Of a stretch of DNA of 64,000 nt, positions 1 to 64,000 are shown one piece after another. The translations under genes and the position numbers were made by a program. How positions within the stretch are numbered: position 1 is the first letter of the stretch; the number at the start of each line of letters is the position of its first letter. This stretch comes from an uncultured virus (IMG/VR IMGVR_UViG_3300042894_003697) (taxonomy: Duplodnaviria; Heunggongvirae; Uroviricota; Caudoviricetes): IMG/VR virus record IMGVR_UViG_3300042894_003697; one strand, given 5' to 3'. The notes below the pieces were generated by a model. The model was not told the DNA's origin, ran no database searches, and was given only the letters and a program-made list of their open reading frames with translations.

Positions 1-631
1 CTTGGTCAATCTCAGCAGTGATCTCTTGTGCAAGAGCTGCCATGATTTCTGCTTCAACGTCAATACCGTGCATGGCCTGTGCGTCTTGTGCAGATTCAAA
101 TGTCCAACGTGCTTGCAACTTACGTGTTTTGGCTTCCACGGCTTGTTTCAAGATCTGAACAGAAATTTGCTTACCGCCTGTACCTTCCATGATTGCTGTA
201 TTGTTACCAGTATAACCAGTAGCAGTAGTAGTACCTTGTGGAACTGTAGAGTATGCAGTAGCAATTGTGAATGGACTCAATGCCTCTTGGCCAGCGGACA
301 CGCTGGTTGCAGCCAATGAGTTATCAGTCAAAGACTGAGCATAACGCACACGCAGAGTGTGAATTTGACCTACTGGACCTGTCATTGGCTGAACGCCTAC
401 CAACTCGTTAGCAATAACTGTTGGCATAACACGTCGAATCACTGGAAGAATCACACGGTTTAATGTGGCGATATTTCCAGATGCAGTAGAACCTGAACTT
501 GCGTTCTCACGCAAATACTTTTTGGTATTTTCGAGGATAACGCTCATTGAAGTACGCTTTGAACCTTGCAGGCCTTCTAGCAATGCTTCTTTGGTCTCGT
601 TCCAACGACCTTCTAATAATTCCTGTGACAT
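1..631 (-). CDS. gp23: Major capsid protein (T4 gp23 family), 5' part; runs off the window edge
   Basis: Not in the ORF track. Hand translation from ATG at 631 gives MSQELLEGRWNETKEALLEGL...VILPVIRRVMPTVIANELVGVQPMTGPVGQIHTLRVRY, the conserved gp23 GVQPMTGP motif. GGAGA SD upstream; directly follows gp21-gp22. Confidence 0.96.
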   Translation of the reverse strand, partial: MSQELLEGRWNETKEALLEGLQGSKRTSMSVILENTKKYLRENASSGSTASGNIATLNRVILPVIRRVMPTVIANELVGVQPMTGPVGQIHTLRVRYAQSLTDNSLAATSVSAGQEALSPFTIATAYSTVPQGTTTATGYTGNNTAIMEGTGGKQISVQILKQAVEAKTRKLQARWTFESAQDAQAMHGIDVEAEIMAALAQEITAEIDQ

Positions 632-653
632 TTAAGTCTCCTTTTTTTCTTTT

Positions 654-1751
654 TTACAGTCCGGCCAAGCGTTTAAGATCGATTACATTGCTTTCGGCAA
701 CTTGGTCATCTTCTTGAACACGGACGGATTTATCGCCAGTTTCTGTGGAATATGTTTCTGTAATCACTTTTTTACCGGCTCTTACAGAACGATCTTCCAA
801 CACAGCTGGTAGATACTTTTCGAATGCATTTTTCAAACGTGACGTTTGAACGCTTTCTAGCAAATTACGCATTGTTTCTTGCTTTTCTTTGTTTAAAGGA
901 GCAAGCAAGAGTTCCATGGTGCTTTCGCGCTCATTGGACTCTTTAATAACACGTATTTCACGTTCTTTGGACTCCACAAGAACTTTTGCTCTTTGTGTGA
1001 GTTTGATGGCTTCAGACAATTTGTTATTCTTTTCAGCAATAATATCATGCAATTTACGAACTTCTGCTTTCTCATTTAAATGAGTAGCACCAAATTCTGT
1101 TGCATATGCTTCAAAGATTCTACGTCCAAAATTGTTCTCGCGAGCAACTTGGATGTCTTCTTTTAACTGTCCTAGTTCGGCCTTAAGATGTTGGCTAACA
1201 GCATTAGACATTTTCTTGGCAGATTCTGTTACGAATCGAGCTTTGAGACTTTCTAATGTACGACGAGCTTCACGCACTAAACGAACCTTAGTCTCTACGA
1301 CATCACGTTTGTCTCTTGCAAATTCTTGAATCTCGCCAGCAAGTGCATGTACCACAAAGTTTTCTAATTTAGCTAAACTTTCTGTGTGCATCTTGCGGTC
1401 TTTGCGCAGTTCGCCAATTTCTTCTGCTAATTTGGTCACCATAAAGTCGTTGAACTTTGTAGATGATTCTTTCATTTTAGCTTGGAACTTAACGCGATCT
1501 TCAACTAGTTGAGCTTTTTCAGCCTGCACTTGTTGAATCTCTGCAGCAAGACCATCTGTAACCATACGATCTAGGGCTTCCACCATCACTGTCTTGTCAT
1601 GCTCATAGCGTTGTGCAAACTCTTCGCGTAGTTCTGCACGTACCTGTTCACGAGCTTCAGTCATCTTGGCTTCCCAAGCTTCTGTAATCTCGCTGCGAGT
1701 TTCCTCGTTGATCAAGTCGCTATCTAATAATGGTTTTATAATGTCTAACAT
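654..1751 (-). CDS. gp22: Prohead core scaffold protein (gp22-like)
   Basis: 365-aa Glu/Lys-rich coiled coil between the protease and the major capsid gene; C-terminal LKRLAGL. Confidence 0.85.
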   Translation of the reverse strand: MLDIIKPLLDSDLINEETRSEITEAWEAKMTEAREQVRAELREEFAQRYEHDKTVMVEALDRMVTDGLAAEIQQVQAEKAQLVEDRVKFQAKMKESSTKFNDFMVTKLAEEIGELRKDRKMHTESLAKLENFVVHALAGEIQEFARDKRDVVETKVRLVREARRTLESLKARFVTESAKKMSNAVSQHLKAELGQLKEDIQVARENNFGRRIFEAYATEFGATHLNEKAEVRKLHDIIAEKNNKLSEAIKLTQRAKVLVESKEREIRVIKESNERESTMELLLAPLNKEKQETMRNLLESVQTSRLKNAFEKYLPAVLEDRSVRAGKKVITETYSTETGDKSVRVQEDDQVAESNVIDLKRLAGL

Positions 1752-1761
1752 TATGTTTTCC

Positions 1762-2400
1762 TTAGATTTTGAGATCTTTGATCAGCTTCATTACTTCGCT
1801 TTTCAAATATCTCTGTACCTTGTTGTCCGCGCTAGCGTCACGTGCCATCTCAAGAATTTTATGTCCGTGCTTCATGTTAAGAAGACCTTCATAGATTGCT
1901 GTAGGATAAGCATGAGGCGCACTAGGTTGGGCAACTACATCCACAGTGACAATTTCAAAGTCACTGACATGTCCGTTTGAGTCGTTGACATTTCCGGATC
2001 CACGACTTGAAACACCTAATTTAACACCAGAATCCAACATGGTTTTAACCAGTTGTCCCATTGGTGTTGGTAATACTTTTAATTTTCCGTAGCCGCAATG
2101 GCCTTCCATCCACATACCTTCAATCATGTGACTCACACGATCCAAGTTGATTTTTAAATCATCTGGATGATCTACTTCACCTAGTACACTATGACCAGTT
2201 TTGATTTGTTCATTGATAGTTTCTACTGCCTTGGCAATTTCACGTACAGGATACACACGCTCATTGGCATTTTTTACATCGCCCTCAATGCAAACACCCT
2301 TCATATAAAGGGTTTTGCCAGATCCATCTGCGGCTTCCTCAGTCAAGAGTTCAATCTTGGCCTGAGTAAAGCTCAGATGTTCTTTTAGATATCGAGCCAT
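1762..2400 (-). CDS. gp21: Prohead maturation protease (gp21)
   Basis: Motifs NANERVYP, LGEVDHP, VSHMI, GVSSRGSG, DVVAQPSAP. Confidence 0.95.
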   Translation of the reverse strand: MARYLKEHLSFTQAKIELLTEEAADGSGKTLYMKGVCIEGDVKNANERVYPVREIAKAVETINEQIKTGHSVLGEVDHPDDLKINLDRVSHMIEGMWMEGHCGYGKLKVLPTPMGQLVKTMLDSGVKLGVSSRGSGNVNDSNGHVSDFEIVTVDVVAQPSAPHAYPTAIYEGLLNMKHGHKILEMARDASADNKVQRYLKSEVMKLIKDLKI

Positions 2401-2409
2401 ATCTTCTTA

Positions 2410-3297
2410 TTAGCCTCTCGGAAATGGTGTTTTTGTGTTAACACCACTGGCTTGAGCTGTCGTTGGCTTTGGAGCCGCTGACAATTTAGAATTTGCGTTG
2501 CCTTTGCCAGGAACATTTTTAAATGTGCCTGCTTGTGGCAAATCGCCTGTTTTTGGTGCTGGACGACCTTGTGCAGTGTCACCTGTCATTCTAACAGGAC
2601 TAGCTGCCATGCCTTTAGCACCAGAGTTAAAAGCAACTACGCTTTTAGTGTTAGCACCGTCGTCACCCATTTTAGGAGTAGCAACTTTGTCTAACTGTAC
2701 GTTTTCCATCATTGACTCGTCGTCAAATGCTTGTGTGTCATCTTGAGCAAGTGCGTCTCCACCTAGTGGTTCGTCTTCGTCGCCAGCCAAATCGCTGTCA
2801 ATTCCGTCGTCCATTTCGTCATCGCCGCCCATCATTGATTCAAATTCGGCCATCAATTCATCAAGCTTGTCTTCAAGATCAACCACACGATCTTCTAATT
2901 CGCCTTCGTCATGACCTTGTTCCATGTCGTGAGTAAGTTCGTGCCCAGCTTCTTCAGCGTTGTCATCAAACTCTTCATCATCTTCCATTGGCATGCCTTG
3001 CTCTTCGGTTTCAACATCGTCGATCAAGTCATCACTGGCATCACCACCCATCATGGCATGACCTTCGTCCATCTTTTCGTCATACTCGATGTCTTTAGCA
3101 ACTTTCTTACCGGCTTTTTCAGCATGGTCGTCGCGTTCTGCATCAGACTCTTCGTCCAATGCTTCAGCATCGTCGTCCATGAGATTTTCGTATATCTCAC
3201 GAGATTTTTCTACCACGATATCGTGGAAAAGCTCGCGAGCTTTTTGTTCTTCATCGTTGATTACGTATTCAATCAACTGTTCAAATTTCGATGTCAT
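2410..3297 (-). CDS. Highly acidic prohead core/internal protein (positional analogue of T4 gp67/gp68)
   Basis: Asp/Glu-rich protein between portal and protease. Start moved to ATG 3297 because GGAGG lies at 3310-3306. Confidence 0.6.
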   Translation of the reverse strand: MTSKFEQLIEYVINDEEQKARELFHDIVVEKSREIYENLMDDDAEALDEESDAERDDHAEKAGKKVAKDIEYDEKMDEGHAMMGGDASDDLIDDVETEEQGMPMEDDEEFDDNAEEAGHELTHDMEQGHDEGELEDRVVDLEDKLDELMAEFESMMGGDDEMDDGIDSDLAGDEDEPLGGDALAQDDTQAFDDESMMENVQLDKVATPKMGDDGANTKSVVAFNSGAKGMAASPVRMTGDTAQGRPAPKTGDLPQAGTFKNVPGKGNANSKLSAAPKPTTAQASGVNTKTPFPRG

Positions 3298-3329
3298 ATT
3301 GTGTACCTCCAAAAGTATGGCTCGTAATA

Positions 3330-3335
3330 TATTTA
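3330..3335 (-). promoter_or_regulatory. Late-promoter-like TAAATA upstream of the core/protease/scaffold/capsid operon
   Basis: Matches the core of the T4 late promoter TATAAATA; the same motif recurs before structural genes and gp55 is encoded in the window. Confidence 0.6.
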
Positions 3336-3406
3336 CATATATTAGATAATATTGGTAGTTTTAAAGCAGAAAACTGGTAGTTTTTTGAATAATTGTTAAA
3401 CAATTA

Positions 3407-3628
3407 TTACAGACCAGGTGCTACAGGAGGAGGTGCGTATTGTTGACGCACTAGTTTTAATTTTTCTTTGTATTCATAACTACGCACATCATTCATTTGT
3501 CGTAGCTTGTTTAACTGACGCAGAGTCAGTCGAGTCTTTCTCAAATCGCCTAGTTTAAGTTGGCTGTTGTCCTGGCTTAGATCTTGATAAGCACCAGGAG
3601 ATTTTTCGTATATTTCGTTGAGAATCAT
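3407..3628 (-). CDS. Small head-module hypothetical protein (73 aa)
   Basis: ORF between portal and core genes; TATAAATA 5 nt upstream of its ATG. Confidence 0.75.
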   Translation of the reverse strand: MILNEIYEKSPGAYQDLSQDNSQLKLGDLRKTRLTLRQLNKLRQMNDVRSYEYKEKLKLVRQQYAPPPVAPGL

Positions 3629-3633
3629 ACCAG

Positions 3634-3641
3634 TATTTATA
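3634..3641 (-). promoter_or_regulatory. T4-type late promoter TATAAATA overlapping the portal stop codon
   Basis: Exact T4 late consensus on the minus strand. Confidence 0.65.
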
Positions 3642-5457
3642 CTCCGGGTACTCCAGGCGCACCACCACTTGGAGCACCTGCGCCTGCTGCACCGCCCAAA
3701 CTGTTGGCACCTGGACTTACACTTGGTGTAGGCTGACTGCCCGGAGCTCCTGCAAATTCACTTTGAGAAAGATCTTGACCAGTTTGAATGTCTGCTTCCA
3801 TACCTGCAGGAGTGATACCAATGGCACGTAGATCTTGCCCTTGTGTGGTTTCCAGATCTGGAGTGTCACGTTCTTCACGCCAGTGTTGTTCGTTTTCCAT
3901 GACTTCTTCGTCAGTAAGGCCTAGATAACGTTTCATTAAAAAACGTTTACTCATGTAAGGCAATGGCTCTAGTTGGGTAAATGCAGTGATTCTTGTGGTA
4001 TCAAGTTCACTTTGACGATAACTGGCAAAGTTCTGTGGAGCACATAGTTTGATAGTAAACAAACCTGAATCAATATTGAATCCTCTCCAACGCATGAACA
4101 TTTTAAACTCATCGTCTAGTTTTTGCATGATCAAGTTTTGCAATCGTATACAGTATTGGTTGAAACGATATTCTTGAATCAGTGCAGTTCCTACTTTGCC
4201 GTCATTCATAGCAATACCACTATCATCAGGGCCTGTGGGCAAATAGCTTGAAGGCACACGTAAACCACGTGCCATTTTGTTGTTGAAGTATTTCAGATCA
4301 TCAATTTCGCCAAGATTTTCGCCGCCTGGCAACACTTCTACACTGCTGCCACGTCCATCCGAAGTTTGTGGGAAAAAGTAATCTTCGTTAATGCTCAATG
4401 GATTATAACTGGAATCCATCATGTTAGCACCGCCACCTGTGTTGGTAGGAATACGCCGTTGATGCATTTCATTTTTGACACGTTCTACAAACTGCATGGC
4501 CATATGGCTGGGCATGTTTCCTACATCAATCTTGAACAAACGTCTTTCTGGTGCACGTTGCACACGATAAATTAACACGGAATCTTCTAGTAATTCTTTT
4601 TGTTTGTAAACTTTAAAAATATTTTCTAATATGCTTTGTCCAAAAGGCCAGAAAAAGTCCAGTCCTTCGTTCAAGCTTAGGTGCACAATATGACGACTGT
4701 CTATGCAACTTTCGTTCATGGCCTGTGTGAATCTGTTGTTGCCTACGCCTCCGCCTGCACCACCATAGCCACCACCATTGGGTGCAGTGTAGTTGGTTTG
4801 TCCTGACGCTCCTGTGGCACGACTAACATAGTAATCTTGTGTGGTTTTTGAAGCCACACTCATGTTTTGAAAGTTGGGATTTATGTCTCTAATAATATAC
4901 TGTTCGGGGCGTTTGCCTTCTGACTCGTTCACAATGACCCTGGCAACTTTGACCATGTCAACCCAGTACATTTCAAATGTTTCCGGATCACGCAAAAATA
5001 CCTGATCGCCGTATTTGATAGTATTACGGAACAGTTTGAACATGCGTTGATCTAGTTTGTTCAGTTTGGTCCACTGTTGCAGTTGCTTCTTAATAATTTC
5101 TATTTCGTGATCAGTTGGTTTGTCTGAAAAATGTATGTCAAATGGTGTTTCGTTATCTTGGTTTAGTTGTGTGCTGAACTCAGCAATAATATCCAAACAA
5201 GCATTGACTTCTGAATCAGCATCCATATTTTCATACTGATTGTAACGTTCTACACGATTTGGATGGCCAGAATAAACTTCAGGCAGTCTGCTGGCATAGT
5301 TTCTAAATGCAAAATCGTTGGGTGTTCCGCCAGTATAATCGCCTCCGCGTTGACGATCATATCCTGGTGCTCCAAATTGGTTGCGACCCGAAATTGGACT
5401 TAGCTGTCCGCCTACCCCATCAGGTCCAGCGACTTTGAAATATTTTTTCCAAGACAT
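3637..5457 (-). CDS. gp20: Portal vertex protein (gp20)
   Basis: LLEDSVLIYRVQRAPERRLFKIDVGNMP, EDYFFP, LPGGENLGEIDD, LRVPSSYL are gp20 motifs. Confidence 0.96.
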   Translation of the reverse strand: MSWKKYFKVAGPDGVGGQLSPISGRNQFGAPGYDRQRGGDYTGGTPNDFAFRNYASRLPEVYSGHPNRVERYNQYENMDADSEVNACLDIIAEFSTQLNQDNETPFDIHFSDKPTDHEIEIIKKQLQQWTKLNKLDQRMFKLFRNTIKYGDQVFLRDPETFEMYWVDMVKVARVIVNESEGKRPEQYIIRDINPNFQNMSVASKTTQDYYVSRATGASGQTNYTAPNGGGYGGAGGGVGNNRFTQAMNESCIDSRHIVHLSLNEGLDFFWPFGQSILENIFKVYKQKELLEDSVLIYRVQRAPERRLFKIDVGNMPSHMAMQFVERVKNEMHQRRIPTNTGGGANMMDSSYNPLSINEDYFFPQTSDGRGSSVEVLPGGENLGEIDDLKYFNNKMARGLRVPSSYLPTGPDDSGIAMNDGKVGTALIQEYRFNQYCIRLQNLIMQKLDDEFKMFMRWRGFNIDSGLFTIKLCAPQNFASYRQSELDTTRITAFTQLEPLPYMSKRFLMKRYLGLTDEEVMENEQHWREERDTPDLETTQGQDLRAIGITPAGMEADIQTGQDLSQSEFAGAPGSQPTPSVSPGANSLGGAAGAGAPSGGAPGVPGV

Positions 5458-5474
5458 TTGATTTTTCCTTGCAG

Positions 5475-5480
5475 TATTTA
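5475..5480 (-). promoter_or_regulatory. Late-promoter-like TAAATA for the portal gene
   Basis: GGTAAATA followed by an AAGGA SD and ATG 5457. Confidence 0.55.
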
Positions 5481-5487
5481 CCGCATA

Positions 5488-8214
5488 TCAGTGTTGATAA
5501 GCTAATATCTTTCCCGACACATCAAGTTGACTGGTCATGACTCTGACCAGTTCATCTAGTTTGTTCAATTGTTGACTCATCAATGCCAGTTGTTCCGAAT
5601 TATCTGTGGTCGTTGCAGTTGGTGTGATTGTTGATGGAGTATTATTGTTGGCTGTTTGTTGATTTATTTTGTCTGCAATAGAAGTTGCAATGTCATTAAT
5701 TGGTAACATCTTAGAAAAATCAGGCATCACACTGTTGAGCAAATCACTTGAAGAAGGCATTTTTGTATTCACAAATGTGTCCAGCATAGATTTCATACTG
5801 TTTAAATTGTCAGCTATTTTTAAATCAGGTGAAATAGTTTGAGTTAATTCTCCGCCAGCAGGCTGAACTGCTCGATAATCGCTTATACTACTGGCTACTA
5901 TTTTAGCAATGGCTTGTGGATCCATCTGACCAGGTTGATTTACTTCGCCCAAAATATTTTTAGCAAATTCTTTAATAAAATTTGAATTTTTAATATCTAC
6001 AGGAATTTTGCCACGAGCCAAGGGCACAAATGCTTCGTCTTGCCCTGCTTCCCCTGCTAAAATATTGGTACCACCCGGTTTGGCTCGCACTATTCCGCCG
6101 AACTCAGCTTTTTGCTGTGCCAAACTGGTTGCGTTAGAAATTCGTTTGTTTAGGTGTTGCCCTGTTGATCTTTCATACAGGCGGTCTACAATCTGTGCAG
6201 CTTCTTCTGCAGTTTTGGCCGATTTTAAACTGTTGCCGGCTTTTATTTCAGTGTTAGATAATTCCCACTGTATAAACTCTAGTTGTTCATTCAATGATGA
6301 TTGTTGTATGGGCTTGCCAAAATATTTTTCAAAATCTTTCTGGCGAGGCGGATGCCATTGAGCAATGCCATACGCTTTTCCACCGTCCCCCACTGCGGAT
6401 ATATTCAATCCTGGGCCAGACTCTGCTTGCAAATTTCCAACAATGCCTGCAGCTTGTTCTTTGGTCCAGCCTTGGCTTTGAAAATATGCTAGTGCAGTCT
6501 GTGCTGACCCTGTGGCACCTGCGCCTTTGATCTGTGTCTCGGGCGGCGCAGCTTCTTTGTCTGGTTGCGAAAGTCCAAAAAAATCTGCTATAGCAGTTCC
6601 AATTTTGTTTCCTATCATGGCACCACCAACTGCACCTGCCACTGTGCCAATTCCAGCAGTGGCACCACCAACAGCCAATGCACCCGCAGTGCCGCCAATA
6701 GCAGTGGCACCATAATCCAATGCTTTTCTCGCCATGCCACCACCACCAGTTGATCCACCTCCAACTGACTTGCCGCCTGCAGGTTCTTTGGCCCCGGGCA
6801 TGACTTTGTTGGCCATTCCGGCTGCAGTATTAGTTGCACCTGCCAATGCTTTCATTGCTTCAGTAGCAGGTGCAACACCTGCTTGCACAAAACTCTGCAA
6901 GCTGTCTCTAGAATTCATCTGAGCAATACGTAATTCAACTTGTGATTTAGTAGTAGGATCTAGTCCTTTTAATTGCAGTTCTTGTTCAGCTTTGGCTCGT
7001 TCTCGTTGTTGTTCAGCAGTTTCTGCTGCATAACGAGATTGCATTTGTCCAATTTCTTTCATTGGCAACAAGAAATCATTGGTAGCATTAAATTTGGCCA
7101 AACTTCCTAAGCTATCTCTGGTTTGACCTGCACCTTTGGCCAGTGCATTGATATATTCTTCAGCAGTGTAAGAGCCTTTGCTTAACATTTGAACTGCACC
7201 ACTGGCAGTCATAAAAGTTTTGCTCATAGCGCTGACATCACCACCTACACCTTGTTGGAACTCTTTTAGTGCAGTTCCAGTCAGTCGCATTGCAATTTCG
7301 TTGTTGGCTTGATATTGTTTGGATGCGGCCAGATCACCTGCATCTGCTTTGCGTTTTAATTCATACTGTGTTTGATTAAATGCATCTTCGGCCTGTGCTT
7401 CATCAATTTTACTTTGCAATTGTTCAGCATTTTCACCTGTCAGTTTGCTTAGTAAATCTAGATTTTTAATATAAGCTGCACTTTGAACAGACAAATCTTT
7501 ATTGATATTTGCAGAAGAAACACCAAATCCTTGTTGTTGTTTGACAAATAATGCTATACCTTTGTTGATGTCATCTGGCGTTTTGCCCAGCATTTGCAGT
7601 GCCCGGCCAACATCACTGCGTTGAATGTCATTGGCAGCATTGGCAAATGCCTTGGACCCAGTGGCAGCAGTGCCACCAAAATCTGACAATGCCTTGCTGT
7701 TTTCTTTGAGCAAGGCAGTCATGTCGCCCAACTGCTCAATGCCATAACCAAATTTTTGCATGCTTTCAAAAATTTCAGTCATACCTCCAGCAGCGGCCTG
7801 GCCACTGGAACTTAGATCTTTGTAGGTTTTAAATAGTTCGTCAGCTTGTTTACTGGCAACTTTGTTAAACTTGCCCAGTGCTATTACACCAACACCTACG
7901 GCACCTGCCAGTAGACCCAGTGGTCCTCCCAGTGCCATCAATGCTACACCAAGTGCGCCAAGTGCAGTTGTGACAGTTTCTACTCCGTCGGCCATGACTT
8001 CTGCACCCTGCTTGCCTTGATACATGGCCTTGGTAGTGTCAGCAATGGCCTTGCCCAGTGCTTTGTACAAACCAGCCTGGGCTGCAGTCAGTCCTTTGAT
8101 GCCAGTCTGAGCATCTTTAAACGATTCAAACAGTTCTTTGGTAACAGGAATACCATTTTGAACCGAATAATAATAGTCGTCTATGGCCCGTTGTCGTTCG
8201 TCATCTGACATCAT
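5488..8214 (-). CDS. Tape-measure-like protein with phage tail lysozyme (Phage_lysozyme2-like) domain
   Basis: Long Ala/Gln-rich helical protein with Gly/Ala hydrophobic stretches. Domain GWTKEQAAGIVGNLQAESG...GDGGKAYGIAQW...EQLEFIQWEL...YER. Start is probably ATG 8214 or 8211 rather than GTG 8226. Confidence 0.75.
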   Translation of the reverse strand: MMSDDERQRAIDDYYYSVQNGIPVTKELFESFKDAQTGIKGLTAAQAGLYKALGKAIADTTKAMYQGKQGAEVMADGVETVTTALGALGVALMALGGPLGLLAGAVGVGVIALGKFNKVASKQADELFKTYKDLSSSGQAAAGGMTEIFESMQKFGYGIEQLGDMTALLKENSKALSDFGGTAATGSKAFANAANDIQRSDVGRALQMLGKTPDDINKGIALFVKQQQGFGVSSANINKDLSVQSAAYIKNLDLLSKLTGENAEQLQSKIDEAQAEDAFNQTQYELKRKADAGDLAASKQYQANNEIAMRLTGTALKEFQQGVGGDVSAMSKTFMTASGAVQMLSKGSYTAEEYINALAKGAGQTRDSLGSLAKFNATNDFLLPMKEIGQMQSRYAAETAEQQRERAKAEQELQLKGLDPTTKSQVELRIAQMNSRDSLQSFVQAGVAPATEAMKALAGATNTAAGMANKVMPGAKEPAGGKSVGGGSTGGGGMARKALDYGATAIGGTAGALAVGGATAGIGTVAGAVGGAMIGNKIGTAIADFFGLSQPDKEAAPPETQIKGAGATGSAQTALAYFQSQGWTKEQAAGIVGNLQAESGPGLNISAVGDGGKAYGIAQWHPPRQKDFEKYFGKPIQQSSLNEQLEFIQWELSNTEIKAGNSLKSAKTAEEAAQIVDRLYERSTGQHLNKRISNATSLAQQKAEFGGIVRAKPGGTNILAGEAGQDEAFVPLARGKIPVDIKNSNFIKEFAKNILGEVNQPGQMDPQAIAKIVASSISDYRAVQPAGGELTQTISPDLKIADNLNSMKSMLDTFVNTKMPSSSDLLNSVMPDFSKMLPINDIATSIADKINQQTANNNTPSTITPTATTTDNSEQLALMSQQLNKLDELVRVMTSQLDVSGKILAYQH

Positions 8215-8260
8215 AATGGGCAGCACCTTTTGTAATCAATGGTTTTTGTAGTCATAATTA

Positions 8261-8266
8261 TATTTA
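8261..8266 (-). promoter_or_regulatory. Late-promoter-like TAAATA in the divergent gap (a TAATTA variant at 8255-8260 could serve the plus strand)
   Basis: Motif in the short gap between two divergent structural genes. Confidence 0.45.
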
Positions 8267-8278
8267 GCGAGGATAAAA

Positions 8279-9118
8279 ATGACCCCAAACAACCCCCTGA
8301 GACAGTATTTTAGACAACCTGCAATTTATATTCGGCTGCCCAGTCAAGGGCAATTTTACCCGCCTGGCACATTGACTCTGACAGAAACAGGCGAGCTGCC
8401 TGTGTACCCAATGACTGCCATTGACGAAATCATGTATAAAACCCCAGATGCATTATTCAATGGACAAGCTACAATCAATGTCATACAAAGTTGTGTACCA
8501 AATATTACCAATGCATGGGGAGTACCTGCCATGGATGTAGACACATTGTTAGTGGCCATACGTATTGCCAGCTACGGGCACGAAATGGAATTTGGTACAA
8601 AATGTCCTAAATGTGCATCTGAAAGCGATCGATCACTGGATTTACGCACAGTCATGGATGCTATTCGAGCGCCTGATTACAGCGCCAGTGTACAGTCAGG
8701 TGACATGGAAATTTATTTCCGACCCATGAACTACAAAAATCTCAACGACAACAATCAATTGCAATATGAAAATCAACGCATGTTACAGATGTTGCCAGAC
8801 ACCAAATTTGAAGACACTGAAAAAATGAATGCGCTCACTGCTGCTTTGAAAAGAATCACTGACATCACTGTTACTGCATTGGCACAAAGTATAGCCACAG
8901 TCAAAACTCCCAGTGCCATGGTCTCAGAACCTGAATACATTGAAGACTTTCTTAAAAATTGCGATCGCAGCTTGTTTACACAGATTAGAGATCATATTAT
9001 CAAATTAAAATCACAAGCTGAAATACAACCAATGACACTGACCTGTGACGAATGTGCTCACACGTATGAACAATCTATAGCACTGGACATGTCAAATTTT
9101 TTCGCACCCGCCTCCTAG
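8279..9118 (+). CDS. Baseplate hub / tail assembly chaperone (T4 gp26/gp51-like), Zn-binding
   Basis: N-terminal IRLPSQG...PMTAIDE, DVDTLLVAIRIASYG, two CxxC pairs (CPKC, CDEC), C-terminal SNFF. Confidence 0.75.
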   Translation: MTPNNPLRQYFRQPAIYIRLPSQGQFYPPGTLTLTETGELPVYPMTAIDEIMYKTPDALFNGQATINVIQSCVPNITNAWGVPAMDVDTLLVAIRIASYGHEMEFGTKCPKCASESDRSLDLRTVMDAIRAPDYSASVQSGDMEIYFRPMNYKNLNDNNQLQYENQRMLQMLPDTKFEDTEKMNALTAALKRITDITVTALAQSIATVKTPSAMVSEPEYIEDFLKNCDRSLFTQIRDHIIKLKSQAEIQPMTLTCDECAHTYEQSIALDMSNFFAPAS

Positions 9119-9333
9119 TCTCTGATTCTGACACCATTGGCAAGATAGTTGACGCAATGGATAAAGAAATTAAAAATATTAGACAGGAGGCAATGCAAAT
9201 GGCCTGGTACATGAGAGGTGGTCTCAGTTACGAACAAGCCTTGCAACTCAGTAGCTCTGAAAGAGAAATTGTCAGTGCACTAATCAAGGAAAACATGGAG
9301 ACCACCAAAAAAAGCGGCCTCCCATTTTTTTAA
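9094..9333 (+). CDS. -1 frame ORF, probable frameshift extension of the chaperone (or a separate small gene from ATG 9157 or 9199)
   Basis: The -1 frame is open 9070-9333 and reads RTRLLVSDSDTIGKIVDAMDKEIKNIRQEAMQMAWYMRGGLSYEQALQLSSSEREIVSALIKENMETTKKSGLPFF. Slippery A_AAT_TTT_TTC at 9094-9103. Missed by the ORF track. Confidence 0.7.
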   Translation, partial: KFFRTRLLVSDSDTIGKIVDAMDKEIKNIRQEAMQMAWYMRGGLSYEQALQLSSSEREIVSALIKENMETTKKSGLPFF

Positions 9334-9334
9334 T

Positions 9335-9838
9335 ATGCTATATCAAGATCAAGTACGCAAAGACATATTACATTGGCTGGAAAACTTTGTTGAAAAGCCA
9401 CACCCTGCACTAGGCGGCTGGGCACCTTGCCCGTATGCACGTAGGGCCAGACTGGACAATGATTTCGAAATTAGACTGGGATTGGCGCCTATACATGATT
9501 TGATAAAAATCAGCAAGCACGGTCTTGGTGGTAAAAGTGTTATTATCATTGTGTACAAAGCTGATCAAGTATCACATGAATCGTTCAGCAACGATATTGA
9601 AATAGCCAACAGAGAATTTTTGTTGCCAAATAACCTGTTGGCACTGGAAGATCACCCTGATGATGTAGAAATGGTAAATGGAGTTTGCATGAATCAAGGC
9701 ACTTATGCATTGGCACTGGTGCAAAACCTTGATGATCTCAATGCCAAAGCCCACCAGATGGCCAACAAAGGATTCTATGACACGTGGCCAGAAGCATACT
9801 TAAAACCATTATTTAAACACAGGAAAGATCCACGATGA
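9335..9838 (+). CDS. DUF1415-like hypothetical protein
   Basis: WLENFVE...CPYA and EDHP motifs resemble the DUF1415 CPFA / FHP motifs. Confidence 0.5.
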   Translation: MLYQDQVRKDILHWLENFVEKPHPALGGWAPCPYARRARLDNDFEIRLGLAPIHDLIKISKHGLGGKSVIIIVYKADQVSHESFSNDIEIANREFLLPNNLLALEDHPDDVEMVNGVCMNQGTYALALVQNLDDLNAKAHQMANKGFYDTWPEAYLKPLFKHRKDPR

Positions 9839-10974
9839 CATATTCAGTATACCAACACTGGGACCCATTGAAAGTCTGTGTAGTAGGACGCAGCTATGCA
9901 CCTGAATTTTATTCTTGGATCACAGTGCCTCATGTGAGAACATTATTTGAAAAAATTGCTATCGAGACTGAGGAAGATTATCAAGCCATTATAAAAAAAC
10001 TACAAGAGTTTGGTGTAGAAGTACTGAGACCTAATTTGCCAACAGATGCGTTTGCAAACGGAAAATATGTCCCACCACCGATGTGTCCGAGAGATTATAT
10101 GGTGATGACTGGCGACAAATTTTACGAAAACTATAGTTTTGCTTTTAAAAAATCATACCAGAATGTCAAAGACTTGTCCTGGCCAGACTGTAGTTCAATG
10201 GAAGAGTTCGTATTGTTACCCAACAGTATACAACAAGAATGCAACATTAACCATTGGTTCAACGAATACCAAAAAATTTATTCCACATGTGATCATATTT
10301 TTGATCACATACGCCAACAAGGAAATACAATTAAGTCACACCATTATGACACAGACTTGTTAAACGGAGCACAAATATCACGCATTGGCAAAGATTTGTA
10401 TTTTGGAACAAACTCTTATGATCAAGACACAACCAATTATAAAAAATTTATTGACCAAGAATTTTTAAACACCAGAAATCACATTGTCAACACCGGCGGA
10501 CATGGTGATGGAACCTACTGTCCTGTATGCCCTGGATTAATCATAAGTCTTTATGATGTGCCCACTTACGCAAACACCTTCCCAGGATGGGAAGTAGTGT
10601 ATCTTCCTGGGCAGAGTTGGAACAAAGTACAACCATTTTTAAATCTTAAACGTAAAAACAAAGGCAAGTGGTGGATACCAGGTTTTGAACATGACCAAGA
10701 TGTAATTAATATTATTGAAAAATGGTTAGGACATTGGACTGGATATGTTGAAGAAACAGTGTTTGATGTCAACATGTTGATCATTGACCCTAAAAATGTT
10801 ATGGTGTTTAACTACAACAAACAAGTATTTGATGCATTGGATCGATATGGTATTACTCCGCATGTAGTTCCGTTTAGACACAGATATTTCTGGGATGGAG
10901 GAATACATTGTGTAACCAGTGATCTTCATAGAGAAGGTGTGATGCAAGATTACTTTCCAGGAAGGAATCAATGA
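9835..10974 (+). CDS. Amidinotransferase (glycine/inosamine-phosphate amidinotransferase, pentein fold)
   Basis: WDPLKVCVVG, GVEVLRP, CPRD, GHGDG (H-x-D), FDVNML and the catalytic Cys in GGIHCVT. Confidence 0.88.
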   Translation: MTYSVYQHWDPLKVCVVGRSYAPEFYSWITVPHVRTLFEKIAIETEEDYQAIIKKLQEFGVEVLRPNLPTDAFANGKYVPPPMCPRDYMVMTGDKFYENYSFAFKKSYQNVKDLSWPDCSSMEEFVLLPNSIQQECNINHWFNEYQKIYSTCDHIFDHIRQQGNTIKSHHYDTDLLNGAQISRIGKDLYFGTNSYDQDTTNYKKFIDQEFLNTRNHIVNTGGHGDGTYCPVCPGLIISLYDVPTYANTFPGWEVVYLPGQSWNKVQPFLNLKRKNKGKWWIPGFEHDQDVINIIEKWLGHWTGYVEETVFDVNMLIIDPKNVMVFNYNKQVFDALDRYGITPHVVPFRHRYFWDGGIHCVTSDLHREGVMQDYFPGRNQ

Positions 10975-11414
10975 CATATCAATTTGCCAGAATTGACCTC
11001 AGTAAAACTGAATATACACCTAGTGTACACTGGGAATATATCCAAGATCGCAGTGAAGATACATTAAAAAAATTAGATGATATCTACAGGACCTACACTA
11101 TTTACAAACACTTTGCTAGTGTAATGCCTATGTTTCACAGTAGATATTTGGATCCAATGGCAGATGTCATTGGCTACTACGATAACAACAAACTTGTGGC
11201 ATGGAGTTTGATCCGGCGTTTTGATAACCATAATGCCCTGTGCGATCAATTTGCATGGACATATCATCAACCTCGTTCAAGATTAGGAATTGAAACGATG
11301 AAAACAGAATGTGCTATCTACAAGGAGCGAGGATTTAAATACCTGTATCTTGAACAAGCACATCTGTACAAATCTGAAATTGATGGATTTGAAATAATAG
11401 GACCACTGGAGTAA
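10971..11414 (+). CDS. Aminoacyl-tRNA-protein transferase C-terminal-like (ATE1/Bpt, GNAT fold) protein
   Basis: YYDNNKLVAWS...FAW...SRLGIETMKTECAIYKERGFKYLYL...YK matches the ATE_C pattern (kLvA...slG...ei...g..ylYL...YK). Confidence 0.6.
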   Translation: MTYQFARIDLSKTEYTPSVHWEYIQDRSEDTLKKLDDIYRTYTIYKHFASVMPMFHSRYLDPMADVIGYYDNNKLVAWSLIRRFDNHNALCDQFAWTYHQPRSRLGIETMKTECAIYKERGFKYLYLEQAHLYKSEIDGFEIIGPLE

Positions 11415-11416
11415 CA

Positions 11417-11752
11417 ATGGATTTATACACAATTTGGGCAGACAAAGAGGGCGATATTTCTGACCTTGACTGGGTCAACGGAATGAAAAGTTTTTTTGAT
11501 CATTTGATTGCTGAAGGCCGAATGGAAAGCTATAGAATCACAAGATGCAAAATGGGATTCCGCAGCATTGCTAACATGCCCGAATGGATGATCATCATGG
11601 AATTTAAAGACATGGCTCAGATGGACATGGCATTCAAACGAGTAGCACCGCTCGAAGGCGAACTCGAAGAGAAACACAAATCGTTTAATCAATTTGTCAG
11701 TGGCAACATACAGCATGCGCTCTTCAGAGACTGGCCTGATCAAAATCTATGA
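11417..11752 (+). CDS. Small dimeric alpha/beta-barrel-like hypothetical protein
   Basis: 111 aa; GGAG SD; pattern YRITR.K.GF...EWMIIMEFKDMAQMD.AF is typical of ABM-like barrels (fold inferred). Confidence 0.5.
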   Translation: MDLYTIWADKEGDISDLDWVNGMKSFFDHLIAEGRMESYRITRCKMGFRSIANMPEWMIIMEFKDMAQMDMAFKRVAPLEGELEEKHKSFNQFVSGNIQHALFRDWPDQNL

Positions 11753-12534
11753 AATACACACTTTTTGCAGGTTGTTCATACACAGCCGGCGACGGATTTG
11801 AATTGAAAAAAACTGAACCGTCTTTGTGGGTTAATCAGGTATATCATAAATGTTTTTCGCACACTACCCAACTTAACGTGAGTCGAGGTGGCCGATCCAA
11901 TGCAGGTATTTTTCAAGACACAGTAAAAGTATTATTAACGTATCCGGTTGAATATGCCATAGTCGAATGGACCAGTATGCCGCGCTATGAGTTAGAATTA
12001 GGTTTTGAAACTTACACTACCAGACAATGTTTTATGCCAAATCTCAAATGCCATACCCATAACTTAAATGATATAAACTACACCAGTGCTTATTTGACTT
12101 CAATTTGCGAGAGGTTTACATCACTGGCACACGATTACTACGAAATATCAAATCTTATTGAGTATGTTAATACAATTGTTAATCTTGCACAATTAACAAA
12201 AACCAAAGTCTTTTTTATCAATGGATTGTGTCCTTGGGACAACAATTTTTTTATTAAAAAAGAATCTGTGCTTCCATCTGAATATACCACGTATACTCAA
12301 AAACTATTAAACACCAACAGTCGAGATGATACCGAAGTGTTTCAGTTATACAATACCATGCATGATAATTTTATTAATTTGGGTGGCATACACGAACTAC
12401 TATGGTTAAATTTATATAATTCGATGCTATCAAGCAAAATAGATGTAAACGATGATCTTGCTCATCCTGGCATTAACTCTAATAATCTTTATTTTGATTT
12501 ATTTTCTAAGCTATTAACCAAACAACTACTTTAA
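11749..12534 (+). CDS. SGNH/GDSL-like hydrolase or acyltransferase
   Basis: Block I-like AGCSYTAG, NVSRGGRSN, C-terminal DLAHP (D-x-x-H). Confidence 0.6.
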   Translation: MKYTLFAGCSYTAGDGFELKKTEPSLWVNQVYHKCFSHTTQLNVSRGGRSNAGIFQDTVKVLLTYPVEYAIVEWTSMPRYELELGFETYTTRQCFMPNLKCHTHNLNDINYTSAYLTSICERFTSLAHDYYEISNLIEYVNTIVNLAQLTKTKVFFINGLCPWDNNFFIKKESVLPSEYTTYTQKLLNTNSRDDTEVFQLYNTMHDNFINLGGIHELLWLNLYNSMLSSKIDVNDDLAHPGINSNNLYFDLFSKLLTKQLL

Positions 12535-12580
12535 GAACTTTGCGCTGCAAAGTTCTATTGATTTCACTTCGTTCATCAAT
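12534..12580. terminator. Two adjacent hairpins at the convergent junction (terminator or RNA 3' end)
   Basis: AGAACTTTGC-GCT-GCAAAGTTCT (10-bp perfect stem, 12534-12556) and ATTGAT...ATCAAT (12557-12580), followed by a T-rich run on the plus strand. Confidence 0.5.
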
Positions 12581-12939
12581 TTTGTTTTTCTTTAGTATTA
12601 TCTAGATTAACTGGTCACAATTCACCGTATGCACGGTGAACATGAAAAAGCATTATCTGAGTAGCCCAGTCATCTATCATAATGAGATTGCAGTTTCCTG
12701 CGCGGAGGCGGTTGACCGGTACCCCCTACTCAAGTTTCACATATCAACGGAACCCTAGTAACCCGACGATAAATCCAAGTTCTATGAGCACGGGTTGTAT
12801 CTTTTTCATCAGAGCCCGAACCATTTGTTGCCTTAAGTTAGCAATTGCCTTTGACACCCAAAGTTCTAGACCGGGTATTGCACCGTTCCTCGATGGGGCT
12901 GGACCAACCATCCAGCACAGAGTCAGTAAAGCTGCCTAT
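12534..12939 (-). ncRNA. Candidate large structured non-coding RNA of unknown class
   Basis: The only large gap between credible genes in the window; about 48% G+C by hand count over 12661-12900. Many stems, a GAAA tetraloop, and crossing long-range helices whose G-U pairs favour the minus strand. Confidence 0.65.
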
Positions 12940-13368
12940 CTAAATTTTATTTTTTATGTGACTACCATGTATGCGGCACACAATCTGTCCGTTGTAGTAG
13001 TCGTCTGATTCTAATACTCTATGATTGAATTGTTCTCTAGCTTCTACATAACTGCATTCTGCTTTTGATTTACAATAAAATAATATTTCTCTTGTGAAGT
13101 TGTCGGCGCCTTGCGCTAGAATGTCTTTGTTGAGTTGGTCGTTTGATCCATAATATAGTTGCCAGTCTGAGTCAATCTTGCTTCGAATTCGTTTTTTCTT
13201 TTTGTTGCCGTTCTTTAATTTTACTACTTTGTATGAGGTTTTACTAAATTTTGCTAATTTTTTGCCTATGTACTTGCGACCAGAAAGATTATTTGTAATC
13301 AAGTAAACAAACCCTACACAATCTTCTGGTAAAGTCTCAATTGGAGCATTTTGATATAGCCAGATCAT
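12940..13368 (-). CDS. Small stand-alone GIY-YIG nuclease-family protein
   Basis: GFVYLITN...RKYIGKK, YYGS, FTREIL, conserved Glu (YVEARE), YYN; Lys-rich insert; no appended DNA-binding domain. Confidence 0.85.
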   Translation of the reverse strand: MIWLYQNAPIETLPEDCVGFVYLITNNLSGRKYIGKKLAKFSKTSYKVVKLKNGNKKKKRIRSKIDSDWQLYYGSNDQLNKDILAQGADNFTREILFYCKSKAECSYVEAREQFNHRVLESDDYYNGQIVCRIHGSHIKNKI

Positions 13369-13428
13369 GTGTTGTGTGCGGGTTATCCTTGCTCTATAGT
13401 TATGCCTTGTTGTTGCCTGTTTGTGATT

Positions 13429-14274
13429 TTATGTTAGTTCTATTTCTCGTTGCCATTGTTGATCAAATGCTGTGCCCATACTGGTTTGCCCACACACTGC
13501 GGAACAGATAGGGTCCTGTGTAGGAATAGCATCAATATCTGTAATAAAGTCCTGTTGTCTTGTGCCTAACCAACAACAGGGTACCAAGTTGCCTTTTGCA
13601 TCAATAAATGCACTTTTTTCTCTAAGGGCGTAGCAATTTATTGCAGTTGATTGTGTTTGAATTGGTTGCCATCCAGTTGGGAATTGCAACGTTTCTGTAA
13701 ATGGACGTTTTGAAACTTTGGCACGAAACCAGCTGAACCCCATGTCTCTAGCCATTTGTTCGCATTTGTCGACCTGGTGTTGATTGTGTCTATACACCAA
13801 CATATCCCAGTGTGCAGAGCCGCCGGCCGAAACAAATGATTCAACGTTGGCCATTAGTTTATCCCAGTTTACATTTTTACGATATACGCCATTAGTGTCT
13901 GCCAGCCCGTCAATACTGAACACCACATAATCTTGCGGCTGAGTCATGAGTTGGGCTAGGCCGTGCCACCAGAATGTGCTTTGTATAGCGCCATTGGTAT
14001 TCATACCCAGTGTAATGTTGTTGTTGATAGACCTGAACCTATTGAATATGTCCAGCGTGTGTTTACCAGCAGCCGGATCTCCGTAGTTGCCGCACATAAA
14101 CATTTTGTCTAATTGGCGTATTTTATCTTCATTGATCACATTGAGAATTTGACTCATAGAAAGATGATGCTGACGATCTTTTCTAAAGTTTGTGTCAGTT
14201 TCTCTAGCACACAACGGGCATGCGGCCTGGCATACGTCCGTGGGTTCGAGATGTAGAACTTTTAAGTCACGCAA
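13429..14274 (-). CDS. Radical SAM protein with SPASM/twitch-like C-terminus
   Basis: CQAACPLC (CxxxCxxC), GNYGDP, NTNG, FSIDG, C-terminal C...IDAKGNLVPCC. Start is probably TTG 14274 or 14280, overlapping the gp46 stop. Confidence 0.85.
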   Translation of the reverse strand: MRDLKVLHLEPTDVCQAACPLCARETDTNFRKDRQHHLSMSQILNVINEDKIRQLDKMFMCGNYGDPAAGKHTLDIFNRFRSINNNITLGMNTNGAIQSTFWWHGLAQLMTQPQDYVVFSIDGLADTNGVYRKNVNWDKLMANVESFVSAGGSAHWDMLVYRHNQHQVDKCEQMARDMGFSWFRAKVSKRPFTETLQFPTGWQPIQTQSTAINCYALREKSAFIDAKGNLVPCCWLGTRQQDFITDIDAIPTQDPICSAVCGQTSMGTAFDQQWQREIELT

Positions 14275-16030
14275 GATCAATGTCCGTGTTGTAGCTAGTA
14301 AAGCCGTTTTCTTTGATAACTTTGAGAATGTTCTCCACACGTCCGGCCAGTTCATCGCGATGTGAAACAAGCCAGATTGACTTGTGGCGTTCACGACTCA
14401 TTTTCTTCAGCAAAGCCAGTGCATTCTCTACACCTTGTGTGTCTAAACCGCTGTCGATCATTTCATCAACAAACAACAAATTGATAGGCTGGTATAAACT
14501 TTCCCAGACATCACGGAATGCCCAGCTCATACTCAATATCAATCTGTTGCGTTCGCCACGCGATAAATTATCAAAATCTAATTCACGCCCTAGTTCTTCA
14601 ATGCTGACTGTTAAATCGTTTTGGAATAACACTGTGTGCGGTAATCCAATACGATCTAGATAGTGTGTGAGCCTTATATTAAGATAACTTAAATTTTGCT
14701 CAATGATTTTTTTGCGAATAAAACTGTCTTTGCTGGTCAATAGTTTAAGCAAGAAATCTTGATGCTCTTGCAATCTTGTGAGTTCATTGAGTGTTTCATA
14801 ATCAACTGTTTGCAGTGCCTGTCCTTGCATATCTTCAATTTGCTCACCGTATGGATCTACTTCTGCTGACTTGTCTGCAATTTGTTTTTGTAGATTTTCT
14901 AGTGTGGCACGGTGCTGAATGGCATCCTCTTCTTTGTCATAGAACATTTTAGGAGGCTTGCCTAACACACCTAATCCTTTGTGTGTGGCTTCCAGCTGCA
15001 TGAGATCATGTGTGTACATTTCGGCATTGGCATGAGCTGTGGCCAGATCTTGTTGTTTACTGGCCAGTACTTCTTCATGTTTTTCGTCATGCAGATCTTG
15101 CCCGCAGGCATGACAAGTATGTTTTTCCAATGCAGCTACGTCTTTGACTATCTTGGCAATTGTTTTTTCTTCTCGACCTAAATCAAGTTTAATTCGACTG
15201 ATAGAGCCGGCTAGGTCATTGATATCTTTGCGTTTTTGATCCCAAAGTTTGTGATCCTTGTGCGCTTGTATTTCAACATCAATATCAATTTCTTTTAACG
15301 CAGTTAGTGCGTTGGTAAGATTGTTAATATCTTCTGTGTGTTTGTTAGACCATAAAGTCTGGCGGCGTTTTATGGCTTCAATTTGTTCTTCGATTCTTTT
15401 GTTAGCTTCGGTAACTGCACGAATTCTAAATTCTTCTTGAGTTATTGCATCTTTAGTTTCTCGATTAAGTTCTTTAATCCTGTCAGCTCGCTCGCTGAGC
15501 ATGGTAATGCCTAACAACTGTTCAATGATGGTGCGCTGGTCGTTGGCCTTTAGACTCAGGAACGGTTCTGTGTAAGTGTTAAGTGCCAGGATATGTTTGA
15601 ACATATCGTGACTTAGACCTAGAGTTTGTTCAATGGCATCCTGTGTTTCTCTGCTGTCGCCCTGTGCTTCGTCAGTGACCATTTGCTCTTGATTGTTCAC
15701 AAAGAATCTTAACACATTGGGTTTGCGACCTCGTTCAATTTTATAATCTCGGCCATTGCAAACAAAGTCTAAACTGACCAACATGTTCTTCCCATTGGTT
15801 TTGTTTACTAAATTATCTTTGCGAATGTTTGAAAGAGCATTGCCATACAATGCATAACTTAAAGCATTGATGATAGTGGTCTTACCTGTGCCGTTACGGC
15901 TTCCATCTCCGCCTAGATCTAGATTTTCGCCTAGCACCAGTGTGAGATCACTACGATCAAAGTCAATGGCCTGTGTGGCATTGCCCACACTCATGAAATT
16001 TCGGACAGTAAGATTTTTAATGTGTATCAA
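14267..16030 (-). CDS. gp46: Recombination endonuclease ATPase subunit (gp46, SbcC/Rad50 family)
   Basis: Walker A NGTGKTT, zinc hook CHACG, signature LSRGE, Walker B LLFVDE, H-loop VSH. Confidence 0.95.
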   Translation of the reverse strand: MIHIKNLTVRNFMSVGNATQAIDFDRSDLTLVLGENLDLGGDGSRNGTGKTTIINALSYALYGNALSNIRKDNLVNKTNGKNMLVSLDFVCNGRDYKIERGRKPNVLRFFVNNQEQMVTDEAQGDSRETQDAIEQTLGLSHDMFKHILALNTYTEPFLSLKANDQRTIIEQLLGITMLSERADRIKELNRETKDAITQEEFRIRAVTEANKRIEEQIEAIKRRQTLWSNKHTEDINNLTNALTALKEIDIDVEIQAHKDHKLWDQKRKDINDLAGSISRIKLDLGREEKTIAKIVKDVAALEKHTCHACGQDLHDEKHEEVLASKQQDLATAHANAEMYTHDLMQLEATHKGLGVLGKPPKMFYDKEEDAIQHRATLENLQKQIADKSAEVDPYGEQIEDMQGQALQTVDYETLNELTRLQEHQDFLLKLLTSKDSFIRKKIIEQNLSYLNIRLTHYLDRIGLPHTVLFQNDLTVSIEELGRELDFDNLSRGERNRLILSMSWAFRDVWESLYQPINLLFVDEMIDSGLDTQGVENALALLKKMSRERHKSIWLVSHRDELAGRVENILKVIKENGFTSYNTDIDLA

Positions 16031-17169
16031 ATGGTGTCTAGCCTATGGTTTAAAATAGTATTTGAAAATTCTTGAACATAAAACCTGTGGTTAAATTCAA
16101 CTGTATCCTGTACACTATACATTAAATCTTTCAACTGGTCAATTGATAGTGCGCCAATTTCCTTGACAATTTTTATCACTGCTCGTATGCGATGGTTCGG
16201 ATCTTGAATTAAATCATAGTCTTCGTTCCATAGATGATCAAAAGTTTTAAATCCTAATTTTTTTATTTGAGCTAAAGATCCAGGTGCACCTAAAATTACA
16301 AAAGGTCTTTTATACAAGATTGCTCGAAATGTTTTTTCTGTTAGATACGGATACGGGTATTGTAATACAGTCTCAACCGACACGTATAAAAATGCCTGCT
16401 GAACCGACGGAATATCCCACCGATTTATATTTGGTGCACCGGTGATTGTTGTATCTTTCCAATTGTTGGAAAAAAACCAATGGTGTCGATTAAAAACGTC
16501 TTGCCCAGCAACATCTATGCCAAATCGATCATTAATGTTAGTAAACGGAGTCGTTGTTACAAATATCAAATCAGTTGGCAGGTTTGTAGTGTCGCTGCTA
16601 ATCTTTGTTGTGTTTGAAAGTGTGGCCAGGGCGGAATTAAAATGCCAGGACAGAATACCACAGTCTAGCAACTGGTGTTCTCGAAGATAGCACAAAAACA
16701 TGACCCGATGCAATCGTTTGGCACCATTTAAACAGATGTAGGATTTAACAATTTTGTCAACATTGATATCAATTGATTGAGGATTTGGATCAGTTTGTTT
16801 CAGTAAATAGTTATTTTCAAATATTTGCATGCCAAACTCGTCGGTTACTCCTTGATTTATTTCGCTTGAAATACCATAGTGATTGGTCAGCAACAGGCAA
16901 AAGCACACAGATATGTCCAAATGATTTAAACAGGTCATGAGATTGCTGATAATAAATCCATCTCCGCTGCTTCCATAGTAAAAGTCTGTGTCATAATGAT
17001 AAATTAAAATTCGATCATTTGGATCATAATGATCTTTATATGCCAAAGACAAACTCTGGTACAATCGGCCAGGATCATTTGCTAAATTATGTAAATTAAT
17101 TTCGGCTATAATGTTATATTTTGCTTGTAGCCTAGCATAAACCATTGGCCATAGAGGATATGTCAGCAT
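16027..17169 (-). CDS. Putative glycosyltransferase (GT10/GT-B-like), paralogue 1
   Basis: CLNGAKRLHR and VSVET...YLTEKTFRAILYKRPFVILG...LGFKTF...EDYD; resembles the ENS...YVTEK motif of GT10. Confidence 0.55.
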   Translation of the reverse strand: MLTYPLWPMVYARLQAKYNIIAEINLHNLANDPGRLYQSLSLAYKDHYDPNDRILIYHYDTDFYYGSSGDGFIISNLMTCLNHLDISVCFCLLLTNHYGISSEINQGVTDEFGMQIFENNYLLKQTDPNPQSIDINVDKIVKSYICLNGAKRLHRVMFLCYLREHQLLDCGILSWHFNSALATLSNTTKISSDTTNLPTDLIFVTTTPFTNINDRFGIDVAGQDVFNRHHWFFSNNWKDTTITGAPNINRWDIPSVQQAFLYVSVETVLQYPYPYLTEKTFRAILYKRPFVILGAPGSLAQIKKLGFKTFDHLWNEDYDLIQDPNHRIRAVIKIVKEIGALSIDQLKDLMYSVQDTVEFNHRFYVQEFSNTILNHRLDTI

Positions 17170-17196
17170 AGTAGCTTTGATTTTTTTAATGGCATT

Positions 17197-18210
17197 TCAT
17201 AAATTCTGATAGATTTGCAGCAATAACTTTGAATCAAAGAATTCAGATTCAATATTGGTCAGTTGGTCTGTGACAATTTGATCTACACTTTCAAATTTGA
17301 TTTCGCCAGGCGACATGTCTGTGTCTACTGCTGAATTCTTAACAGGAATCAGTGCCATTTCACGCAGATTATAATCCTTGACAAACGTATCTTTGATAAA
17401 GTTTGCTTCCTCGTAGCTGATGTCAATGTCTAATTCTACACGAATATGCATATTTGGTGCTAGCAGTGTCGGGGCACTGTCGATTACTTGACTAAGTTTG
17501 AGCACACGATATAATGGTTGTCCTGGCCAAGCATGATATTCCGGCTCATCTCCCCAGTTCAATATCATCATTCCGCGATCTGCATCTCCGGCATCTGCAT
17601 AATTATGAGGAAAGCAATTGCCAATGTAATGTATATTTTTACGTTGTTGTCTAAGATGAAAGTGCCCACTAAAGACTCGATCTACACCACCAAAATCTTC
17701 TGCCGATATTTCTCCATGGTCTGGCATCTCTACCATGGCATTCATTTTGAAATGTGGCAGTTCAAAATGTCCAAACACATATTTGGATGTTAATTTGGGC
17801 ACACGCTTGTGATCATCTCCAACTAGCCAAGGAGCAATAGTTACATCACCATCAGTGAACCAGTCGTTTACAATTTGAATGTTGGGCAGGTGTCGAGCCC
17901 ATTCAGTGCTGTAGATATCACGTCGGTCACGATAGTACAAGTCATGATTGCCAGGAATAAAATAAAAGCGATCAAATGCCGCCGAAAGCTTTTCTAAACT
18001 ACGCAAACTGTATTGCAAGGTCTGCATGTTTATGCTGGCACGATGATGACTCCAATCACCCAGGAACATGCCAGTCTCACAACCATTTTTTTTGGCAGTG
18101 GCAATAAACCAATCAACAAAATTGCTGCAGTCTTGATTGTGAACAAGACTGTTTGATTTCAGCCCAAAATGTATATCTGTGCAAACTGCAACTTTTTTAA
18201 ATAGACTCAT
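17197..18210 (-). CDS. gp47: Recombination endonuclease nuclease subunit (gp47, SbcD/Mre11 family)
   Basis: Metallophosphoesterase motifs TDIHFG, LGD, GNHD, GHFE, SGHFH. Confidence 0.95.
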   Translation of the reverse strand: MSLFKKVAVCTDIHFGLKSNSLVHNQDCSNFVDWFIATAKKNGCETGMFLGDWSHHRASINMQTLQYSLRSLEKLSAAFDRFYFIPGNHDLYYRDRRDIYSTEWARHLPNIQIVNDWFTDGDVTIAPWLVGDDHKRVPKLTSKYVFGHFELPHFKMNAMVEMPDHGEISAEDFGGVDRVFSGHFHLRQQRKNIHYIGNCFPHNYADAGDADRGMMILNWGDEPEYHAWPGQPLYRVLKLSQVIDSAPTLLAPNMHIRVELDIDISYEEANFIKDTFVKDYNLREMALIPVKNSAVDTDMSPGEIKFESVDQIVTDQLTNIESEFFDSKLLLQIYQNL

Positions 18211-18217
18211 TGAGTAA

Positions 18218-19120
18218 TTATACTACATCATCTAGACTGGAGTAAACCGGACCGGACAACGCCATCATTGAATGTTTGCCAGTGTTTTGTCGCGTCCATG
18301 ACGGATTGAGACCATTCATTTCTAATATGTCGTCTCTGATATTTTGATTTTTCTTTTCTAAATTCAAGATACGAGTAAAGCTATTAGTGATAGCGGCAGT
18401 ATAATACGCAAAAGGGTTCTGCGATTTTGATTCATCGAACTGAAGTCCGATTTGACTGAGCTGCAACAGGGCTTGTCCGCGCATTTCTTCATTGTAGGTG
18501 TATCCTCTCCAATTTGATCGTGTGGCATAACGCTCACATAACTTCATAAACATAGTAGCCAACTTGCGAGTCATTTCGCCATGATCTCTGCTGAACTCGC
18601 CGTTGACTAAATCGCCTTTCCAATGGCTTTTGCCCACAAGATAAGGAACTTTATTTTCATCTAAGCGATAGTGATAAAATGGAGGAAAGTTTAATCTAAC
18701 ATGTTTGGGATCCAACACAGGAATTTCCACCAGTTCTGCCAATGGATCTTCCTCCTCCATTTCCAGTTCAAAAATATCTTGAAGCTTTTGTTTTTTGGCC
18801 TCAGCTTTGGTAATCTTTTTAGGCGCCATTGGAATATGCTCCCAACAGGTTATCCTAAACACAAGATCAGTGTTGGCAATCTTTTTAGGATCTACAATTA
18901 TACCTTCACGTTTGAGCCGGTCTGCACGATTGCGCCGCGCCTCGGCCACAGTTTTTTGATTGATTTTGTTAACTGCTGGTAAAATAATATCGTATTGGTG
19001 ATCCAATTTGGGATCACGGAATGTGCAATATGTATTTTTACTTGAATGTATTTCTTTAAGAATATCTCTGTTGTTGAGATAGTTGACTTTGGCTGGGGTT
19101 CTAGCTATAGTTTCTGCCAC
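18218..19120 (-). CDS. gp55: Late-transcription sigma factor (gp55)
   Basis: NYLNNRDIL, NWRGYTYNEEM, FDESKSQNPFAYYT...NSF.R.LN.EKK. Start is GTG 19120 with AGGAGA SD. Confidence 0.9.
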   Translation of the reverse strand: MAETIARTPAKVNYLNNRDILKEIHSSKNTYCTFRDPKLDHQYDIILPAVNKINQKTVAEARRNRADRLKREGIIVDPKKIANTDLVFRITCWEHIPMAPKKITKAEAKKQKLQDIFELEMEEEDPLAELVEIPVLDPKHVRLNFPPFYHYRLDENKVPYLVGKSHWKGDLVNGEFSRDHGEMTRKLATMFMKLCERYATRSNWRGYTYNEEMRGQALLQLSQIGLQFDESKSQNPFAYYTAAITNSFTRILNLEKKNQNIRDDILEMNGLNPSWTRQNTGKHSMMALSGPVYSSLDDVV

Positions 19121-19139
19121 TGATGTTCTCCTGAATATA

Positions 19140-19172
19140 TATTTATTGTAGCACAAACACAACAGTTGTCAA
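19140..19172 (-). promoter_or_regulatory. Sigma70-like promoter (TTGACA-16nt-TACAAT, extended TG) overlapping a late TAAATA, upstream of gp55
   Basis: Minus strand reads TTGACAactgttgtgtttgTGcTACAATAAATA. Confidence 0.7.
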
Positions 19173-19206
19173 CCTTAATCATTATATTTGCCGATTATTT
19201 TACTGG

Positions 19207-19212
19207 TAAATA
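19207..19212 (+). promoter_or_regulatory. Late-promoter-like TAAATA for the baseplate operon
   Basis: GGTAAATA 17 nt before ATG 19230. Confidence 0.55.
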
Positions 19213-19229
19213 CTGGACAGAGAACAAAC

Positions 19230-20669
19230 ATGGCCGGACTAACACCAGAAGAACAAGCATTTTATATAGAGGACCTTGCACGAGTAACTGAGTCTATTGC
19301 TTTTCTGCAACAAAGGATTGCAGAAAATCAAACGGCTATCAACGAAGCACAGGTTCAAATCAATGCGGCCCAACAGACTATTGCAATTGATCAAGCTAAC
19401 TTAAATAATCCAGATGTTGATCCTGCCTTCTTGCCGGATATTCGTGAAAACATCGTTGAAGCACAAGCAAGTATCAATCAAAATCAAATTGTTATTCAAC
19501 AATCAACCAACACTATTGCAGTAGACCAAAATCAACTTGGTGAACTGGAATTATTTCAGGAACGAGATCAAGAAGCATTAACAGGAACTGCATCACCTAG
19601 TCCGGTTTCTACCACTGTAAATGTCCAATCAGTGACCACGGCAGTGGGGGTACCGGTCAGTCAAATAGCTCAATCTGCTGGTGCAGTACCAAACAACATT
19701 GCCAGGCCAGCAGCATACAACAGCAATGGACAGTTAAATCCAGGCTATGTATTGGATGAAAACAACAATCCTGTGTTTGTGGGTGTCAACACCGCGGCCA
19801 CACCTGTGTCAACTTCGCAGCTGTCAGCGGCACAACAACAGGCCACACTTAGACTGGCTCAACAACAACAGACTATTGCTGCCCAACAACGCACAGTAAA
19901 CTATGGAGATTGGCGAGTCAAGCTAAGTCTGGCGCCCAATGCCAAATATTTGTACAATTCTAGCAATCCTGGGATACTGCAACCATTGTCCAGCAACAAA
20001 GGCACAGGCGGTGTTATATTTCCCTACACTCCGTCAATAGATACTGCGTATCGAGCCAACTATAGCAACTATGATTTAACACATTCGAACTATCGAGGAT
20101 ATTTTTATCAAAACAGCTATGTGGATGCAGTAAGCATGCGAGCTACGTTTACTGCTCAGAACACCAATGAAGCAAACTATCTGCTGGCAGTAATACATTT
20201 TTTCCGTTCAGTGACAAAAATGTTTTACGGGGCCAATGACAGTCTACGAGGATCACCGCCACCATTGGTATTTTTAACCGGACTAGGGTCTTATCAGTTT
20301 GCACAACATCCCTGTGTGGTAAGTAGTTTTGCTTATAATTTACCATCAGATGTAGACTATATCCGGGCACTGAGCAACAGCAATCTTGGAACCAATCAAC
20401 AAAATCAACAAATAAATCAAAGCACAATTCCCACAAACGGGTCAACCAGCAGCGATAGATTGGCCAATAATGGGCTACCAGCTGGTGCCACTGCCACACC
20501 AAATCCTGCGCCAAACACTGCAGATTTATTAAACTCACCTACCTATGTGCCAACTAAATTAGAAATGACAATAACTTTACTGCCTATACAAAGTCGTCAA
20601 CAAGTAAGTCAAAATTTTAACATGCAAGATTTTGCCAGTGGATCATTGTTAAATGGAGGATACTGGTAA
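19230..20669 (+). CDS. Baseplate tail-tube cap/initiator-like structural protein with N-terminal Gln-rich coiled coil
   Basis: DWRVKLSL, GVIFPYTP, THSNY, FFRSVTKMFYG, PPPLVFLTG; tube-like domain directly before the LysM wedge gene. Start moved to ATG 19230. Confidence 0.6.
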   Translation: MAGLTPEEQAFYIEDLARVTESIAFLQQRIAENQTAINEAQVQINAAQQTIAIDQANLNNPDVDPAFLPDIRENIVEAQASINQNQIVIQQSTNTIAVDQNQLGELELFQERDQEALTGTASPSPVSTTVNVQSVTTAVGVPVSQIAQSAGAVPNNIARPAAYNSNGQLNPGYVLDENNNPVFVGVNTAATPVSTSQLSAAQQQATLRLAQQQQTIAAQQRTVNYGDWRVKLSLAPNAKYLYNSSNPGILQPLSSNKGTGGVIFPYTPSIDTAYRANYSNYDLTHSNYRGYFYQNSYVDAVSMRATFTAQNTNEANYLLAVIHFFRSVTKMFYGANDSLRGSPPPLVFLTGLGSYQFAQHPCVVSSFAYNLPSDVDYIRALSNSNLGTNQQNQQINQSTIPTNGSTSSDRLANNGLPAGATATPNPAPNTADLLNSPTYVPTKLEMTITLLPIQSRQQVSQNFNMQDFASGSLLNGGYW

Positions 20670-20968
20670 TGGCTTCATACGATTCAACTAGTCCTTATTA
20701 TCTCACTGGGTATAGTCAGTTTTTCTTAGATACTATGATCAATCGTCCCATACCCAAACAACCAGATGATATATTGTTCAAACTAAATTTGACTTATCAA
20801 TACCGACCAGATTTACTAGCATTTGATTTGTACAAAGATTCACGATTGTGGTGGGTGTTTTATCAAAGAAACCCCAATACATTACAGGCGCCACCATTGG
20901 ATTTTGCCGCTGGTGTTGCTATATATTTGCCAAAACTTGCTACACTAAAGTCAGCATTGGGATTCTAA
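20669..20968 (+). CDS. gp53: Baseplate wedge LysM-like protein (gp53-like)
   Basis: YRPDLLAFDLY.DSRLWWVF...N...IYLP motif. Confidence 0.8.
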   Translation: MASYDSTSPYYLTGYSQFFLDTMINRPIPKQPDDILFKLNLTYQYRPDLLAFDLYKDSRLWWVFYQRNPNTLQAPPLDFAAGVAIYLPKLATLKSALGF

Positions 20969-20969
20969 C

Positions 20970-22421
20970 ATGTCGCAACCACCTATCGCCAGTTCTGGAG
21001 TTATAGCAAGTGTTCAGCAGACTGCCAAAGATGACGGTGCTTTAAATCAAGACCCCAATCAACCTGGTACTGTGCTGACATTAGACGGCAGAATTATACC
21101 AGCTGGAACTCCTACTGCTACTCCTGCTGCTTCAAATACCACGGTGGTCAATGGGCAAACAATATCAGCCACTGATGAAGCAGGAACAAATGCTCCTTTA
21201 AAATCTATAACCCAGACGCAGGCTACTCCTCCGTACAACCCTAATTTGACTGCTCCAGTTGGTACACTGGGCAGTGGAACATTTGGCATTTTAAATCAAG
21301 ACGGTAGTCAAGCAGGACCTAACAGTGGTGTTGGGCAATTTTTTGCTGCAGGGCAACTTCCTGGAGCAGGGTCTGGATCAGGGGTCAACAATTTGGCTAA
21401 CCAAAGCGATGACAATCCGGGGGCTACCAATGCTCCTGCAGGAACACAACAGGTGTTAACACAAACATTTGCTGGACAAATCGTCACACAACAAAATCAA
21501 TTGGATCGATATGCCAGTTATACCTATGCACTGTCGTGGTACTTGCTAACACCAGAACAATATAGTATTTTTCAAACAGGATCAAAAAATTCATCGTTGT
21601 GGATGTTATTGATGCAGAGCGGCGGTGCTGCGGCTACTCCTACACAGTCTTTTGAAAATAGTGAACAAACATCTTCTAGCATGGGAGGACGTAGCCAATT
21701 TTTTCCCTATGATTTCTACATGGATGATTTAGAAATTACTACATTAGTTCCATTGGGAGGTACAGGGTTGTGTCATAGTGCCACTGATATAAAATTTAAA
21801 ATTGTTGAGCCCAATGGCATTACTTTAATCAATAACTTGTACAACGCAGTAACTACGTTGTACAAACAACCTCAGACAACCTCTACCGCAACAACAGTCA
21901 ATACCAATGCTACCACGTCTATTCAAAATCCCAATTACCCAATGGCACATTACTGTATGGTCATACATTTTTATGGATATGACCAACAAGGCAATTTGGT
22001 TGCACCTGCTACAGGTTCTTATGGCCCCAATGGCGGCCGTGCCGCAACTGATCCTACAGCAGTGATAGAAAAATATTATCCATTTATTATAACAAATTTA
22101 AAATATAGAATGGCCAATAAACAAATTGAATATGAATTAACCGGCAAGCCACAAGCACAGAATTATAATCTTGGTACTGATCGCGGCAGTATCCCGTTTA
22201 ACTTTAATCTAGCAGGAACCACAGTGGGACAATTGCTGTCAGGTACTGGAATCAGCACTCAAACCAATACCGCAGATCCCGGTGCCAGAATAACCAACCC
22301 TACTCCGCCATCAGCAGGTGCAGGCAGAGGATTTGTCAATCCTCCATTGGTAGGTGATACCAATCCTTCCTATGTCAACAGCACCAATGGTAGCGAATCT
22401 GTTATAGGAATTGATTTTTAA
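20970..22421 (+). CDS. Baseplate hub-like protein, N-terminal part
   Basis: NQLDRYASYTYALS, DFYMDDLEI, FKIVEPNG; position between gp53 and gp5. Confidence 0.55.
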   Translation: MSQPPIASSGVIASVQQTAKDDGALNQDPNQPGTVLTLDGRIIPAGTPTATPAASNTTVVNGQTISATDEAGTNAPLKSITQTQATPPYNPNLTAPVGTLGSGTFGILNQDGSQAGPNSGVGQFFAAGQLPGAGSGSGVNNLANQSDDNPGATNAPAGTQQVLTQTFAGQIVTQQNQLDRYASYTYALSWYLLTPEQYSIFQTGSKNSSLWMLLMQSGGAAATPTQSFENSEQTSSSMGGRSQFFPYDFYMDDLEITTLVPLGGTGLCHSATDIKFKIVEPNGITLINNLYNAVTTLYKQPQTTSTATTVNTNATTSIQNPNYPMAHYCMVIHFYGYDQQGNLVAPATGSYGPNGGRAATDPTAVIEKYYPFIITNLKYRMANKQIEYELTGKPQAQNYNLGTDRGSIPFNFNLAGTTVGQLLSGTGISTQTNTADPGARITNPTPPSAGAGRGFVNPPLVGDTNPSYVNSTNGSESVIGIDF

Positions 22422-22436
22422 TTATTTTTAAATCCT

Positions 22437-24116
22437 ATGGTAACAAGTAATAATTTTTTTGGCAACAACGGCGGCGGAGCAGCATTTGGTAACCCTACCA
22501 TTGCTCGGCAAGGTCAAACATCTGGGGCAACTCAGATTAGCAATGCAGGAGCTGGTCGAGGATTTGTTAATCCAACTTTTGTTGATCCATCTTTGTCTCC
22601 TCCCAAGGCGCCTGCTGCACAAGCCAAAACCAATGCGGTTTATTCTAGTCTAGTTGATGCATTGAATCAAAATCAAGCAAAGTTAGTTCGAGACCGCAAA
22701 CAAGAAATTGCAGATCAGTATATTATAGAATTTGCACCACAAGACTTGGCTGCCAGTGGATTAAAAAAACCCGGCGAAGTGAATTCTGAAAACACTGCCA
22801 TGCAAAACAACAACACTGCAGCCAGTGTGTTAAATCCATCAACCAACTTTATTGACTACAATAGTCAAGGTTGGCAAGTCACTGCTGGCACACAAATAGT
22901 ACAACTAATTGATCAAGTCATGCGCAGTAGTACCTATATAAGCAATCAACAATCAACAGTGATAGATGATGACGGGCAAAGTAAAGCAAATCCTTCATCT
23001 ACTGCTAGCACCGCATGGTATAAAATTTCAGTGCAAGCTACACCACTGGGCTACGATCATATCAGACATGATTTTGCCTATCAACTAAGATATGTTATAA
23101 GTCCTTATGCCATAAATCAAGCTGCCAGTCAATATTTTCCAGACAGTAGATATCGAGGAAGTCATAAAAGCTATAACTATTGGTTCACTGGATTAAACAC
23201 ACAAATACTAGATTTTGCGCAAGAGTATAACAATCTTTATAGAATAGTCATAAGTGGTATTGGAGCTGATCTCAAACAAAATGTAACTAGTGATTTTAGA
23301 GATCAATTTCGTAGAACTTATATGCCTACCAGTGCAGTGCAAACCCAAGGCGGCAATCCCAACTATGTTTCAGAGCCAGGCAGCAATCTGGCAGATTTTT
23401 TATACAGCCCTACAGACCAAGCCAAATGCCGGCTTAAAATTGTAGGAGATCCTGCATGGTTGCAACAAGGAGAAGTAGGGCCTGGCATTGGATCAGTCAC
23501 TCAATTTGATTTTCGTCCTTTCAATGCTGACGGTAGCATAAATTATGACAGTCAACAAGTTGTATTTGACATCAGTTGGAATAGACCTTCTGATTATAAT
23601 CTCAGCACCGGTACCGTAGACATTCAAAACAACAAGTACGGCCAGCCATTGGAAAATGTAACATACACTGCAATCAAATGCAAAAGTACATTTAATCGCG
23701 GCAGATTTGAACAAGAGATAGATGGTCGGGCTCTGATTGAATTTAACAAAAATGGACAGAGTCAAGCAGCAGCTGATGCTGAGGGTCGTAATGCTGGAGG
23801 AGGTCAAAGTTCAAGTGCATTTGCTGCAGTTGATCCACGCAGGGTTGACCTAGCAAGAACTGGAACTGGCAGCGGAGCAGGTTCCAGTGCATTTGCTGCA
23901 ATTGATCCACGCAGAGTTGACCTAGGGATCAACCCCAGTCCAGACTCAACAAGTCAAGTATCACCAAGTAATCCTGCTCCGCAGCCAGCAACACCACCTA
24001 CTGCACCAACCAGCAACGGCGATATAAATTCTACCAACGGCAATACTCCACTGGATCAAACAGTTGGATACGACAACGCAGATCAAACATCACAATTCAT
24101 GAATAGGGAAGCATAA
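22437..24116 (+). CDS. Baseplate hub-like protein, C-terminal part
   Basis: KSYNYWFTGLNTQILDF, LKIVGDPAWL, STFNRGRFEQ. Same frame as the upstream ORF, separated by one TAA. Confidence 0.55.
   Translation: MVTSNNFFGNNGGGAAFGNPTIARQGQTSGATQISNAGAGRGFVNPTFVDPSLSPPKAPAAQAKTNAVYSSLVDALNQNQAKLVRDRKQEIADQYIIEFAPQDLAASGLKKPGEVNSENTAMQNNNTAASVLNPSTNFIDYNSQGWQVTAGTQIVQLIDQVMRSSTYISNQQSTVIDDDGQSKANPSSTASTAWYKISVQATPLGYDHIRHDFAYQLRYVISPYAINQAASQYFPDSRYRGSHKSYNYWFTGLNTQILDFAQEYNNLYRIVISGIGADLKQNVTSDFRDQFRRTYMPTSAVQTQGGNPNYVSEPGSNLADFLYSPTDQAKCRLKIVGDPAWLQQGEVGPGIGSVTQFDFRPFNADGSINYDSQQVVFDISWNRPSDYNLSTGTVDIQNNKYGQPLENVTYTAIKCKSTFNRGRFEQEIDGRALIEFNKNGQSQAAADAEGRNAGGGQSSSAFAAVDPRRVDLARTGTGSGAGSSAFAAIDPRRVDLGINPSPDSTSQVSPSNPAPQPATPPTAPTSNGDINSTNGNTPLDQTVGYDNADQTSQFMNREA
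23811..23925 (+). repeat. Two 43-nt direct repeats (period 72) encoding SSAFAA(V/I)DPRRVDL
   Basis: 23811-23853 versus 23883-23925, three mismatches. Confidence 0.9.
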
Positions 24117-25690
24117 TGGCAGGAGAAAATCTACCACGAAGTACAGGCAGAGCAAGTAATTTTAAATTTGACCGCGGAGGCATGCCTGCTGAATTTGGGC
24201 CGTACATTGGAATGGTCAAAAATAATATCGATCCAACCCGCCAAGGAAGACTACAGGTATACATTGAGCAATTTGCCTCTGGCACGCCAGACAATCCAAA
24301 TTCATGGCGAACAGTTAGTTATTGTCCACCTTTCTACGGACTAACTCCTAAGTCCGGAACCAGTGCTGGAGTTGGCGGATACACTCCTGGAAATCAACAA
24401 AGTTACGGCATGTGGTTTACACCACCGGACATTGGAGTCAGTGTATTGTGTGTGTTTGTGGAAGGAGATCCCAGTAAAGGCTATTACATAGGTTGTATTC
24501 CAGAGCCTGGTATTAATCACATGATTCCTGCCATTGGAAGTGCACCAGCTGCACAAGCCACCACACAAAATGACACACAGGCCAGTTATTTCAATGGATC
24601 TGCTAGTTTGCCAGTTACTGAAATAAATGCTGACAACACTGCCATTGGTGATAGTCCACAATTTTGGAAACAAAATAAACCTGTGCACAGTTATGTGGCT
24701 GCCACCCTGTTTCAACAAGGACTGATCAATGATCCTGTGCGTGGGCCTATTGCATCAAGTAGTCAACGAGAAAGCCCTAGCAACTGTTACGGCATTTCAA
24801 CTCCGGGCCGTGCAATTTATCAAGGCGGAATAGATGACGCTGATGCTGGAGACACAGCTGCACAATTGACACCGCAAGATGTTAATGTGATTGGTCGACG
24901 TGGAGGTCACACTTTTGTAATGGACGATGGCGATGTAAACGGCAGCAATAATCTTGTACGGATTCGCACTGCCAAAGGTCATCAGATCACCATGAGTGAT
25001 GATGGCAATGCTTTTTATATCTGTCATGCCAATGGTCAGACCTGGGTCGAACTTGGTCAAGAAGGCACACTAGATGTATTTTCAACCAACAGTATAAACT
25101 TACGTACACAAGGTACATTGAATTTTCATGCAGATCAAGACATAAACATGTACGCTGGCGGAATTGTAAATATCAAAAGCAAAGGTTCAACTGCTATTCA
25201 AAGCGATGGCAATATGAATTTTGCCAACAAAGGTAGTATCACCATGTATGCCACAAAAAGTATGGGAATTAAAGCAGGAACCAGTTTGGCTATTAGCAGT
25301 AATTTAGGCAGTTGGAGTGCAGGAGCAACATTGAGTTTGTCAGGCGGACTCATATTCTTGAATGGTGGCCCTACACTGCCTGTCAGTGCGCCCACTGGTA
25401 TAACAAACTACATACAACCAGATGTGAAATTTAACGCCTCCTCGGGCTGGACCGTGGACCCGGCAGGTCTAACCAGTGCAGTGACCAGAGCACCCACGCA
25501 TGAACCTTGGCCTTACCACAATCAAGGAGTGCAAGCCAGCGTAAATTTAGGAACTGCACAACCAACTTCTCCTCCTGGTGCTCCTACCATGCCGGCTGAT
25601 ATCAGTATAACTGCCACTGACACTGTGACATCAGTGGCCACTGATGCCATTGATCAGTTTAATACAGATTCTGGGACAAACTTTCCATAA
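24116..25690 (+). CDS. gp5: Baseplate central spike (gp5/VgrG-like OB fold plus beta-helix), no lysozyme domain seen
   Basis: NIDPTRQGRLQVYI, SYGMWFTPPDIG, GHTFVMDDG, IRTAKGHQI, C-terminal APTHEPWPYH. Confidence 0.85.
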   Translation: MAGENLPRSTGRASNFKFDRGGMPAEFGPYIGMVKNNIDPTRQGRLQVYIEQFASGTPDNPNSWRTVSYCPPFYGLTPKSGTSAGVGGYTPGNQQSYGMWFTPPDIGVSVLCVFVEGDPSKGYYIGCIPEPGINHMIPAIGSAPAAQATTQNDTQASYFNGSASLPVTEINADNTAIGDSPQFWKQNKPVHSYVAATLFQQGLINDPVRGPIASSSQRESPSNCYGISTPGRAIYQGGIDDADAGDTAAQLTPQDVNVIGRRGGHTFVMDDGDVNGSNNLVRIRTAKGHQITMSDDGNAFYICHANGQTWVELGQEGTLDVFSTNSINLRTQGTLNFHADQDINMYAGGIVNIKSKGSTAIQSDGNMNFANKGSITMYATKSMGIKAGTSLAISSNLGSWSAGATLSLSGGLIFLNGGPTLPVSAPTGITNYIQPDVKFNASSGWTVDPAGLTSAVTRAPTHEPWPYHNQGVQASVNLGTAQPTSPPGAPTMPADISITATDTVTSVATDAIDQFNTDSGTNFP

Positions 25691-27918
25691 TGTCTATATT
25701 TAAATACACACTGGCTTCGGGAGATAACTTTACTCTTAGAGCTCCTGCAGGAACCACTCAGGGGCAAGCCGACTCGGTATTTTATTCGCAAGTGGCAGCA
25801 GGTAGTCTAGTAGGATATGCGCCAGGGCAAACTCTTACCAGTGCGTTTGCACAATCAACAAAATTTCAACTAAGTCGTTTAGATCGCGGCAGTGCCGGAG
25901 TAGATGATATTGCAGTGTTGTCAGTGATATCTGGGCTTCCGGTAATTTCTGCAACATTGCCATCATCAATTAACACTGCGTTATCAAACCCTGTAAACGC
26001 TGGAAATGTCATAGGCATTGTGTCAGACAGCACTGGATACAACAATGGCAGCAATCTCAATGCTCCTGCTATTGGACCACTGAGTTCTGCTCAGGTGCAA
26101 GCGGTACAGGCACAGATTATAAATTTTGTTAACCAACCTGCAAACACAATAACAGTACCAGGTGCTGGTGCCAGTGGTGCCGGCGTTGGCCAATACGGAT
26201 TTACTGCGCAACAACTGGAACAGTCCGGCTATCTTAAGCCTGGTATCAGTGAATTTATAACTAATGGTAACGAAAGCATAACCGGTCCAACTGACTTTCC
26301 TATAAACACGTTGGTTCATTATGATGTGACAGGTGTACCAAACACTACTTTTAGTTGGCAATCCATTGGGAGTTCAAATCCCAATGGATTCACTCAAGGA
26401 GGGCCGTTTACTTTCGACGGCAATGGCACTATTCTACCTATTTTCACCCAACATGGTATACCAGGCACTTATCAATACTATGGATTTTTTAGCACAGGAC
26501 ATACTTTTACTTGGACAATGTATGTTCCGTTTGTTGGTAAAATTGGCCCAAATTACACAAAAAGAACTGCAGGAAATTTTGTACAAGTGTTGGATGCTCC
26601 TGGAGTATGGACTGGCAAAGATGGCATCAACTCATTAAATAACTTGTTGGCAAGTCCATTGGTACAAAATATTGCTCAAACCACACTGATGCAAAATGCC
26701 TACAGCGGGTTAACAGCAACAGGAGTGATACAACCACCAGTGACGCAACCTTCAATCAGCCAAGGACAAATATATACACAAACTGGTTTACAACAAGTAT
26801 CAGCAGTGAGTTTAGCAATTAATTCTGCACTAGCTGTTCCTGGAGTGGTGCAATCTTCTTTGTCAAACTTTCCAATAGTTGCACTGACATCTGCCGCAGT
26901 TGCAGTGACTGACACATTGGCCAGCGGCGCCATTGACAATCTAAACACTGGCGCTTATTCCATAGTGTCAGATAATACTAGTCGAGTCAATAGTATAGTC
27001 ACCGGCACCACGGCGGCATTGGTATCCACTGCTAGTAAATTTGGTACTTTAGCAGTGAATAATTATATCACTCAAACTTTAGGCAGCAACCCAGCATCAA
27101 GACTAGCACGAACTTATGTAAACAACGCTATAAATCAAGCTACAAATAGTGTAATAAGAGGAGTTTCTTCCACAGTAACAGGATTAATAAACGGCACTAC
27201 CAGTATCAATCAAATTGCCACATTGGCAAAATCATCTGATTTTGCCAGTACACTGGCTGATCCCAGCACTGTGTTGTCTTCAAGCAACACTGGCGAAATA
27301 ATAGAGTCGGGCATTAACAATGTAACAAGCTTTGTTAACAGTGCTGGAACTAACATTAATAATGCAGTTGACAGGATAACCGCTGGAAATTTCAATTATT
27401 CAGGGCTGGCACAAGTTGGCATAGGATTAGCTGCAAACAGATTAGGAATAAGCCAATCTACTGTTAATGCTGTACAGACTGGATTACAGGTGGCCAGGGC
27501 ACTGTCCACTGGTGGCCTAAGTGCTCTTGCAAATCCTGGTGTGATACGCAGTATCACTGGATTGCTTGGAGGAAGTAGTTTACTGAGCAGTAGTTCCTTG
27601 AGCGCATTGAGAACAGTGGCCAGAATACCGGGACTAGGAGTAATCATGGGCGGCCTCCTGGGCGGTGGTGGCTTGGCCGGACAAACTAGACAAGCAGCAG
27701 GATTTAGCAATACTGTCAATCGTGCCATAGTAGATGTGGCGGTTTCAAAAATCTTAGGCAGTAATAAAATTCCTGCGCCAGTCTATGGATACCCATCTCG
27801 TCGAGCATTGGCGCCAGCAACAAATATATTGCAAGCTCAGAATGTATTGGCTAAATCTAATTTGCCAACTCAAGCAGTTTTAGGTGGACAATCTATTGAT
27901 ATATCTGGACCAAATTGA
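25690..27918 (+). CDS. Virion structural protein (baseplate-associated), Ser/Thr/Gly/Asn-rich
   Basis: Lies between gp5 and gp25; GVGQYGF...LEQSGYLKPG and VWTGKDGINS segments flank a beta-rich insert. Confidence 0.55.
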   Translation: MSIFKYTLASGDNFTLRAPAGTTQGQADSVFYSQVAAGSLVGYAPGQTLTSAFAQSTKFQLSRLDRGSAGVDDIAVLSVISGLPVISATLPSSINTALSNPVNAGNVIGIVSDSTGYNNGSNLNAPAIGPLSSAQVQAVQAQIINFVNQPANTITVPGAGASGAGVGQYGFTAQQLEQSGYLKPGISEFITNGNESITGPTDFPINTLVHYDVTGVPNTTFSWQSIGSSNPNGFTQGGPFTFDGNGTILPIFTQHGIPGTYQYYGFFSTGHTFTWTMYVPFVGKIGPNYTKRTAGNFVQVLDAPGVWTGKDGINSLNNLLASPLVQNIAQTTLMQNAYSGLTATGVIQPPVTQPSISQGQIYTQTGLQQVSAVSLAINSALAVPGVVQSSLSNFPIVALTSAAVAVTDTLASGAIDNLNTGAYSIVSDNTSRVNSIVTGTTAALVSTASKFGTLAVNNYITQTLGSNPASRLARTYVNNAINQATNSVIRGVSSTVTGLINGTTSINQIATLAKSSDFASTLADPSTVLSSSNTGEIIESGINNVTSFVNSAGTNINNAVDRITAGNFNYSGLAQVGIGLAANRLGISQSTVNAVQTGLQVARALSTGGLSALANPGVIRSITGLLGGSSLLSSSSLSALRTVARIPGLGVIMGGLLGGGGLAGQTRQAAGFSNTVNRAIVDVAVSKILGSNKIPAPVYGYPSRRALAPATNILQAQNVLAKSNLPTQAVLGGQSIDISGPN

Positions 27919-27960
27919 TGCATACAGCACTGCCGCATGACAACCTCTAATTTGCCACGG

Positions 27961-27966
27961 TAAATA
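27961..27966 (+). promoter_or_regulatory. Late-promoter-like TAAATA, 4 nt before the gp25 ATG
   Basis: GGTAAATAcaacATG, no SD. Confidence 0.6.
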
Positions 27967-27970
27967 CAAC

Positions 27971-28345
27971 ATGGCCACATTCATTGGATTTAACACTATC
28001 AATCAGTATAAAAAATTTACTGTGGTTGATTTTGACTTGATCAAAATTGATCTTTTAAATGCGTTTAACATACGTCAAGGACAACTAGTGGGACGTCCAG
28101 GATACGGCACTACACTTTGGAACAACTTGTTTGAAAATCAAACACAAGAAACTCTGGCCAGTGTATACAACGAGATCCAAAGAGTTGTGTCAGGTGATCC
28201 CAGAGTGTATGTGAGCTCTCTACAAGTGTTTCCGCAACAAAACGGTTTATTAATACAACTTGCACTGGCAACAGTTGCTGGACAAGATGCCAAACTACTG
28301 AGTATATTCTTTGACCAGGGTGTCGGGGTTGCTACCTACGTTTAA
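27971..28345 (+). CDS. gp25: Baseplate wedge subunit (gp25-like)
   Basis: LIKIDLLNAFNIRQG...PGYGT.LW..LFE...DPRV. Confidence 0.85.
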   Translation: MATFIGFNTINQYKKFTVVDFDLIKIDLLNAFNIRQGQLVGRPGYGTTLWNNLFENQTQETLASVYNEIQRVVSGDPRVYVSSLQVFPQQNGLLIQLALATVAGQDAKLLSIFFDQGVGVATYV

Positions 28346-28390
28346 CTACGCAGTTTATTTTTTCCATAAATAATAAGAATAGGAAGAGAC

Positions 28391-31300
28391 ATGGCAACAA
28401 CCACAAGACAGACAGTAATTTTTGGTGTTGAAGATTGGAAACGAATCTATCAAACTTACCGAGAAGCTGACTTTCAAAGTTACGATTTTGAAACACTACG
28501 CAAAAGTTTTGTAGATTATCTGCGATTATACTATCCAGAAACATTCAATGACTACATTGAATCATCAGAATTCATTGCCTTGTTGGATGTCATGGCCTTT
28601 ATGGGGCAAAGTCTTGCATTCAGGTCTGATCTAAACACACGTGAAAACTATTTAGACACTGCTGAAAGACGAGACAGCGTGGTTAAATTGGCCAACTTGG
28701 TCAGTTATACTCCTTTGCGCAACACTGAATCATCTGGCTACCTCAAAGTCTTCAGCGTAAAAACAACAGAAAATGTCACTGATTATAACGGAGTCAATCT
28801 TGCCAACATCACAGTTAACTGGGCTGATCCTAGCAATCTCAACTGGCAAGAACAATTCACCAGTATTATCAATTCTGCGTTAGTAAACACACAACGCTTT
28901 GGCAAACCAGGGAACGACCAAGTTATTCTTGGAGTGGATACTCAAGAGTACACTGTAAATCTAGTGCCAGGTTTTCTTCCTGTGATTCCATACACTGCAA
29001 CCATCGACGGAATCAACATGCCATTCGAGGCAGTGAGCGCAACCAGCTCAGGTCAAACATATATCTACGAGCCACCACCGCTGCCTAACGGACAATTTAA
29101 TATGTTGTTTAGAAATGATCAACTGGGATTTAGCAGTGCCAACACAGGATTTTTCTTTTATTTCAAACAAGGCGTGTTGCAAAATCAAGATTTTAACTTG
29201 CCAGAACGCATCAGCAATCGCCAAGTCAATATCAATATTGAAGGCATTAATAACACTGACGTTTGGTTGTATCAATTGGATAACGTTGGCAATATAACCA
29301 GTTACTGGCAGTTTGTACAGAGTGTATACGCGGCAGCAGTTGAACAACTGACGCCGGGCACAAGAGACATCTATAGTATAACCAGTGCCACCAACGATCA
29401 AATTATATTAAACTTTGGCGATGGAGTTTTTAGCACTATACCAGTGGGAACATTTCGCACGTATGTACGGTCGAGCAATGGATTAACTTACATTATCAAT
29501 CCAGAAGAAATGCAAAGTGTTAGCATACCAATTAGTTACGTTAGTCGCACAAATCAAATTGAAACTATAACTTTTACTTGTGGAATTACCAGCCCAGTGA
29601 CCAACGCTCAGGCTCGAGAAACTCTGGAGCAAATTAAACAACGAGCTCCTGCACAGTATTACACACAAAATCGTATGGTCAATGGAGAAGATTACAACAA
29701 TTTTCCATTTACTCAATACAATAGTATTTTAAAAAGTAAAGCATTGAATCGTGCATCCATTGGCACCAGTCGATATCTTGATCTTGTGGATGGTACAGGA
29801 AAATATTCTAGCACTAATATTTTTGCCGCTGATGGTGCTTTGTACGAAGCCAACACTTTGCCGGCATTCCAATTTTCCTGGCTAACCATTCCGGACATTT
29901 CGGACGTGCTCTACAATCAAATTAATCCTTTGTTGATCAAAGCTGGTCTACAACAATTTTATTACGCTAATTTTACAAGACCAGATTTGTCCGTGCTAAA
30001 TTATACATGGCGTCAAAGCACAGTAATTACAAACGAAACCACTGGATATTTTCAAAATGCTGCAGGCACTCCGGTGCCCATTGGCACCTATGCCAGCAAC
30101 AATGCCAAGTACATAACCGAAGGCAGTCTTGTTAAATTTGTTCCTCCCACTGGATATTATTTTAATTCAGACAATCAATTGGTAGCTGGCATCCCTGGGC
30201 TGGCCGGCGATAAGTTAGTAATATGGGCAAGCCCTACCGCAGTTTATCTAAGTGGAACTGCCAGTGGATTTGGCAATTTGCCGTCGGGTGTGGGCCCTGT
30301 TGTGTTGAATAATTTTGTACCCACTGGTGCAATACCCACACAAGTTATTCCAGTGTTTGTAACTGATATTCCTGTGAGTGTTCAACAAAATATTGTAAAT
30401 CAAATTTATTTGAATCAAAATTTTGGCATTGGTTACAATAATATAACTGCCACTTGGTATGTTATAACTGCTAACAATCTTGCAACAAATGCTGCATTTA
30501 GTTTGACCAATCAACAAAGCACTGCTGGTACAAATAGCGACGCTTCGTGGTTGATACAAGTTACCACTACTGCGTCGGGCTTGGCCAATTACACAGTGGT
30601 GTCAAGAAGTTTAGATTATTATTTTGGCAGTGTTATAGACACAAGATTTTTCTTCTATACCAATCAACCAATTTATGACTCGCGCACCGGAACTGTGATC
30701 AGAGATTTTGTCAATGTATTAAAAGTTAACAGTCAACCTGACAGCAATTTCCCATTGGCAGGTGATAATGTGTTGACCATTATAGATCAACCTGTGCTCA
30801 GCGATGGATTGGTTGACGACTTTCAGGTGTTGGTTAGTTTTGCTACAACACCGGGTGATTTGATACCCATAAACCCTGACTTTTTCAATGATATCGTGGC
30901 CCCTAATGTTAACGCAAATCACAAATTAGTTTTTTTGCAACAAACAGTGGACTTTGATAATCTTCAACGATACTTGTTGGTTGCATCAGGAACAGTTAAC
31001 AGTGACTATGCTACGTTGGGAGCAATTGAATTGGCCATAGCACAGTACAATCTTGGTCAAGTGTTTTATGCCTATCAAGATCAGGTGTTCTATACCCTTG
31101 CAGTAAACTCTGCAGGCGACACCATACTAACTGTCAATTCAACTTATATTGCGTATACTGGTAGACAAAGTTTGTACTTTCAATATAGACACAACAGTCC
31201 ATTGACCAATAGAATAGATCCTGGATCAACAAATATCATTGATATCTATATTGTAACCAATTCTTATTACACTGCTTATACAAATTGGTTACGCGATTCC

Positions 31301-31804
31301 ACAGGAACAGTGCCGTTACCATTGGCACCCACCATTGATGATCTCACAACTGCATACGTTGGACTACAAGATTACAAAATGATATCAGATAATATGATAT
31401 TAAATTCTGTGCAGTTTCAGCCATTGTTTGGCAGCAAGGCCGCACCAGCTTTGCGAGCCACAATAAAAGTCATACAATCTACACAAAGCACTGCCAGCAC
31501 CAGTGAAATAAAAAATCTTGTTGTGGCCAATATGAACGCATATTTTGACATAGCAGTTTGGGATTTTGGACAAACATTTTATTTTTCAGAACTGGCTGCA
31601 TACATACATCAACAGATAGGCGACATAGTTAGTTCTGTTGTGCTGGTTCCTTTAAATCCACAAAAGAGTTTTGGCGATTTATACGAAATCAGATGTGCAC
31701 CTAATCAAATTTTTGTGAATGGTGCCACTGTTAACGACATACAGGTCATAACTGCATTGACCAGTACAAACTTACAAACTGCTCCTGGCAGCGGAGTAAT
31801 TTAA
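28391..31804 (+). CDS. gp6: Baseplate wedge subunit (gp6-like)
   Basis: DFETLRKSF, FNDYIESSE, ENYLDTAERRDSV..LA..VSY.P, FGDGVF, QNRMVNGEDY. TAAATA at 28367-28372 upstream. Confidence 0.88.
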   Translation: MATTTRQTVIFGVEDWKRIYQTYREADFQSYDFETLRKSFVDYLRLYYPETFNDYIESSEFIALLDVMAFMGQSLAFRSDLNTRENYLDTAERRDSVVKLANLVSYTPLRNTESSGYLKVFSVKTTENVTDYNGVNLANITVNWADPSNLNWQEQFTSIINSALVNTQRFGKPGNDQVILGVDTQEYTVNLVPGFLPVIPYTATIDGINMPFEAVSATSSGQTYIYEPPPLPNGQFNMLFRNDQLGFSSANTGFFFYFKQGVLQNQDFNLPERISNRQVNINIEGINNTDVWLYQLDNVGNITSYWQFVQSVYAAAVEQLTPGTRDIYSITSATNDQIILNFGDGVFSTIPVGTFRTYVRSSNGLTYIINPEEMQSVSIPISYVSRTNQIETITFTCGITSPVTNAQARETLEQIKQRAPAQYYTQNRMVNGEDYNNFPFTQYNSILKSKALNRASIGTSRYLDLVDGTGKYSSTNIFAADGALYEANTLPAFQFSWLTIPDISDVLYNQINPLLIKAGLQQFYYANFTRPDLSVLNYTWRQSTVITNETTGYFQNAAGTPVPIGTYASNNAKYITEGSLVKFVPPTGYYFNSDNQLVAGIPGLAGDKLVIWASPTAVYLSGTASGFGNLPSGVGPVVLNNFVPTGAIPTQVIPVFVTDIPVSVQQNIVNQIYLNQNFGIGYNNITATWYVITANNLATNAAFSLTNQQSTAGTNSDASWLIQVTTTASGLANYTVVSRSLDYYFGSVIDTRFFFYTNQPIYDSRTGTVIRDFVNVLKVNSQPDSNFPLAGDNVLTIIDQPVLSDGLVDDFQVLVSFATTPGDLIPINPDFFNDIVAPNVNANHKLVFLQQTVDFDNLQRYLLVASGTVNSDYATLGAIELAIAQYNLGQVFYAYQDQVFYTLAVNSAGDTILTVNSTYIAYTGRQSLYFQYRHNSPLTNRIDPGSTNIIDIYIVTNSYYTAYTNWLRDSTGTVPLPLAPTIDDLTTAYVGLQDYKMISDNMILNSVQFQPLFGSKAAPALRATIKVIQSTQSTASTSEIKNLVVANMNAYFDIAVWDFGQTFYFSELAAYIHQQIGDIVSSVVLVPLNPQKSFGDLYEIRCAPNQIFVNGATVNDIQVITALTSTNLQTAPGSGVI

Positions 31805-34800
31805 TGGCCACAGTTCGCACAGTTGATTTTTTACCAGAAATATTTCAAACACCGGTTAACAAGCAATTTTTAGCAGCCACTCTTGACCAACTGGTTCAAG
31901 AACCTAAATTTAAAAAATCACAAGGGTTTATAGGACAACGAGTTGGACCCGGGGTCAATGCCAATGACCAGTATGTGATTGAACCTACAAAAAGTCGCAA
32001 TGATTATCAGTTAGAACCTGGCGTGGTTCAAATTGATCCAGTTGATGCTAAAAAAATTGTTGATGTCATAACTTATCCAGGCATAACTGATGCATTGACT
32101 CTGCAAGGTGGAATCACCAACAATGCAGATTATCTTTATACCAGTGATTACTACACCTGGGATCCTTTTGTTGATTTTGATAAATTTGTAAACTACGCAC
32201 AATATTTTTGGTTGCCCAATGGACCAATGGCAGTTGATGTGAGTGCCACTGGAGTACCTGTTACCGACAGTTTCACTGTGACTCGTGCAAATGGAGTCTA
32301 TACTTTTAGTGGGTATGCAGGCAACAATCCAGTACTAACTTTGGTCAAGGGCGGCAACTATACATTTAATGTGGCACAAAATACCACTGAAACAATCACA
32401 TATCGTGTGACCAATAGTGGCACAAGTGCATATGTGATCAATCAAGAATCAAATCCCAGTCTGACTTTGGTTCGAGGAAATACATACTATTTTAATCTGT
32501 CATTGACTGGCGCTTTTCCTTTTTTTATTAAAACTATTGCCAGCCTGGGCCCGGTCAATGTCTATTCCAATGGAGTCATAAACAACGGAGCCAGTGACGG
32601 ACAAATTATATTCACAGTGCCCCAAGATGCTCCAGATGTATTATTTTATTGCAATCCAGTGGAGTTTAATCTACGTGGGCAATTTAACATAATTGACGCA
32701 ACTGCAGGAACTGGCAATGATTTCTGGATTCAAACTGATCCTGGAATCAATGGACGTATCCCTGCAACTCCTAACATCAGTAGTAGAACTATACTTGGAG
32801 TAACCAATAATGGTATTGATCTCGGAACTATTACATTTGATGTACCCCTCAGTGACGCACAAAGTTTTTATTATAATTTACCTGCTATCCCACTCAACAA
32901 CGGCACAGTTGATCTTATAACAACAACCTTACAATTCAATCAAGTCAATAATCAATTTCTTGATGCATTTTACACAGCCAATCCCAATGGGATAGATGGC
33001 ATAACAAATTTAAATGGTCGCACCATTGTTTTTACTGCAACTCAAGGTTGGGAAATAACAAGTTTTTTTGATCCGTTGGTCACTGGTCAAAACGGACAAC
33101 CAGGCAGCTTTGATAGTTTGCCGTTTGATAACACTACTTTTATTACCAATCCAGAAGAACAATACAGTGTCTGGAGAATTCAGTATCAAACTGATTCGGG
33201 TGGCCAGGTCTATCTGTCATTGACCAGTGTTGCAACTGTGCCAGAATTAGATAAATTTACTATTTTGTTTGGCAACCAATGGGCCAGCACACAGTGGTAT
33301 AAAGATGTCGATGGGTATTTTGAACAAATTCCATTGTTGACTGCAGCACGTAGTGTACTATGGTATCAAGATGGCACGGATCCTAATATTTTTGGTCAAA
33401 TTCGATTAATTGATCAAACGGGTGTTTCTACATTGGATATTGATACTATCATTGGACAAAAAACCTATACAAGTCCCAATGGAGTAACATTCACCAATGG
33501 TATGAAAGTAATATTCCGTGGTACTACGGCTCCGGCCAGTTATTCAAATAATGAATATTATATAGAAGGAGTTGGGACTGCAATTCAATTGTTGCCAGTA
33601 ACCAATTTTGTAACACCGGAACCATATGTTGAAGCACAATATGCATTGATCAACAGTGACTCTGCATTGAACGGCCCGTTGACTCCGGACTATTTGACAA
33701 TAAATCGAGCCAGTGGAGATTTAAACCCATGGTCTCGTAGCAATCGTTGGGTTCAAATTGATGTTATCAATGCGTCGGCTGCTTACAACAATACTGTTCC
33801 TGTGTTAGATAACAATTTTCGTGCTCGCCGACCTATATTAGAATTCCGTGCTGGAACTCGATTGTTTAATTTTGGAACACAAGGCAAACCACCGGTTAAC
33901 ATTATTGATTTCACACAAACAGATGCACTAAGAACAGTCAACGGCAGCATTGGTTTTGGCACTGATGGTTATGAGTTAGTCAGCGGTGACAGAGTTGTTT
34001 TTGCTGCTGATATAGATCCTGTTGTTCGGCGAACAATATATCAGGTTAGTTTTATTATTCCTGATACCGTGCCACCATTGATTTCACAGCCATTGATTAG
34101 TTTAATTCCTGCTGCTGATAGTCCAGCATTGCTTGATCAAAGTGTGTTGTGTTTAAATGGTAACACGTTACAGGGTCAAAGTTTCAGATATGACGGTGTT
34201 AATTGGGCGGAAGAACAACAAAAACTCAATGTCAATCAACCTCCTCAATTTGACATTTATGATGCTGATGGAATAAGTTTTGGTGACAGAGTCAAATACT
34301 CCAGTTCAAACTTTCTAGGCAGTTCATTGTTCAGTTATGCAGTGGGATCTGGTCCGTTAGATTTATATTTAGGATTTCCGTTAACCTATCTGAGTTTGAC
34401 CAACATTGGTGATATTGTTTTTGATAACAATTTCTATGCTGATTCATTCACCTACACATTGAATACTGTTGGGCAGACTGTGCCATTAAGTTCCGGATTT
34501 GTAAGGCAGTACAGTACCCGATTGCTGTACGACCGAGAAATTGGATGGCAAAATGGAATAACCCAAAGTCAAATTAGACAACAATTTCAATTTGTCTATG
34601 ATGGATCGCCTTCACTACTGGATATTGCAGTCAGTACTGGCACAGTGGTTCCTGCAGTACAAGTTTTTATCAATGCTACTTTTCAAGAATCTTACAACTA
34701 TAGAGTCTCTATAGGAACCAACACAACCACAATCACATGGTTGACCGAGTATGCACCTGGAGACTTGATTGAAATTCAAGTGCTCAGTGATCAGGTCAGT

Positions 34801-37800
34801 ACAAATGGATTTTTCCAAGTTCCTATGAATTTAGAAAACAATCCATTAAACGGCAACAGCACACAATTTACGCTGGGCACTATTCGCAATCATTACAGTA
34901 CCATTGCTCAAAATCTTATTGGCTTGCAAGGGCCAGTCATTGGTGCAAACAATACCAGAGACCTGGGCAACTTGATCCCTTACGGTTTACAGATACTGCA
35001 ACAAAGTTCGCCGCTCACGTTGGCCGGCTATTTTATGCGAGATCCCAACTATGATGTATTTGCTAGTTTGGATTTTAACAGCCGAGAATACATTAAATTT
35101 AAATCTTTATTGTTAAACACTGTGATCAGTAACGATTACGGAACAATGACCATTCCAGAAATATTAGATTCTGCAATTGCACAAATCACTGTTGGCAGAA
35201 CAAATTTAAGTCCGTTCTATTGGAGTGACATGTTGCCAACTGGCACCACGTTTATTTCAAACTCCACAACAGTATCACAAATAACAACATCAGTATTCAA
35301 CACTTCACAAACTTACAATTTTACTGAATCTAACTACTTGGGATTATTAGTATACCTCAATGATGTGTTATTGGTGCGCAACTATGATTACATAGTGAGT
35401 GTTGATAGTCCTGTGTTGACCATAACAGTACCATTGAGCGTAGGCGATGTTGTCACAATCAATGAATACAGTGATACTGTTGGAAATTTTGTACCCAACA
35501 CACCAACCAAATTGGGCTTGTATCCTAAATTCAAGCCTGAAATCTTTTATAATCCTGACTATTTAAATCCTGTTCTGGTTATACAAGGACATGATGGTAG
35601 TATAACAATAAGTTTTGGTGATTTCAGAGATGAAATCTTGTTAGAATTTGAAAAACGAATTTATGACAATCTTAAAAATGATGGTAATCCAGTACCGTTG
35701 GTTGCCGAAGATGTTGTGCCAGGATTTTTTAGAACCACGGATTACACACAGGCGCAGATAACACAAATACTCAGTGAAAGTTTTTTAACTTGGGTAGGCC
35801 AAAACAAAGTAGACTATAAAACACAAAACTATATTGCAACAAACCCGTTTACCTACAACTACAGTGTGTCTGGTAACAAACTCAACGAAGAACCGTTGTT
35901 GGGCGCCTGGCGAGGTATCTATCGTTATTTTTACGATACCACAAGTCCTAATCTAACACCATGGGAAATGCTGGGATTCTCAGAGCAACCTGCCTGGTGG
36001 ACTGCACGTTATGGTCCTGTGCCGTACACCAGTGATAACCTGGTATTATGGGGCGATCTTGAAGCCGGATACATAGCAGATCCTATTGCACCTTATATTG
36101 ATCCTCGTTATGTACGTCCTGGATTGACCACAGTGATCCCGGTGGACTCGCAAGGTGAATTACTAAGTCCATTACAAAGCGTAGTGGGATTGTATAATCC
36201 CAATGCTTGGCGTAAAAGTTGGGTAGTCGGCGATGGCGGTCCAACTGAAGCTTCATGGTGGGCTAGTTCAAGTTATCCGTTTGCAGTCATGCGATTGCTA
36301 GCGTTAACACGCCCGGCTGAATTTTTTAGTTTGTTTGTGGACAGAGACCTGTATCGCTACAATGCGGAATTTGAACAATATCTCTACAATGATCGTTATA
36401 GAATCAATGCCAATGAAATTCAAGTTTATGGCAACGGAGTCAGCAAGGCCAGTTACATAAATTGGATTATTGATTATAATCAACAACTTGGTATTAATTC
36501 ATCTTCGGCACTAACTAGAGATTTGGCCAATCTTGATGTGAGACTTTGTTATAGAATGGCTGCGTTTACAGACAAACAGTATGCTAATATCTATTTGGAA
36601 AAGTCTAGTCCAGACAGCCAAAATTCTAGTTTGTTGTTGCCACCGGAAAGTTGGAATTTATTACTATATGCCAATCAACCTTTTGGTGAGATTGTGTACA
36701 GCTCGCTAATAATTCAACAATTAGAATCAGGGTTCACTGTGTATGGATACAGTAATGTTCAACCATATTTTCCAATTGTGGCCAGTGCTACCAATGGAAC
36801 AACACAAACCATCAGTGCCGGTGGCACTGATGTAATAGTTCCTGCACAGTATACCAATAATATAGTTAATATACCTTATGGATACAATTTCTCTAACGCT
36901 ACAATTGTTGTGGATTTTATTTTAAGTTATGGTGTATTTTTAACCAGCCAAGGGTTGGTATTTGACGGAGTACAAAATGGTTACACCCTTAACTGGGCAC
37001 AGATGGCTCAAGAATTTTTATACTGGAGCCAACAAGGCTGGGCTCCAGGCACAATTATTAATTTGAATCCTGGTGCCAGTAAAATAACTGCATACAAGCC
37101 CGGAGCAGTTGTGGCAGCAGTCACAAGTTTGACTCCAGAAAATCAGTTGACTGATCAAAACAAACAGTCGATCAAATCGCGCGATTTGATCGTACAACGA
37201 TACGGAGATACATTTACCATATCATCTGCCACGAATCAAACTATTTCATATCTGGATTTAAAATTTACCAATTATGAAAATATGGCTGTGTTGGACAATG
37301 TTAGTATTTTTAACGATTTAATATATAATCCCATAACCGCAGAACGACAAAGTCGTATGGCCTGGAAGGCCAGTATCAGCAGTGACTGGGATGGCACTTT
37401 AAATGCGCAGGGATTTGTACTAAATCAAAACAATGTTGATCAATGGCAACCTAGTGTAAAATACACCAAGGGTGAAATAGTAATTTATAAAAACACCTAT
37501 TGGAGTGCGTTGAATATAATTCAACCTAGTACAACTTTTGACTATGCCAATTGGGTCAAGAGTGATTATGCTATGATCGCTCAAGGTCTGTTGCCTAACA
37601 TTGCCAACAAAGCTGATCAACAAGCCAATAGCTATAATATCTATGATGCCAATTTGGCCAGTGACAATGATTTACTGGCATTTGGTCTCACTGGATTTAG
37701 ACCACGTCAATACATGGTTGACCTTGATCTTGATGATGTTAGTCAAATACAGCTTTATCAAAACTTTATTGCCAGTAAAGGTACTAGATTAAGTGCAGAA

Positions 37801-40800
37801 TTATTTACTCAGGCCAATCTTAGAAGAGAAACTGGACAGTACAACATATACGAAAATTGGGGAATACTAATAGGAACCTATGGCGCTAATGCCAATCGTA
37901 GTTGGTTCGAACTAAATCTCAATCAGGCACTGTTAACTGCCAATCCTAGCACAGTACAAATCATACAACCAGGTCAATCAAGCCAAGCTGATCAAACAAT
38001 ATTTCTAAGCAATCTCTGGAGTGAAAGTTACGCTATACCTACTGTTAATATTTTGCCTACAACATACGGTACAAATCTTGACACAGCATTACCATCTGCA
38101 GGCTATGTTAATGTTGACGATGTAGATATAACAGTATTCAATCTCAATGATCCAGAAGCCATCAATGCTAACATTGATACAATCGGCAATGGAACAATTA
38201 TTTGGGTAGCACAAGTTAACAGCTATGATTGGGGCATTTTTAAGTGCATTCAAATTCCAAGTTCCATGACGTTGTTGAGCAACAATTTAAATGGAACTAG
38301 TGTAGCTCAATTCACTGGTACTCATGGGCGATCAGTGGGCGATGTTATTATTATAAGATATTTTAATGACGGAGTCAATGGAGTTTACCGAGTATTAAGT
38401 GTGCCAACACCCACCACACTAGTGGTTGCATTTGCATTTACCAATACCAATCAAAGTCAAATCACAGGCACAGGATTGGTATTTTATCTACAAAGCACAA
38501 GAGTTGCTCAAGCAAGTGATATTAATAATTTGCCTTTTGTCAATGACCTTGTTTCGGGTGCAAAGGTCTGGGTTGACAACGACGGGTTTGGCCATTGGGA
38601 AGTGTTGGAAAAAACTGCGCCGTTCAACATTGCTGACACACTTACACCTTTTACCTTGTTTACTGATTCTTTGTTTGGTACCAGTGTTAGTCAAACCACA
38701 AATCATCAGAGTGCACTGGTCGGTGCACCCCAGGCCCTGTCTGGTGCAGGCGCAATTTATACATACCGTCAAAATAACATAGTTCCTTATGTTGATAATA
38801 TATTACTGACACTCAATGCCACAGGCACTGCAGGATATGGTAACAGTGCTAAATTTGGCAACAACAATTGGGCTATTGCTGGCGCCAGCGCCAGCAACGG
38901 CAATGCTGGCTATGCAACCACTTTGTATCAAGTTCCTGGCTCCAATAGTTATTTACAAACACAACTGTTGGTTGCACCAGATCAAAACTTTGGTCCTACA
39001 CGATTTGGATCAGCAGTAGCAATAAGTTTTGACGAGCGTTGGATGTATATCAGTGCACCTGGGGCTGATGCAGTGTATGCCTACGGCAGAGTTGATGTGC
39101 CAGTACAATCAGTGACATACACTAGCAATGGCACTACATCATCGTTTAACTGGTCAGAATCAATCACAATTGATCCAACATATCCAAATCAGTTGCTGGT
39201 GATTGTAAATAATTTAATTGCAATCGAGGGCATTAATTATTATATCAATGCAAACGTAGTGCAATTTTTTACTGCACCAGCTGCTGGTCAACCAATAACA
39301 CTGCGACGTAGACAAGCAGCGCAGATTGATCGTCAAGATTATTTTAACATTGAGCAAAATTCAACCAGTGGCACTGGTGTAGGAGCTGCATTCACAGTGG
39401 TAAACACTCGCGGCGTTTACAACCCCACAATAACCACTGCAGGCACTGGATATGCGGTCAATGATACCTTGACCATTGATTATACTCAAATTTGTCCCAA
39501 TGGATCAGGTGCAAACAATTTGGTTATAACAGTGACCGAAGTTCAAGCCGGTGCAATTACTGCATTTAGTTTTGCTGGCAGCGGTGTCACTACAAACAAC
39601 GGCTTTGCACTAGTTGAATATTTAAACACAGTGTCTGACATTTACTCATTCACAGTCACAGTCAATGGTGTATTGCAAAGACCGCATCTTGATTATGATT
39701 TCAATAGTGATAGTTCGTTGGATTTTGGTCTGTTAGAATTTAACACTATACCTCCAGCAGGAGCAGACATTGCAGTTTCCGCCAGCACATATTGGCAATA
39801 TATCAATTCAATTACTGTCAATGGTCTTGGCGCAGACGCAATATTTGGATCTAGTTTGGATACCTCCACTGATGGCCGACAATTGTTGGTAGGCACTATC
39901 AACGACAGTGCCAATACCCCAACTGGCACGGTTCAACTGGCCGGATCAGTGTACGTGTACAATCGTAGTTCTGTAAGCTACCAAATAACCAATGCTGCCC
40001 AAACCACATACGTAATACCAGGCACATACACTGATCCTGTTGCAGTGTTGTTGAACAACACGTACTTGACCAATACTGCTCAATACATCAATGGGCAGTA
40101 CACAGTGAGTGGCAGCAATATCATATTGAATACTGACCTAACATTGACCATTGGTGATATATTAACAATTGAAACCAACCAGTTCCAACTGGTTGAAAAA
40201 ATTACAGCAAATATTCCAGCAGCACAATCAGCATTTGGATATGCAGTTACTATATGTCCTAATAATTGCAGTGTGTATGTTGGTAGTCCATTGAGCAGTC
40301 AGTCCGGAGTAGTGCAATCCGGCGCTGTTGCGCGATTTGCCAATCAGACTAGAATATACGGAGTAATTACATCAACTGTGGCCAATCCTACATTGATTGC
40401 CGGGGACACCATTAGAGTCAATGACATTGAAGTAGCAGTGCCTGTTGCTCCTGACAACAATCTAGCAGGTCTGGTGGATGCAATAAATGCTGCCAATGTG
40501 CCAAATGCAGCTGCAACATTGACACCCAATGTGGAGTTTGTTGGCGATGGCACTACTAAAATATACAACGTAGGATCCATTTATTCAGCTGCTGAATCGT
40601 ACACCACAGTGGTCTATGTCAACTCAACATTGCAAACAGCCGGTGTAGATTATACCTACAACAATACTACTCAACAAATAATATTTGTCACTGCTCCGGG
40701 TGCAAACTCAGCAATTATTGTAGTGTCTGGAAGAATAACAATATCAGTAATAAACGCAACATCTGTTTCGCCTTTCAACAAACTCAGTGTGTTTCCGGGC

Positions 40801-43800
40801 CTAGTAAACTCTGCATTTGACACAATTGGATTTAATCTCTATGTTTGGGCGCAAGATATTTTAAGTCCAAATCCAACAGACTACGCACAATTTGGTTCTA
40901 GCATTGGTGTAAATTCTGATGCAATCAATATTGTAGTTGGAGCACCCAATGGTAATGTTTATGAAAGAGAAATATTTGACGGCGGCTCTACCTATTTCGA
41001 TGACAGAAGCACAACTTTTTTTAACCCTATTGTCAACAGTGGAGTAGTGTATACATATGACTATTTGTCCGGCACGTCTGCTGCATTTGTGTCATTGACA
41101 AATCCTGGAGCATTTGTGTTTGGACAACAAGTGTACAGCACACAATTAGCAACCGGTGACCAATTTGGTACTGCTGTAAATTATATCAGTAATCGTTTGT
41201 TAATAGGAGCTCCTGGCAGCGATCTTGGAGACAGCAGTGTAAATTATGGCGAAGCATATGTGTTTAATAATCCCACTGGCTCATTGGCTTGGACTCCAAC
41301 GTATTTTCAAGAACCAGTGGTTGATACAAATCTTTTAAATACTGTTTACAGCTACGACAAATTGTTAAACAGCACACAAACATATTATGATTTCATTGAT
41401 CCACTGCAAGGAAAAATATTAGGAGCAGCTCGCCAAAACATTGATTACATTGGTGCAGTAGATCCTGCAAATTACAATCAAGGTTCTGTACATAATGTAG
41501 GAACCAGCTGGGGATCAGCGCATGTGGGCGAAATTTGGTGGGATACCAACCGTGTTAGATTTATTAACCCCAGCCAAGACGACATTGTGTATGCCAGCAA
41601 ACGTTGGGGACAAGTGTTTCCGGGTAGTAATGTAGACGTTTATCAATGGATAGAAAGTTTAGTAACACCTGCAAATTATGCAGGTCCAGGTACTCCGTTG
41701 AGTACAATCAGTTATACTGTTGCAACCACGGTTGATAATAATGGAATTTTTGAGACATATTACTATTTCTGGGTACGAGGAATCGCAACAATAAACACCG
41801 CAGTGGGCAAAACTTTAAGTACAACTGGTATTGCCAGTTATATTTTGAATCCCATTGGCAGCGGCATACCTTACATAGCTGGATTAAATGCCAGCACTGT
41901 GGCAATTTACAATGCAGGTAGTTTATTATCAGCACAAGATACCATACTACATGTTGGCTTCGATCGTCAAGCTACTTCAGGTGATGTTCATGCTGAATAT
42001 GCATTTATAGCCGACGGTCAAGCAGATAGTTTTTTAAATGCTAATCTATATCGAAAATTACTAGACAGTTTTTGTGGTGTAGATGTGCTGGGTAATCTTG
42101 TACCAGACCCAATGTTGAGCCCTGGCCAACAGTATGGAGTTCAATTCCGGCCGCGCCAAAGCATGTTTATCGATAGATTTACGGCACTACAAAACTACTT
42201 GACTCGTGCTAACAATGTACTGGCGCAGTATCCTATCAGTGAGATTCGCAGTTTTAATTTGCTCAATAGTTCAGAACCAAAACCTGCGCCCAACACAGGA
42301 GCTTGGAATTTTGAAGTGCCTAATCTTGAAACACTAAGGTATCAAAATCTTGCACAAGTTCCGCTGGGATATTTGTATCTAGTAGATTCTGATTCAAGTC
42401 AACAAGGACTATGGACAATTTATGAAGTTGCTCAAGGTAGCATACTGGGTCAACGAGTTCTGAATCTTACACGTATACAAAATTATGACACTACCTTGTA
42501 CTGGAACTATATCAACTGGTATCTACCAGGATACAATAGTTCAACACAGATAGTGGCAACTGTTGCCAATTATTCAGACCTCAGCACATTGACCTTACAA
42601 ACTGCGCCTATAGGCACTAGTGTAAAAGTTTCTGCCAACAGTCAAGGCAAATTTGAAATTTATAATAGAACTGCAACAGGATGGGATCGAGTTGCATTGC
42701 AAGATGGCACCATTGAATTCAGTGCAAAATTATGGAACTATGCTCTGGGACCATACGGGTTTGACGCCGAAGTGTTTGATGCTCAATACTTTGATCAAGA
42801 ACCAGTGATAGAAACTCGTCAGATTATTCGTGCACTAAATCAAGAAATTTACATTGATGATCTCTTGATAGAACGAAATCAATCATTGATTTTGATGTTT
42901 AACTTTATCTACAGTGAATTTACTGCACCAGAATGGCTAATAAAAACCAGTTTTATCAATGTAGATCATAGATTACAGGCGTTGTTGCCTTATCAATTGT
43001 ACCAACCTGAAAATCAAACATTTGTAGAAGATTATATCCAAGAAGTCAAACCATATCACACACAGATACTTAACTTTAACCTTATCTATGATGGTACAGA
43101 TACCTATGCTGGATCTTTAACTGACTATGATGTACCAGCTTACTGGAACACTGATTTACAAATTCCACAATTTGTAAGTCCGGTATTGACTCCGTATACC
43201 AGCGCCCTTAGCACCACAGAAAATTTCAACAGTGATGCTGCATCTAATGCTGCCGTCTGGTTGCAATTTCCTTGGAATCAATGGTACAACAACTATCTAT
43301 TAGAAATTCAAGATGTTATTGTTGTCAACGGCGGATCAGGGTATAGTTATAACAATCCGCCAACTGTGACAGTGACTGGTACCTGTGTAACGCCAGCCAC
43401 AATGACTGCAACAGTCAATGGTGCTGGACAAGTAACTGCTATTAATATTATTACTCCCGGAGCTGGATACAGTACCACTGCACAGATTGTATTGACATCC
43501 GCAGTGGGATCTGGAGCCATCTGTGTTGCACAAATGGCCAATGATCTTGTCAGATCAATCCGTACAGTGATAAAATATGATAGATATGAATATCAAAGCT
43601 CTATAGTAGAATGGCAACCCAATGTTGTTTATACTCAAGGCACACAGGTGCGCTATGTGAATGTGGTCTGGAGTGCCAACACCACACAATCATCTGCTAG
43701 CTTTTTACCTTCTGATTGGACATTGGTAAGTGCTGACTCGCTAAGTGGTGTAAATCGTACTCAGGGATTTTATACACCGGGTCCAGATCAACCCGGGTTG

Positions 43801-46125
43801 AGTTTGCCGTTGTTGATCAACGGTATTGATTACCCTGGAGTTCAAGTCACTGCACCAACCTATAATCAAAACACAGGGTTTGATGTTGGTAATTTTGATA
43901 TCAACCCATTTGATAATTTTTTTGTAAGTCCGGGCGGATTTATAACCTACGATCCTTCTATACTTGATACTGAGTACAGTAGTTCTTATCTTGACATATA
44001 TCTTGGCACACGGCCAACTGATATAAATGTATCGGGCGGTGCCTATATTAGTCCCTACAGTAGTCATGCACCAGAAGAACTGGTACCAGGTGCAGAATTT
44101 GACACCTTAGATTTTAGAGTTTACACAACACCTGGAGCAGATTGGCTTAGTAGAGGTCATGGATTCCCGTTGATTGTAAAAAGATATACCTATGATCCGG
44201 CAAGTCCTGCACTGTACTTTGGAGATTTGTTACCGTACCCAATGGTAGTACTGGCCTGGAATATAACCACTGGCGTGGGTCTCCAACCAAGTTCTTATGA
44301 TTGGGTTAATTACACATTGACTGTGACACAGGCTGTCACTGCAGGCGATGTGATACAACTTTCAGTTGTGGCCACTGGTGGCGGCAACCAACTGATGAGT
44401 GACACCTACATTGGGTCCAATATTGGTAACACAATAATTATACCTTTTCCTTACAGTGCCATCAGTGGATTTGTTATCTATAACAGCGAAAATGGTCCGT
44501 TGCAGCCTGGAGTTGATTATACCTATGTCTCCTATGCTGCTAATAAAACTCAAATAACTTTTGCAACCACTTATGGTGCCACTGACAGGATCAATCTAAC
44601 CTGTCTTGGGTATGCAGCCAGTGGCCCAACATACAGCTGGAGTCTGCCTGTAATTCAAACTTTTGTAATTACCAATTCAGCAGTGTTGACTTATACACTG
44701 ACCAACAGCTTGCAAGGTACAAATCCAGTTAATTTAATAGTCATGCGAAACGGAGTTCGCGCTCGTCCGTATTCTAGTGTTGACTATGTCAGTGACGGCT
44801 CAAGTTTGGAATACTATCTGCCAGACCGCGGAGGATACAGCCAAGAAAGTATTGCTGATGCTGATGTGTCGGTATACGAAAATAGCCAATTGTTAACTCA
44901 AAATGTTGACTATGTTGTTGACGCCTGGGACCCGTCATCGCTGCGTACCATAACATTAACCAATCCTGCCACATCGGGCACAGTTGTGTTGATTTCTATC
45001 AGCACTGACGCTCAGTACTCTATATCTGGCAATCAACTAACGTTCTTGCCAAGTGAAGGGTTAAGCCCTCAAGTTGGAGACACCATTGAAATCATAACCT
45101 GGAACGACACGTCTGAACAACGATTATTAACACAGGTCTGGGTAGGCCCGATAACCGAAGGCGTGTTAGTTAGTCAAGCATTTGATTCAACTGATTTTGA
45201 CAACCCACCTGGGCCTCCGTCGGCTGACCCAGGACTATTTGATCAATCCAGTGGCATTCAAATACAAACAAATATATTTGACACTGGAAGAGAAATATTA
45301 GATCCAGAACGAATACTGGTAACACTGAATGGCAGTTTCTTGATCAACGGCAATGGTTACATTGTTGACGGATCTAAGATAATAATACCTGGCCCACCTA
45401 TTAGCACAATAGCAGTGCTGGCAGTCACAAGCTTTGCGCAATTTTCTGTACCAGCTGCTATGGCCTTCCGCATATTCCAAGACATGCGCGGTATACAAGC
45501 TACCTATAGAATAACAGCAAATACCACAACCACATTGGTACAACCGGTGTCCATGACCGACGATGTAATTTATGTGGCAGATGCCGCAGCTCTTATTGAA
45601 CCAAACTTGGCAGACAATGTTTGGGGTGCACTGACCATCGATGGTGAACGTATTATGTATCGTGAGAGAAACACCACAAACAACACAGTCAGTAGTTTGT
45701 TGAGAGGAACTGCTGGAACTGCCAACGCATCACACACAGTAGGAGCCACAGTATACAATATTGGTCCTGGAAATTTACTATCAGCAGAGTATCAAAACTA
45801 TGTGGTTGTCGACAGCGCACTAGGCGACGGGTCAACCACAGTATACGTGGCCGACAACATTGATGTTGGCAACATGGACAGTACAACAATGGAAGAAGCA
45901 GTGCAAGTGTACATTGGCGGAACATTGCAAACTTCTGGATATGTTATAACTGCTGACAACCCTGTCACGGTAGAATTCGCCACTGCACCACCAGCTGGTG
46001 TAGAAGTAGATATTTTGGTACGTAGAGCATTGACCTGGTACGCACCCGGAGCAGGAACTCCTAGCAATGGTGAACCACTACAAGAAACTGAAACCGCGGC
46101 AGCAAGATTCCTGCGTGGACTTTGA
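31804..46125 (+). CDS. Giant (4773 aa) baseplate/receptor-binding structural protein, in the gp7 position
   Basis: Uninterrupted 14.3-kb ORF after gp6. FG-GAP-like repeats (FGTSVS, FGSAVAIS, FGSSIG, FGTAV...GAPG), repeated V.xNG...DY beta modules, two W.P...Y..G..V.Y...W (CBM5/12-like) motifs. Confidence 0.8.
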   Translation: MATVRTVDFLPEIFQTPVNKQFLAATLDQLVQEPKFKKSQGFIGQRVGPGVNANDQYVIEPTKSRNDYQLEPGVVQIDPVDAKKIVDVITYPGITDALTLQGGITNNADYLYTSDYYTWDPFVDFDKFVNYAQYFWLPNGPMAVDVSATGVPVTDSFTVTRANGVYTFSGYAGNNPVLTLVKGGNYTFNVAQNTTETITYRVTNSGTSAYVINQESNPSLTLVRGNTYYFNLSLTGAFPFFIKTIASLGPVNVYSNGVINNGASDGQIIFTVPQDAPDVLFYCNPVEFNLRGQFNIIDATAGTGNDFWIQTDPGINGRIPATPNISSRTILGVTNNGIDLGTITFDVPLSDAQSFYYNLPAIPLNNGTVDLITTTLQFNQVNNQFLDAFYTANPNGIDGITNLNGRTIVFTATQGWEITSFFDPLVTGQNGQPGSFDSLPFDNTTFITNPEEQYSVWRIQYQTDSGGQVYLSLTSVATVPELDKFTILFGNQWASTQWYKDVDGYFEQIPLLTAARSVLWYQDGTDPNIFGQIRLIDQTGVSTLDIDTIIGQKTYTSPNGVTFTNGMKVIFRGTTAPASYSNNEYYIEGVGTAIQLLPVTNFVTPEPYVEAQYALINSDSALNGPLTPDYLTINRASGDLNPWSRSNRWVQIDVINASAAYNNTVPVLDNNFRARRPILEFRAGTRLFNFGTQGKPPVNIIDFTQTDALRTVNGSIGFGTDGYELVSGDRVVFAADIDPVVRRTIYQVSFIIPDTVPPLISQPLISLIPAADSPALLDQSVLCLNGNTLQGQSFRYDGVNWAEEQQKLNVNQPPQFDIYDADGISFGDRVKYSSSNFLGSSLFSYAVGSGPLDLYLGFPLTYLSLTNIGDIVFDNNFYADSFTYTLNTVGQTVPLSSGFVRQYSTRLLYDREIGWQNGITQSQIRQQFQFVYDGSPSLLDIAVSTGTVVPAVQVFINATFQESYNYRVSIGTNTTTITWLTEYAPGDLIEIQVLSDQVSTNGFFQVPMNLENNPLNGNSTQFTLGTIRNHYSTIAQNLIGLQGPVIGANNTRDLGNLIPYGLQILQQSSPLTLAGYFMRDPNYDVFASLDFNSREYIKFKSLLLNTVISNDYGTMTIPEILDSAIAQITVGRTNLSPFYWSDMLPTGTTFISNSTTVSQITTSVFNTSQTYNFTESNYLGLLVYLNDVLLVRNYDYIVSVDSPVLTITVPLSVGDVVTINEYSDTVGNFVPNTPTKLGLYPKFKPEIFYNPDYLNPVLVIQGHDGSITISFGDFRDEILLEFEKRIYDNLKNDGNPVPLVAEDVVPGFFRTTDYTQAQITQILSESFLTWVGQNKVDYKTQNYIATNPFTYNYSVSGNKLNEEPLLGAWRGIYRYFYDTTSPNLTPWEMLGFSEQPAWWTARYGPVPYTSDNLVLWGDLEAGYIADPIAPYIDPRYVRPGLTTVIPVDSQGELLSPLQSVVGLYNPNAWRKSWVVGDGGPTEASWWASSSYPFAVMRLLALTRPAEFFSLFVDRDLYRYNAEFEQYLYNDRYRINANEIQVYGNGVSKASYINWIIDYNQQLGINSSSALTRDLANLDVRLCYRMAAFTDKQYANIYLEKSSPDSQNSSLLLPPESWNLLLYANQPFGEIVYSSLIIQQLESGFTVYGYSNVQPYFPIVASATNGTTQTISAGGTDVIVPAQYTNNIVNIPYGYNFSNATIVVDFILSYGVFLTSQGLVFDGVQNGYTLNWAQMAQEFLYWSQQGWAPGTIINLNPGASKITAYKPGAVVAAVTSLTPENQLTDQNKQSIKSRDLIVQRYGDTFTISSATNQTISYLDLKFTNYENMAVLDNVSIFNDLIYNPITAERQSRMAWKASISSDWDGTLNAQGFVLNQNNVDQWQPSVKYTKGEIVIYKNTYWSALNIIQPSTTFDYANWVKSDYAMIAQGLLPNIANKADQQANSYNIYDANLASDNDLLAFGLTGFRPRQYMVDLDLDDVSQIQLYQNFIASKGTRLSAELFTQANLRRETGQYNIYENWGILIGTYGANANRSWFELNLNQALLTANPSTVQIIQPGQSSQADQTIFLSNLWSESYAIPTVNILPTTYGTNLDTALPSAGYVNVDDVDITVFNLNDPEAINANIDTIGNGTIIWVAQVNSYDWGIFKCIQIPSSMTLLSNNLNGTSVAQFTGTHGRSVGDVIIIRYFNDGVNGVYRVLSVPTPTTLVVAFAFTNTNQSQITGTGLVFYLQSTRVAQASDINNLPFVNDLVSGAKVWVDNDGFGHWEVLEKTAPFNIADTLTPFTLFTDSLFGTSVSQTTNHQSALVGAPQALSGAGAIYTYRQNNIVPYVDNILLTLNATGTAGYGNSAKFGNNNWAIAGASASNGNAGYATTLYQVPGSNSYLQTQLLVAPDQNFGPTRFGSAVAISFDERWMYISAPGADAVYAYGRVDVPVQSVTYTSNGTTSSFNWSESITIDPTYPNQLLVIVNNLIAIEGINYYINANVVQFFTAPAAGQPITLRRRQAAQIDRQDYFNIEQNSTSGTGVGAAFTVVNTRGVYNPTITTAGTGYAVNDTLTIDYTQICPNGSGANNLVITVTEVQAGAITAFSFAGSGVTTNNGFALVEYLNTVSDIYSFTVTVNGVLQRPHLDYDFNSDSSLDFGLLEFNTIPPAGADIAVSASTYWQYINSITVNGLGADAIFGSSLDTSTDGRQLLVGTINDSANTPTGTVQLAGSVYVYNRSSVSYQITNAAQTTYVIPGTYTDPVAVLLNNTYLTNTAQYINGQYTVSGSNIILNTDLTLTIGDILTIETNQFQLVEKITANIPAAQSAFGYAVTICPNNCSVYVGSPLSSQSGVVQSGAVARFANQTRIYGVITSTVANPTLIAGDTIRVNDIEVAVPVAPDNNLAGLVDAINAANVPNAAATLTPNVEFVGDGTTKIYNVGSIYSAAESYTTVVYVNSTLQTAGVDYTYNNTTQQIIFVTAPGANSAIIVVSGRITISVINATSVSPFNKLSVFPGLVNSAFDTIGFNLYVWAQDILSPNPTDYAQFGSSIGVNSDAINIVVGAPNGNVYEREIFDGGSTYFDDRSTTFFNPIVNSGVVYTYDYLSGTSAAFVSLTNPGAFVFGQQVYSTQLATGDQFGTAVNYISNRLLIGAPGSDLGDSSVNYGEAYVFNNPTGSLAWTPTYFQEPVVDTNLLNTVYSYDKLLNSTQTYYDFIDPLQGKILGAARQNIDYIGAVDPANYNQGSVHNVGTSWGSAHVGEIWWDTNRVRFINPSQDDIVYASKRWGQVFPGSNVDVYQWIESLVTPANYAGPGTPLSTISYTVATTVDNNGIFETYYYFWVRGIATINTAVGKTLSTTGIASYILNPIGSGIPYIAGLNASTVAIYNAGSLLSAQDTILHVGFDRQATSGDVHAEYAFIADGQADSFLNANLYRKLLDSFCGVDVLGNLVPDPMLSPGQQYGVQFRPRQSMFIDRFTALQNYLTRANNVLAQYPISEIRSFNLLNSSEPKPAPNTGAWNFEVPNLETLRYQNLAQVPLGYLYLVDSDSSQQGLWTIYEVAQGSILGQRVLNLTRIQNYDTTLYWNYINWYLPGYNSSTQIVATVANYSDLSTLTLQTAPIGTSVKVSANSQGKFEIYNRTATGWDRVALQDGTIEFSAKLWNYALGPYGFDAEVFDAQYFDQEPVIETRQIIRALNQEIYIDDLLIERNQSLILMFNFIYSEFTAPEWLIKTSFINVDHRLQALLPYQLYQPENQTFVEDYIQEVKPYHTQILNFNLIYDGTDTYAGSLTDYDVPAYWNTDLQIPQFVSPVLTPYTSALSTTENFNSDAASNAAVWLQFPWNQWYNNYLLEIQDVIVVNGGSGYSYNNPPTVTVTGTCVTPATMTATVNGAGQVTAINIITPGAGYSTTAQIVLTSAVGSGAICVAQMANDLVRSIRTVIKYDRYEYQSSIVEWQPNVVYTQGTQVRYVNVVWSANTTQSSASFLPSDWTLVSADSLSGVNRTQGFYTPGPDQPGLSLPLLINGIDYPGVQVTAPTYNQNTGFDVGNFDINPFDNFFVSPGGFITYDPSILDTEYSSSYLDIYLGTRPTDINVSGGAYISPYSSHAPEELVPGAEFDTLDFRVYTTPGADWLSRGHGFPLIVKRYTYDPASPALYFGDLLPYPMVVLAWNITTGVGLQPSSYDWVNYTLTVTQAVTAGDVIQLSVVATGGGNQLMSDTYIGSNIGNTIIIPFPYSAISGFVIYNSENGPLQPGVDYTYVSYAANKTQITFATTYGATDRINLTCLGYAASGPTYSWSLPVIQTFVITNSAVLTYTLTNSLQGTNPVNLIVMRNGVRARPYSSVDYVSDGSSLEYYLPDRGGYSQESIADADVSVYENSQLLTQNVDYVVDAWDPSSLRTITLTNPATSGTVVLISISTDAQYSISGNQLTFLPSEGLSPQVGDTIEIITWNDTSEQRLLTQVWVGPITEGVLVSQAFDSTDFDNPPGPPSADPGLFDQSSGIQIQTNIFDTGREILDPERILVTLNGSFLINGNGYIVDGSKIIIPGPPISTIAVLAVTSFAQFSVPAAMAFRIFQDMRGIQATYRITANTTTTLVQPVSMTDDVIYVADAAALIEPNLADNVWGALTIDGERIMYRERNTTNNTVSSLLRGTAGTANASHTVGATVYNIGPGNLLSAEYQNYVVVDSALGDGSTTVYVADNIDVGNMDSTTMEEAVQVYIGGTLQTSGYVITADNPVTVEFATAPPAGVEVDILVRRALTWYAPGAGTPSNGEPLQETETAAARFLRGL

Positions 46126-46141
46126 TCAAGGTAAATATATC

Positions 46142-46291
46142 ATGACTGAAAATAAAACGACAAAACAACCCGTGCCAGAGGTTAAAACTACAACCAAACG
46201 ACCTGACGAAACAGGAAGTATTTCGGTTGAAGGTTTTGTAAGGATTTTTGATCCAAACACAAAAGAAAAATTTGTGGAGAAACGAGCATGA
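46142..46291 (+). CDS. Small virion-module protein (49 aa)
   Basis: ATG 46142 lies 4 nt after TAAATA (46132-46137). Its VEGFVRIFDPNTKE resembles the N-terminus of the next gene (IEGFVKIHDPKTGE). Confidence 0.65.
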   Translation: MTENKTTKQPVPEVKTTTKRPDETGSISVEGFVRIFDPNTKEKFVEKRA

Positions 46292-46896
46292 TTATTCAAC
46301 CTGGACTGGCCAAAATAGAAGGATTTGTCAAGATTCACGACCCCAAAACTGGGGAAATTTTACTTGATAAAAAAAATGCAATTCACTACGAAAATATCAG
46401 CATCTGTATGGCACAGATGCTGAGCGACAAAAATCTTGGATACATCTATCAAATGGCTTTTGGTAATGGTGGCAGCGCAGTGGATCCCACTGGTGTTATT
46501 ACCTATTTGCCACCCAACACCACTGGTCAAAATGCAGATTTATACAATGAAACTTATTACAAAGTGGTTGACAATAATTCAGCTGCAAACCTAGATCCTG
46601 CCAACAACTACATAACAGTGCTGCACACATCTGGTAATGTGTACACTGACATAGTAGTGACTTGTTTGTTGGACTACGGTGAGCCTGCAGGACAACAGGC
46701 CTTTGACAACAGCACCAATTTCAACGGTGAATATGTGTTTGATGAATTGGGATTAAAATGTTGGTTTGGTAGTTCTACTAATTTGTTGTTGATCACGCAT
46801 GTTATATTTCACCCAGTGCAAAAAAGTTTAAATCGTCAAATACAAATTGACTATACTTTGCGCATCCAAACCTTGACCAACCTGAGTGCAGCATAA
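46288..46896 (+). CDS. Baseplate/tail-fibre-associated structural protein
   Basis: MAFGNGG, FDELGL, LITHVIFHPVQKSLNR...YTLRI; position in the baseplate operon. Confidence 0.6.
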   Translation: MIIQPGLAKIEGFVKIHDPKTGEILLDKKNAIHYENISICMAQMLSDKNLGYIYQMAFGNGGSAVDPTGVITYLPPNTTGQNADLYNETYYKVVDNNSAANLDPANNYITVLHTSGNVYTDIVVTCLLDYGEPAGQQAFDNSTNFNGEYVFDELGLKCWFGSSTNLLLITHVIFHPVQKSLNRQIQIDYTLRIQTLTNLSAA

Positions 46897-46947
46897 ATAT
46901 GTGTACATTAACACGCACTAAATACACAATGACGGAGTAAATAAAAG

Positions 46948-48228
46948 ATGTCGTATACAATAACTTTAACCGATGGCGCGGTATTTGCTACCATAGCAGA
47001 TGGCACCATTAATACCGCTAGTTCAATGACACTAGTAGGTAAAAATTATGCTGGGTATGGTCAATTTTTAAATGACGACATTATACGCCTATTAGAATCT
47101 GGGTCAAACACTACTGCTCCTAGTGCACCGTTACAAGGACAACTTTGGTTTGATTCCACCGCAGGCCTACTTAAAGTATACAACGGCACAGTTTTTAAAA
47201 CTATCAGTGCAGCCACTGCTAGCACAACTGCACCTAGCAGCAACAGCACTGGTGATTTATGGTTTGATACTACCAATCAACAACTTAATGTTTGGACTAG
47301 TACTGCTTGGTTACTGGTTGGCCCACAATTCACAGCCGGACAGGGTATAACAGGTGCAATTCCTGCTACCATTGTAGATAACACCAGTGTAGCTCACCAG
47401 TGCATTGAACTTTATACTAACAACAACATCGTGGGTATTGTGAGCCAAGACGCAACATTTACACCTCAAGTTGCCATTAGTGGATTTACAACCATCCGTC
47501 CTGGTATTACATTGGCCACTCTGGTGGGTGCCAATGTTCCTTTGTTCCAAGGTACTGCTACTAATGCTCAAGCACTAAACAGTTTAGCAAGTAGTTCGTT
47601 TTTGCGAGCGGATGCAAATACCAGCACAACAGGCACACTGAGTGTGCTAAACAATTCAGGATTGGCAGTGGGAATCAACAGTGATTTTAGGGTTACAGTT
47701 GCTGGAACTGCAATTACTGTGGCCAACCAAACTTCAAATGGTAACATTAACTTTAATGTTAACCAAGGCGGAACTCCAACCACAGTGATGTCAATCAATG
47801 GCAGCACCGGTGTTATCAGTGGCAATCAAATTAATGCTAACTATGCTGACATGGCAGAACGTTTTGCCGCAGACTCAGCATACGAAGCAGGCACAGTGGT
47901 GGAACTAGGCGGCAATGAAGAAATTACCATGGCCGCACAGGATCTAAGTGAAACTGTGTTTGGTGTCATAAGCACTCATGCAGCCTATTTAATGAACGGC
48001 CGTGCTGGTACTGATATCACTCACCCGCCTGTGGCAATGACTGGAAGAGTTCCAGTCAAATCTGTTGGCGTCATACACAAAGGCGATCGACTGGTGTCTG
48101 CTGGCAACGGCCGGGCCAGAGCTGCTCAATCTGGGGAAGCAACTGCATTTAATGTAATTGGACGTGCGTTACAAGATAAATTAGATGCAGGCGAAGGCAT
48201 GGTAGAAGCCATAGTCACAATAACATAA
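46948..48228 (+). CDS. Tail fibre / baseplate wedge-like protein
   Basis: LVGKNYAGYG, repeated GQLWFD/GDLWFD, C-terminal YADMAERF...GRVPVK...GDRLVS domain; GGAG SD and TAAATA upstream. Confidence 0.7.
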   Translation: MSYTITLTDGAVFATIADGTINTASSMTLVGKNYAGYGQFLNDDIIRLLESGSNTTAPSAPLQGQLWFDSTAGLLKVYNGTVFKTISAATASTTAPSSNSTGDLWFDTTNQQLNVWTSTAWLLVGPQFTAGQGITGAIPATIVDNTSVAHQCIELYTNNNIVGIVSQDATFTPQVAISGFTTIRPGITLATLVGANVPLFQGTATNAQALNSLASSSFLRADANTSTTGTLSVLNNSGLAVGINSDFRVTVAGTAITVANQTSNGNINFNVNQGGTPTTVMSINGSTGVISGNQINANYADMAERFAADSAYEAGTVVELGGNEEITMAAQDLSETVFGVISTHAAYLMNGRAGTDITHPPVAMTGRVPVKSVGVIHKGDRLVSAGNGRARAAQSGEATAFNVIGRALQDKLDAGEGMVEAIVTIT

Positions 48229-48240
48229 CAGGATTTAAAA

Positions 48241-49224
48241 ATGACATATTCATCAGGCGGATTAATACAAGCAACTGATTATAATGGCTTTGCCAGCACA
48301 ACATCAGGTGCAAACATAAATGCTGTGTGGGGCACTGCAACAAGCACTAGCGGGTATGGACAAGGAAACATTGCTACGGTCAGTGCCGCAGCCACAGTCA
48401 CTGCCACACAATGGGCCACTCTCAACAACACCATTGCTGCAACAGCCAATCATCAAGGCACGTCAATAACTAGTAGAACCAATCCAACGGCAGGCGATAC
48501 CATTAGTATATTGTCCAATATTAACACTGACATAACAAATCTAAACACCAATCAAAATAACGCTTATGCAGTTGGCAGTCAGTTCACAGGATGGACCGGA
48601 ACAACAGCCAAAACTACCAGTACTGGATCCGGCGGCACTGCTTGGACCCTAACTTTCACACACACAGTTACTTTTGCAAATACCACTGCACTGTACAGTT
48701 TCTTCAATGCGGGTGGCTATGTTCAATTACAATTTGGTAAAACATCAACTGGCACCAATGAAGACACAGCATGGAATGCTTTTGTTGGCAATGGCACTGC
48801 CAACGGAGTAGTGGGAAGAATTGTGCAAACTGGTGCAGCTGCATCTAAAACTATTGCTGGTTCATCTTACACTGGAACCACTAAATTTGGTGGCTCAGGC
48901 ACACCAACCACACTAGCAACTTCAACAGGTGTGTATGCATTGACTGGCTCACCAACCACCATCTACAAACAATTTGACTCTGGAGCAGCTTATGCTGCCA
49001 ATTATGTTCAAATCAATGCCAGCATCAGTGGCGCAGTGTTGACTTATACCACAACATGGTTTGATGACGGAACTGCTGTTTCTGCAGTGATTACTGGCGG
49101 TACTGCTCCTACTGGCGCTACATTTGGAACTGCACCAACAACATTGTGTACATACTACCCACCTGAAACAACATACCTAAGTAATACTTGGGGAACCCCA
49201 ACAGTTGCTGCCACAGTGTCATAA
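48241..49224 (+). CDS. Thr/Gly/Ser-rich tail fibre-like virion protein
   Basis: Beta-rich low-charge composition, FFNAGG motif, last gene before the terminator. Confidence 0.55.
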   Translation: MTYSSGGLIQATDYNGFASTTSGANINAVWGTATSTSGYGQGNIATVSAAATVTATQWATLNNTIAATANHQGTSITSRTNPTAGDTISILSNINTDITNLNTNQNNAYAVGSQFTGWTGTTAKTTSTGSGGTAWTLTFTHTVTFANTTALYSFFNAGGYVQLQFGKTSTGTNEDTAWNAFVGNGTANGVVGRIVQTGAAASKTIAGSSYTGTTKFGGSGTPTTLATSTGVYALTGSPTTIYKQFDSGAAYAANYVQINASISGAVLTYTTTWFDDGTAVSAVITGGTAPTGATFGTAPTTLCTYYPPETTYLSNTWGTPTVAATVS

Positions 49225-49246
49225 CATCCAAAGTCTAGTATTACCA

Positions 49247-49266
49247 AAAGGGCCTTCGGGCCCTTT
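49247..49266 (+). terminator. Intrinsic terminator with C(UUCG)G tetraloop ending the structural operon
   Basis: AAAGGGCC-TTCG-GGCCCTTT perfect 8-bp stem; UUCG loops are typical of T4-like terminators. Confidence 0.85.
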
Positions 49267-49292
49267 ACTATTGACCAAATTTAATGTATAAT
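49264..49292 (+). promoter_or_regulatory. Sigma70-like promoter TTTACT-17nt-TATAAT at the start of the glycan-modification island
   Basis: Perfect -10 box, 17-nt spacer, ATG 6 nt downstream. Confidence 0.65.
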
Positions 49293-49298
49293 TAACAC

Positions 49299-49607
49299 AT
49301 GAATACTGATGAATTAATTGCACACAGTCGAGCCCGTTTTGATCATGCGGTTGCAAGACGGGTACTAAAAGAAAAATACCAAGCCAAAATGACGTTTGCT
49401 TATGCTGGAGGTCTTTGGCAGGCTGGCCCCGAGCTACTGTGCTTGTTGGCTGCGTGTCCAGATCGTAGCTCTGCTGTAATTTTGGACCTGTATGAAACGC
49501 CAATACAAATCAATGTGGATGAGCTGGAACTTGCGGCAGCACAACGATGGCAGGAACAGATGAACGCATGGTTGGTAGAGTACACAGAAATTAATAAAAA
49601 TAGATGA
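49299..49607 (+). CDS. Hypothetical protein
   Basis: 102-aa ORF, ATGA-coupled to the next gene. Confidence 0.7.
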   Translation: MNTDELIAHSRARFDHAVARRVLKEKYQAKMTFAYAGGLWQAGPELLCLLAACPDRSSAVILDLYETPIQINVDELELAAAQRWQEQMNAWLVEYTEINKNR

Positions 49608-50404
49608 CTACCGGAGTATTAATTTTTGCCTACAACAATGAGCATATTGATTATTTGGCCATGGCTGCATGGTCAGCAAAAAATATTCGTAGACATTTAA
49701 AATTACCTGTGTGCGTTGTGACTGATCTGCCAGTGCCGGCTGAATACAACTTTGAACAGGTGGTTTATGCAGCCACTGAGAGTCAAAATTCACGTTGGTT
49801 TGCTGACATTGATGCCACTGTCACTTGGTACAATGGCAATAGATCCAATGCATACGAGCTGTCACCATGGGATCAAACACTGGTGTTGGATGCAGACTAT
49901 GTGGTAGCAAGCAATCAACTGTCACGGTTATTAGCTATAGATCAAGATTTTCTTTGTCATCGTTGGGCCTACGATGTCACCGGGCTACAACCATTCGACG
50001 ACAATAACTTTTTTGGACTGCATCAAATGCCAATGAGTTGGGCAACTGTCATGCTATTTCAACGAAGTAAGACTGCAGAATTAATTTTTGAATCTATGCA
50101 AATGGTTAGAGACAACTGGAATCACTACAGAAATTTATACGGAATTCTAAAACCCACTTATCGCAATGATCATGCACTCAGCATTGCTTTGAATATTGTT
50201 GATGGCCACACATTACGTATTCCGGCCATACCGTGGCAATTGGCCACAGTGACTCCGGACAATCGCCTAACACACATTACACAAGACTCATACCGTGTGG
50301 ATTTTACCACCGCAGACAAAAAAACACGTTGGATACAATTAACAAATGATTTTCATGCCATGGGCAAACAACATTTAGGAGCCATAATTGCTAATAACAC
50401 ATGA
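49604..50404 (+). CDS. Glycosyltransferase, GT-A fold (GT8-like)
   Basis: YLAMA..SAK.I, SPWDQTLVLDADY (DxD), RND.ALS, HAMGK. Confidence 0.7.
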   Translation: MTTGVLIFAYNNEHIDYLAMAAWSAKNIRRHLKLPVCVVTDLPVPAEYNFEQVVYAATESQNSRWFADIDATVTWYNGNRSNAYELSPWDQTLVLDADYVVASNQLSRLLAIDQDFLCHRWAYDVTGLQPFDDNNFFGLHQMPMSWATVMLFQRSKTAELIFESMQMVRDNWNHYRNLYGILKPTYRNDHALSIALNIVDGHTLRIPAIPWQLATVTPDNRLTHITQDSYRVDFTTADKKTRWIQLTNDFHAMGKQHLGAIIANNT

Positions 50405-51131
50405 ACGTGGCTATTTGATTCCGGCCGTAAACACTGATTCAGTTGACTATGTGCAATGTGCAGAACAACTGGCAGACAGTATCAGAACATGGCATCCAGA
50501 TGCAAATATAACAATACTGACCAAAGATCAGTTACCACACGGTGACCTTGGTGGATACGTCAATGATTGTCAGGTATTTCAAGCAAGTCCGTATCGACAA
50601 ACAATAAAACTCGAAGCTGACATGATTGCGGCCGGTCCGATAGACCACTGGTGGACATTGTTTGAAAATCGAGATGTTGTGATCAGTCAAGGTGCTAGAG
50701 ATTTTTATGATCGTCCTGCCAAGTCAAGACATTATAGAAAAATATTTGACCACAACAATCTTCCAGACGTATACAATGCCATCACATACTGGCGGGTAAG
50801 TCAAACTGCTAAAGAATTTTTTAATCTAGTGCAGACTATTTTTACAAATTGGGCTATGTATAAAAAACTATTAAAGATGCCCGATGAAGAAGCCAGTACA
50901 GATGTAGTGTATGCCATGGCAGCAATTGTCATGGGGCCAGAGCGAGTGACATTGCCGGTGGGTTTAGGTCCAACTATTGTGCACATGAAAAAGCACATAA
51001 ATTCAATTGCCACTAGCAATTGGACTCAAGAATTAGTTTGGGAAAACACTCGTCCAGGCCTTAGAGTAAATACCGTAGCCCAATGGGGGTTGTTCCATTA
51101 TCACGTCAAAGATTGGAGAATGAATGAGTAA
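50388..51131 (+). CDS. Glycosyltransferase, GT-A fold (GT8-like), paralogue of the upstream gene
   Basis: SPYRQTIKLEADM, STDVVYA, VHMK, FHYHVK. Confidence 0.65.
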   Translation: MLITHERGYLIPAVNTDSVDYVQCAEQLADSIRTWHPDANITILTKDQLPHGDLGGYVNDCQVFQASPYRQTIKLEADMIAAGPIDHWWTLFENRDVVISQGARDFYDRPAKSRHYRKIFDHNNLPDVYNAITYWRVSQTAKEFFNLVQTIFTNWAMYKKLLKMPDEEASTDVVYAMAAIVMGPERVTLPVGLGPTIVHMKKHINSIATSNWTQELVWENTRPGLRVNTVAQWGLFHYHVKDWRMNE

Positions 51132-51408
51132 AGAACAAGACAAAATTAAACATTCCAAACGACTACAAAAAGATGAAAACGCTATAAAAAAACAAACAAA
51201 GATTGCTAAAGAATTTGGAATACCTGTTGAAGAACCTCACAAGTTTGTCAAACATCACGCAATGAACTGCGGCAATCCAAAATGTGTAATGTGCAGTAAT
51301 CCTCGTAAAACTCTTAAAGAATTAACCCAACAAGAAAAACGGTTGTTTCAAGATGTTGACACCCCTAATGACAAACACAGCAACGGATTGAAACCCAAAG
51401 ATGAATGA
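51124..51408 (+). CDS. Small basic hypothetical protein with putative Zn site
   Basis: HHAMNCGNPKCVMC. Confidence 0.65.
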   Translation: MSKEQDKIKHSKRLQKDENAIKKQTKIAKEFGIPVEEPHKFVKHHAMNCGNPKCVMCSNPRKTLKELTQQEKRLFQDVDTPNDKHSNGLKPKDE

Positions 51409-51745
51409 AACTACAGAAAACTTTTGGGCCGCCTGGGCAATACCAGCAACTCCTCCAATCCTTCCATTTTATAGATTGTACCATGATGAGCAAGGATATC
51501 TATTATTTTATAGCATGGAAGATGTTCCAGGTAATTACATAGAGATTGACCAAGAAACATTTGCAGCCAGTTCCCCAAGAGTCAAAGTCATTGATGGTCA
51601 ACTGTATCATATAAAAACCAGCAGAGTATTGAAATTAGTGCCCGCAGATCAAGGACAAGCATGTGATCCTAGAGATGTTGCAGTAATAACTACAGAATCA
51701 AATAAACAATATTGGAAGGTGAAAACCACAGATGAAACAAGTTGA
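51401..51745 (+). CDS. Hypothetical protein
   Basis: 114-aa ORF overlapping both neighbours in operon fashion. Confidence 0.65.
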   Translation: MNETTENFWAAWAIPATPPILPFYRLYHDEQGYLLFYSMEDVPGNYIEIDQETFAASSPRVKVIDGQLYHIKTSRVLKLVPADQGQACDPRDVAVITTESNKQYWKVKTTDETS

Positions 51746-52664
51746 CATAGCAGATTTAGACTGCATTTATCTTTCATATGACGAACCACAACGCGAAGAA
51801 TTTTGGGTTAAAATTCGCAATATGATTCCGTGGGCCAAACGTGTTGACAGTGTTAAAGGGTCAGACGCAGCTCATAAAGCTGCTGCAGATGTCAGTGACA
51901 CAGAAAGATTTATTTTGATTGATGGCGATAATATGCCAGACGAAAAGTTTTTCAACTTGACATTAGCGTTGCCAGATGAGCAATGGGAGTCTGCAGTATT
52001 TCGCTGGCGAGCACAAAATCACATCAACGGTCTTATGTATGGCAATGGTGGATTAAGTTCCTGGACAAAAACATTTGTTAACAACATGCAAACTCACGAA
52101 GCCACCGACGGCCGAGCTGAAACTGAAGTTGAATTTTGTTTTGATCCACTGTATTGGGCCATGCATGACTGCTATAGCATAACATATCCCAATGGATCTG
52201 CTTATCATGCCTGGAGAGCAGGATTTCGTGAAGGTGTAAAGATGTGTTTGGATCGAGGAAAACGCCCAGACATCACTGAATTCAAAGACCGTGTGCATAG
52301 TAGAAATTTAGATCATCTAACTATTTGGCACAATGTAGGCCGCGATGTTGAGTACGGTATATGGGCTATTGCTGGTGCTAGAATGGGCACATACATGACC
52401 ATGATTACTCCACAGTGGGACTATAGAACTGTACAAAATTTTGATGAGCTAACAACGTTATGGGACACAGTCAAAGACAGTGATCCAGAATTATTGGCAG
52501 GCAGAGTAGCAGAAGATTTAATCACGCAATTGGATTTGCCTATCAACATGATGTTAGCAAAAGAAAGTGCGTTTTTTAAACATCATTACAGATCAAATTG
52601 GCACAATCGAGGTGTTATGATTCGAGAAATCGATGTAATTCGTAATCAGGAAGGGCGGAAATGA
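51732..52664 (+). CDS. Putative GT-A glycosyltransferase
   Basis: LSYDEP, RVDSVKGSDAAHK, FILIDGDN (DxD), NGLMYGNGG, AWRAGFREGVK. Confidence 0.6.
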   Translation: MKQVDIADLDCIYLSYDEPQREEFWVKIRNMIPWAKRVDSVKGSDAAHKAAADVSDTERFILIDGDNMPDEKFFNLTLALPDEQWESAVFRWRAQNHINGLMYGNGGLSSWTKTFVNNMQTHEATDGRAETEVEFCFDPLYWAMHDCYSITYPNGSAYHAWRAGFREGVKMCLDRGKRPDITEFKDRVHSRNLDHLTIWHNVGRDVEYGIWAIAGARMGTYMTMITPQWDYRTVQNFDELTTLWDTVKDSDPELLAGRVAEDLITQLDLPINMMLAKESAFFKHHYRSNWHNRGVMIREIDVIRNQEGRK

Positions 52665-53584
52665 AAAAATTATTAATCACAGGCAGTAGTGGGTTTATTG
52701 GACAACACATGTTGTCTAGACTAAAGGACAAATTTGAAATATATTGTTTAAAAAGTGATCTAAGAGATCACAAAACAGTTAACAAAGAAGTTCAATCATT
52801 CAATCCTGATTTAGTAATACATCTAGCAGCCAGAACAGAAGTAGAACAAAGTTTTTATGAACAGGTAGAGTTTTCTGAAATCAATTATGTAGGAACCGTT
52901 AATTTAATTGAATCTATGCTACAATGTAAAAAGATTCCAAAATTAATTTTTGCTAGCACTATGGAAGTATATGGTTGGCAACCAGTTAGCGACTTAGTTA
53001 AAAATGGCAACATACCGGACAGTATTCCGACGTTTGATCCGGATACAACTATACCCAACCCTAATGCACCTTACGCTGTAGCAAAGTTTGGTTGCGAAAA
53101 ATATATTGAATATGCACATCGCAGTTGTGGACTACAATATGTAATAGTTCGACAAACCAACGCTTATGGTCGCCATGACAATAATTTTTTTGTAACCGAA
53201 CAAATTATTACACAAATGCTAGATAACTCAGACCAATGTAATTTAGGCTACCAAGAACCCTACAGAAATTTTATTTTTATTACGGATCTATTAGATGCAT
53301 GGGAAATTATGATCGACCAATTTGATCAAATATCAAATAATATTTTTACTGTAGGACCCAACAATGCTATTAGTATTGATGCGTATGCTAAACTTATTGC
53401 TAAAAAACTCAACTGGAACGGCACTATTAGCTGGAACACAAAGCCCAAACGCCCTGGTGAAATCTGGGTCTTAAACAGCAGCGAAGAAAAGTTAACACAG
53501 TTCACTGGGTGGAAACCAAAAGTATCGTTAGATGAAGGATTAGACAAAACTATCGAGATATGGAAAAAAATCAAACATTTATAA
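52661..53584 (+). CDS. NAD-dependent nucleotide-sugar epimerase/dehydratase (extended SDR)
   Basis: ITGSSGFIG, HLAA, YAVAK (YxxxK), NAYG, RNFIFITD. Confidence 0.9.
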   Translation: MKKLLITGSSGFIGQHMLSRLKDKFEIYCLKSDLRDHKTVNKEVQSFNPDLVIHLAARTEVEQSFYEQVEFSEINYVGTVNLIESMLQCKKIPKLIFASTMEVYGWQPVSDLVKNGNIPDSIPTFDPDTTIPNPNAPYAVAKFGCEKYIEYAHRSCGLQYVIVRQTNAYGRHDNNFFVTEQIITQMLDNSDQCNLGYQEPYRNFIFITDLLDAWEIMIDQFDQISNNIFTVGPNNAISIDAYAKLIAKKLNWNGTISWNTKPKRPGEIWVLNSSEEKLTQFTGWKPKVSLDEGLDKTIEIWKKIKHL

Positions 53585-54528
53585 TTCACGGAACCAATGA
53601 TAAACTTTGGAACTTTCAAGAACTAATTGGTTACTTGGTTAAAAATCAACACAAGCATATTTCCTTAGTTATAAATCCAGAAGCCATCTGTCTTGAAACT
53701 CTGGGAATTTATAAATTATTAGAACATTTCAGTTTTGAACAAGTTGATATTTACACAGAAAATTGTTTAGAAAAACATAGCAAGTACAATATTATACAAT
53801 TTGATTTTAGAACATCGTGGCTCAAACAAAAATGGAACGTTGATGCTGAGTATCATTCTTGGAATCAAAAAAAAGTCTTTTTAGCATTTTATCATAGACC
53901 TACCGCCAGCAGACTAGGATTAGCATCTCACTTGTACTGTACTCATCCGGCAGCTTCATTGGTGCATTTTTCTTCTTTTGTTAATAGCACAGAGACAATT
54001 TATCATTTTGAACTTGATAAACTATTGTCATATGATATACAATCCGTAAAAAATGCAACTAGCATGATACCAGATATGCCAATTTGGTCCAACGGCAAAG
54101 AAGATCTTACTCTTATTAAAAAATTTATAGTTGACGAAAATGTGGACACTATACTTAAAACAATCTATCAAGACATATTAATCGACGTAGTCAGTGAAAG
54201 TCATTCACTTGGAAATACGTTTTATGTAACAGAAAAAACTGTACGACCTATGTGGCTGAAAAAACCATTTATAGTATTTGCTTCTTGTAATTATCTTTTG
54301 TATCTTAAACAGATGGGATTCAGGACCTTTAGTGATTTTTGGTCTGAAGAATATGACGGATACGAAGGACGAGATCGATATGTCAGAATTTTGAATTTGA
54401 TTGATGAAATTGCCAAAAAACCTGCTAGTGAACTAGAACGCATGTATTGGGATATGCAAGATATCCTTGATTGCAATTATAATTTATTACACGATCAAAC
54501 TTACCAAACAAATATTACTGCTATATGA
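53560..54528 (+). CDS. Putative glycosyltransferase (GT10/GT-B-like), paralogue 2
   Basis: DVVSES...YVTEKTVRPMWLKKPFIVF...MGFRTFSDFWSEEYD. Confidence 0.55.
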   Translation: MEKNQTFIIHGTNDKLWNFQELIGYLVKNQHKHISLVINPEAICLETLGIYKLLEHFSFEQVDIYTENCLEKHSKYNIIQFDFRTSWLKQKWNVDAEYHSWNQKKVFLAFYHRPTASRLGLASHLYCTHPAASLVHFSSFVNSTETIYHFELDKLLSYDIQSVKNATSMIPDMPIWSNGKEDLTLIKKFIVDENVDTILKTIYQDILIDVVSESHSLGNTFYVTEKTVRPMWLKKPFIVFASCNYLLYLKQMGFRTFSDFWSEEYDGYEGRDRYVRILNLIDEIAKKPASELERMYWDMQDILDCNYNLLHDQTYQTNITAI

Positions 54529-55937
54529 CAAACAAAGGCAACAAAGTTGTAACAGACTCTAAATCAAAATTTCTAAGTTCTGCAGAACAAATGAAAGAAG
54601 AGCTAGGACCTGCACTATGCTTGGCCAAATGGAAACAGGTCAGTTTGCATCTCACAACTGGACTTAATAATAGTTGCTACCATCCACCATTACATTCAAT
54701 GGATCCAACAGCAATCGCATCCAATCCATCAGCATTGCATAACACCGAGCACAAAAAAGCACAACGCAAGATCATGCTAAAACAAGAGCGGCCTACCGAA
54801 TGCAGTTATTGTTGGAACATGGAAGATAATGACAAACTCAGTGATCGTCATTACAGATCTGGGGAGCCCTGGGCCGCAGTTGACTTTGAAAAGATCAAAC
54901 ACTCTTCAGGAGACGAAGATGTTGTGCCAAGCTATGTTGAAGTCAATTTTAATCATGCTTGTAATCTGGCATGCAGTTATTGTAGCCCACAATTTAGCTC
55001 ATCGTGGCAGTCCGAAGTTAACAGATTTGGTGGATATCCTACTAGTACTACTCATAATGATCCTAAGCATTTTACAGGGCGCAATCGTCCTATACCTGTA
55101 AAAGAACACAATCCGTATGTAGAAGCGTTCTGGCGTTGGTGGCCTACACTGTATCCAGAACTTAGACATTTCCGTATGACAGGCGGTGAGCCTCTAATGG
55201 ACAAAAATACATATCGTGTGTTTGACTATGTGTTGGCAAATCCCAAATCAGATCTGCATTTGAATGTTACCAGTAACTTTTCAGTGGAGGAAAGTCTATG
55301 GCAAAAGTATAAAGAATCAGTTAAACAATTATGCGAAGGCGAAAAAATTGAGCACTTTATGCAGTACGTTAGCCTTGACTCGTGGGCAGAGCAAGCAGAA
55401 TATATTCGGCATGGATTAGATTTTGATCTCTTATGGGATCGTGTAAATCAATTTTTAACAGAAATACCAGGGCGCAATAGCATAACATTTATTATAACTA
55501 TGAATAATCTAAGTGTTACAGGCTTTTCTAAACTCATGGCTGGTATTCTTGGCCTAAGAAAAATCTACAGTAAAACATATCAACGAGTATGGTTTGATAC
55601 CCCGTTACTAAGACAACCCACATGGCAGAGTTTGCAATTGTTGCCAGAAAGCTATGCAGATCAACTGGAACATCTGTGGGGATGCATGCTAGGTCAAATT
55701 GAAACTGAAGATGACCCATTTCACGGATTTAAAGACTACGAACTGCAACGATTAGACAGAGATATTGCTTGGATGAGGGATGGGCAGCAATTAGATACGG
55801 CATACTTGCAACGTAACAAAGCAGACTTCTATCGTTTTTTCAGTGAAGCTGATCGCAGACATGGCACAGATTTTTTAACTATATTTCCTGAAATGTCGTC
55901 ATGGTGGAAGGAGTGCCAATATTATGCCAAAAATTAA
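54525..55937 (+). CDS. Radical SAM protein with N-terminal twitch-like Cys cluster
   Basis: CLAKW...SCYHP...CSYCW, CNLACSYC (CxxxCxxC), TGGEPL. Confidence 0.88.
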   Translation: MTNKGNKVVTDSKSKFLSSAEQMKEELGPALCLAKWKQVSLHLTTGLNNSCYHPPLHSMDPTAIASNPSALHNTEHKKAQRKIMLKQERPTECSYCWNMEDNDKLSDRHYRSGEPWAAVDFEKIKHSSGDEDVVPSYVEVNFNHACNLACSYCSPQFSSSWQSEVNRFGGYPTSTTHNDPKHFTGRNRPIPVKEHNPYVEAFWRWWPTLYPELRHFRMTGGEPLMDKNTYRVFDYVLANPKSDLHLNVTSNFSVEESLWQKYKESVKQLCEGEKIEHFMQYVSLDSWAEQAEYIRHGLDFDLLWDRVNQFLTEIPGRNSITFIITMNNLSVTGFSKLMAGILGLRKIYSKTYQRVWFDTPLLRQPTWQSLQLLPESYADQLEHLWGCMLGQIETEDDPFHGFKDYELQRLDRDIAWMRDGQQLDTAYLQRNKADFYRFFSEADRRHGTDFLTIFPEMSSWWKECQYYAKN

Positions 55938-55985
55938 AATTAAATTTAACAGCGGTAGCATAGTAGAAGATGTACGGAAACATAA

Positions 55986-56999
55986 ATGAAAACTGCTCTC
56001 ATCACTGGTATCACAGGCATGGTAGGATCGCACCTGGCGGATTTTTTGTATGAAAATACCAATTGGAACATCATTGGTCTAACCAGATGGAGAAGTCCGT
56101 TAGAAAACATAAAGAATTTAATCGACCCGATCAACAACAAATGTCGTGTAAAACTTATCTATGGCGATCTGAATGATGATAACTCTTTGGATTTGGCTAT
56201 CAAGACTGCTATGCCAGATTATGTATTCCACCTAGCAGCACAAAGTTTTCCACTGACCAGTTTCACTTCTCCGGTAGATACGCTCAATACCAATGTTTTG
56301 GGCACAGCACGATTATTAGAGGCAATTAAAAAAAACAAACCTGATTGTATTGTGCATGTGTGTGCATCGTCTGAAGTATTTGGTAGAGTCAGTAAAGATA
56401 AACTACCAATTGATGAAGAATGTTTGTTTCATCCAGCCAGTCCTTATGCTATATCTAAAACAGGCACAGACCTATTGGGTAGATTTTACGCAGAAGCATA
56501 TAAGATGAATATAATGACCACACGAATGTTTACGCACACCGGTCCACGGCGTGGTGATGTATTTGCCGAATCATCTTTTGCTAAACAAATTGCTTTGATT
56601 GAAGCAGGATATATTGATCCAGTTGTAAAGGTTGGAAATTTAAAAAGCCTCAGAACAGTTGCTGATGTTAGAGATGCAGTAAGAGCTTATTATATGTTGG
56701 TTACAATAAATCCTATTCCAGGAGAATACTATAATATAGGTGGAACATATTCCTGCACAGTGGAAGACATTCTACATACATTAATCAACATGTCAACTGC
56801 AAAAGACAAGATAAAAATTGAAGTAGATCCTGACAGAATACGGCCAATTGACGCAGACCTGCAGGTGCCAAACACAAATAAATTCACCCTACACACTGGC
56901 TGGCAACCTGAGATATCATTTGAACAAACCATGCGTGATCTGCTTGATTACTGGAGAGAACAAGTAATGACACATAAAGGAAAGTTTTTAGTAAGATGA
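55986..56999 (+). CDS. dmhA: GDP-sugar 4,6-dehydratase, DmhA/WcbK-like (GDP-manno-heptose dehydratase subgroup of Gmd)
   Basis: ITGITGMVGS.LAD, RW..P.ENI, HLAAQSFP, SPYAISK.GTD.LGRFY.EAY, THTGPRR.DVF.ES..AKQIALIEAG, RPIDAD. Confidence 0.75.
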   Translation: MKTALITGITGMVGSHLADFLYENTNWNIIGLTRWRSPLENIKNLIDPINNKCRVKLIYGDLNDDNSLDLAIKTAMPDYVFHLAAQSFPLTSFTSPVDTLNTNVLGTARLLEAIKKNKPDCIVHVCASSEVFGRVSKDKLPIDEECLFHPASPYAISKTGTDLLGRFYAEAYKMNIMTTRMFTHTGPRRGDVFAESSFAKQIALIEAGYIDPVVKVGNLKSLRTVADVRDAVRAYYMLVTINPIPGEYYNIGGTYSCTVEDILHTLINMSTAKDKIKIEVDPDRIRPIDADLQVPNTNKFTLHTGWQPEISFEQTMRDLLDYWREQVMTHKGKFLVR

Positions 57000-57997
57000 T
57001 TATTGTTAGAACACCTTATAGAATTTCTTTCTTTGGCGGCGGCACTGATTATCCAGCCTGGTACCAAGAGAATAATGGAATAGTGCTGTCAACTACTATA
57101 AACAAATATTCTTTTCTAGTAATTAGAAAACTGCCAGAAATCTTTGATTACAAATATCGTATTCGATACTATGAAAAAGAAGAAGTCAATTCGGTGGATC
57201 AAATACAAATTCCTGTTATACGCGAAGCAATAAAATATATGAAAATTACCGAAGGCGTTGATATCACACATCACGGCGATCTTCCGAATAGATCCGGAGT
57301 CGGATCTAGTTCCAGCTTTACAGTATCTTTACTGCACGGATTGGCTGCTTTACGCAACCAACAAAGAACCAAAAGAGAACTAGCATTAGGGGCAATACAT
57401 TTAGAACAAAATATATTAAAAGAAAGTGTAGGATCGCAGGATCAAGTGGCAGCCAGTTTTGGTGGATTTAACAAAATAGAATTTGGTGGGCAGTCTGACT
57501 TTATGTGTCATCCTTTACCTATTAATAAATCCACATTGGATTCTTTGGAATCTTGGGTTCAAATATTTTTTACAGAAGATCTAAGAAACTCAGCCGACAT
57601 TGCAGAAAAAACAATATCAAATATTAAAAATAAAACAATTTTATTAAAAGACATGATGTCATTGACATCTGAGGCTCTGAACATGTTGTTTGCAAATGAT
57701 ATAAATTCCTTTTCAAAGTTATTAAATGAAGAATGGCAGATTAAAAAATCTATAGAAAAATCAATAACAAATGATAAAATTGATGCCATTATACAATCTG
57801 GACTGGCCAATGGTGCAGTTGGAGCCAAATTATTGGGTGCCGGCGGTGGCGGATTTGTTTTATTTCTAACTCCTCCGGAGCAGCAAAAACAAGTAACAGA
57901 TGCATTAAATCTAAAAGAAGTTCCTGTCGATTTTGAATATCTAGGAAGCCAGTTAATTTACTGCGACTATCAAGACAGAGAGAAACACTATGACTAA
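56996..57997 (+). CDS. hddA: D-glycero-alpha-D-manno-heptose-7-phosphate kinase-like GHMP kinase
   Basis: RTPYRISFFGGGTD, P.RSGVGSSS, GSQDQ..ASFGGFN, GAKLLGAGGGGF. Confidence 0.85.
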   Translation: MIIVRTPYRISFFGGGTDYPAWYQENNGIVLSTTINKYSFLVIRKLPEIFDYKYRIRYYEKEEVNSVDQIQIPVIREAIKYMKITEGVDITHHGDLPNRSGVGSSSSFTVSLLHGLAALRNQQRTKRELALGAIHLEQNILKESVGSQDQVAASFGGFNKIEFGGQSDFMCHPLPINKSTLDSLESWVQIFFTEDLRNSADIAEKTISNIKNKTILLKDMMSLTSEALNMLFANDINSFSKLLNEEWQIKKSIEKSITNDKIDAIIQSGLANGAVGAKLLGAGGGGFVLFLTPPEQQKQVTDALNLKEVPVDFEYLGSQLIYCDYQDREKHYD

Positions 57998-58940
57998 AAT
58001 TTATGTTGCTGGACATCGTGGATTGGTTGGATCTACCATTGTGAAGATGTTGTTAATGCATGGAGTTCATCCAGTGGATATTATTACTAGAACCCACAGC
58101 GAATTAGATTTGACTGATCAACATGCGGTGAATAAATTTTTTAAATCAACACCAATTGATCAAGTTTATTTTGCCGCTGCCAAGGTTGGCGGAGTAATGG
58201 CCAACAATAATTACCCGGCTGAATTTATCTATAAAAATTTAATAATGCAAACCAATGTTATCAATGCCGCGCATGTAAACAATATACAAAAATTTTTAAT
58301 GATTGGATCCACTTGTATCTACCCACGAGTAACTGAGCAACCGATAAAAGAAACAGCGTTACTCTCAGGATATCTCGAATCAACCAACGAACCCTATGCT
58401 GTTGCCAAAATTGCTGCATTAAAGATGTGCGAAAGCTATAATAGACAATACAATAGAGATTACAGAACAGTGTTGCCGTGTAATGTGTATGGCCCTGGGG
58501 ATAATTATGATCCTGTTAATGGGCATGTGACCGCTGGAATGATACAAAATTTTCACAATGCAAAAATTCAAAATAGTCCAACAGTTAAAATTTGGGGCAC
58601 TGGCACGCCACGTCGTGAATTTTTATATTCAGAAGACATGGCCAATGGTTGTATAACCGTTATGAATCTTGAAAAACAACAATGGGATTCTGTTACCGAA
58701 CCAATGAGAAACTTTATTAATCTCAGTCAAGGAGTTGATATTACAATCAAAGAAATGGCACAGACGGTGGCATCAGTGGTTGGATTCACTGGCAACATTG
58801 AATTTGATACAACCAAGCCTGACGGAACTATGCGTAAATGCACCAACAACAGCAAACTACTTTCGCTAGGCTGGCAGCCTTCTGTGTCATTAACAGACGG
58901 ATTGCAACACACATACAAGGCATATTTAGAAACACTATGA
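57990..58940 (+). CDS. fcl: GDP-L-fucose synthase-like epimerase/reductase
   Basis: VAGHRGLVGS, AAAKVGG..AN..YPAEFI, STCIYP, LESTNEPYAVAKIA, WGTGTPRREFL, KPDGTMRK. Confidence 0.92.
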   Translation: MTKIYVAGHRGLVGSTIVKMLLMHGVHPVDIITRTHSELDLTDQHAVNKFFKSTPIDQVYFAAAKVGGVMANNNYPAEFIYKNLIMQTNVINAAHVNNIQKFLMIGSTCIYPRVTEQPIKETALLSGYLESTNEPYAVAKIAALKMCESYNRQYNRDYRTVLPCNVYGPGDNYDPVNGHVTAGMIQNFHNAKIQNSPTVKIWGTGTPRREFLYSEDMANGCITVMNLEKQQWDSVTEPMRNFINLSQGVDITIKEMAQTVASVVGFTGNIEFDTTKPDGTMRKCTNNSKLLSLGWQPSVSLTDGLQHTYKAYLETL

Positions 58941-59995
58941 TAACAATTATAGGAGAATTCTTTGCCAAAACTGTGCCGTTTGGGTTACAGGAACACCGTA
59001 TTTTTAATTCTGTAAAAAAACAAATAAACAATAACTTTCCAAGTTCTAACAATTTAATAATAAACACCACTTGGATAGGGCCTCAGTTTGATAATCAATC
59101 ATGGTCGTTGATTCAAAAACTAATAGCTAACAACAAAAAATTTGATAATTTATTTTGGACTGGTATTATCGATCCTATCACAATACTGCCTGATCAAATT
59201 AAAGAGGTAGAGCAGGCATTGTGTTTAGAAAAAATTTTTTATATAGGTGTTGCATTTGATGGCCGCTGTTCATTTAATACTCATTCGATAGTATGCCAAG
59301 AAGAATTTCCAGAATACACACAAGATGAATTAGAACTAAAAGATTTAAAGTTTTTATATGTAAACTACAACAGAAAACCTAAACCATTCAGGATCAAGTT
59401 GGTAGAAAAATTGCACGAACATAACTTAGAAAAATACGGAATAATCTCTTTAGGAAAACCAGAATTACACTATGACGTTTCCCAAGGATTGGACACCGAC
59501 AAATATTATACACTCAATGACAGCACCGATCCTACTAACAACAACAGGTTTCCAATGGTCAAAACATTTGGCAGTGTGCCTGCTGATTTTTGTAGTCTCG
59601 GAGACTTGACCATATGGCAACAGCATTTTTTAAATGTTGTTAGTGAGACAGAATTCTTCCCATGGGATACAGTGTTTCCTACAGAAAAAACACTAAAGCC
59701 GATCATTGGAATGCGACCATTTATAATAAATGGACAAACTACCATATATGATTGGCTACGTCGTCAAGGTTTTCGAACCTTCAATCATTATTTTGACGGT
59801 GTAGAATTAGAAAATATACCAGAGTATGAAGTTCATGATTCTATCATTGCTGTTATACGATACCTTACAACACTAGACAAAAAAGAAATAATTAAAATAT
59901 ACTCTGATATGCTGCCCGATTTAGTACATAATAGAAATAGATTTTTTGAGTATGCCCAAGAGCAAAAATACAAAACGGAACATCTATTTGAATAG
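58937..59995 (+). CDS. Putative glycosyltransferase (GT10/GT-B-like), paralogue 3
   Basis: NYNRKPKPFR, NVVSET...FPTEKTLKPIIGMRPFIING...GFRTF. Start is ATG 58937, coupled to the fcl stop. Confidence 0.55.
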   Translation: MITIIGEFFAKTVPFGLQEHRIFNSVKKQINNNFPSSNNLIINTTWIGPQFDNQSWSLIQKLIANNKKFDNLFWTGIIDPITILPDQIKEVEQALCLEKIFYIGVAFDGRCSFNTHSIVCQEEFPEYTQDELELKDLKFLYVNYNRKPKPFRIKLVEKLHEHNLEKYGIISLGKPELHYDVSQGLDTDKYYTLNDSTDPTNNNRFPMVKTFGSVPADFCSLGDLTIWQQHFLNVVSETEFFPWDTVFPTEKTLKPIIGMRPFIINGQTTIYDWLRRQGFRTFNHYFDGVELENIPEYEVHDSIIAVIRYLTTLDKKEIIKIYSDMLPDLVHNRNRFFEYAQEQKYKTEHLFE

Positions 59996-59998
59996 CCT

Positions 59999-60724
59999 AT
60001 GAAATTTTTTATATTGGGTAGTAGTTGGGGCATGGGAGAATGGACCATAAAAAGTGGTAAGTTTGAATCAATACCCAACACTGGATTAGATTATCACTTG
60101 ACTCAACTTGGGCACACAGTTACAAATATATCCGCCGGTGGCGGCAGTAATTTTGGCCAATTAAGACATGCATACTGGACCCTCAAAGAAAATTCAGACT
60201 ATGATTATATAATTTGGTTTCAGACAGAGTCAATAAGAGACGTAGAAGAAATTCTTATAAACGATCCTGAAGAAGGTCAACGACATTTTCCAAATTTTGA
60301 TATAAGCAATTTCGATGTCGGATTGGATTATCTAGATTTTGAGAATTACAAATATGCACAAACAATTGCAGATGAATACAATATACCGTTTATTGTGATT
60401 GGAGGGCAGAGTCCAGTTAACCCCGTAATTGCCCAATTTTCTTTTGCACAACATATAATACACTGTTGGCTGGCAGAACTACTAGAGTTAAATTTTATTC
60501 CACCAAAAAATACTTTTTTTATTAGATCATGGGATAAATTTAAAAGAATATTAGATCATTATGGTGTTGATCAAAAAGAGTTTATTATTAATAATATAGA
60601 TCAATTAGATAAAGCAAAAATAATACAGGAGTTAACAGTTAAAAGTTTGTTGTTTCCAGACAACTGTCATCCTTCAAGTGAATACTTTAAACAATTAGCG
60701 CAACGAATAATAAAAATGATATGA
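59999..60724 (+). CDS. SGNH/GDSL-like hydrolase or acyltransferase
   Basis: LGSSWG.G, NISAGGGSN, C-terminal DNCHP. Confidence 0.55.
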   Translation: MKFFILGSSWGMGEWTIKSGKFESIPNTGLDYHLTQLGHTVTNISAGGGSNFGQLRHAYWTLKENSDYDYIIWFQTESIRDVEEILINDPEEGQRHFPNFDISNFDVGLDYLDFENYKYAQTIADEYNIPFIVIGGQSPVNPVIAQFSFAQHIIHCWLAELLELNFIPPKNTFFIRSWDKFKRILDHYGVDQKEFIINNIDQLDKAKIIQELTVKSLLFPDNCHPSSEYFKQLAQRIIKMI

Positions 60725-60885
60725 TCAATGACTATAAATTAATATTAGAACAAATTGCCGCAGTAGTCGAAGATTTATGTCAACAAGATCTTGCAAAATT
60801 TCTCTAAGAATGTTATAATGTGTGTGAGTACAATCAACAACACCTTGCAGAAATGCAAGTAAAAGTTAGAAAAGAGTTTTATTAA
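60721..60885 (+). pseudogene. Probable remnant of the C-terminus of a GT10-like paralogue, with an in-frame TAA at 60805
   Basis: Translates MINDYKLILEQIAAVVEDLCQQDLAKFL*ECYNVCEYNQQHLAEMQVKVRKEFY*, similar in pattern to the C-terminal helices of the three intact paralogues. Confidence 0.45.
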
Positions 60886-60893
60886 GGGCATAA

Positions 60894-61541
60894 TTGTTAA
60901 AAGCAGCTATTGTATATGTTCAAGGATCTGGTGGAAATCTTCTATCTAGGACTTTGTCACTGAGTGAAAAAACTGTAGCATATTTGCCGGCGGAATATAG
61001 TCAGCACCAACCCTACTTAAAATTATCCGCTCAACAGAGATTTTTATTGTATAATAATTGGAATTCAGCGGACTGGCCCAGTACAGAAAACGCATTAAAA
61101 ATTTGGTACCATACTGGTCTACAGGATTTTGTTAACTACGAAAATAGTAATCTTTGGTTGATTGATCATTTCCATCCAGCAATGTTTAAATTTGAGTCAG
61201 ACAGAAAACTCTTGTGGGATAATGTAAATTCGTGGGAACAATTAATTTTTATCAAATATCAACCCAGTAGTGTTGAACTAATTAAATATCTGGCTAAGAT
61301 AAAGAGACTAGATTTAGATAGTGTGTATCAACTTGAACAGACCGAATTAGAGACTTTTGATAAATTACAGACTGATTATCAAGCAAACATTATTAACTGG
61401 GAACACATGTTAGAAAAAGACAGCTATGTTGATGTAATACATCAACTGTCTCGAAAACTAGATCTAGATCTAGATTTGGCATTAGTTGTTAAACTTTGGC
61501 AATCATGGAAAACAGCAACGGATAAATTATTAAATGAATGA
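60894..61541 (+). CDS. P-loop / sulfotransferase-like hypothetical protein
   Basis: N-terminal QGSGGNLLSRTL resembles the 5'-PSB loop; C-terminal INWEHML...LDLDLD. Confidence 0.4.
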   Translation: MLKAAIVYVQGSGGNLLSRTLSLSEKTVAYLPAEYSQHQPYLKLSAQQRFLLYNNWNSADWPSTENALKIWYHTGLQDFVNYENSNLWLIDHFHPAMFKFESDRKLLWDNVNSWEQLIFIKYQPSSVELIKYLAKIKRLDLDSVYQLEQTELETFDKLQTDYQANIINWEHMLEKDSYVDVIHQLSRKLDLDLDLALVVKLWQSWKTATDKLLNE

Positions 61542-62862
61542 CATAGAATTTAAACAACAAGTACTAGACACCAAAAGTGCCAGCTTCTGTGCGGCCAAAT
61601 GGTACAATGCCACTATATGGTTGGGTTCAGGACAGACCACCAGTTGTCACCACCCACTGCCACATGCTATAGATGTTGACGACATTAAACGCAATCCTAG
61701 TGCATTGCACAACACGCAGAAGAAAAAAATGGAACGTGAGCAGATGCAACGAGGTGAACGTCCCAGCGGGTGTGAATACTGCTGGAAGATAGAAGACATT
61801 GGCAGAGATAATATTAGCGACCGTGTGTATAAAAGTAAAATTTACCCTATAGAGGAACTCAACCGTGCATTCAGAACACCTGCTAGGGAAGACTTTGATC
61901 TCAAAACGCTTGAAATTGCGTTTGATCGTACTTGCCAATTTGCTTGTAGTTATTGCAACCCTGCTTTCAGTAGCACATGGGTCAATGACATTAAAAAACA
62001 CGGCGCCTATACCAATTTGGTGTCCGATGGCCGCAATCACTTTACTCACACTCACGACGGCAGTCAACTATACCGTTTTGGTGAAATCAATCCATACGTT
62101 GAAGCATTTTTTAAGTGGTGGGAAACTGATCTTCACAAAACTCTTCAAGAGCTCAGAATAACCGGCGGTGAACCGTTGATGAGTGCAGAGACATGGAAAC
62201 TGATTGAATGGTTTAAAGCCAACAAAGGACGTAGCAAAACACGTCTGGCCATCAACAGCAATCTAGGCACTGATGTTGACATAGATCGTTTGCTTGAGGC
62301 CATTGATGGAGTCGAAGTTGATTTATATACCAGTAACGAGTCAACAAGCCTACAGTCTGAATATATTCGTGATGGACTTGTGTGGGATGATTGGGTCAAC
62401 AATGTAGAACGGTTACTTGATTCTGGAAAATTCCGCAGTATTCATGTCATGTGCACAATCAATGCGCTGTGTTTAGATAGCTTGGATAGTTTGCTTTCTT
62501 GCATACACAATTGGAAAATTGAATATGGAAGAGATGCAATTAGTTTTACTTTAAATATATTACGTTTTCCCAGCTTTCAATCGCCATTGGTGTTGCCAAA
62601 CAACATGCGTGAACAATATAAAACCTGTCTTGAACAGTGGTTGTATCAAAATGACGGAGAGTTTTTACATGAACACGAGCATAATCATATACAACGATTA
62701 ATTGACTATCTTGATGTAGTTAAAACTCCGCATGCCGAATCGGCCAAATTAACTGTGCTTCAACAAGATTTTAAACAATTTTACACACAATACGATCAGC
62801 GTCGTGAAAAAGACTTCGGTTCCACGTTCCCCGAATTAAAAGATTGGTACGACTCATTGTGA
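61534..62862 (+). CDS. Radical SAM protein with N-terminal twitch-like Cys cluster (paralogue of 54525-55937)
   Basis: FCAAKW...SCHHP...CEYCW, CQFACSYC, TGGEPL; shares SALHNT, NPYVEAF..WW and EYIR.GL..D with the paralogue. Confidence 0.88.
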   Translation: MNDIEFKQQVLDTKSASFCAAKWYNATIWLGSGQTTSCHHPLPHAIDVDDIKRNPSALHNTQKKKMEREQMQRGERPSGCEYCWKIEDIGRDNISDRVYKSKIYPIEELNRAFRTPAREDFDLKTLEIAFDRTCQFACSYCNPAFSSTWVNDIKKHGAYTNLVSDGRNHFTHTHDGSQLYRFGEINPYVEAFFKWWETDLHKTLQELRITGGEPLMSAETWKLIEWFKANKGRSKTRLAINSNLGTDVDIDRLLEAIDGVEVDLYTSNESTSLQSEYIRDGLVWDDWVNNVERLLDSGKFRSIHVMCTINALCLDSLDSLLSCIHNWKIEYGRDAISFTLNILRFPSFQSPLVLPNNMREQYKTCLEQWLYQNDGEFLHEHEHNHIQRLIDYLDVVKTPHAESAKLTVLQQDFKQFYTQYDQRREKDFGSTFPELKDWYDSL

Positions 62863-63734
62863 AAATACTAGGTACATTATTTGTACTACTGTTAAATACT
62901 GCGGCATTAGCAGATGTAGTCAAGATATATTCTCCATATGCTCCGTCGCATTCGGCCACTCCTGCTATGTTTAAAATCATTAATCAGGCCAACAAATCGC
63001 AACACACTTATTCTTTTGTGCTGGAATTCAAGCCCGGCGGCAACCAAATGATTGCTCTACAAGCATTGGATGCAACCAGCCTGGCCGTTATTGCTCCGGC
63101 CTTTGTAGAAAATGTAGCCGCAGGTAAGATCTTAGAGTCGGACTATGTGCCTGTTCATGCTCTGGGCGATGCTTGCTGGACAGTGATCACAAATGGTAGC
63201 ATTACGGATCAAAAAGAAATGACTGTGGGCGGAGTGGGTATTGGTAATGCCACACATTTAACAGCCCTGGCACTAGGCGAGAAATATGGCTTTAGCGTTA
63301 GATATATAGTGTTCAAAAGCAACAACGATGCCTTGGTAAACATGGCCGGCAACAATGGAATTTTTATGGTAATTGATCGTTACGAATCATATCAAACACT
63401 AAAAACCAAAAATGCCAAGTTGCAAGCATTTGCGGCATCCTGTCCCACTAGACTGCCGCAGGCACCCAGTGTTCAAACTCTGCATGAAATAGGTATTGAT
63501 GCGCCGTATGTGTTCAACATCATTGTGGCACATAGATCAATGACGGCCACACAGCGTCAAGCAATAGCAACTGTGTTAAATGATGCACAACGAGCTGTTG
63601 GATACAGTGAAATTTTTAACTTGTCTGGGGTAAAAATCCCCGACATCTCGGCAGAAGAATTCTATGCTAAATCTGTTGCACAAGTTAAAAGATTGCAAGA
63701 AAAATATAGAAAAGAAATTAATCAATCACGATGA
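62859..63734 (+). CDS. Tripartite tricarboxylate transporter substrate-binding protein (TctC/Bug-like), secreted
   Basis: Signal peptide from GTG 62859 (MKILGTLFVLLLNTAALA), EFKPGGNQMIA, GIGNATHL, FKSNNDAL, RLPQAPSVQTLHEIG. Confidence 0.7.
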   Translation: MKILGTLFVLLLNTAALADVVKIYSPYAPSHSATPAMFKIINQANKSQHTYSFVLEFKPGGNQMIALQALDATSLAVIAPAFVENVAAGKILESDYVPVHALGDACWTVITNGSITDQKEMTVGGVGIGNATHLTALALGEKYGFSVRYIVFKSNNDALVNMAGNNGIFMVIDRYESYQTLKTKNAKLQAFAASCPTRLPQAPSVQTLHEIGIDAPYVFNIIVAHRSMTATQRQAIATVLNDAQRAVGYSEIFNLSGVKIPDISAEEFYAKSVAQVKRLQEKYRKEINQSR

Positions 63735-64000
63735 CATACCGATATAATTCAACAGATCTAGTCCGAACCACCGAACTCACTGTTCGCGAACAGTTTCTTT
63801 TACAGGACTCAAAAACCTTCTGCATGTATCCTTGGATTCATTTACATGCTTATCCCACAGGCGAAGCATATCCTTGCTGTCATGCTGAAATGAAGCCAGG
63901 TGTTATGGGCAACTGTAGAACAAATACGCTAGAAGAAATATGGCGCGGAGAGCCCATGCAGAAGTTACGTGCGCACATGTTAAGCGAAACTCCTCATGCT
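63731..64000 (+). CDS. Twitch-domain radical SAM-like protein, 5' part; runs off the window edge
   Basis: Hand translation MTYRYNSTDL...KTFCMYPWIHLHAYPTGEAYPCCHAE...GNCRTNTLEEIW; the CxxxCxxC motif is not within the window. Confidence 0.75.
   Translation, partial: MTYRYNSTDLVRTTELTVREQFLLQDSKTFCMYPWIHLHAYPTGEAYPCCHAEMKPGVMGNCRTNTLEEIWRGEPMQKLRAHMLSETPHA

Follow-up and report, generated by a model that had tools for sequence, protein, structure and literature searches.

In the OMEGA systems (IscB/TnpB), a compact nuclease is accompanied by a large structured omega-RNA (HEARO) that begins at the 3' end of the nuclease gene on the same strand. GOLLD and ROOL are large and intricately folded RNAs borne by phages, and Slx1 represents the GIY-YIG fold among the Holliday-junction resolvases. 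The Polynucleobacter-1 motif (RF01718) was published in 2010 (Weinberg et al., PMC2864571); the passages of that paper dealing with the motif assign it to Burkholderiales and fresh water and describe it as likely cis-regulatory, and the alignment given there includes a copy from a Polynucleobacter chromosome.

The locus considered here lies in a stretch of 64,000 nucleotides from an uncultured, giant tailed phage of a lake (IMG/VR record IMGVR_UViG_3300042894_003697), called the window below. As in OMEGA, a structured RNA is found at the 3' end of a compact nuclease gene and on the same strand. Unlike in OMEGA, the nuclease belongs to the GIY-YIG (or, in relatives, the PD-(D/E)XK) fold and not to RuvC/HNH, Pfam gives the GIY-YIG domain alone, transposon ends, a guide segment and an Rfam HEARO match are absent, and nuclease and RNA also occur apart. 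The T4 Seg/I-TevI homing endonucleases share the catalytic fold and the Pfam family with the window protein, which, however, has no DNA-binding domain and stands in no intron context; Seg and I-TevI genes are sporadic and mobile, whereas the gene described here is single-copy and fixed in position. A group I intron carrying an endonuclease ORF was rejected as an explanation, there being no Rfam intron match and no downstream exon, since convergent genes follow the RNA. The window RNA differs from GOLLD and ROOL in its smaller size and its architecture, and it has no Rfam match to either. Our literature search found no account of T4-like phages in which a GIY-YIG protein is paired with a noncoding or structured RNA. 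We put the chances at about even that the RNA is a large modular phage RNA that acts as an element of its own, rather than serving the GIY-YIG protein specifically as its guide or subunit.

A structured RNA behind the GIY-YIG gene

The non-coding stretch behind the GIY-YIG gene is about 405 nt long; its conserved sequence begins at the stop codon of the gene and ends at 12534. The features of the locus are as follows.

13397-13402, minus strand: TAACTA motif upstream of the GIY-YIG gene, seen in the sequence, a candidate promoter at most
12940-13368, minus strand: stand-alone GIY-YIG nuclease gene, 142 aa (SegE_GIY-YIG family, phrog_447)
12534-12939, minus strand: the complete type-1 RNA region, non-coding, reaching from the stop codon as far as T2 (covariation, conservation)
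12787-12924, minus strand: type-1-specific 5' domain; helices 1 and 3-7 of the covariation alignment 96-100% paired and with compensatory changes
12924-12922/12855-12853, minus strand: helix H1 of the 5' domain
12916-12898, minus strand: variable hairpin of the 5' domain
12897-12894/12860-12857, minus strand: helix H2 of the 5' domain
12889-12868, 12843-12829 and 12822-12787, minus strand: H3, H4 and H5 of the 5' domain
12683-12784, minus strand: conserved core, common to types 1 and 2 (covariation; nhmmer)
12784-12756, 12732-12729/12686-12683, 12726-12704 and 12701-12690, minus strand: core helices H6, H7, H8 and H9
12768-12774, minus strand: 5' strand of pseudoknot PK1, in the H6 loop, pairing with 12678-12672
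12744-12748, minus strand: 5' strand of pseudoknot PK2 (GTTGA), pairing with TCAAC at 12715-12711 in the H8 loop
12672-12678, minus strand: 3' strand of PK1, directly 5' of repeat R1
12650-12672, minus strand: direct repeat R1, 7-nt core AGATAAT at 12658-12652
12621-12640, minus strand: hairpin H10 between R1 and R2, 100% paired
12595-12617, minus strand: direct repeat R2, 7-nt core AGATAAT at 12603-12597
12557-12580, minus strand: terminal hairpin T1, 6/6 outer pairs covarying, conserved internal loop with GA opposite GAA
12534-12556, no strand assigned: terminal hairpin T2, stem covarying, terminator-like score on the plus strand too

This stretch is a genuine structured RNA. It is conserved in 141 loci, 98 of them distinct, and in a covariation alignment of 31 sequences 92.1% of the cells were paired, against 36-44% when the partners were slid; 44 of the 93 pairs had changed on both sides (7-15 with slid partners), and none of 500 shuffles scored as high. 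Single-sequence folding of the region was uninformative (z = -1.44). The RNA was assigned to the minus strand, which is that of the gene, because of invariant G-U pairs, and it is on this strand that it is transcribed. The original prediction of an RNA-like region right behind the GIY-YIG stop codon on the same strand is thus borne out by the conservation from the stop codon onwards, by the strand and by the covariation. Coding readings were rejected: a 55-aa ORF on the same strand is stop-free in just 2/98 relatives and the antisense span in just 6/98, while the lengths of the span are distributed over all three residues modulo 3 and its variability has no three-base periodicity. No tRNA or tmRNA was found in the window.

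The RNA folds as three parts: the 5' domain can be exchanged, the conserved core contains both pseudoknots, and repeat, hairpin, repeat and then two terminal hairpins make up the 3' module. PK1 is 94.8% paired in the type-1 covariation alignment, with 3 pairs changed on both sides. The pairing of its loop with the 3' segment also changes in step in 28 type-2 sequences; this claim rests on sequences read by eye, as a length-only test gave no separation of PK1 in type 2 from the reversed control. PK2 is invariant inside type 1 and covaries between types (TTGA/TCAA, TTGT/ACAA, TCAT/ATGA). The position of H10 is occupied in type 2 and in the locus L032 by another sequence, which still forms a hairpin. 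The double hairpin expected at the end of the RNA was located at 12580-12557 and 12556-12534, and both stems covary.

The two direct repeats follow a strict rule, the R1 core being the same as the R2 core in 85/86 loci and in 50/50, 55/56, 58/58 and 21/23 unique modules, with at least 10 core variants. The identity is confined to the 7-nt cores; the flanks differ consistently and a conserved hairpin lies between. Searches for a partner of the cores in cis returned neither a column covarying in a complementary manner nor a positionally recurrent complement of 9, 7 or 6 nt. In trans, 18 matches within 2.5 kb on either side in 160 loci are about what chance gives, and in five phage records the complement was found at the locus itself and otherwise at scattered, non-matching sites. 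An extra exact 11-mer copy of R2 is present in the window at 60326-60336; it is taken as a chance occurrence, since no second place of this kind was found in the complete genome of a relative whose core is identical. Among the GIY-YIG residues none tracked the R-core variant tightly, the top mutual information being 0.45 of 1.0 bit, at hypervariable columns. Several interpretations of the repeats were tried and dropped. The variable parts of the two repeats do not pair with each other consistently, nor is H10 consistently extended, the candidate helix being 40.9% paired; a promoter-like arrangement (-35/-10 spacing) or a small ORF was dismissed on the sequence; and a CRISPR mini-array or repeat mimic does not fit, because the repeats are not identical over their full length and the "spacer" is a conserved hairpin, not a variable segment.

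Iterons, the direct repeats of plasmid and geminivirus origins, show identity covariation. The same behaviour of R1 and R2, together with the recombination genes that the element adjoins, would be in line with a repeat-hairpin-repeat that acts as DNA, offering iteron-like sites to a co-evolving DNA-binding protein in replication origin function, recombination or packaging. The variants of H10, however, keep their pairing by means of G-U wobbles on the minus strand only, the module is joined to a covarying RNA fold with PK1 ending at the first base of R1, and no cognate protein was found, so that we consider the DNA reading highly improbable.

RNA types, their transcription and the Polynucleobacter-1 motif

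An Rfam search of the window RNA returned nothing at the gathering score and nothing at E<=10 on 12300-13500. In 24 of the 29 distinct sister loci RF01718 was found directly behind the GIY-YIG stop codon at 70-120 bits (gathering score, 37 bits). The five without the match are L032, L042, L075, L077 and L080, and the type-1 loci L042 and L075 gave no Rfam match at E<=1. Type-2 RNAs carry the RF01718 motif in place of the type-1 5' domain. The nhmmer profile of each type matches the 3' half of the other, the type-2 loci matching from profile position ~220 onwards, and PK2 and R1/R2 are common to both. In the viral contigs analysed, the Polynucleobacter-1 motif makes up no more than the first third, on the 5' side, of a ~450-nt RNA. 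Since the sister loci join RF01718 to the same 3' half, the window carries a larger, modular RNA whose 5' domain is of a new kind, and with it the extended Polynucleobacter-1 class gains a new form. Type 1 and type 2 appear to be alternatives at one locus, because RF01718 is absent from the complete type-1 genomes G002 and G003 and present in one copy in the type-2 record G005. A third type was seen behind the GIY-YIG gene in L032, and at least four interchangeable forms occur at the locus, of which the type of the window and a fourth ("T4") have no Rfam match. The carriers are phages with T4-like complete genomes of ~340 kb.

The points of likeness to Polynucleobacter-1 are therefore the site, as sister phages place RF01718 at the same position behind the stop codon of a small nuclease gene, the architecture, as RNAs with the motif possess the same pseudoknotted core, R1-hairpin-R2 and terminal hairpins as the window RNA, and the fresh-water habitat. 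The window RNA differs in lacking the 141-nt motif and in having another 5' domain. While the motif is listed as likely cis-regulatory in the passages on it in PMC2864571, the RNA of this locus closes a phage operon on its 3' side and faces convergent genes. A search of genome contigs gave 15 matches, 3 of them with the RNA, on contigs assigned by binning only to Bacteroidota MAGs; the remaining 12 were chance matches.

The absence of a terminator between the gene and the RNA, as originally claimed, agrees with our search, in which no minus-strand terminator-like site was found there. Two metatranscriptome contigs, assembled and possibly containing DNA, span the junction of the GIY-YIG gene with the RNA. 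They leave 12400-12547 and 13399-13500 uncovered; these flanks vary among relatives, and the contigs cannot show absence of transcription. No promoter of the RNA's own is visible. The TAACTA motif does lie upstream of the gene, one base away from the coordinates first given for it (13398-13403), but its interpretation as a variant of the late promoter is unsupported, as the upstream regions of late genes show (A)TAAATA. The RNA would arise from read-through of a gp47-gp46-radical SAM-nuclease operon, whose 3' tail it would form, and would end at the paired terminator hairpins. On the plus strand T1 is followed by a T-run, and T2 scores as terminator-like for the convergent gene of that strand, whose end lies at 12534.

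Whatever gene precedes it, nothing ever separates the RNA from the convergent genes that follow. This position, the two end hairpins, readable as terminators in either direction, and the lack of a detectable promoter of its own are all expected of a purely cis-acting 3'-end element, which might shield the operon mRNA from 3' exonucleases and/or insulate the convergent units. We nevertheless regard this explanation as unlikely: some 270-400 nt that include two pseudoknots, 5' domains open to replacement and single-stranded repeats under sequence constraint greatly exceed what known terminators or decay blocks need, termination is already provided by T1 and T2, and the strict identity of R1 and R2 would have no role.

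The nuclease gene and its linkage to the RNA

The 142-aa protein matches PF19835 (SegE_GIY-YIG) in a Pfam search with E 1.8e-32, its residues 3-129 covering the entire 123-position profile, and no second domain was found by Pfam or fold comparison. The view that it consists of the catalytic domain alone is thus upheld, as is the statement that C-terminal DNA-recognition domains are missing, the domain reaching residue 129 of 142 and the relatives being 141-152 aa long. In the 105 distinct intact relatives GxxY, YIGK, R93 and E109 are invariant. The AlphaFold model (mean pLDDT 81.9) has the catalytic domain of I-TevI as its top structural match (Z 8.3, rmsd 2.7, 78 residues aligned), followed by the GIY-YIG domains of UvrC, T4 EndoII and Slx1, the last one weak (Z 3.1); Foldseek gave no match at E<=0.001. 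The basic stretch, which the original prediction took for an insert, is not one; it lies within the Pfam profile and is predicted by the model to form a beta-hairpin (residues 40-66). This hairpin is 6-12 residues longer in the RNA-bearing lineage than in the isolate homologues, which come from isolates without the RNA.

One copy of the family is present in each of 282 records of isolate phages, and the complete type-1 genomes G002 and G003 likewise have one GIY-YIG gene apiece. PF24608, a PD-(D/E)XK nuclease family, is absent from these two genomes; the T4 endonuclease VII family had no match in them either, in a search that matched nowhere, controls included.

The RNA follows the GIY-YIG gene in 70/71 informative GIY-anchored loci, directly adjacent in ~60 of the 71, and the gene is upstream of the RNA in 73/75 and 74/75 informative RNA-anchored loci in two counts. 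The junction on the upstream side of the gene is kept less often (31/73). The loci all belong to uncultured phages of a single related group, and the synteny counts are for this reason not independent. One or two genes stand between nuclease and RNA in 16/73 loci, and further counts gave 7/74 and ~13/51. The expected co-occurrence thus holds in this group, but the protein is also found without the RNA: in Melnitz-3 and P-HM1, the two isolates checked of the 282, protein-coding genes lie directly behind the GIY-YIG gene and the RNA was not found.

In another set of 80 loci the GIY-YIG gene is missing throughout (0/80) and a PD-(D/E)XK nuclease gene is present. In L142 and L158 this gene occupies the exact place of the GIY-YIG gene before the same RNA. 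The replacement protein matches PF24608 at E 1e-24, with D60, E73 and K75 invariant (D..ExK). Its best folds are the resolvases Hje (Z 7.7) and Hjc (Z 6.7, 6.4 and 5.9), all below 8, and a PDB sequence search with it returned noise alone. Type-1 or type-2 RNA lies downstream in 56 of these loci and a fourth conserved RNA-like region in 22 more, so that some conserved RNA region is present in 78/80. The gene that fills the GIY-YIG slot adjoining gp46/gp47 in these loci may be Hjc-like, a likeness drawn from folds with middling scores (Z <8) and from gene position. Nuclease fold and RNA type assort freely: the GIY-YIG gene is combined with type 1, type 2 and the third type (L032), and the PD-(D/E)XK gene with type 1, type 2 and "T4", while L032 and L033 encode near-identical GIY-YIG proteins before different RNA 5' domains.

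The proposal of a single GIY-YIG/RNA module is partly supported, by the common strand, the missing terminator, the contigs across the junction and the adjacency. Against it stands the independent occurrence of gene and RNA in relatives, an outcome named with the proposal as one that would refute it, as in the 56/80 loci with the same RNAs behind a PD-(D/E)XK nuclease. Nor did the alignments of 31 and 98 sequences contain the guide-like variable segment in a conserved scaffold that had been envisaged; what varies is a paired hairpin, two stretches of 6-8 nt and an A-rich linker. A broader functional module, in which the small nuclease encoded ahead of the RNA is bound, regulated or inhibited by it or else processes it, would account for the near-constant adjacency, for the replacement of a missing GIY-YIG gene by another small stand-alone nuclease in its exact place, for the RNA junction being better kept than the upstream one, for contigs that cross a junction with no terminator, and for the conserved basic beta-hairpin and its greater length in the RNA-bearing lineage. 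We find it rather unlikely all the same, as two unrelated folds can hardly be expected to bind one RNA alike, RNA type is not tied to nuclease fold, the GIY-YIG family is common where the RNA is lacking, intervening genes are tolerated in about one-fifth of loci, no GIY-YIG column follows the R-core variant, and everything variable in the RNA is either a paired stem or a stretch of 6-8 nt, with no long guide-like segment.

What the RNA and the nuclease may do

For a large modular RNA that is an element of its own, the pseudoknotted core would present R1 and R2 as two identical single-stranded 7-nt cores and hence as two equivalent binding sites. The partner would have to change together with the cores; it might be a protein that forms a dimer, or a nucleic acid present in two copies or with two sites. 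The swappable 5' domain may provide a second, lineage-specific contact. The GIY-YIG protein would most simply serve the recombination gene block as a structure-specific DNA nuclease; its interchangeability with an Hjc-like resolvase would explain why it has no DNA-recognition domain. From the gene replacement only, we infer that it may be resolvase-like. The unusually well-kept junction between nuclease and RNA (~60/71, against 31/73 for the upstream junction) counts against an autonomous RNA. That a nuclease of either fold precedes the RNA in nearly every locus could also be explained by a functional tie to "a nuclease".

Such a tie could take the form of a two-part system, in which a small stand-alone nuclease of either fold acts with a modular RNA whose exchangeable 5' domain and two identical 7-nt sites determine the time, place or substrate of its action, or restrain it. 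We consider this quite doubtful. If it were true, the locus would encode an RNA-controlled nuclease outside the RuvC/HNH world, and the reason for the R1 = R2 rule would be a target, covarying with the phage, that is paired with or recognized.

The Polynucleobacter-1 motif, an Rfam orphan of 141 nt since 2010 and credited to Burkholderiales and lake metagenomes, now appears as part of a longer phage RNA, by which experimental handles on it are gained, and the two single-stranded sites held identical would be a new feature of this orphan RNA class. At the same time, the "minimal" GIY-YIG protein of hundreds of T4-like phages becomes a candidate structure-specific, possibly resolvase-like, nuclease.

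A structured RNA behind the GIY-YIG gene

The source of the window is a T4-like phage; complete records of relatives measure about 337 and 347 kb and have terminal repeats. The gene of the 142-aa GIY-YIG protein is the last of a minus-strand series.

Genes of the series
18218-19162, minus: late sigma factor gene
17197-18210, minus: gp47
14267-16030, minus: gp46
13429-14394, minus: radical-SAM gene
12940-13368, minus: 142-aa ORF (GIY-YIG)

From the stop codon of this ORF to 12534 runs a non-coding region with conserved sequence at 141 fetched loci (98 distinct); a protein-coding reading of 12534-12939 was ruled out on both strands. In an alignment of 31 sequences 92.1% of the cells are paired, versus 36–44% when the partners are slid, and both sides have changed in 44 of 93 pairs, versus 7–15 with slid partners; none of 500 shuffles was as high as the observed pairing, and RNAalifold independently found 33 compensatory pairs out of 76. 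Because G-U pairs are invariant, the RNA strand is that of the gene. The RNA-like region of the original prediction is thus a structured RNA by covariation, and no terminator separates it from the gene on the minus strand, as had been claimed. Contigs assembled from lake metatranscriptomes span gene and RNA in relatives and two cross the stop codon, with DNA carry-over possible for both observations.

Elements of the RNA (H, helix; PK, pseudoknot)
12924-12787, minus: 5' domain, five helices
12784-12756, minus: hairpin H6
12774-12768 with 12678-12672, minus: PK1, formed by the H6 loop
12748-12744 (GTTGA) with 12715-12711 (TCAAC, in the H8 loop), minus: PK2
12732-12683, minus: H7, H8 and H9
12672-12650, minus: direct repeat R1
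12640-12621, minus: hairpin H10, between R1 and R2
12617-12595, minus: direct repeat R2
between R2 and T1, minus: A-rich linker
12580-12557, minus: terminal hairpin T1
12556-12534: terminal hairpin T2, scored as a terminator for the convergent plus-strand gene as well

In T1 (12557-12580, minus) an internal loop of GA opposite GAA is kept beside a 2-bp stem and small loop while the outer stem covaries; T1 may serve as a motif for protein binding and not simply as a terminator.

Opposite the RNA stands a convergent cassette of DUF6614, amidinotransferase-like and SGNH-like genes (9335-12534, plus); these accessory genes may in relatives sit on the RNA's strand between nuclease and RNA, as does the SGNH-like gene in L106. 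Elsewhere in the window a single ORF of 4773 aa occupies 31804-46125 (plus), and (A)TAAATA-like motifs, which may be the late promoter used by this group of phages, lie 10–30 nt 5' of several structural genes (upstream regions of 5457, 27971, 28391 and 46948). Among the relatives L205, L209 and L202, contigs of 148 and 183 kb with the GIY-YIG gene and type-1 RNA (the window's form) were binned in one Haliscomenobacter MAG, and a 1.7-kb contig with type-2 RNA was placed in a Flavobacteriales MAG; all are likely to be of phage origin and to have been caught up in the binning.

Interchangeable 5' domains and the paired repeats

The window's RNA has no Rfam match, even at E ≤ 10. In about half of the relatives anchored on the GIY-YIG gene the alternative 5' part is RF01718, the Polynucleobacter-1 RNA; of 29 loci tested, 24 match it full-length at 70–120 bits, with the match beginning 10–45 nt past the stop codon. 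It is absent from the complete type-1 genomes. These type-2 RNAs run past the 141-nt motif into a core and 3' module common with type 1. In Weinberg et al. 2010 (PMC2864571), Polynucleobacter-1 is entered as 'RNA y, cis-reg y, switch ?', with 16 representatives from Burkholderiales plus fresh water/estuary; our literature search found the motif named in no further paper. That the RNA is purely a cis-acting 3'-end element we consider unlikely.

PK2 co-changes between the types: among 43 unique strings, 19 are TTGT/ACAA, 17 TTGA/TCAA and one TCAT/ATGA, the rest being three TTGA/TCAA mis-anchored by the search pattern and three mismatched at the last pair. By eye, PK1 also co-changes in 28 type-2 sequences (for example TTAGCGT/ACGCTAA, CTGATAT/ATATCAG, CTAGTAT/ATACTAG). 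A third 5' domain, with no RF01718 match and a weak profile match, stands on the R1-hairpin-R2 module in L032 (3433-3907). In five type-2 RNAs (L029, L039, L046, L047, L062) the short hairpin H9 of other members gives way, between H8 and R1, to tandem TTATAG-like units that make up an insert of about 40–60 nt.

The 7-nt core common to R1 and R2 reads AGATAAT in the window and has at least 10 variants among relatives. Of 86 loci, 85 have two identical cores, as do 50/50, 55/56, 58/58 and 21/23 unique modules of four partly overlapping sets; the flanks of R1 and R2 are consistently unlike (ACTC versus ATCT). No segment complementary to the core was found within the RNA or nearby. A DNA-level, iteron-like site is a very improbable account of the repeats. 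The R2 11-mer recurs exactly at 60326-60336 (minus), antisense within the ORF 59999-60724, and with one mismatch, as TCTAGATGAT, at 18227-18236 (minus), just 5' of the gp47 start and beside a TATAAT-like hexamer; both recurrences are probably due to chance.

The nucleases that precede the RNA

The 142-aa protein matches the whole PF19835 (SegE_GIY-YIG) profile (E 1.8e-32). Its structure model (mean pLDDT 81.9) comes nearest in fold to the catalytic domain of I-TevI, with 78 residues aligned at Z 8.3 and rmsd 2.7; the GIY-YIG domains of UvrC, T4 EndoII, R.Eco29kI and Slx1 follow at lower rank. The protein is a catalytic domain alone with no second domain, as predicted; the supposed basic insert belongs to the family domain as a predicted beta-hairpin, hence is no insert, and the Melnitz-3 and P-HM1 homologues have it shorter by 6 and 12 residues. 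The 146 complete relatives (105 distinct sequences, 141–152 aa) keep the catalytic motifs invariant.

Gene and RNA had been proposed to form one ribonucleoprotein module, and they are mostly neighbours. Eighty GIY-anchored loci comprise 33 with type 1, 35 type 2-like, two with only the 3' part, one with none (L080) and nine with too little downstream DNA to score. A same-strand GIY-YIG gene lies upstream in 73 of 80 type-1-motif loci (five too short upstream to tell), 1–2 kb of extra genes intervening in 16 of the 73. It adjoins the RNA in 67 of 80 type-2-motif loci, with about 0.8–1.0 kb inserted in seven; the remainder are a partial RNA without the gene (L287), three chance pattern matches without RNA and two loci too short to score. 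Each nevertheless also occurs without the other. In Melnitz-3 and P-HM1 other genes lie directly 3' of the GIY-YIG gene, nhmmer found no RNA and RF01718 is nowhere in either record; outside the RNA-bearing lineage the family is single-copy in 282 isolate phage records, and whole-locus blastn against 50,697 phage records gave no match. Conversely, L142 and L158 have the RNA with no GIY-YIG gene within 2.5 kb upstream.

There the preceding gene (2692-3201 and 3491-3997, both minus) encodes PF24608, a phage PD-(D/E)XK endonuclease of about 170 aa, which likewise occupies the GIY-YIG slot in L337-L416. None of the 80 PD-(D/E)XK loci fetched, out of 553 relatives, has a GIY-YIG gene within 3 kb; 56 carry the RNA downstream (31 type 1, 20 type 2-like, five partial). 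In 22 further loci (L394:3560-4000 and 21 more, L389-L415) a fourth conserved non-coding region, here 'T4', of about 430 nt follows the gene; it has no Rfam match, 28 of 63 predicted pairs are compensatory, and a T1-type hairpin closes it too. The first hairpin of 'T4' is similar to the variable one seen in some type-1 RNAs. The PD-(D/E)XK protein keeps D, E and K invariant; at middling scores (Z 7.7, 6.7, 6.4, 5.9), its nearest folds are those of Hje and Hjc, which resolve Holliday junctions. In each of two complete GIY-YIG genomes there is a single GIY-YIG gene and no PF24608; the T4 endonuclease VII family was not found in them either, by a search that gave nothing in controls. In this exchange a candidate resolvase seems to have undergone non-orthologous replacement. 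The simplest view of the GIY-YIG protein is that of a structure-specific nuclease that can be exchanged for an Hjc-like enzyme, so the RNA would not be needed to supply DNA specificity.

A functional tie of the RNA to the nuclease in front of it, of either fold, would fit the nuclease-RNA junction, which is more often preserved than the junction on the nuclease's upstream side (31 of 73 loci). We nonetheless find such a tie rather improbable, since the same RNA types occur behind either nuclease, so that fold and RNA type combine freely; moreover, L032 and the type-1 locus L033 have near-identical GIY-YIG proteins (quick tree) and unlike RNA 5' domains, and no GIY-YIG column follows the variable RNA motif.

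The reading that we hold most likely, at about even odds, is that of an autonomous modular phage RNA. It would be produced as a 3' tail to the recombination operon, and its two identical exposed sites, the R1 and R2 cores, would bind a partner that co-varies with them.

Follow-up and report, generated by a model that had tools for sequence, protein, structure and literature searches.

The window analysed here, the whole stretch of 64,000 nt from an uncultured virus (IMG/VR record IMGVR_UViG_3300042894_003697), carries on its minus strand a GIY-YIG nuclease gene (12940..13368) and, directly downstream of it, a conserved region of about 400 nt (12534..12936), where a convergent plus-strand gene ends at 12534. 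The nuclease (142 aa) consists of a catalytic domain only, matched by PF19835 over residues 3-129 (E = 1.8e-32), and the protein is a full-length match to phrog_447. A sequence-only reading of this DNA had taken the region for a structured minus-strand RNA, rather than a protein gene or DNA palindromes, and the comparison of homologues bore this out. The region is G+C-rich, as had been claimed (0.455-0.50 over 12600-12899 vs. 0.28-0.36 in the flanks); its description as the only large non-coding gap was inexact, as the list of open reading frames has other gaps of 270-380 nt, e.g., 49224-49604. The 108-codon ORF on the plus strand, whose conservation would have spoken for a protein, is open in only 11/126 homologues; ORFs in the RNA region are interrupted in most homologues, and codon periodicity is absent from it.

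An nhmmer profile search placed the window RNA at about 190 loci of uncultured viruses, with the core of the match covering the equivalents of 12605-12935. The limits of the gene follow from the span conserved in alignments of 30 and 126 homologues (referred to below as type-1): it starts at a semi-conserved AGGCAGC/UGAC and ends at the limit of a terminal hairpin. In about 55 of the first 94 related loci, nucleotide identity to the window stretch was 72-92%, as compared with just 57-75% identity between loci for a radical SAM protein encoded nearby, and both the GIY-YIG nuclease and the RNA were better conserved than the surrounding genes. About 340 nt, including a pseudoknot and junctions, are near-invariant in sequence. 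They include a 57-nt block (12703..12759, minus strand; ACUAGGGUUCCGUUGAUAUGUGAAnCUUGAGUAGGGGGUACCGGUCAACCGCCUCCG) that stands out both in the alignments of type-1 homologues and in a joint alignment of the 3' domain (A2). Each of the five large type-1 phage records (four at least 93% complete, three with terminal repeats) contained one copy of the RNA. Taken together, these results demonstrate that the stretch is a single-copy, minus-strand non-coding RNA gene of about 400 nt in T4-like phages of 320-350 kb from lake metagenomes.

Searches for earlier sightings of this RNA gave negative results. GenBank phages had no blastn match to 12500-13000, the nearest virus record among those compared does not cover the region, and our literature searches found no published description of the window RNA. 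The viral candidate RNA catalogue of Fremin 2023 (10,006 entries; PMC10690425) may include this RNA; the portion searched gave no match. A degenerate 17-mer scan of genome contigs returned 121 loci, none of which was upheld by nhmmer, and an exact 21-mer in a Pseudarthrobacter genome was dismissed as a chance hit, as it had no profile match.

Infernal searches, which the sequence-only reading had named as a check on its claim, found no Rfam family matching the window; the sole match at E up to 10 in 12400-13500 was a spurious snoRNA (E = 10). The hallmarks of tRNA and tmRNA had been reported missing, and ARAGORN accordingly found 0 genes in the whole window, in addition to the lack of an Rfam match. 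The same was true of RNase P RNA, for which Rfam gave no match at E up to 10 in 12400-13500, and, at the same threshold and in the same interval, of 6S, SRP, GOLLD, ROOL, HEARO, OLE, raiA, T-box and C4 antisense RNA. Rfam searches of homologous type-1 loci likewise gave nothing relevant. The window RNA does resemble the large ornate RNAs (GOLLD, ROOL, OLE, raiA, HEARO) in being long, conserved and multi-junction, in having been found by comparison, and in its association with phages and lakes, which is frequent among them too. However, at about 400 nt it is smaller, and it matches those Rfam families neither in sequence nor in structure. Moreover, we know of no description of twin covarying heptamers, such as those presented below, in any of them.

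Thermodynamics alone fails to reveal structure beyond chance in this RNA (MFE z-scores of -1.44 for the minus strand and -0.86 for the plus strand), but the comparison of homologues does reveal it. RNAalifold returned 83 pairs, 34 of them with compensatory changes. In a 101-pair model that includes one pseudoknot, 46 pairs were changed on both sides vs. 28.6 in shuffles, with 0/500 shuffles reaching 46, and the covariation score of the model was 0.239 as compared with at most 0.073 when the partners were slid. Thus, compensatory changes among related phage RNAs, a second check proposed along with the Rfam search, back the 101-pair model. G-U pairs had been put forward as an argument for RNA, and indeed they are common in the covarying helices: G-U or U-G pairs, which are workable on one strand only, occurred, e.g., in 11/30 and 13/30 sequences at single pairs.

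All four local hairpins predicted from the sequence were confirmed on the minus strand, to which all of the following coordinates refer: GCUGGA/UCCAGC (12898-12916), GCAG-GAAA-CUGC (12690-12701), GGGGG..CGG-UCAA-CCG..CCUCC (12704-12726) and UUCACCGU-GCAU-ACGGUGAA (12621-12640). Three long-range helices had been proposed to cross one another. The first (12774-12766 with 12680-12672) withstood the comparison as one real pseudoknot, with double changes in 4/8 pairs, whereas the second and third are not conserved: tested alone, they were paired in 69.9% of cells, a value equal to the mean of the shuffles, with a double change in 1/14 pairs. The second is superseded by a shorter helix, P9, in which UGAG (12732-12729) pairs with CUCA (12686-12683).

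The 5' part of the RNA forms a three-way junction (12852..12925), indicated by the covariation of 12924:12853 and of the pairs of H2 and H3. Its outer helix, Hx (UGAC 12925-12922 with GUCA 12855-12852; 2/4 pairs double-changed), encloses hairpin H1 (12898-12916; 5/6) and helix H2 (12894-12897 with 12857-12860; 3/4), and H2 in turn carries hairpin H3 (12868-12889, loop UGNNAUAC; 5/6). It is followed by hairpin H4 (12828..12844), in which UUGCU/GGCAA closes a 7-nt loop, AACUUAA; 98% of cells are paired, 2/5 pairs are double-changed, and the loop is invariant in 27/30 sequences. A long-range helix, H5, joins 12819-12823 with 12612-12616 and is weakly informative (1/5 pairs double-changed). Next come hairpin H6 (12791-12818; 3/4) and the long hairpin H7 (12752-12789), the loop of which (12767-12774) provides the 5' strand of pseudoknot PK1, the first of the three proposed helices. 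The 3' strand of PK1 lies at 12672..12679; 85% of cells are paired, and the covarying pairs are 12767:12679, 12768:12678 and 12772:12674.

A further three-way junction (12683..12732) is supported by covariation and by variants of P9, which closes hairpins H10 (12704-12726) and H11 (12690-12701), the latter a variable GNRA hairpin with 3/3 pairs double-changed. The pair 12732:12683 in P9 flips from U-A to A-U (MI 0.99, 99% standard pairs), and the helix reads GAAG/CUUC in the locus L143 and GAGC/GCUC, AGAAU/GUUCU or GCAAC/GUUGU in copies of a sister subtype (type-2, see below). Hairpin H12 (12621..12640), made of UUCACCGU-GCAU-ACGGUGAA, has 99.6% of cells paired and 2/8 pairs double-changed, and its position is taken by other hairpins in type-2 and bacterial copies. 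The outer stem of H13 (12557..12580) covaries (5/6 pairs double-changed). Its inner motif, GA-(G/A)C-loop-G(C/U)-GA, mostly reads UGAGCG-NN-AGCGAAA and was found in type-2 copies as well as in 17/18 bacterial copies. The RNA ends with hairpin H14 (12534..12556), whose stem covaries between homologues, its covariation counts being low because it is mis-registered in alignment A1. H14 is a two-way terminator-like hairpin, common to the RNA and to the convergent plus-strand gene ending at 12534, and the terminator-like call was made on the plus strand. Some resemblances picked out by eye, namely of H13 to a hammerhead or box C/D RNA, of a GGUACC run to a T-box and of GGA sites to CsrA sites, turned out to be unconserved or to have no Rfam support.

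The claim that the RNA belongs to no recognised class is correct as far as the window is concerned, given that no Rfam family matches it even at E up to 10, but the RNA does not stand alone, since its 3' half is homologous to that of RNAs with a catalogued 5' domain. Type-2 RNAs follow the same GIY-YIG gene (70-80% identical to that of the window) and have the 3' half in common with the window RNA. All ten type-2 loci tested carry the Rfam motif RF01718 (Polynucleobacter-1) as the 5' domain, at 70-118 bits, and served as a positive control. In contrast, RF01718 did not match the window either at its gathering score (37 bits) or at E up to 10 in 12400-13500; it was also without a match in two sets of type-1 loci (20 and 10), and it matched 0/5 large type-1 phage records. 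The common 3' domain of the window and type-2 phage copies consists of AACCGCC (part of the 57-nt block), ACUC followed by a heptamer, a hairpin, AUCU followed by the same heptamer, the H13 motif and a terminator hairpin. A bacterial RF01718 copy (L419) and 17 further loci run on into a 3' part with the same anchors, the twin heptamers and the H13 motif, and AACCGCC is invariant across type-1, type-2 and bacterial copies. These bacterial copies sit on integrase-bearing islands of small freshwater bacteria.

Since the Rfam model of RF01718 has 141 nt and ends before the common 3' domain, and since type-2 and bacterial RF01718 copies run into the same 3' architecture, this catalogued yet unstudied motif looks like the front third of a much longer RNA. 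Giant lytic phages and integrative islands in freshwater bacteria share the longer RNA, whose 5' domain appears to be swappable as a module. We define the extended Polynucleobacter-1-like family by the common 3' domain, all elements of which were found in the window RNA and, in the joint alignment A2, in type-2 and bacterial copies. As judged from these alignments, the window RNA is a variant with a different, lineage-specific 5' domain on the common 3' domain. Polynucleobacter-1, from Burkholderiales and fresh water (16 members), is presented in Weinberg et al. 2010 (Genome Biol 11:R31, PMC2864571) as a probable cis-regulator. The freshwater origin is shared by the window RNA, but the phage RNAs have no downstream gene to regulate.

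The most unusual feature of the 3' domain is a pair of identical heptamers, each preceded by a fixed anchor. In the window, invariant ACUC (12659-12662) is followed by heptamer A (AGAUAAU, 12652-12658; whole element 12652..12662), and AAUCU (12604-12608), of which AUCU is conserved, is followed by heptamer B (AGAUAAU, 12597-12603; element 12597..12607), both on the minus strand and with H12 between them. The two heptamers were identical in 124/126 distinct type-1 homologues. The exact-twin pattern was present in 235/296 RNA-related loci vs. 0/121 control loci. Among the bacterial copies, the twins were exact in 14/18, and the remaining four had 1-2 mismatches between them. We observed 18 exact twin words, in addition to a near-exact one, AUGAAG in both segments of L143, and in one bacterial genome with two copies of the RNA, the words of the two copies differed. 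Thus, almost every RNA carries two copies of one word, but the word varies from RNA to RNA.

This behaviour is not ordinary base-pair covariation. Heptamer variation among phage copies is mostly A/G at two positions, and since a partner with U tolerates both A and G, plain pairing alone does not force the twins to be identical. At the first variable position, at least 23 changes were counted on the tree, a count that exceeds the number of truly independent co-changes, as the heptamers lie only 55 nt apart in the window (53-68 nt in homologues) and recombination would move both together; the changes had the same direction in 12/12 independent pairs (p ~5e-4). At the second, both copies co-switched in 7-8 of 8 independent comparisons. 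Even so, the 18 distinct exact words still require repeated co-change. No other column of the RNA covaries with the heptamers and no complementary site exists within the RNA; in the flanking DNA, 2-9 kb per locus, there was no enrichment of the word or of its complement. The best stem of a candidate hairpin closing around heptamer A (P_A) scored 3.64 vs. 3.73 in shuffles, i.e., no better, and the same stem test found no matching stem around heptamer B. By eye, a recurrent register was seen around heptamer A (CUGC/GCAG, CUAC/GUAG, UGCU/GGCA). The twin words often read as a sense codon and a stop ([A/G]GA U[A/G]A). A translational bypass cassette of the T4 gene 60 type was rejected, as no ORF enters or leaves the region, most homologue frames are broken and a stop also follows the landing copy, and a reverse transcriptase, which a template-jump reading would call for, was not among the Pfam matches of the 44 window ORFs. 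The twin heptamers hint at a programmable recognition device.

The gene context of the RNA is variable. In phages, it begins right after an upstream stop codon in every context, within about 10-25 nt. The GIY-YIG gene was directly upstream (gene end within -20 to 200 nt; 7-175 nt observed) in 96/127 loci, and about 1 kb away with another gene intervening in 21; in 2 more it was distant or partial, and 8 had none. Conversely, the RNA was found downstream in 70/74 GIY-YIG-anchored loci with room for it. In some loci an unrelated nuclease-like gene replaces GIY-YIG, the RNA being unchanged behind these different upstream genes. The flanks vary from locus to locus, with a convergent gene on the downstream side. 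In bacteria, the RNA has no nuclease gene upstream and no gene preceding it on its own strand; the islands encode a short Phage_integrase protein (tyrosine recombinase, 188-198 aa), with variable cargo between it and the RNA. Phage_integrase and DUF6641 were both absent from 5/5 large phage records, and so neither of these two families, the ones tested, is common to phage genomes and bacterial islands. As the phages lack both, we see no partner protein common to all contexts.

Our best guess is that the RNA is a trans-acting recognition RNA of mobile elements. Given how close it starts to the upstream stop codon, it would form the tail of the leftward gp47-gp46-radical SAM-GIY-YIG transcription unit, and it would end at two conserved hairpins. 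Acting in trans as a folded scaffold, it would display two identical, purine-rich and apparently unpaired heptamers that flank a hairpin and serve as a specificity module. Both heptamers would meet the same kind of partner, which may be either a single factor that has two equivalent sites or a complementary nucleic acid that occurs, or is encountered, twice, and a new word would bring a new specificity. Most likely, the RNA serves where related mobile elements (two phages, or a phage and an island) are in conflict or must be told apart. Taken as a whole, from the scaffold role in trans to a specificity module in mobile-element conflict, this reading is tentative, and we put it at somewhat below an even chance.

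Precedents exist for short repeats with such a role. In the P1 C4 and P4 CI immunity RNAs and in type III antitoxin RNAs, a structured RNA lies between short direct repeats, which determine a specificity that varies among related elements. Across these systems the repeats are either complements of the enclosed RNA, as in C4 and CI, or whole tandem units. For the window RNA, neither a toxin gene nor a target gene was identified. By a logic resembling that of the repeat-flanked RNA antitoxins (ToxI) or of C4 and CI between their direct repeats, the window RNA might be a precursor cut at the twin sites, by itself or by a nuclease, which would release an active hairpin RNA of about 55-60 nt (H12 with its flanks). 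Identical words with the fixed anchors ACUC and AUCU around a conserved hairpin in all three groups would fit this, as would the presence of the RNA on competing mobile elements and of two copies with different words in one genome. However, the window RNA has no internal complement to its repeats, unlike C4 and CI, no tandem unit repeats and no Rfam match to any such family, and the large conserved upstream scaffold would be left without explanation. Cleavage of this kind is therefore, in our estimate, unlikely.

Another alternative, which we regard as quite unlikely, is that the RNA gives target recognition to the neighbouring catalytic-only DNA enzymes, i.e., the 142-aa GIY-YIG protein and the tyrosine recombinase of 188-198 aa. 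In that case each heptamer would recognise one of two equal 7-nt words in DNA, found for instance on opposite strands of an inverted repeat or in the overlap that two recombination sites share. The reduction of GIY-YIG to its catalytic domain, the frequent adjacency of its gene and the RNA, the short Phage_integrase of the islands and the fast, joint switching of the heptamers are all in line with it. Against it, GIY-YIG is separated from the RNA by another gene in 21 loci, missing from 8 and replaced by an unrelated nuclease-like gene in some; variable cargo separates the bacterial RNA from the integrase; phages have neither integrase nor DUF6641; and no candidate target was found in the flanking DNA. 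Moreover, varied nucleases beside one conserved gene are typical of free-standing homing endonucleases, exemplified by the seg and mob genes of T4, where different nucleases accompany a conserved gene. The broader idea of a new kind of programmable recognition RNA, whose conserved scaffold presents two identical 7-nt guides that would be used by these enzymes and could also set exclusion specificity between competing elements, is a long shot as well; the same word would be read twice under it, e.g., once on each strand of an inverted repeat or once in each of two partners, DNA or RNA, that need a common core. RNA-guided nuclease and recombinase systems of the OMEGA or bridge-RNA type pair obligately with one effector family and carry guide segments that match a target; around the window RNA and its relatives, the adjacent enzymes differ or are absent, and the flanks yielded no target.

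If the RNA were simply a 3' untranslated region acting in cis on the upstream nuclease mRNA, to stabilise or to terminate it, and had no other function, this would account for its start right behind the upstream stop codon in every phage context and for the two hairpins at its end, one of them terminator-like. Nevertheless, about 340 near-invariant nucleotides with a pseudoknot and junctions go far beyond the needs of a 3' end, the RNA stays constant behind differing upstream genes and follows no same-strand gene in bacteria, and the twin heptamers would have no explanation, which makes this improbable. A self-splicing intron or another large ribozyme travelling with a homing endonuclease gene is very improbable, even though a conserved, pseudoknotted RNA with a GIY-YIG gene next to it is what one classically expects of a group I intron in a T4-like phage, as in T4 td with I-TevI, and even though nuclease and RNA both surpass the surrounding genes in conservation. 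Rfam intron and ribozyme models gave no match at E up to 10. Exons are lacking, the flanks vary from one locus to another, and the gene downstream is convergent. The supported helices come in an order other than that of the P3-P9 scheme, and the RNA is also found where the nuclease is absent, so that the earlier exclusion of a group I intron holds. Least probable of all is a DNA-level constraint (replication origin, packaging or recombination site) or a small protein: H12 is a perfect 8-4-8 palindrome, the heptamers are direct repeats in DNA and the bacterial RNA lies near integrases, but the frequent one-strand-only G-U/U-G pairs of the covarying helices, the broken ORFs without codon periodicity and the phages without integrase speak against it.

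The twin heptamers point to a specificity code that is directly testable by word swaps. Should the words serve as guides or immunity determinants, this RNA would add a new recognition system, based on RNA, to those of phage-host or phage-phage conflict; if not, it is still a good candidate for structural study, with its length of about 400 nt, many invariant positions and a deep alignment. Lake metatranscriptome contigs from four RNA libraries of four studies overlap relatives of both the RNA and the GIY-YIG gene, DNA carry-over being possible, and the flanks without cover by such contigs are the less conserved ones.

The minus-strand element at 12534-12936 (approximately 400 nt) is a conserved, folded, single-copy and non-coding RNA, and the evidence that we regard as decisive for it is comparative. 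Among 94 starting loci from IMG/VR, which comprised the surroundings of relatives of the two flanking proteins, about 55 held the RNA stretch with 72-92% nucleotide identity, and the adjacent radical SAM protein reached only 57-75% identity. Scanning for an invariant 21-mer revealed at least 120 further viral loci, and an nhmmer profile recovered the element at 191 of the 217 loci collected to that point. It was present once in each of five large phage records; four of these, with lengths of 320-347 kb, were 93-100% complete, and three carried terminal repeats. One look at metatranscriptomes yielded contigs only. The RNA of the window's subtype (type 1) may already be listed, uncommented, in a 2023 viral RNA catalogue. 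Full type-1 copies also occurred on two contigs (L215 and L216; 148 and 183 kb) of a MAG labelled Haliscomenobacter; these are probably phage contigs binned into a bacterial MAG, and the label is at best a weak hint as to the host of the window's phage.

Folding energy alone was unremarkable (z-score -1.44 for the minus strand and -0.86 for the plus strand). RNAalifold applied to an alignment of 30 distinct homologues gave 83 pairs, 34 of them with compensatory double changes. We also built a 101-pair model from the APC-corrected mutual information of 126 distinct homologues. On the 30-sequence alignment, 90.1% of its cells were paired, as compared with 83.1% in shuffles, and changes on both sides were found at 46 pairs, as compared with 28.6; neither value was attained by any of 500 shuffles. 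The covariation score was 0.239, and it did not exceed 0.073 when partners were slid by 1-3 columns. From 5' to 3', the model consists of a three-way junction (Hx, H1, H2/H3), hairpin H4 with the nearly invariant loop AACUUAA, a weakly supported long-range helix H5, hairpins H6 and H7, an almost invariant 57-nt block, a second three-way junction (P9, H10, H11), a pseudoknot of the H7 loop with 12672-12679, hairpin H12, and terminal hairpins H13 and H14. The four local hairpins named in the sequence-only reading were all found in their places, and G-U pairs that work on the minus strand only, as it had pointed out, were frequent. Of the three crossing long-range helices that it proposed, the first corresponds to the H7-loop pseudoknot and was supported by double changes at 4 of 8 pairs. 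The other two, tested alone, did not surpass shuffles (69.9% paired, with a double change at 1 of 14 pairs) and had to be given up. The place of the second is taken by a UGAG/CUCA helix, in which U-A switches to A-U, and which reads GAAG/CUUC in a divergent copy.

Within the conserved 3' domain lies a pair of identical words that switches rapidly. Heptamer A (12658-12652, minus strand) follows an invariant ACUC, and heptamer B (12603-12597, minus strand) follows AAUCU. The twins covary by identity and not by complementarity (mutual information of 0.93 and 0.91 bits, without standard pairs), and 124 of 126 distinct type-1 RNAs had the same word twice; the words were GGAUAAU (39), AGAUGAU (35), AGAUAAU (24), GGAUGAU (15), AGAUGAA (7) and others. 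Of 296 RNA-related loci, 235 carried a strict pattern (ACTC and any seven bases, a gap of 30-75 nt, ATCT and the same seven bases), and the rest include incomplete loci and loci without the RNA; none of 121 unrelated control loci (0.95 Mb in total) carried it. Every one of the 18 exact twin words has A at position 6; the only exception seen was the near-twin AUGAAG of one locus (L143). On a tree built without the heptamer columns, at least 23 changes fell on the first variable position, and both copies took the same direction in each of 12 independent pairs (p ~5e-4); 15 changes fell on the second, with a shared direction in 7-8 of 8. As the twins are close together and recombination can shift both, these counts overstate the number of separate double mutations; the many distinct twin words still require repeated joint change. 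The evolution of the two heptamers is linked. The two variable positions vary independently of one another. No other column of the RNA covaried with the heptamers, no complementary site of at least 6 bases recurred at a fixed place in the RNA, and neither the word nor its complement was enriched in the available locus flanks.

About 34 GIY-YIG-anchored loci matched the profile in the 3' half only (type 2). In an Rfam scan of type-2 loci, RF01718, the Polynucleobacter-1 motif, was found in 10 of 10, at 70-118 bits (gathering score, 37) and beginning directly after the GIY-YIG stop codon. It was matched neither by the window's subtype nor in the five large type-1 phage records. Therefore, the two types agree in their upstream gene and 3' domain and differ in their 5' domain, which is swappable. 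Type-2 copies obey the twin identity and add a new word, GCAUAAU. In four of them (L256, L264, L246 and L263), an insertion of approximately 45-50 nt, made of tandem units resembling UAUAGUCAAC or UAUAGAC, replaces the small GNRA hairpin H11. The 2010 entry for RF01718 lists 16 members ('Burkholderiales, fresh water/estuary') with one RefSeq hit, and grades the motif as a probable RNA and probable cis-regulator (PMC2864571). Our literature search found no other paper naming it.

The bacterial distribution of RF01718 is sporadic: among 151 genomes sampled from one family, a single one scored above the cut-off, and among 151 genomes of that genome's genus, 17 did so, four of them with two copies. 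The bacterial motif continues for approximately 330 nt into the architecture of the phage RNA, with an AACCGCC hairpin region, ACUC and a heptamer, a hairpin, AAUCU and the same heptamer, followed by an H13-like hairpin containing UGAGCG..AGCGAA and, last, a terminator hairpin. The words are quite different from those of phages (AGCGAAA, AGAGAAA, GGAGAAA, AACAAAA, AUCAAAA); 14 of 18 copies had exact twins, in 4 the twins were 1-2 letters apart, and the two copies of one genome had different words. By their layout, the bacterial copies (L419-L438) look like residents of integrative islands, with a divergent DUF6641 gene (PF20346) upstream, variable cargo 3' of the RNA, and then a 188-198-aa Phage_integrase protein (short tyrosine recombinase). 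Neither protein was found in any of five phage records. The RNA is carried by mobile elements of both kinds, lytic giant phages and bacterial islands. A type-2 phage contig lay inside one bacterial assembly of the RF01718-bearing genus, which is only a hint as to the phage host.

We tentatively favor a reading in which the RNA would act in trans, the twin words would be its specificity module, and the setting would be one of discrimination between related elements. The twins flank H12 and lie 55 nt apart, and a precursor cut at the twin sites would release a small hairpin RNA; we regard this alternative as doubtful.

The window derives from a T4-like phage with genes for portal (gp20), prohead protease, baseplate proteins and gp46/gp47-like recombination nuclease subunits. 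On one side, the RNA is flanked by a minus-strand unit of gp47-like, gp46-like (14267-16030), radical SAM (13429-14394, GTG start) and GIY-YIG (12940-13368, 142 aa) genes. The gp46-like and radical SAM frames share 128 nt (14267-14394, minus strand), and the true radical SAM start is probably further downstream than the listed GTG. On the other side, a plus-strand operon (9335-12534), whose last gene ends at 12534, converges on the RNA; it encodes a weak arginine-deiminase-fold match (9835-10974), a DUF6614 protein (11417-11752, PF20319) and a 261-aa protein without assignment. The downstream neighbor is nearly always the convergent end of such a baseplate-hub and DUF6614 operon, which is absent at two RNA-bearing loci (L160 and L173).

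The GIY-YIG protein comprises the catalytic domain only (PF19835 spans residues 3-129; the phrog_447 match is full-length), and a guide or cofactor RNA for neighboring catalytic-only DNA enzymes can be envisaged, but appears unlikely. Upstream sequence of at least 500 nt was available for 127 loci. In 96 of these, the GIY-YIG gene ended within the accepted range of -20 to 200 nt upstream of the RNA (observed, 7-175 nt); in 21, its end was 0.8-1.04 kb away and a single additional gene intervened; it was partial or distant in 2 and absent in 8. Conversely, a search from the GIY-YIG protein found the RNA downstream in 70 of 74 loci with room for it. At four of the eight loci without GIY-YIG (L160, L121, L173 and L056), a gene of 167-172 aa lies directly upstream and ends at the RNA start. 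Its product begins M.S.SKAKGNSFER and, judged by eye, looks like a PD-(D/E)XK/Hjc-type nuclease, so that a second nuclease family would occupy the same slot. Free-standing homing endonucleases, as in T4, usually adjoin conserved targets, and the adjacency does not show that nuclease and RNA form an obligate pair. We read the RNA as an independent gene next to which different nuclease genes settle; that it is a mere 3' UTR seems quite unlikely. In four divergent type-1 copies (L097, L115, L147 and L173), 3-4 tandem 10-nt units resembling CACACUUAGG lie approximately 40-60 nt upstream of the RNA start, where the main group has a single AGGCAAC; the unit resembles the loop and 3' strand of H4 (ACUUAAGGCA).

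No Rfam family reached the gathering score anywhere in the window, none appeared at E up to 10 in 12400-13500, and neither tRNA nor tmRNA was found, as had been expected; an intron or ribozyme is very improbable. The earlier view that the RNA belongs to no recognized class holds for Rfam matches within the window, but not for the 3' domain, which is shared with RF01718-bearing RNAs. The plus-strand 108-codon frame does not behave as a protein gene: column entropy was equal at its three codon positions (0.51, 0.52 and 0.53), only 11 of 126 homologues kept it open over the aligned region, and in 91 of 126 the difference in length was not divisible by three. The stretch is not a protein gene, and a DNA-level or coding element is hardly credible.

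The raised G+C content of the stretch was confirmed. It had also been described as the only large non-coding gap, which is incorrect, since further gaps of 300-380 nt that contain no ORF of 110 aa or more lie at 49224-49604, 3312-3637 and 20669-20970. Elsewhere in the window, a single ORF of 4773 aa occupies 31804-46125 on the plus strand.
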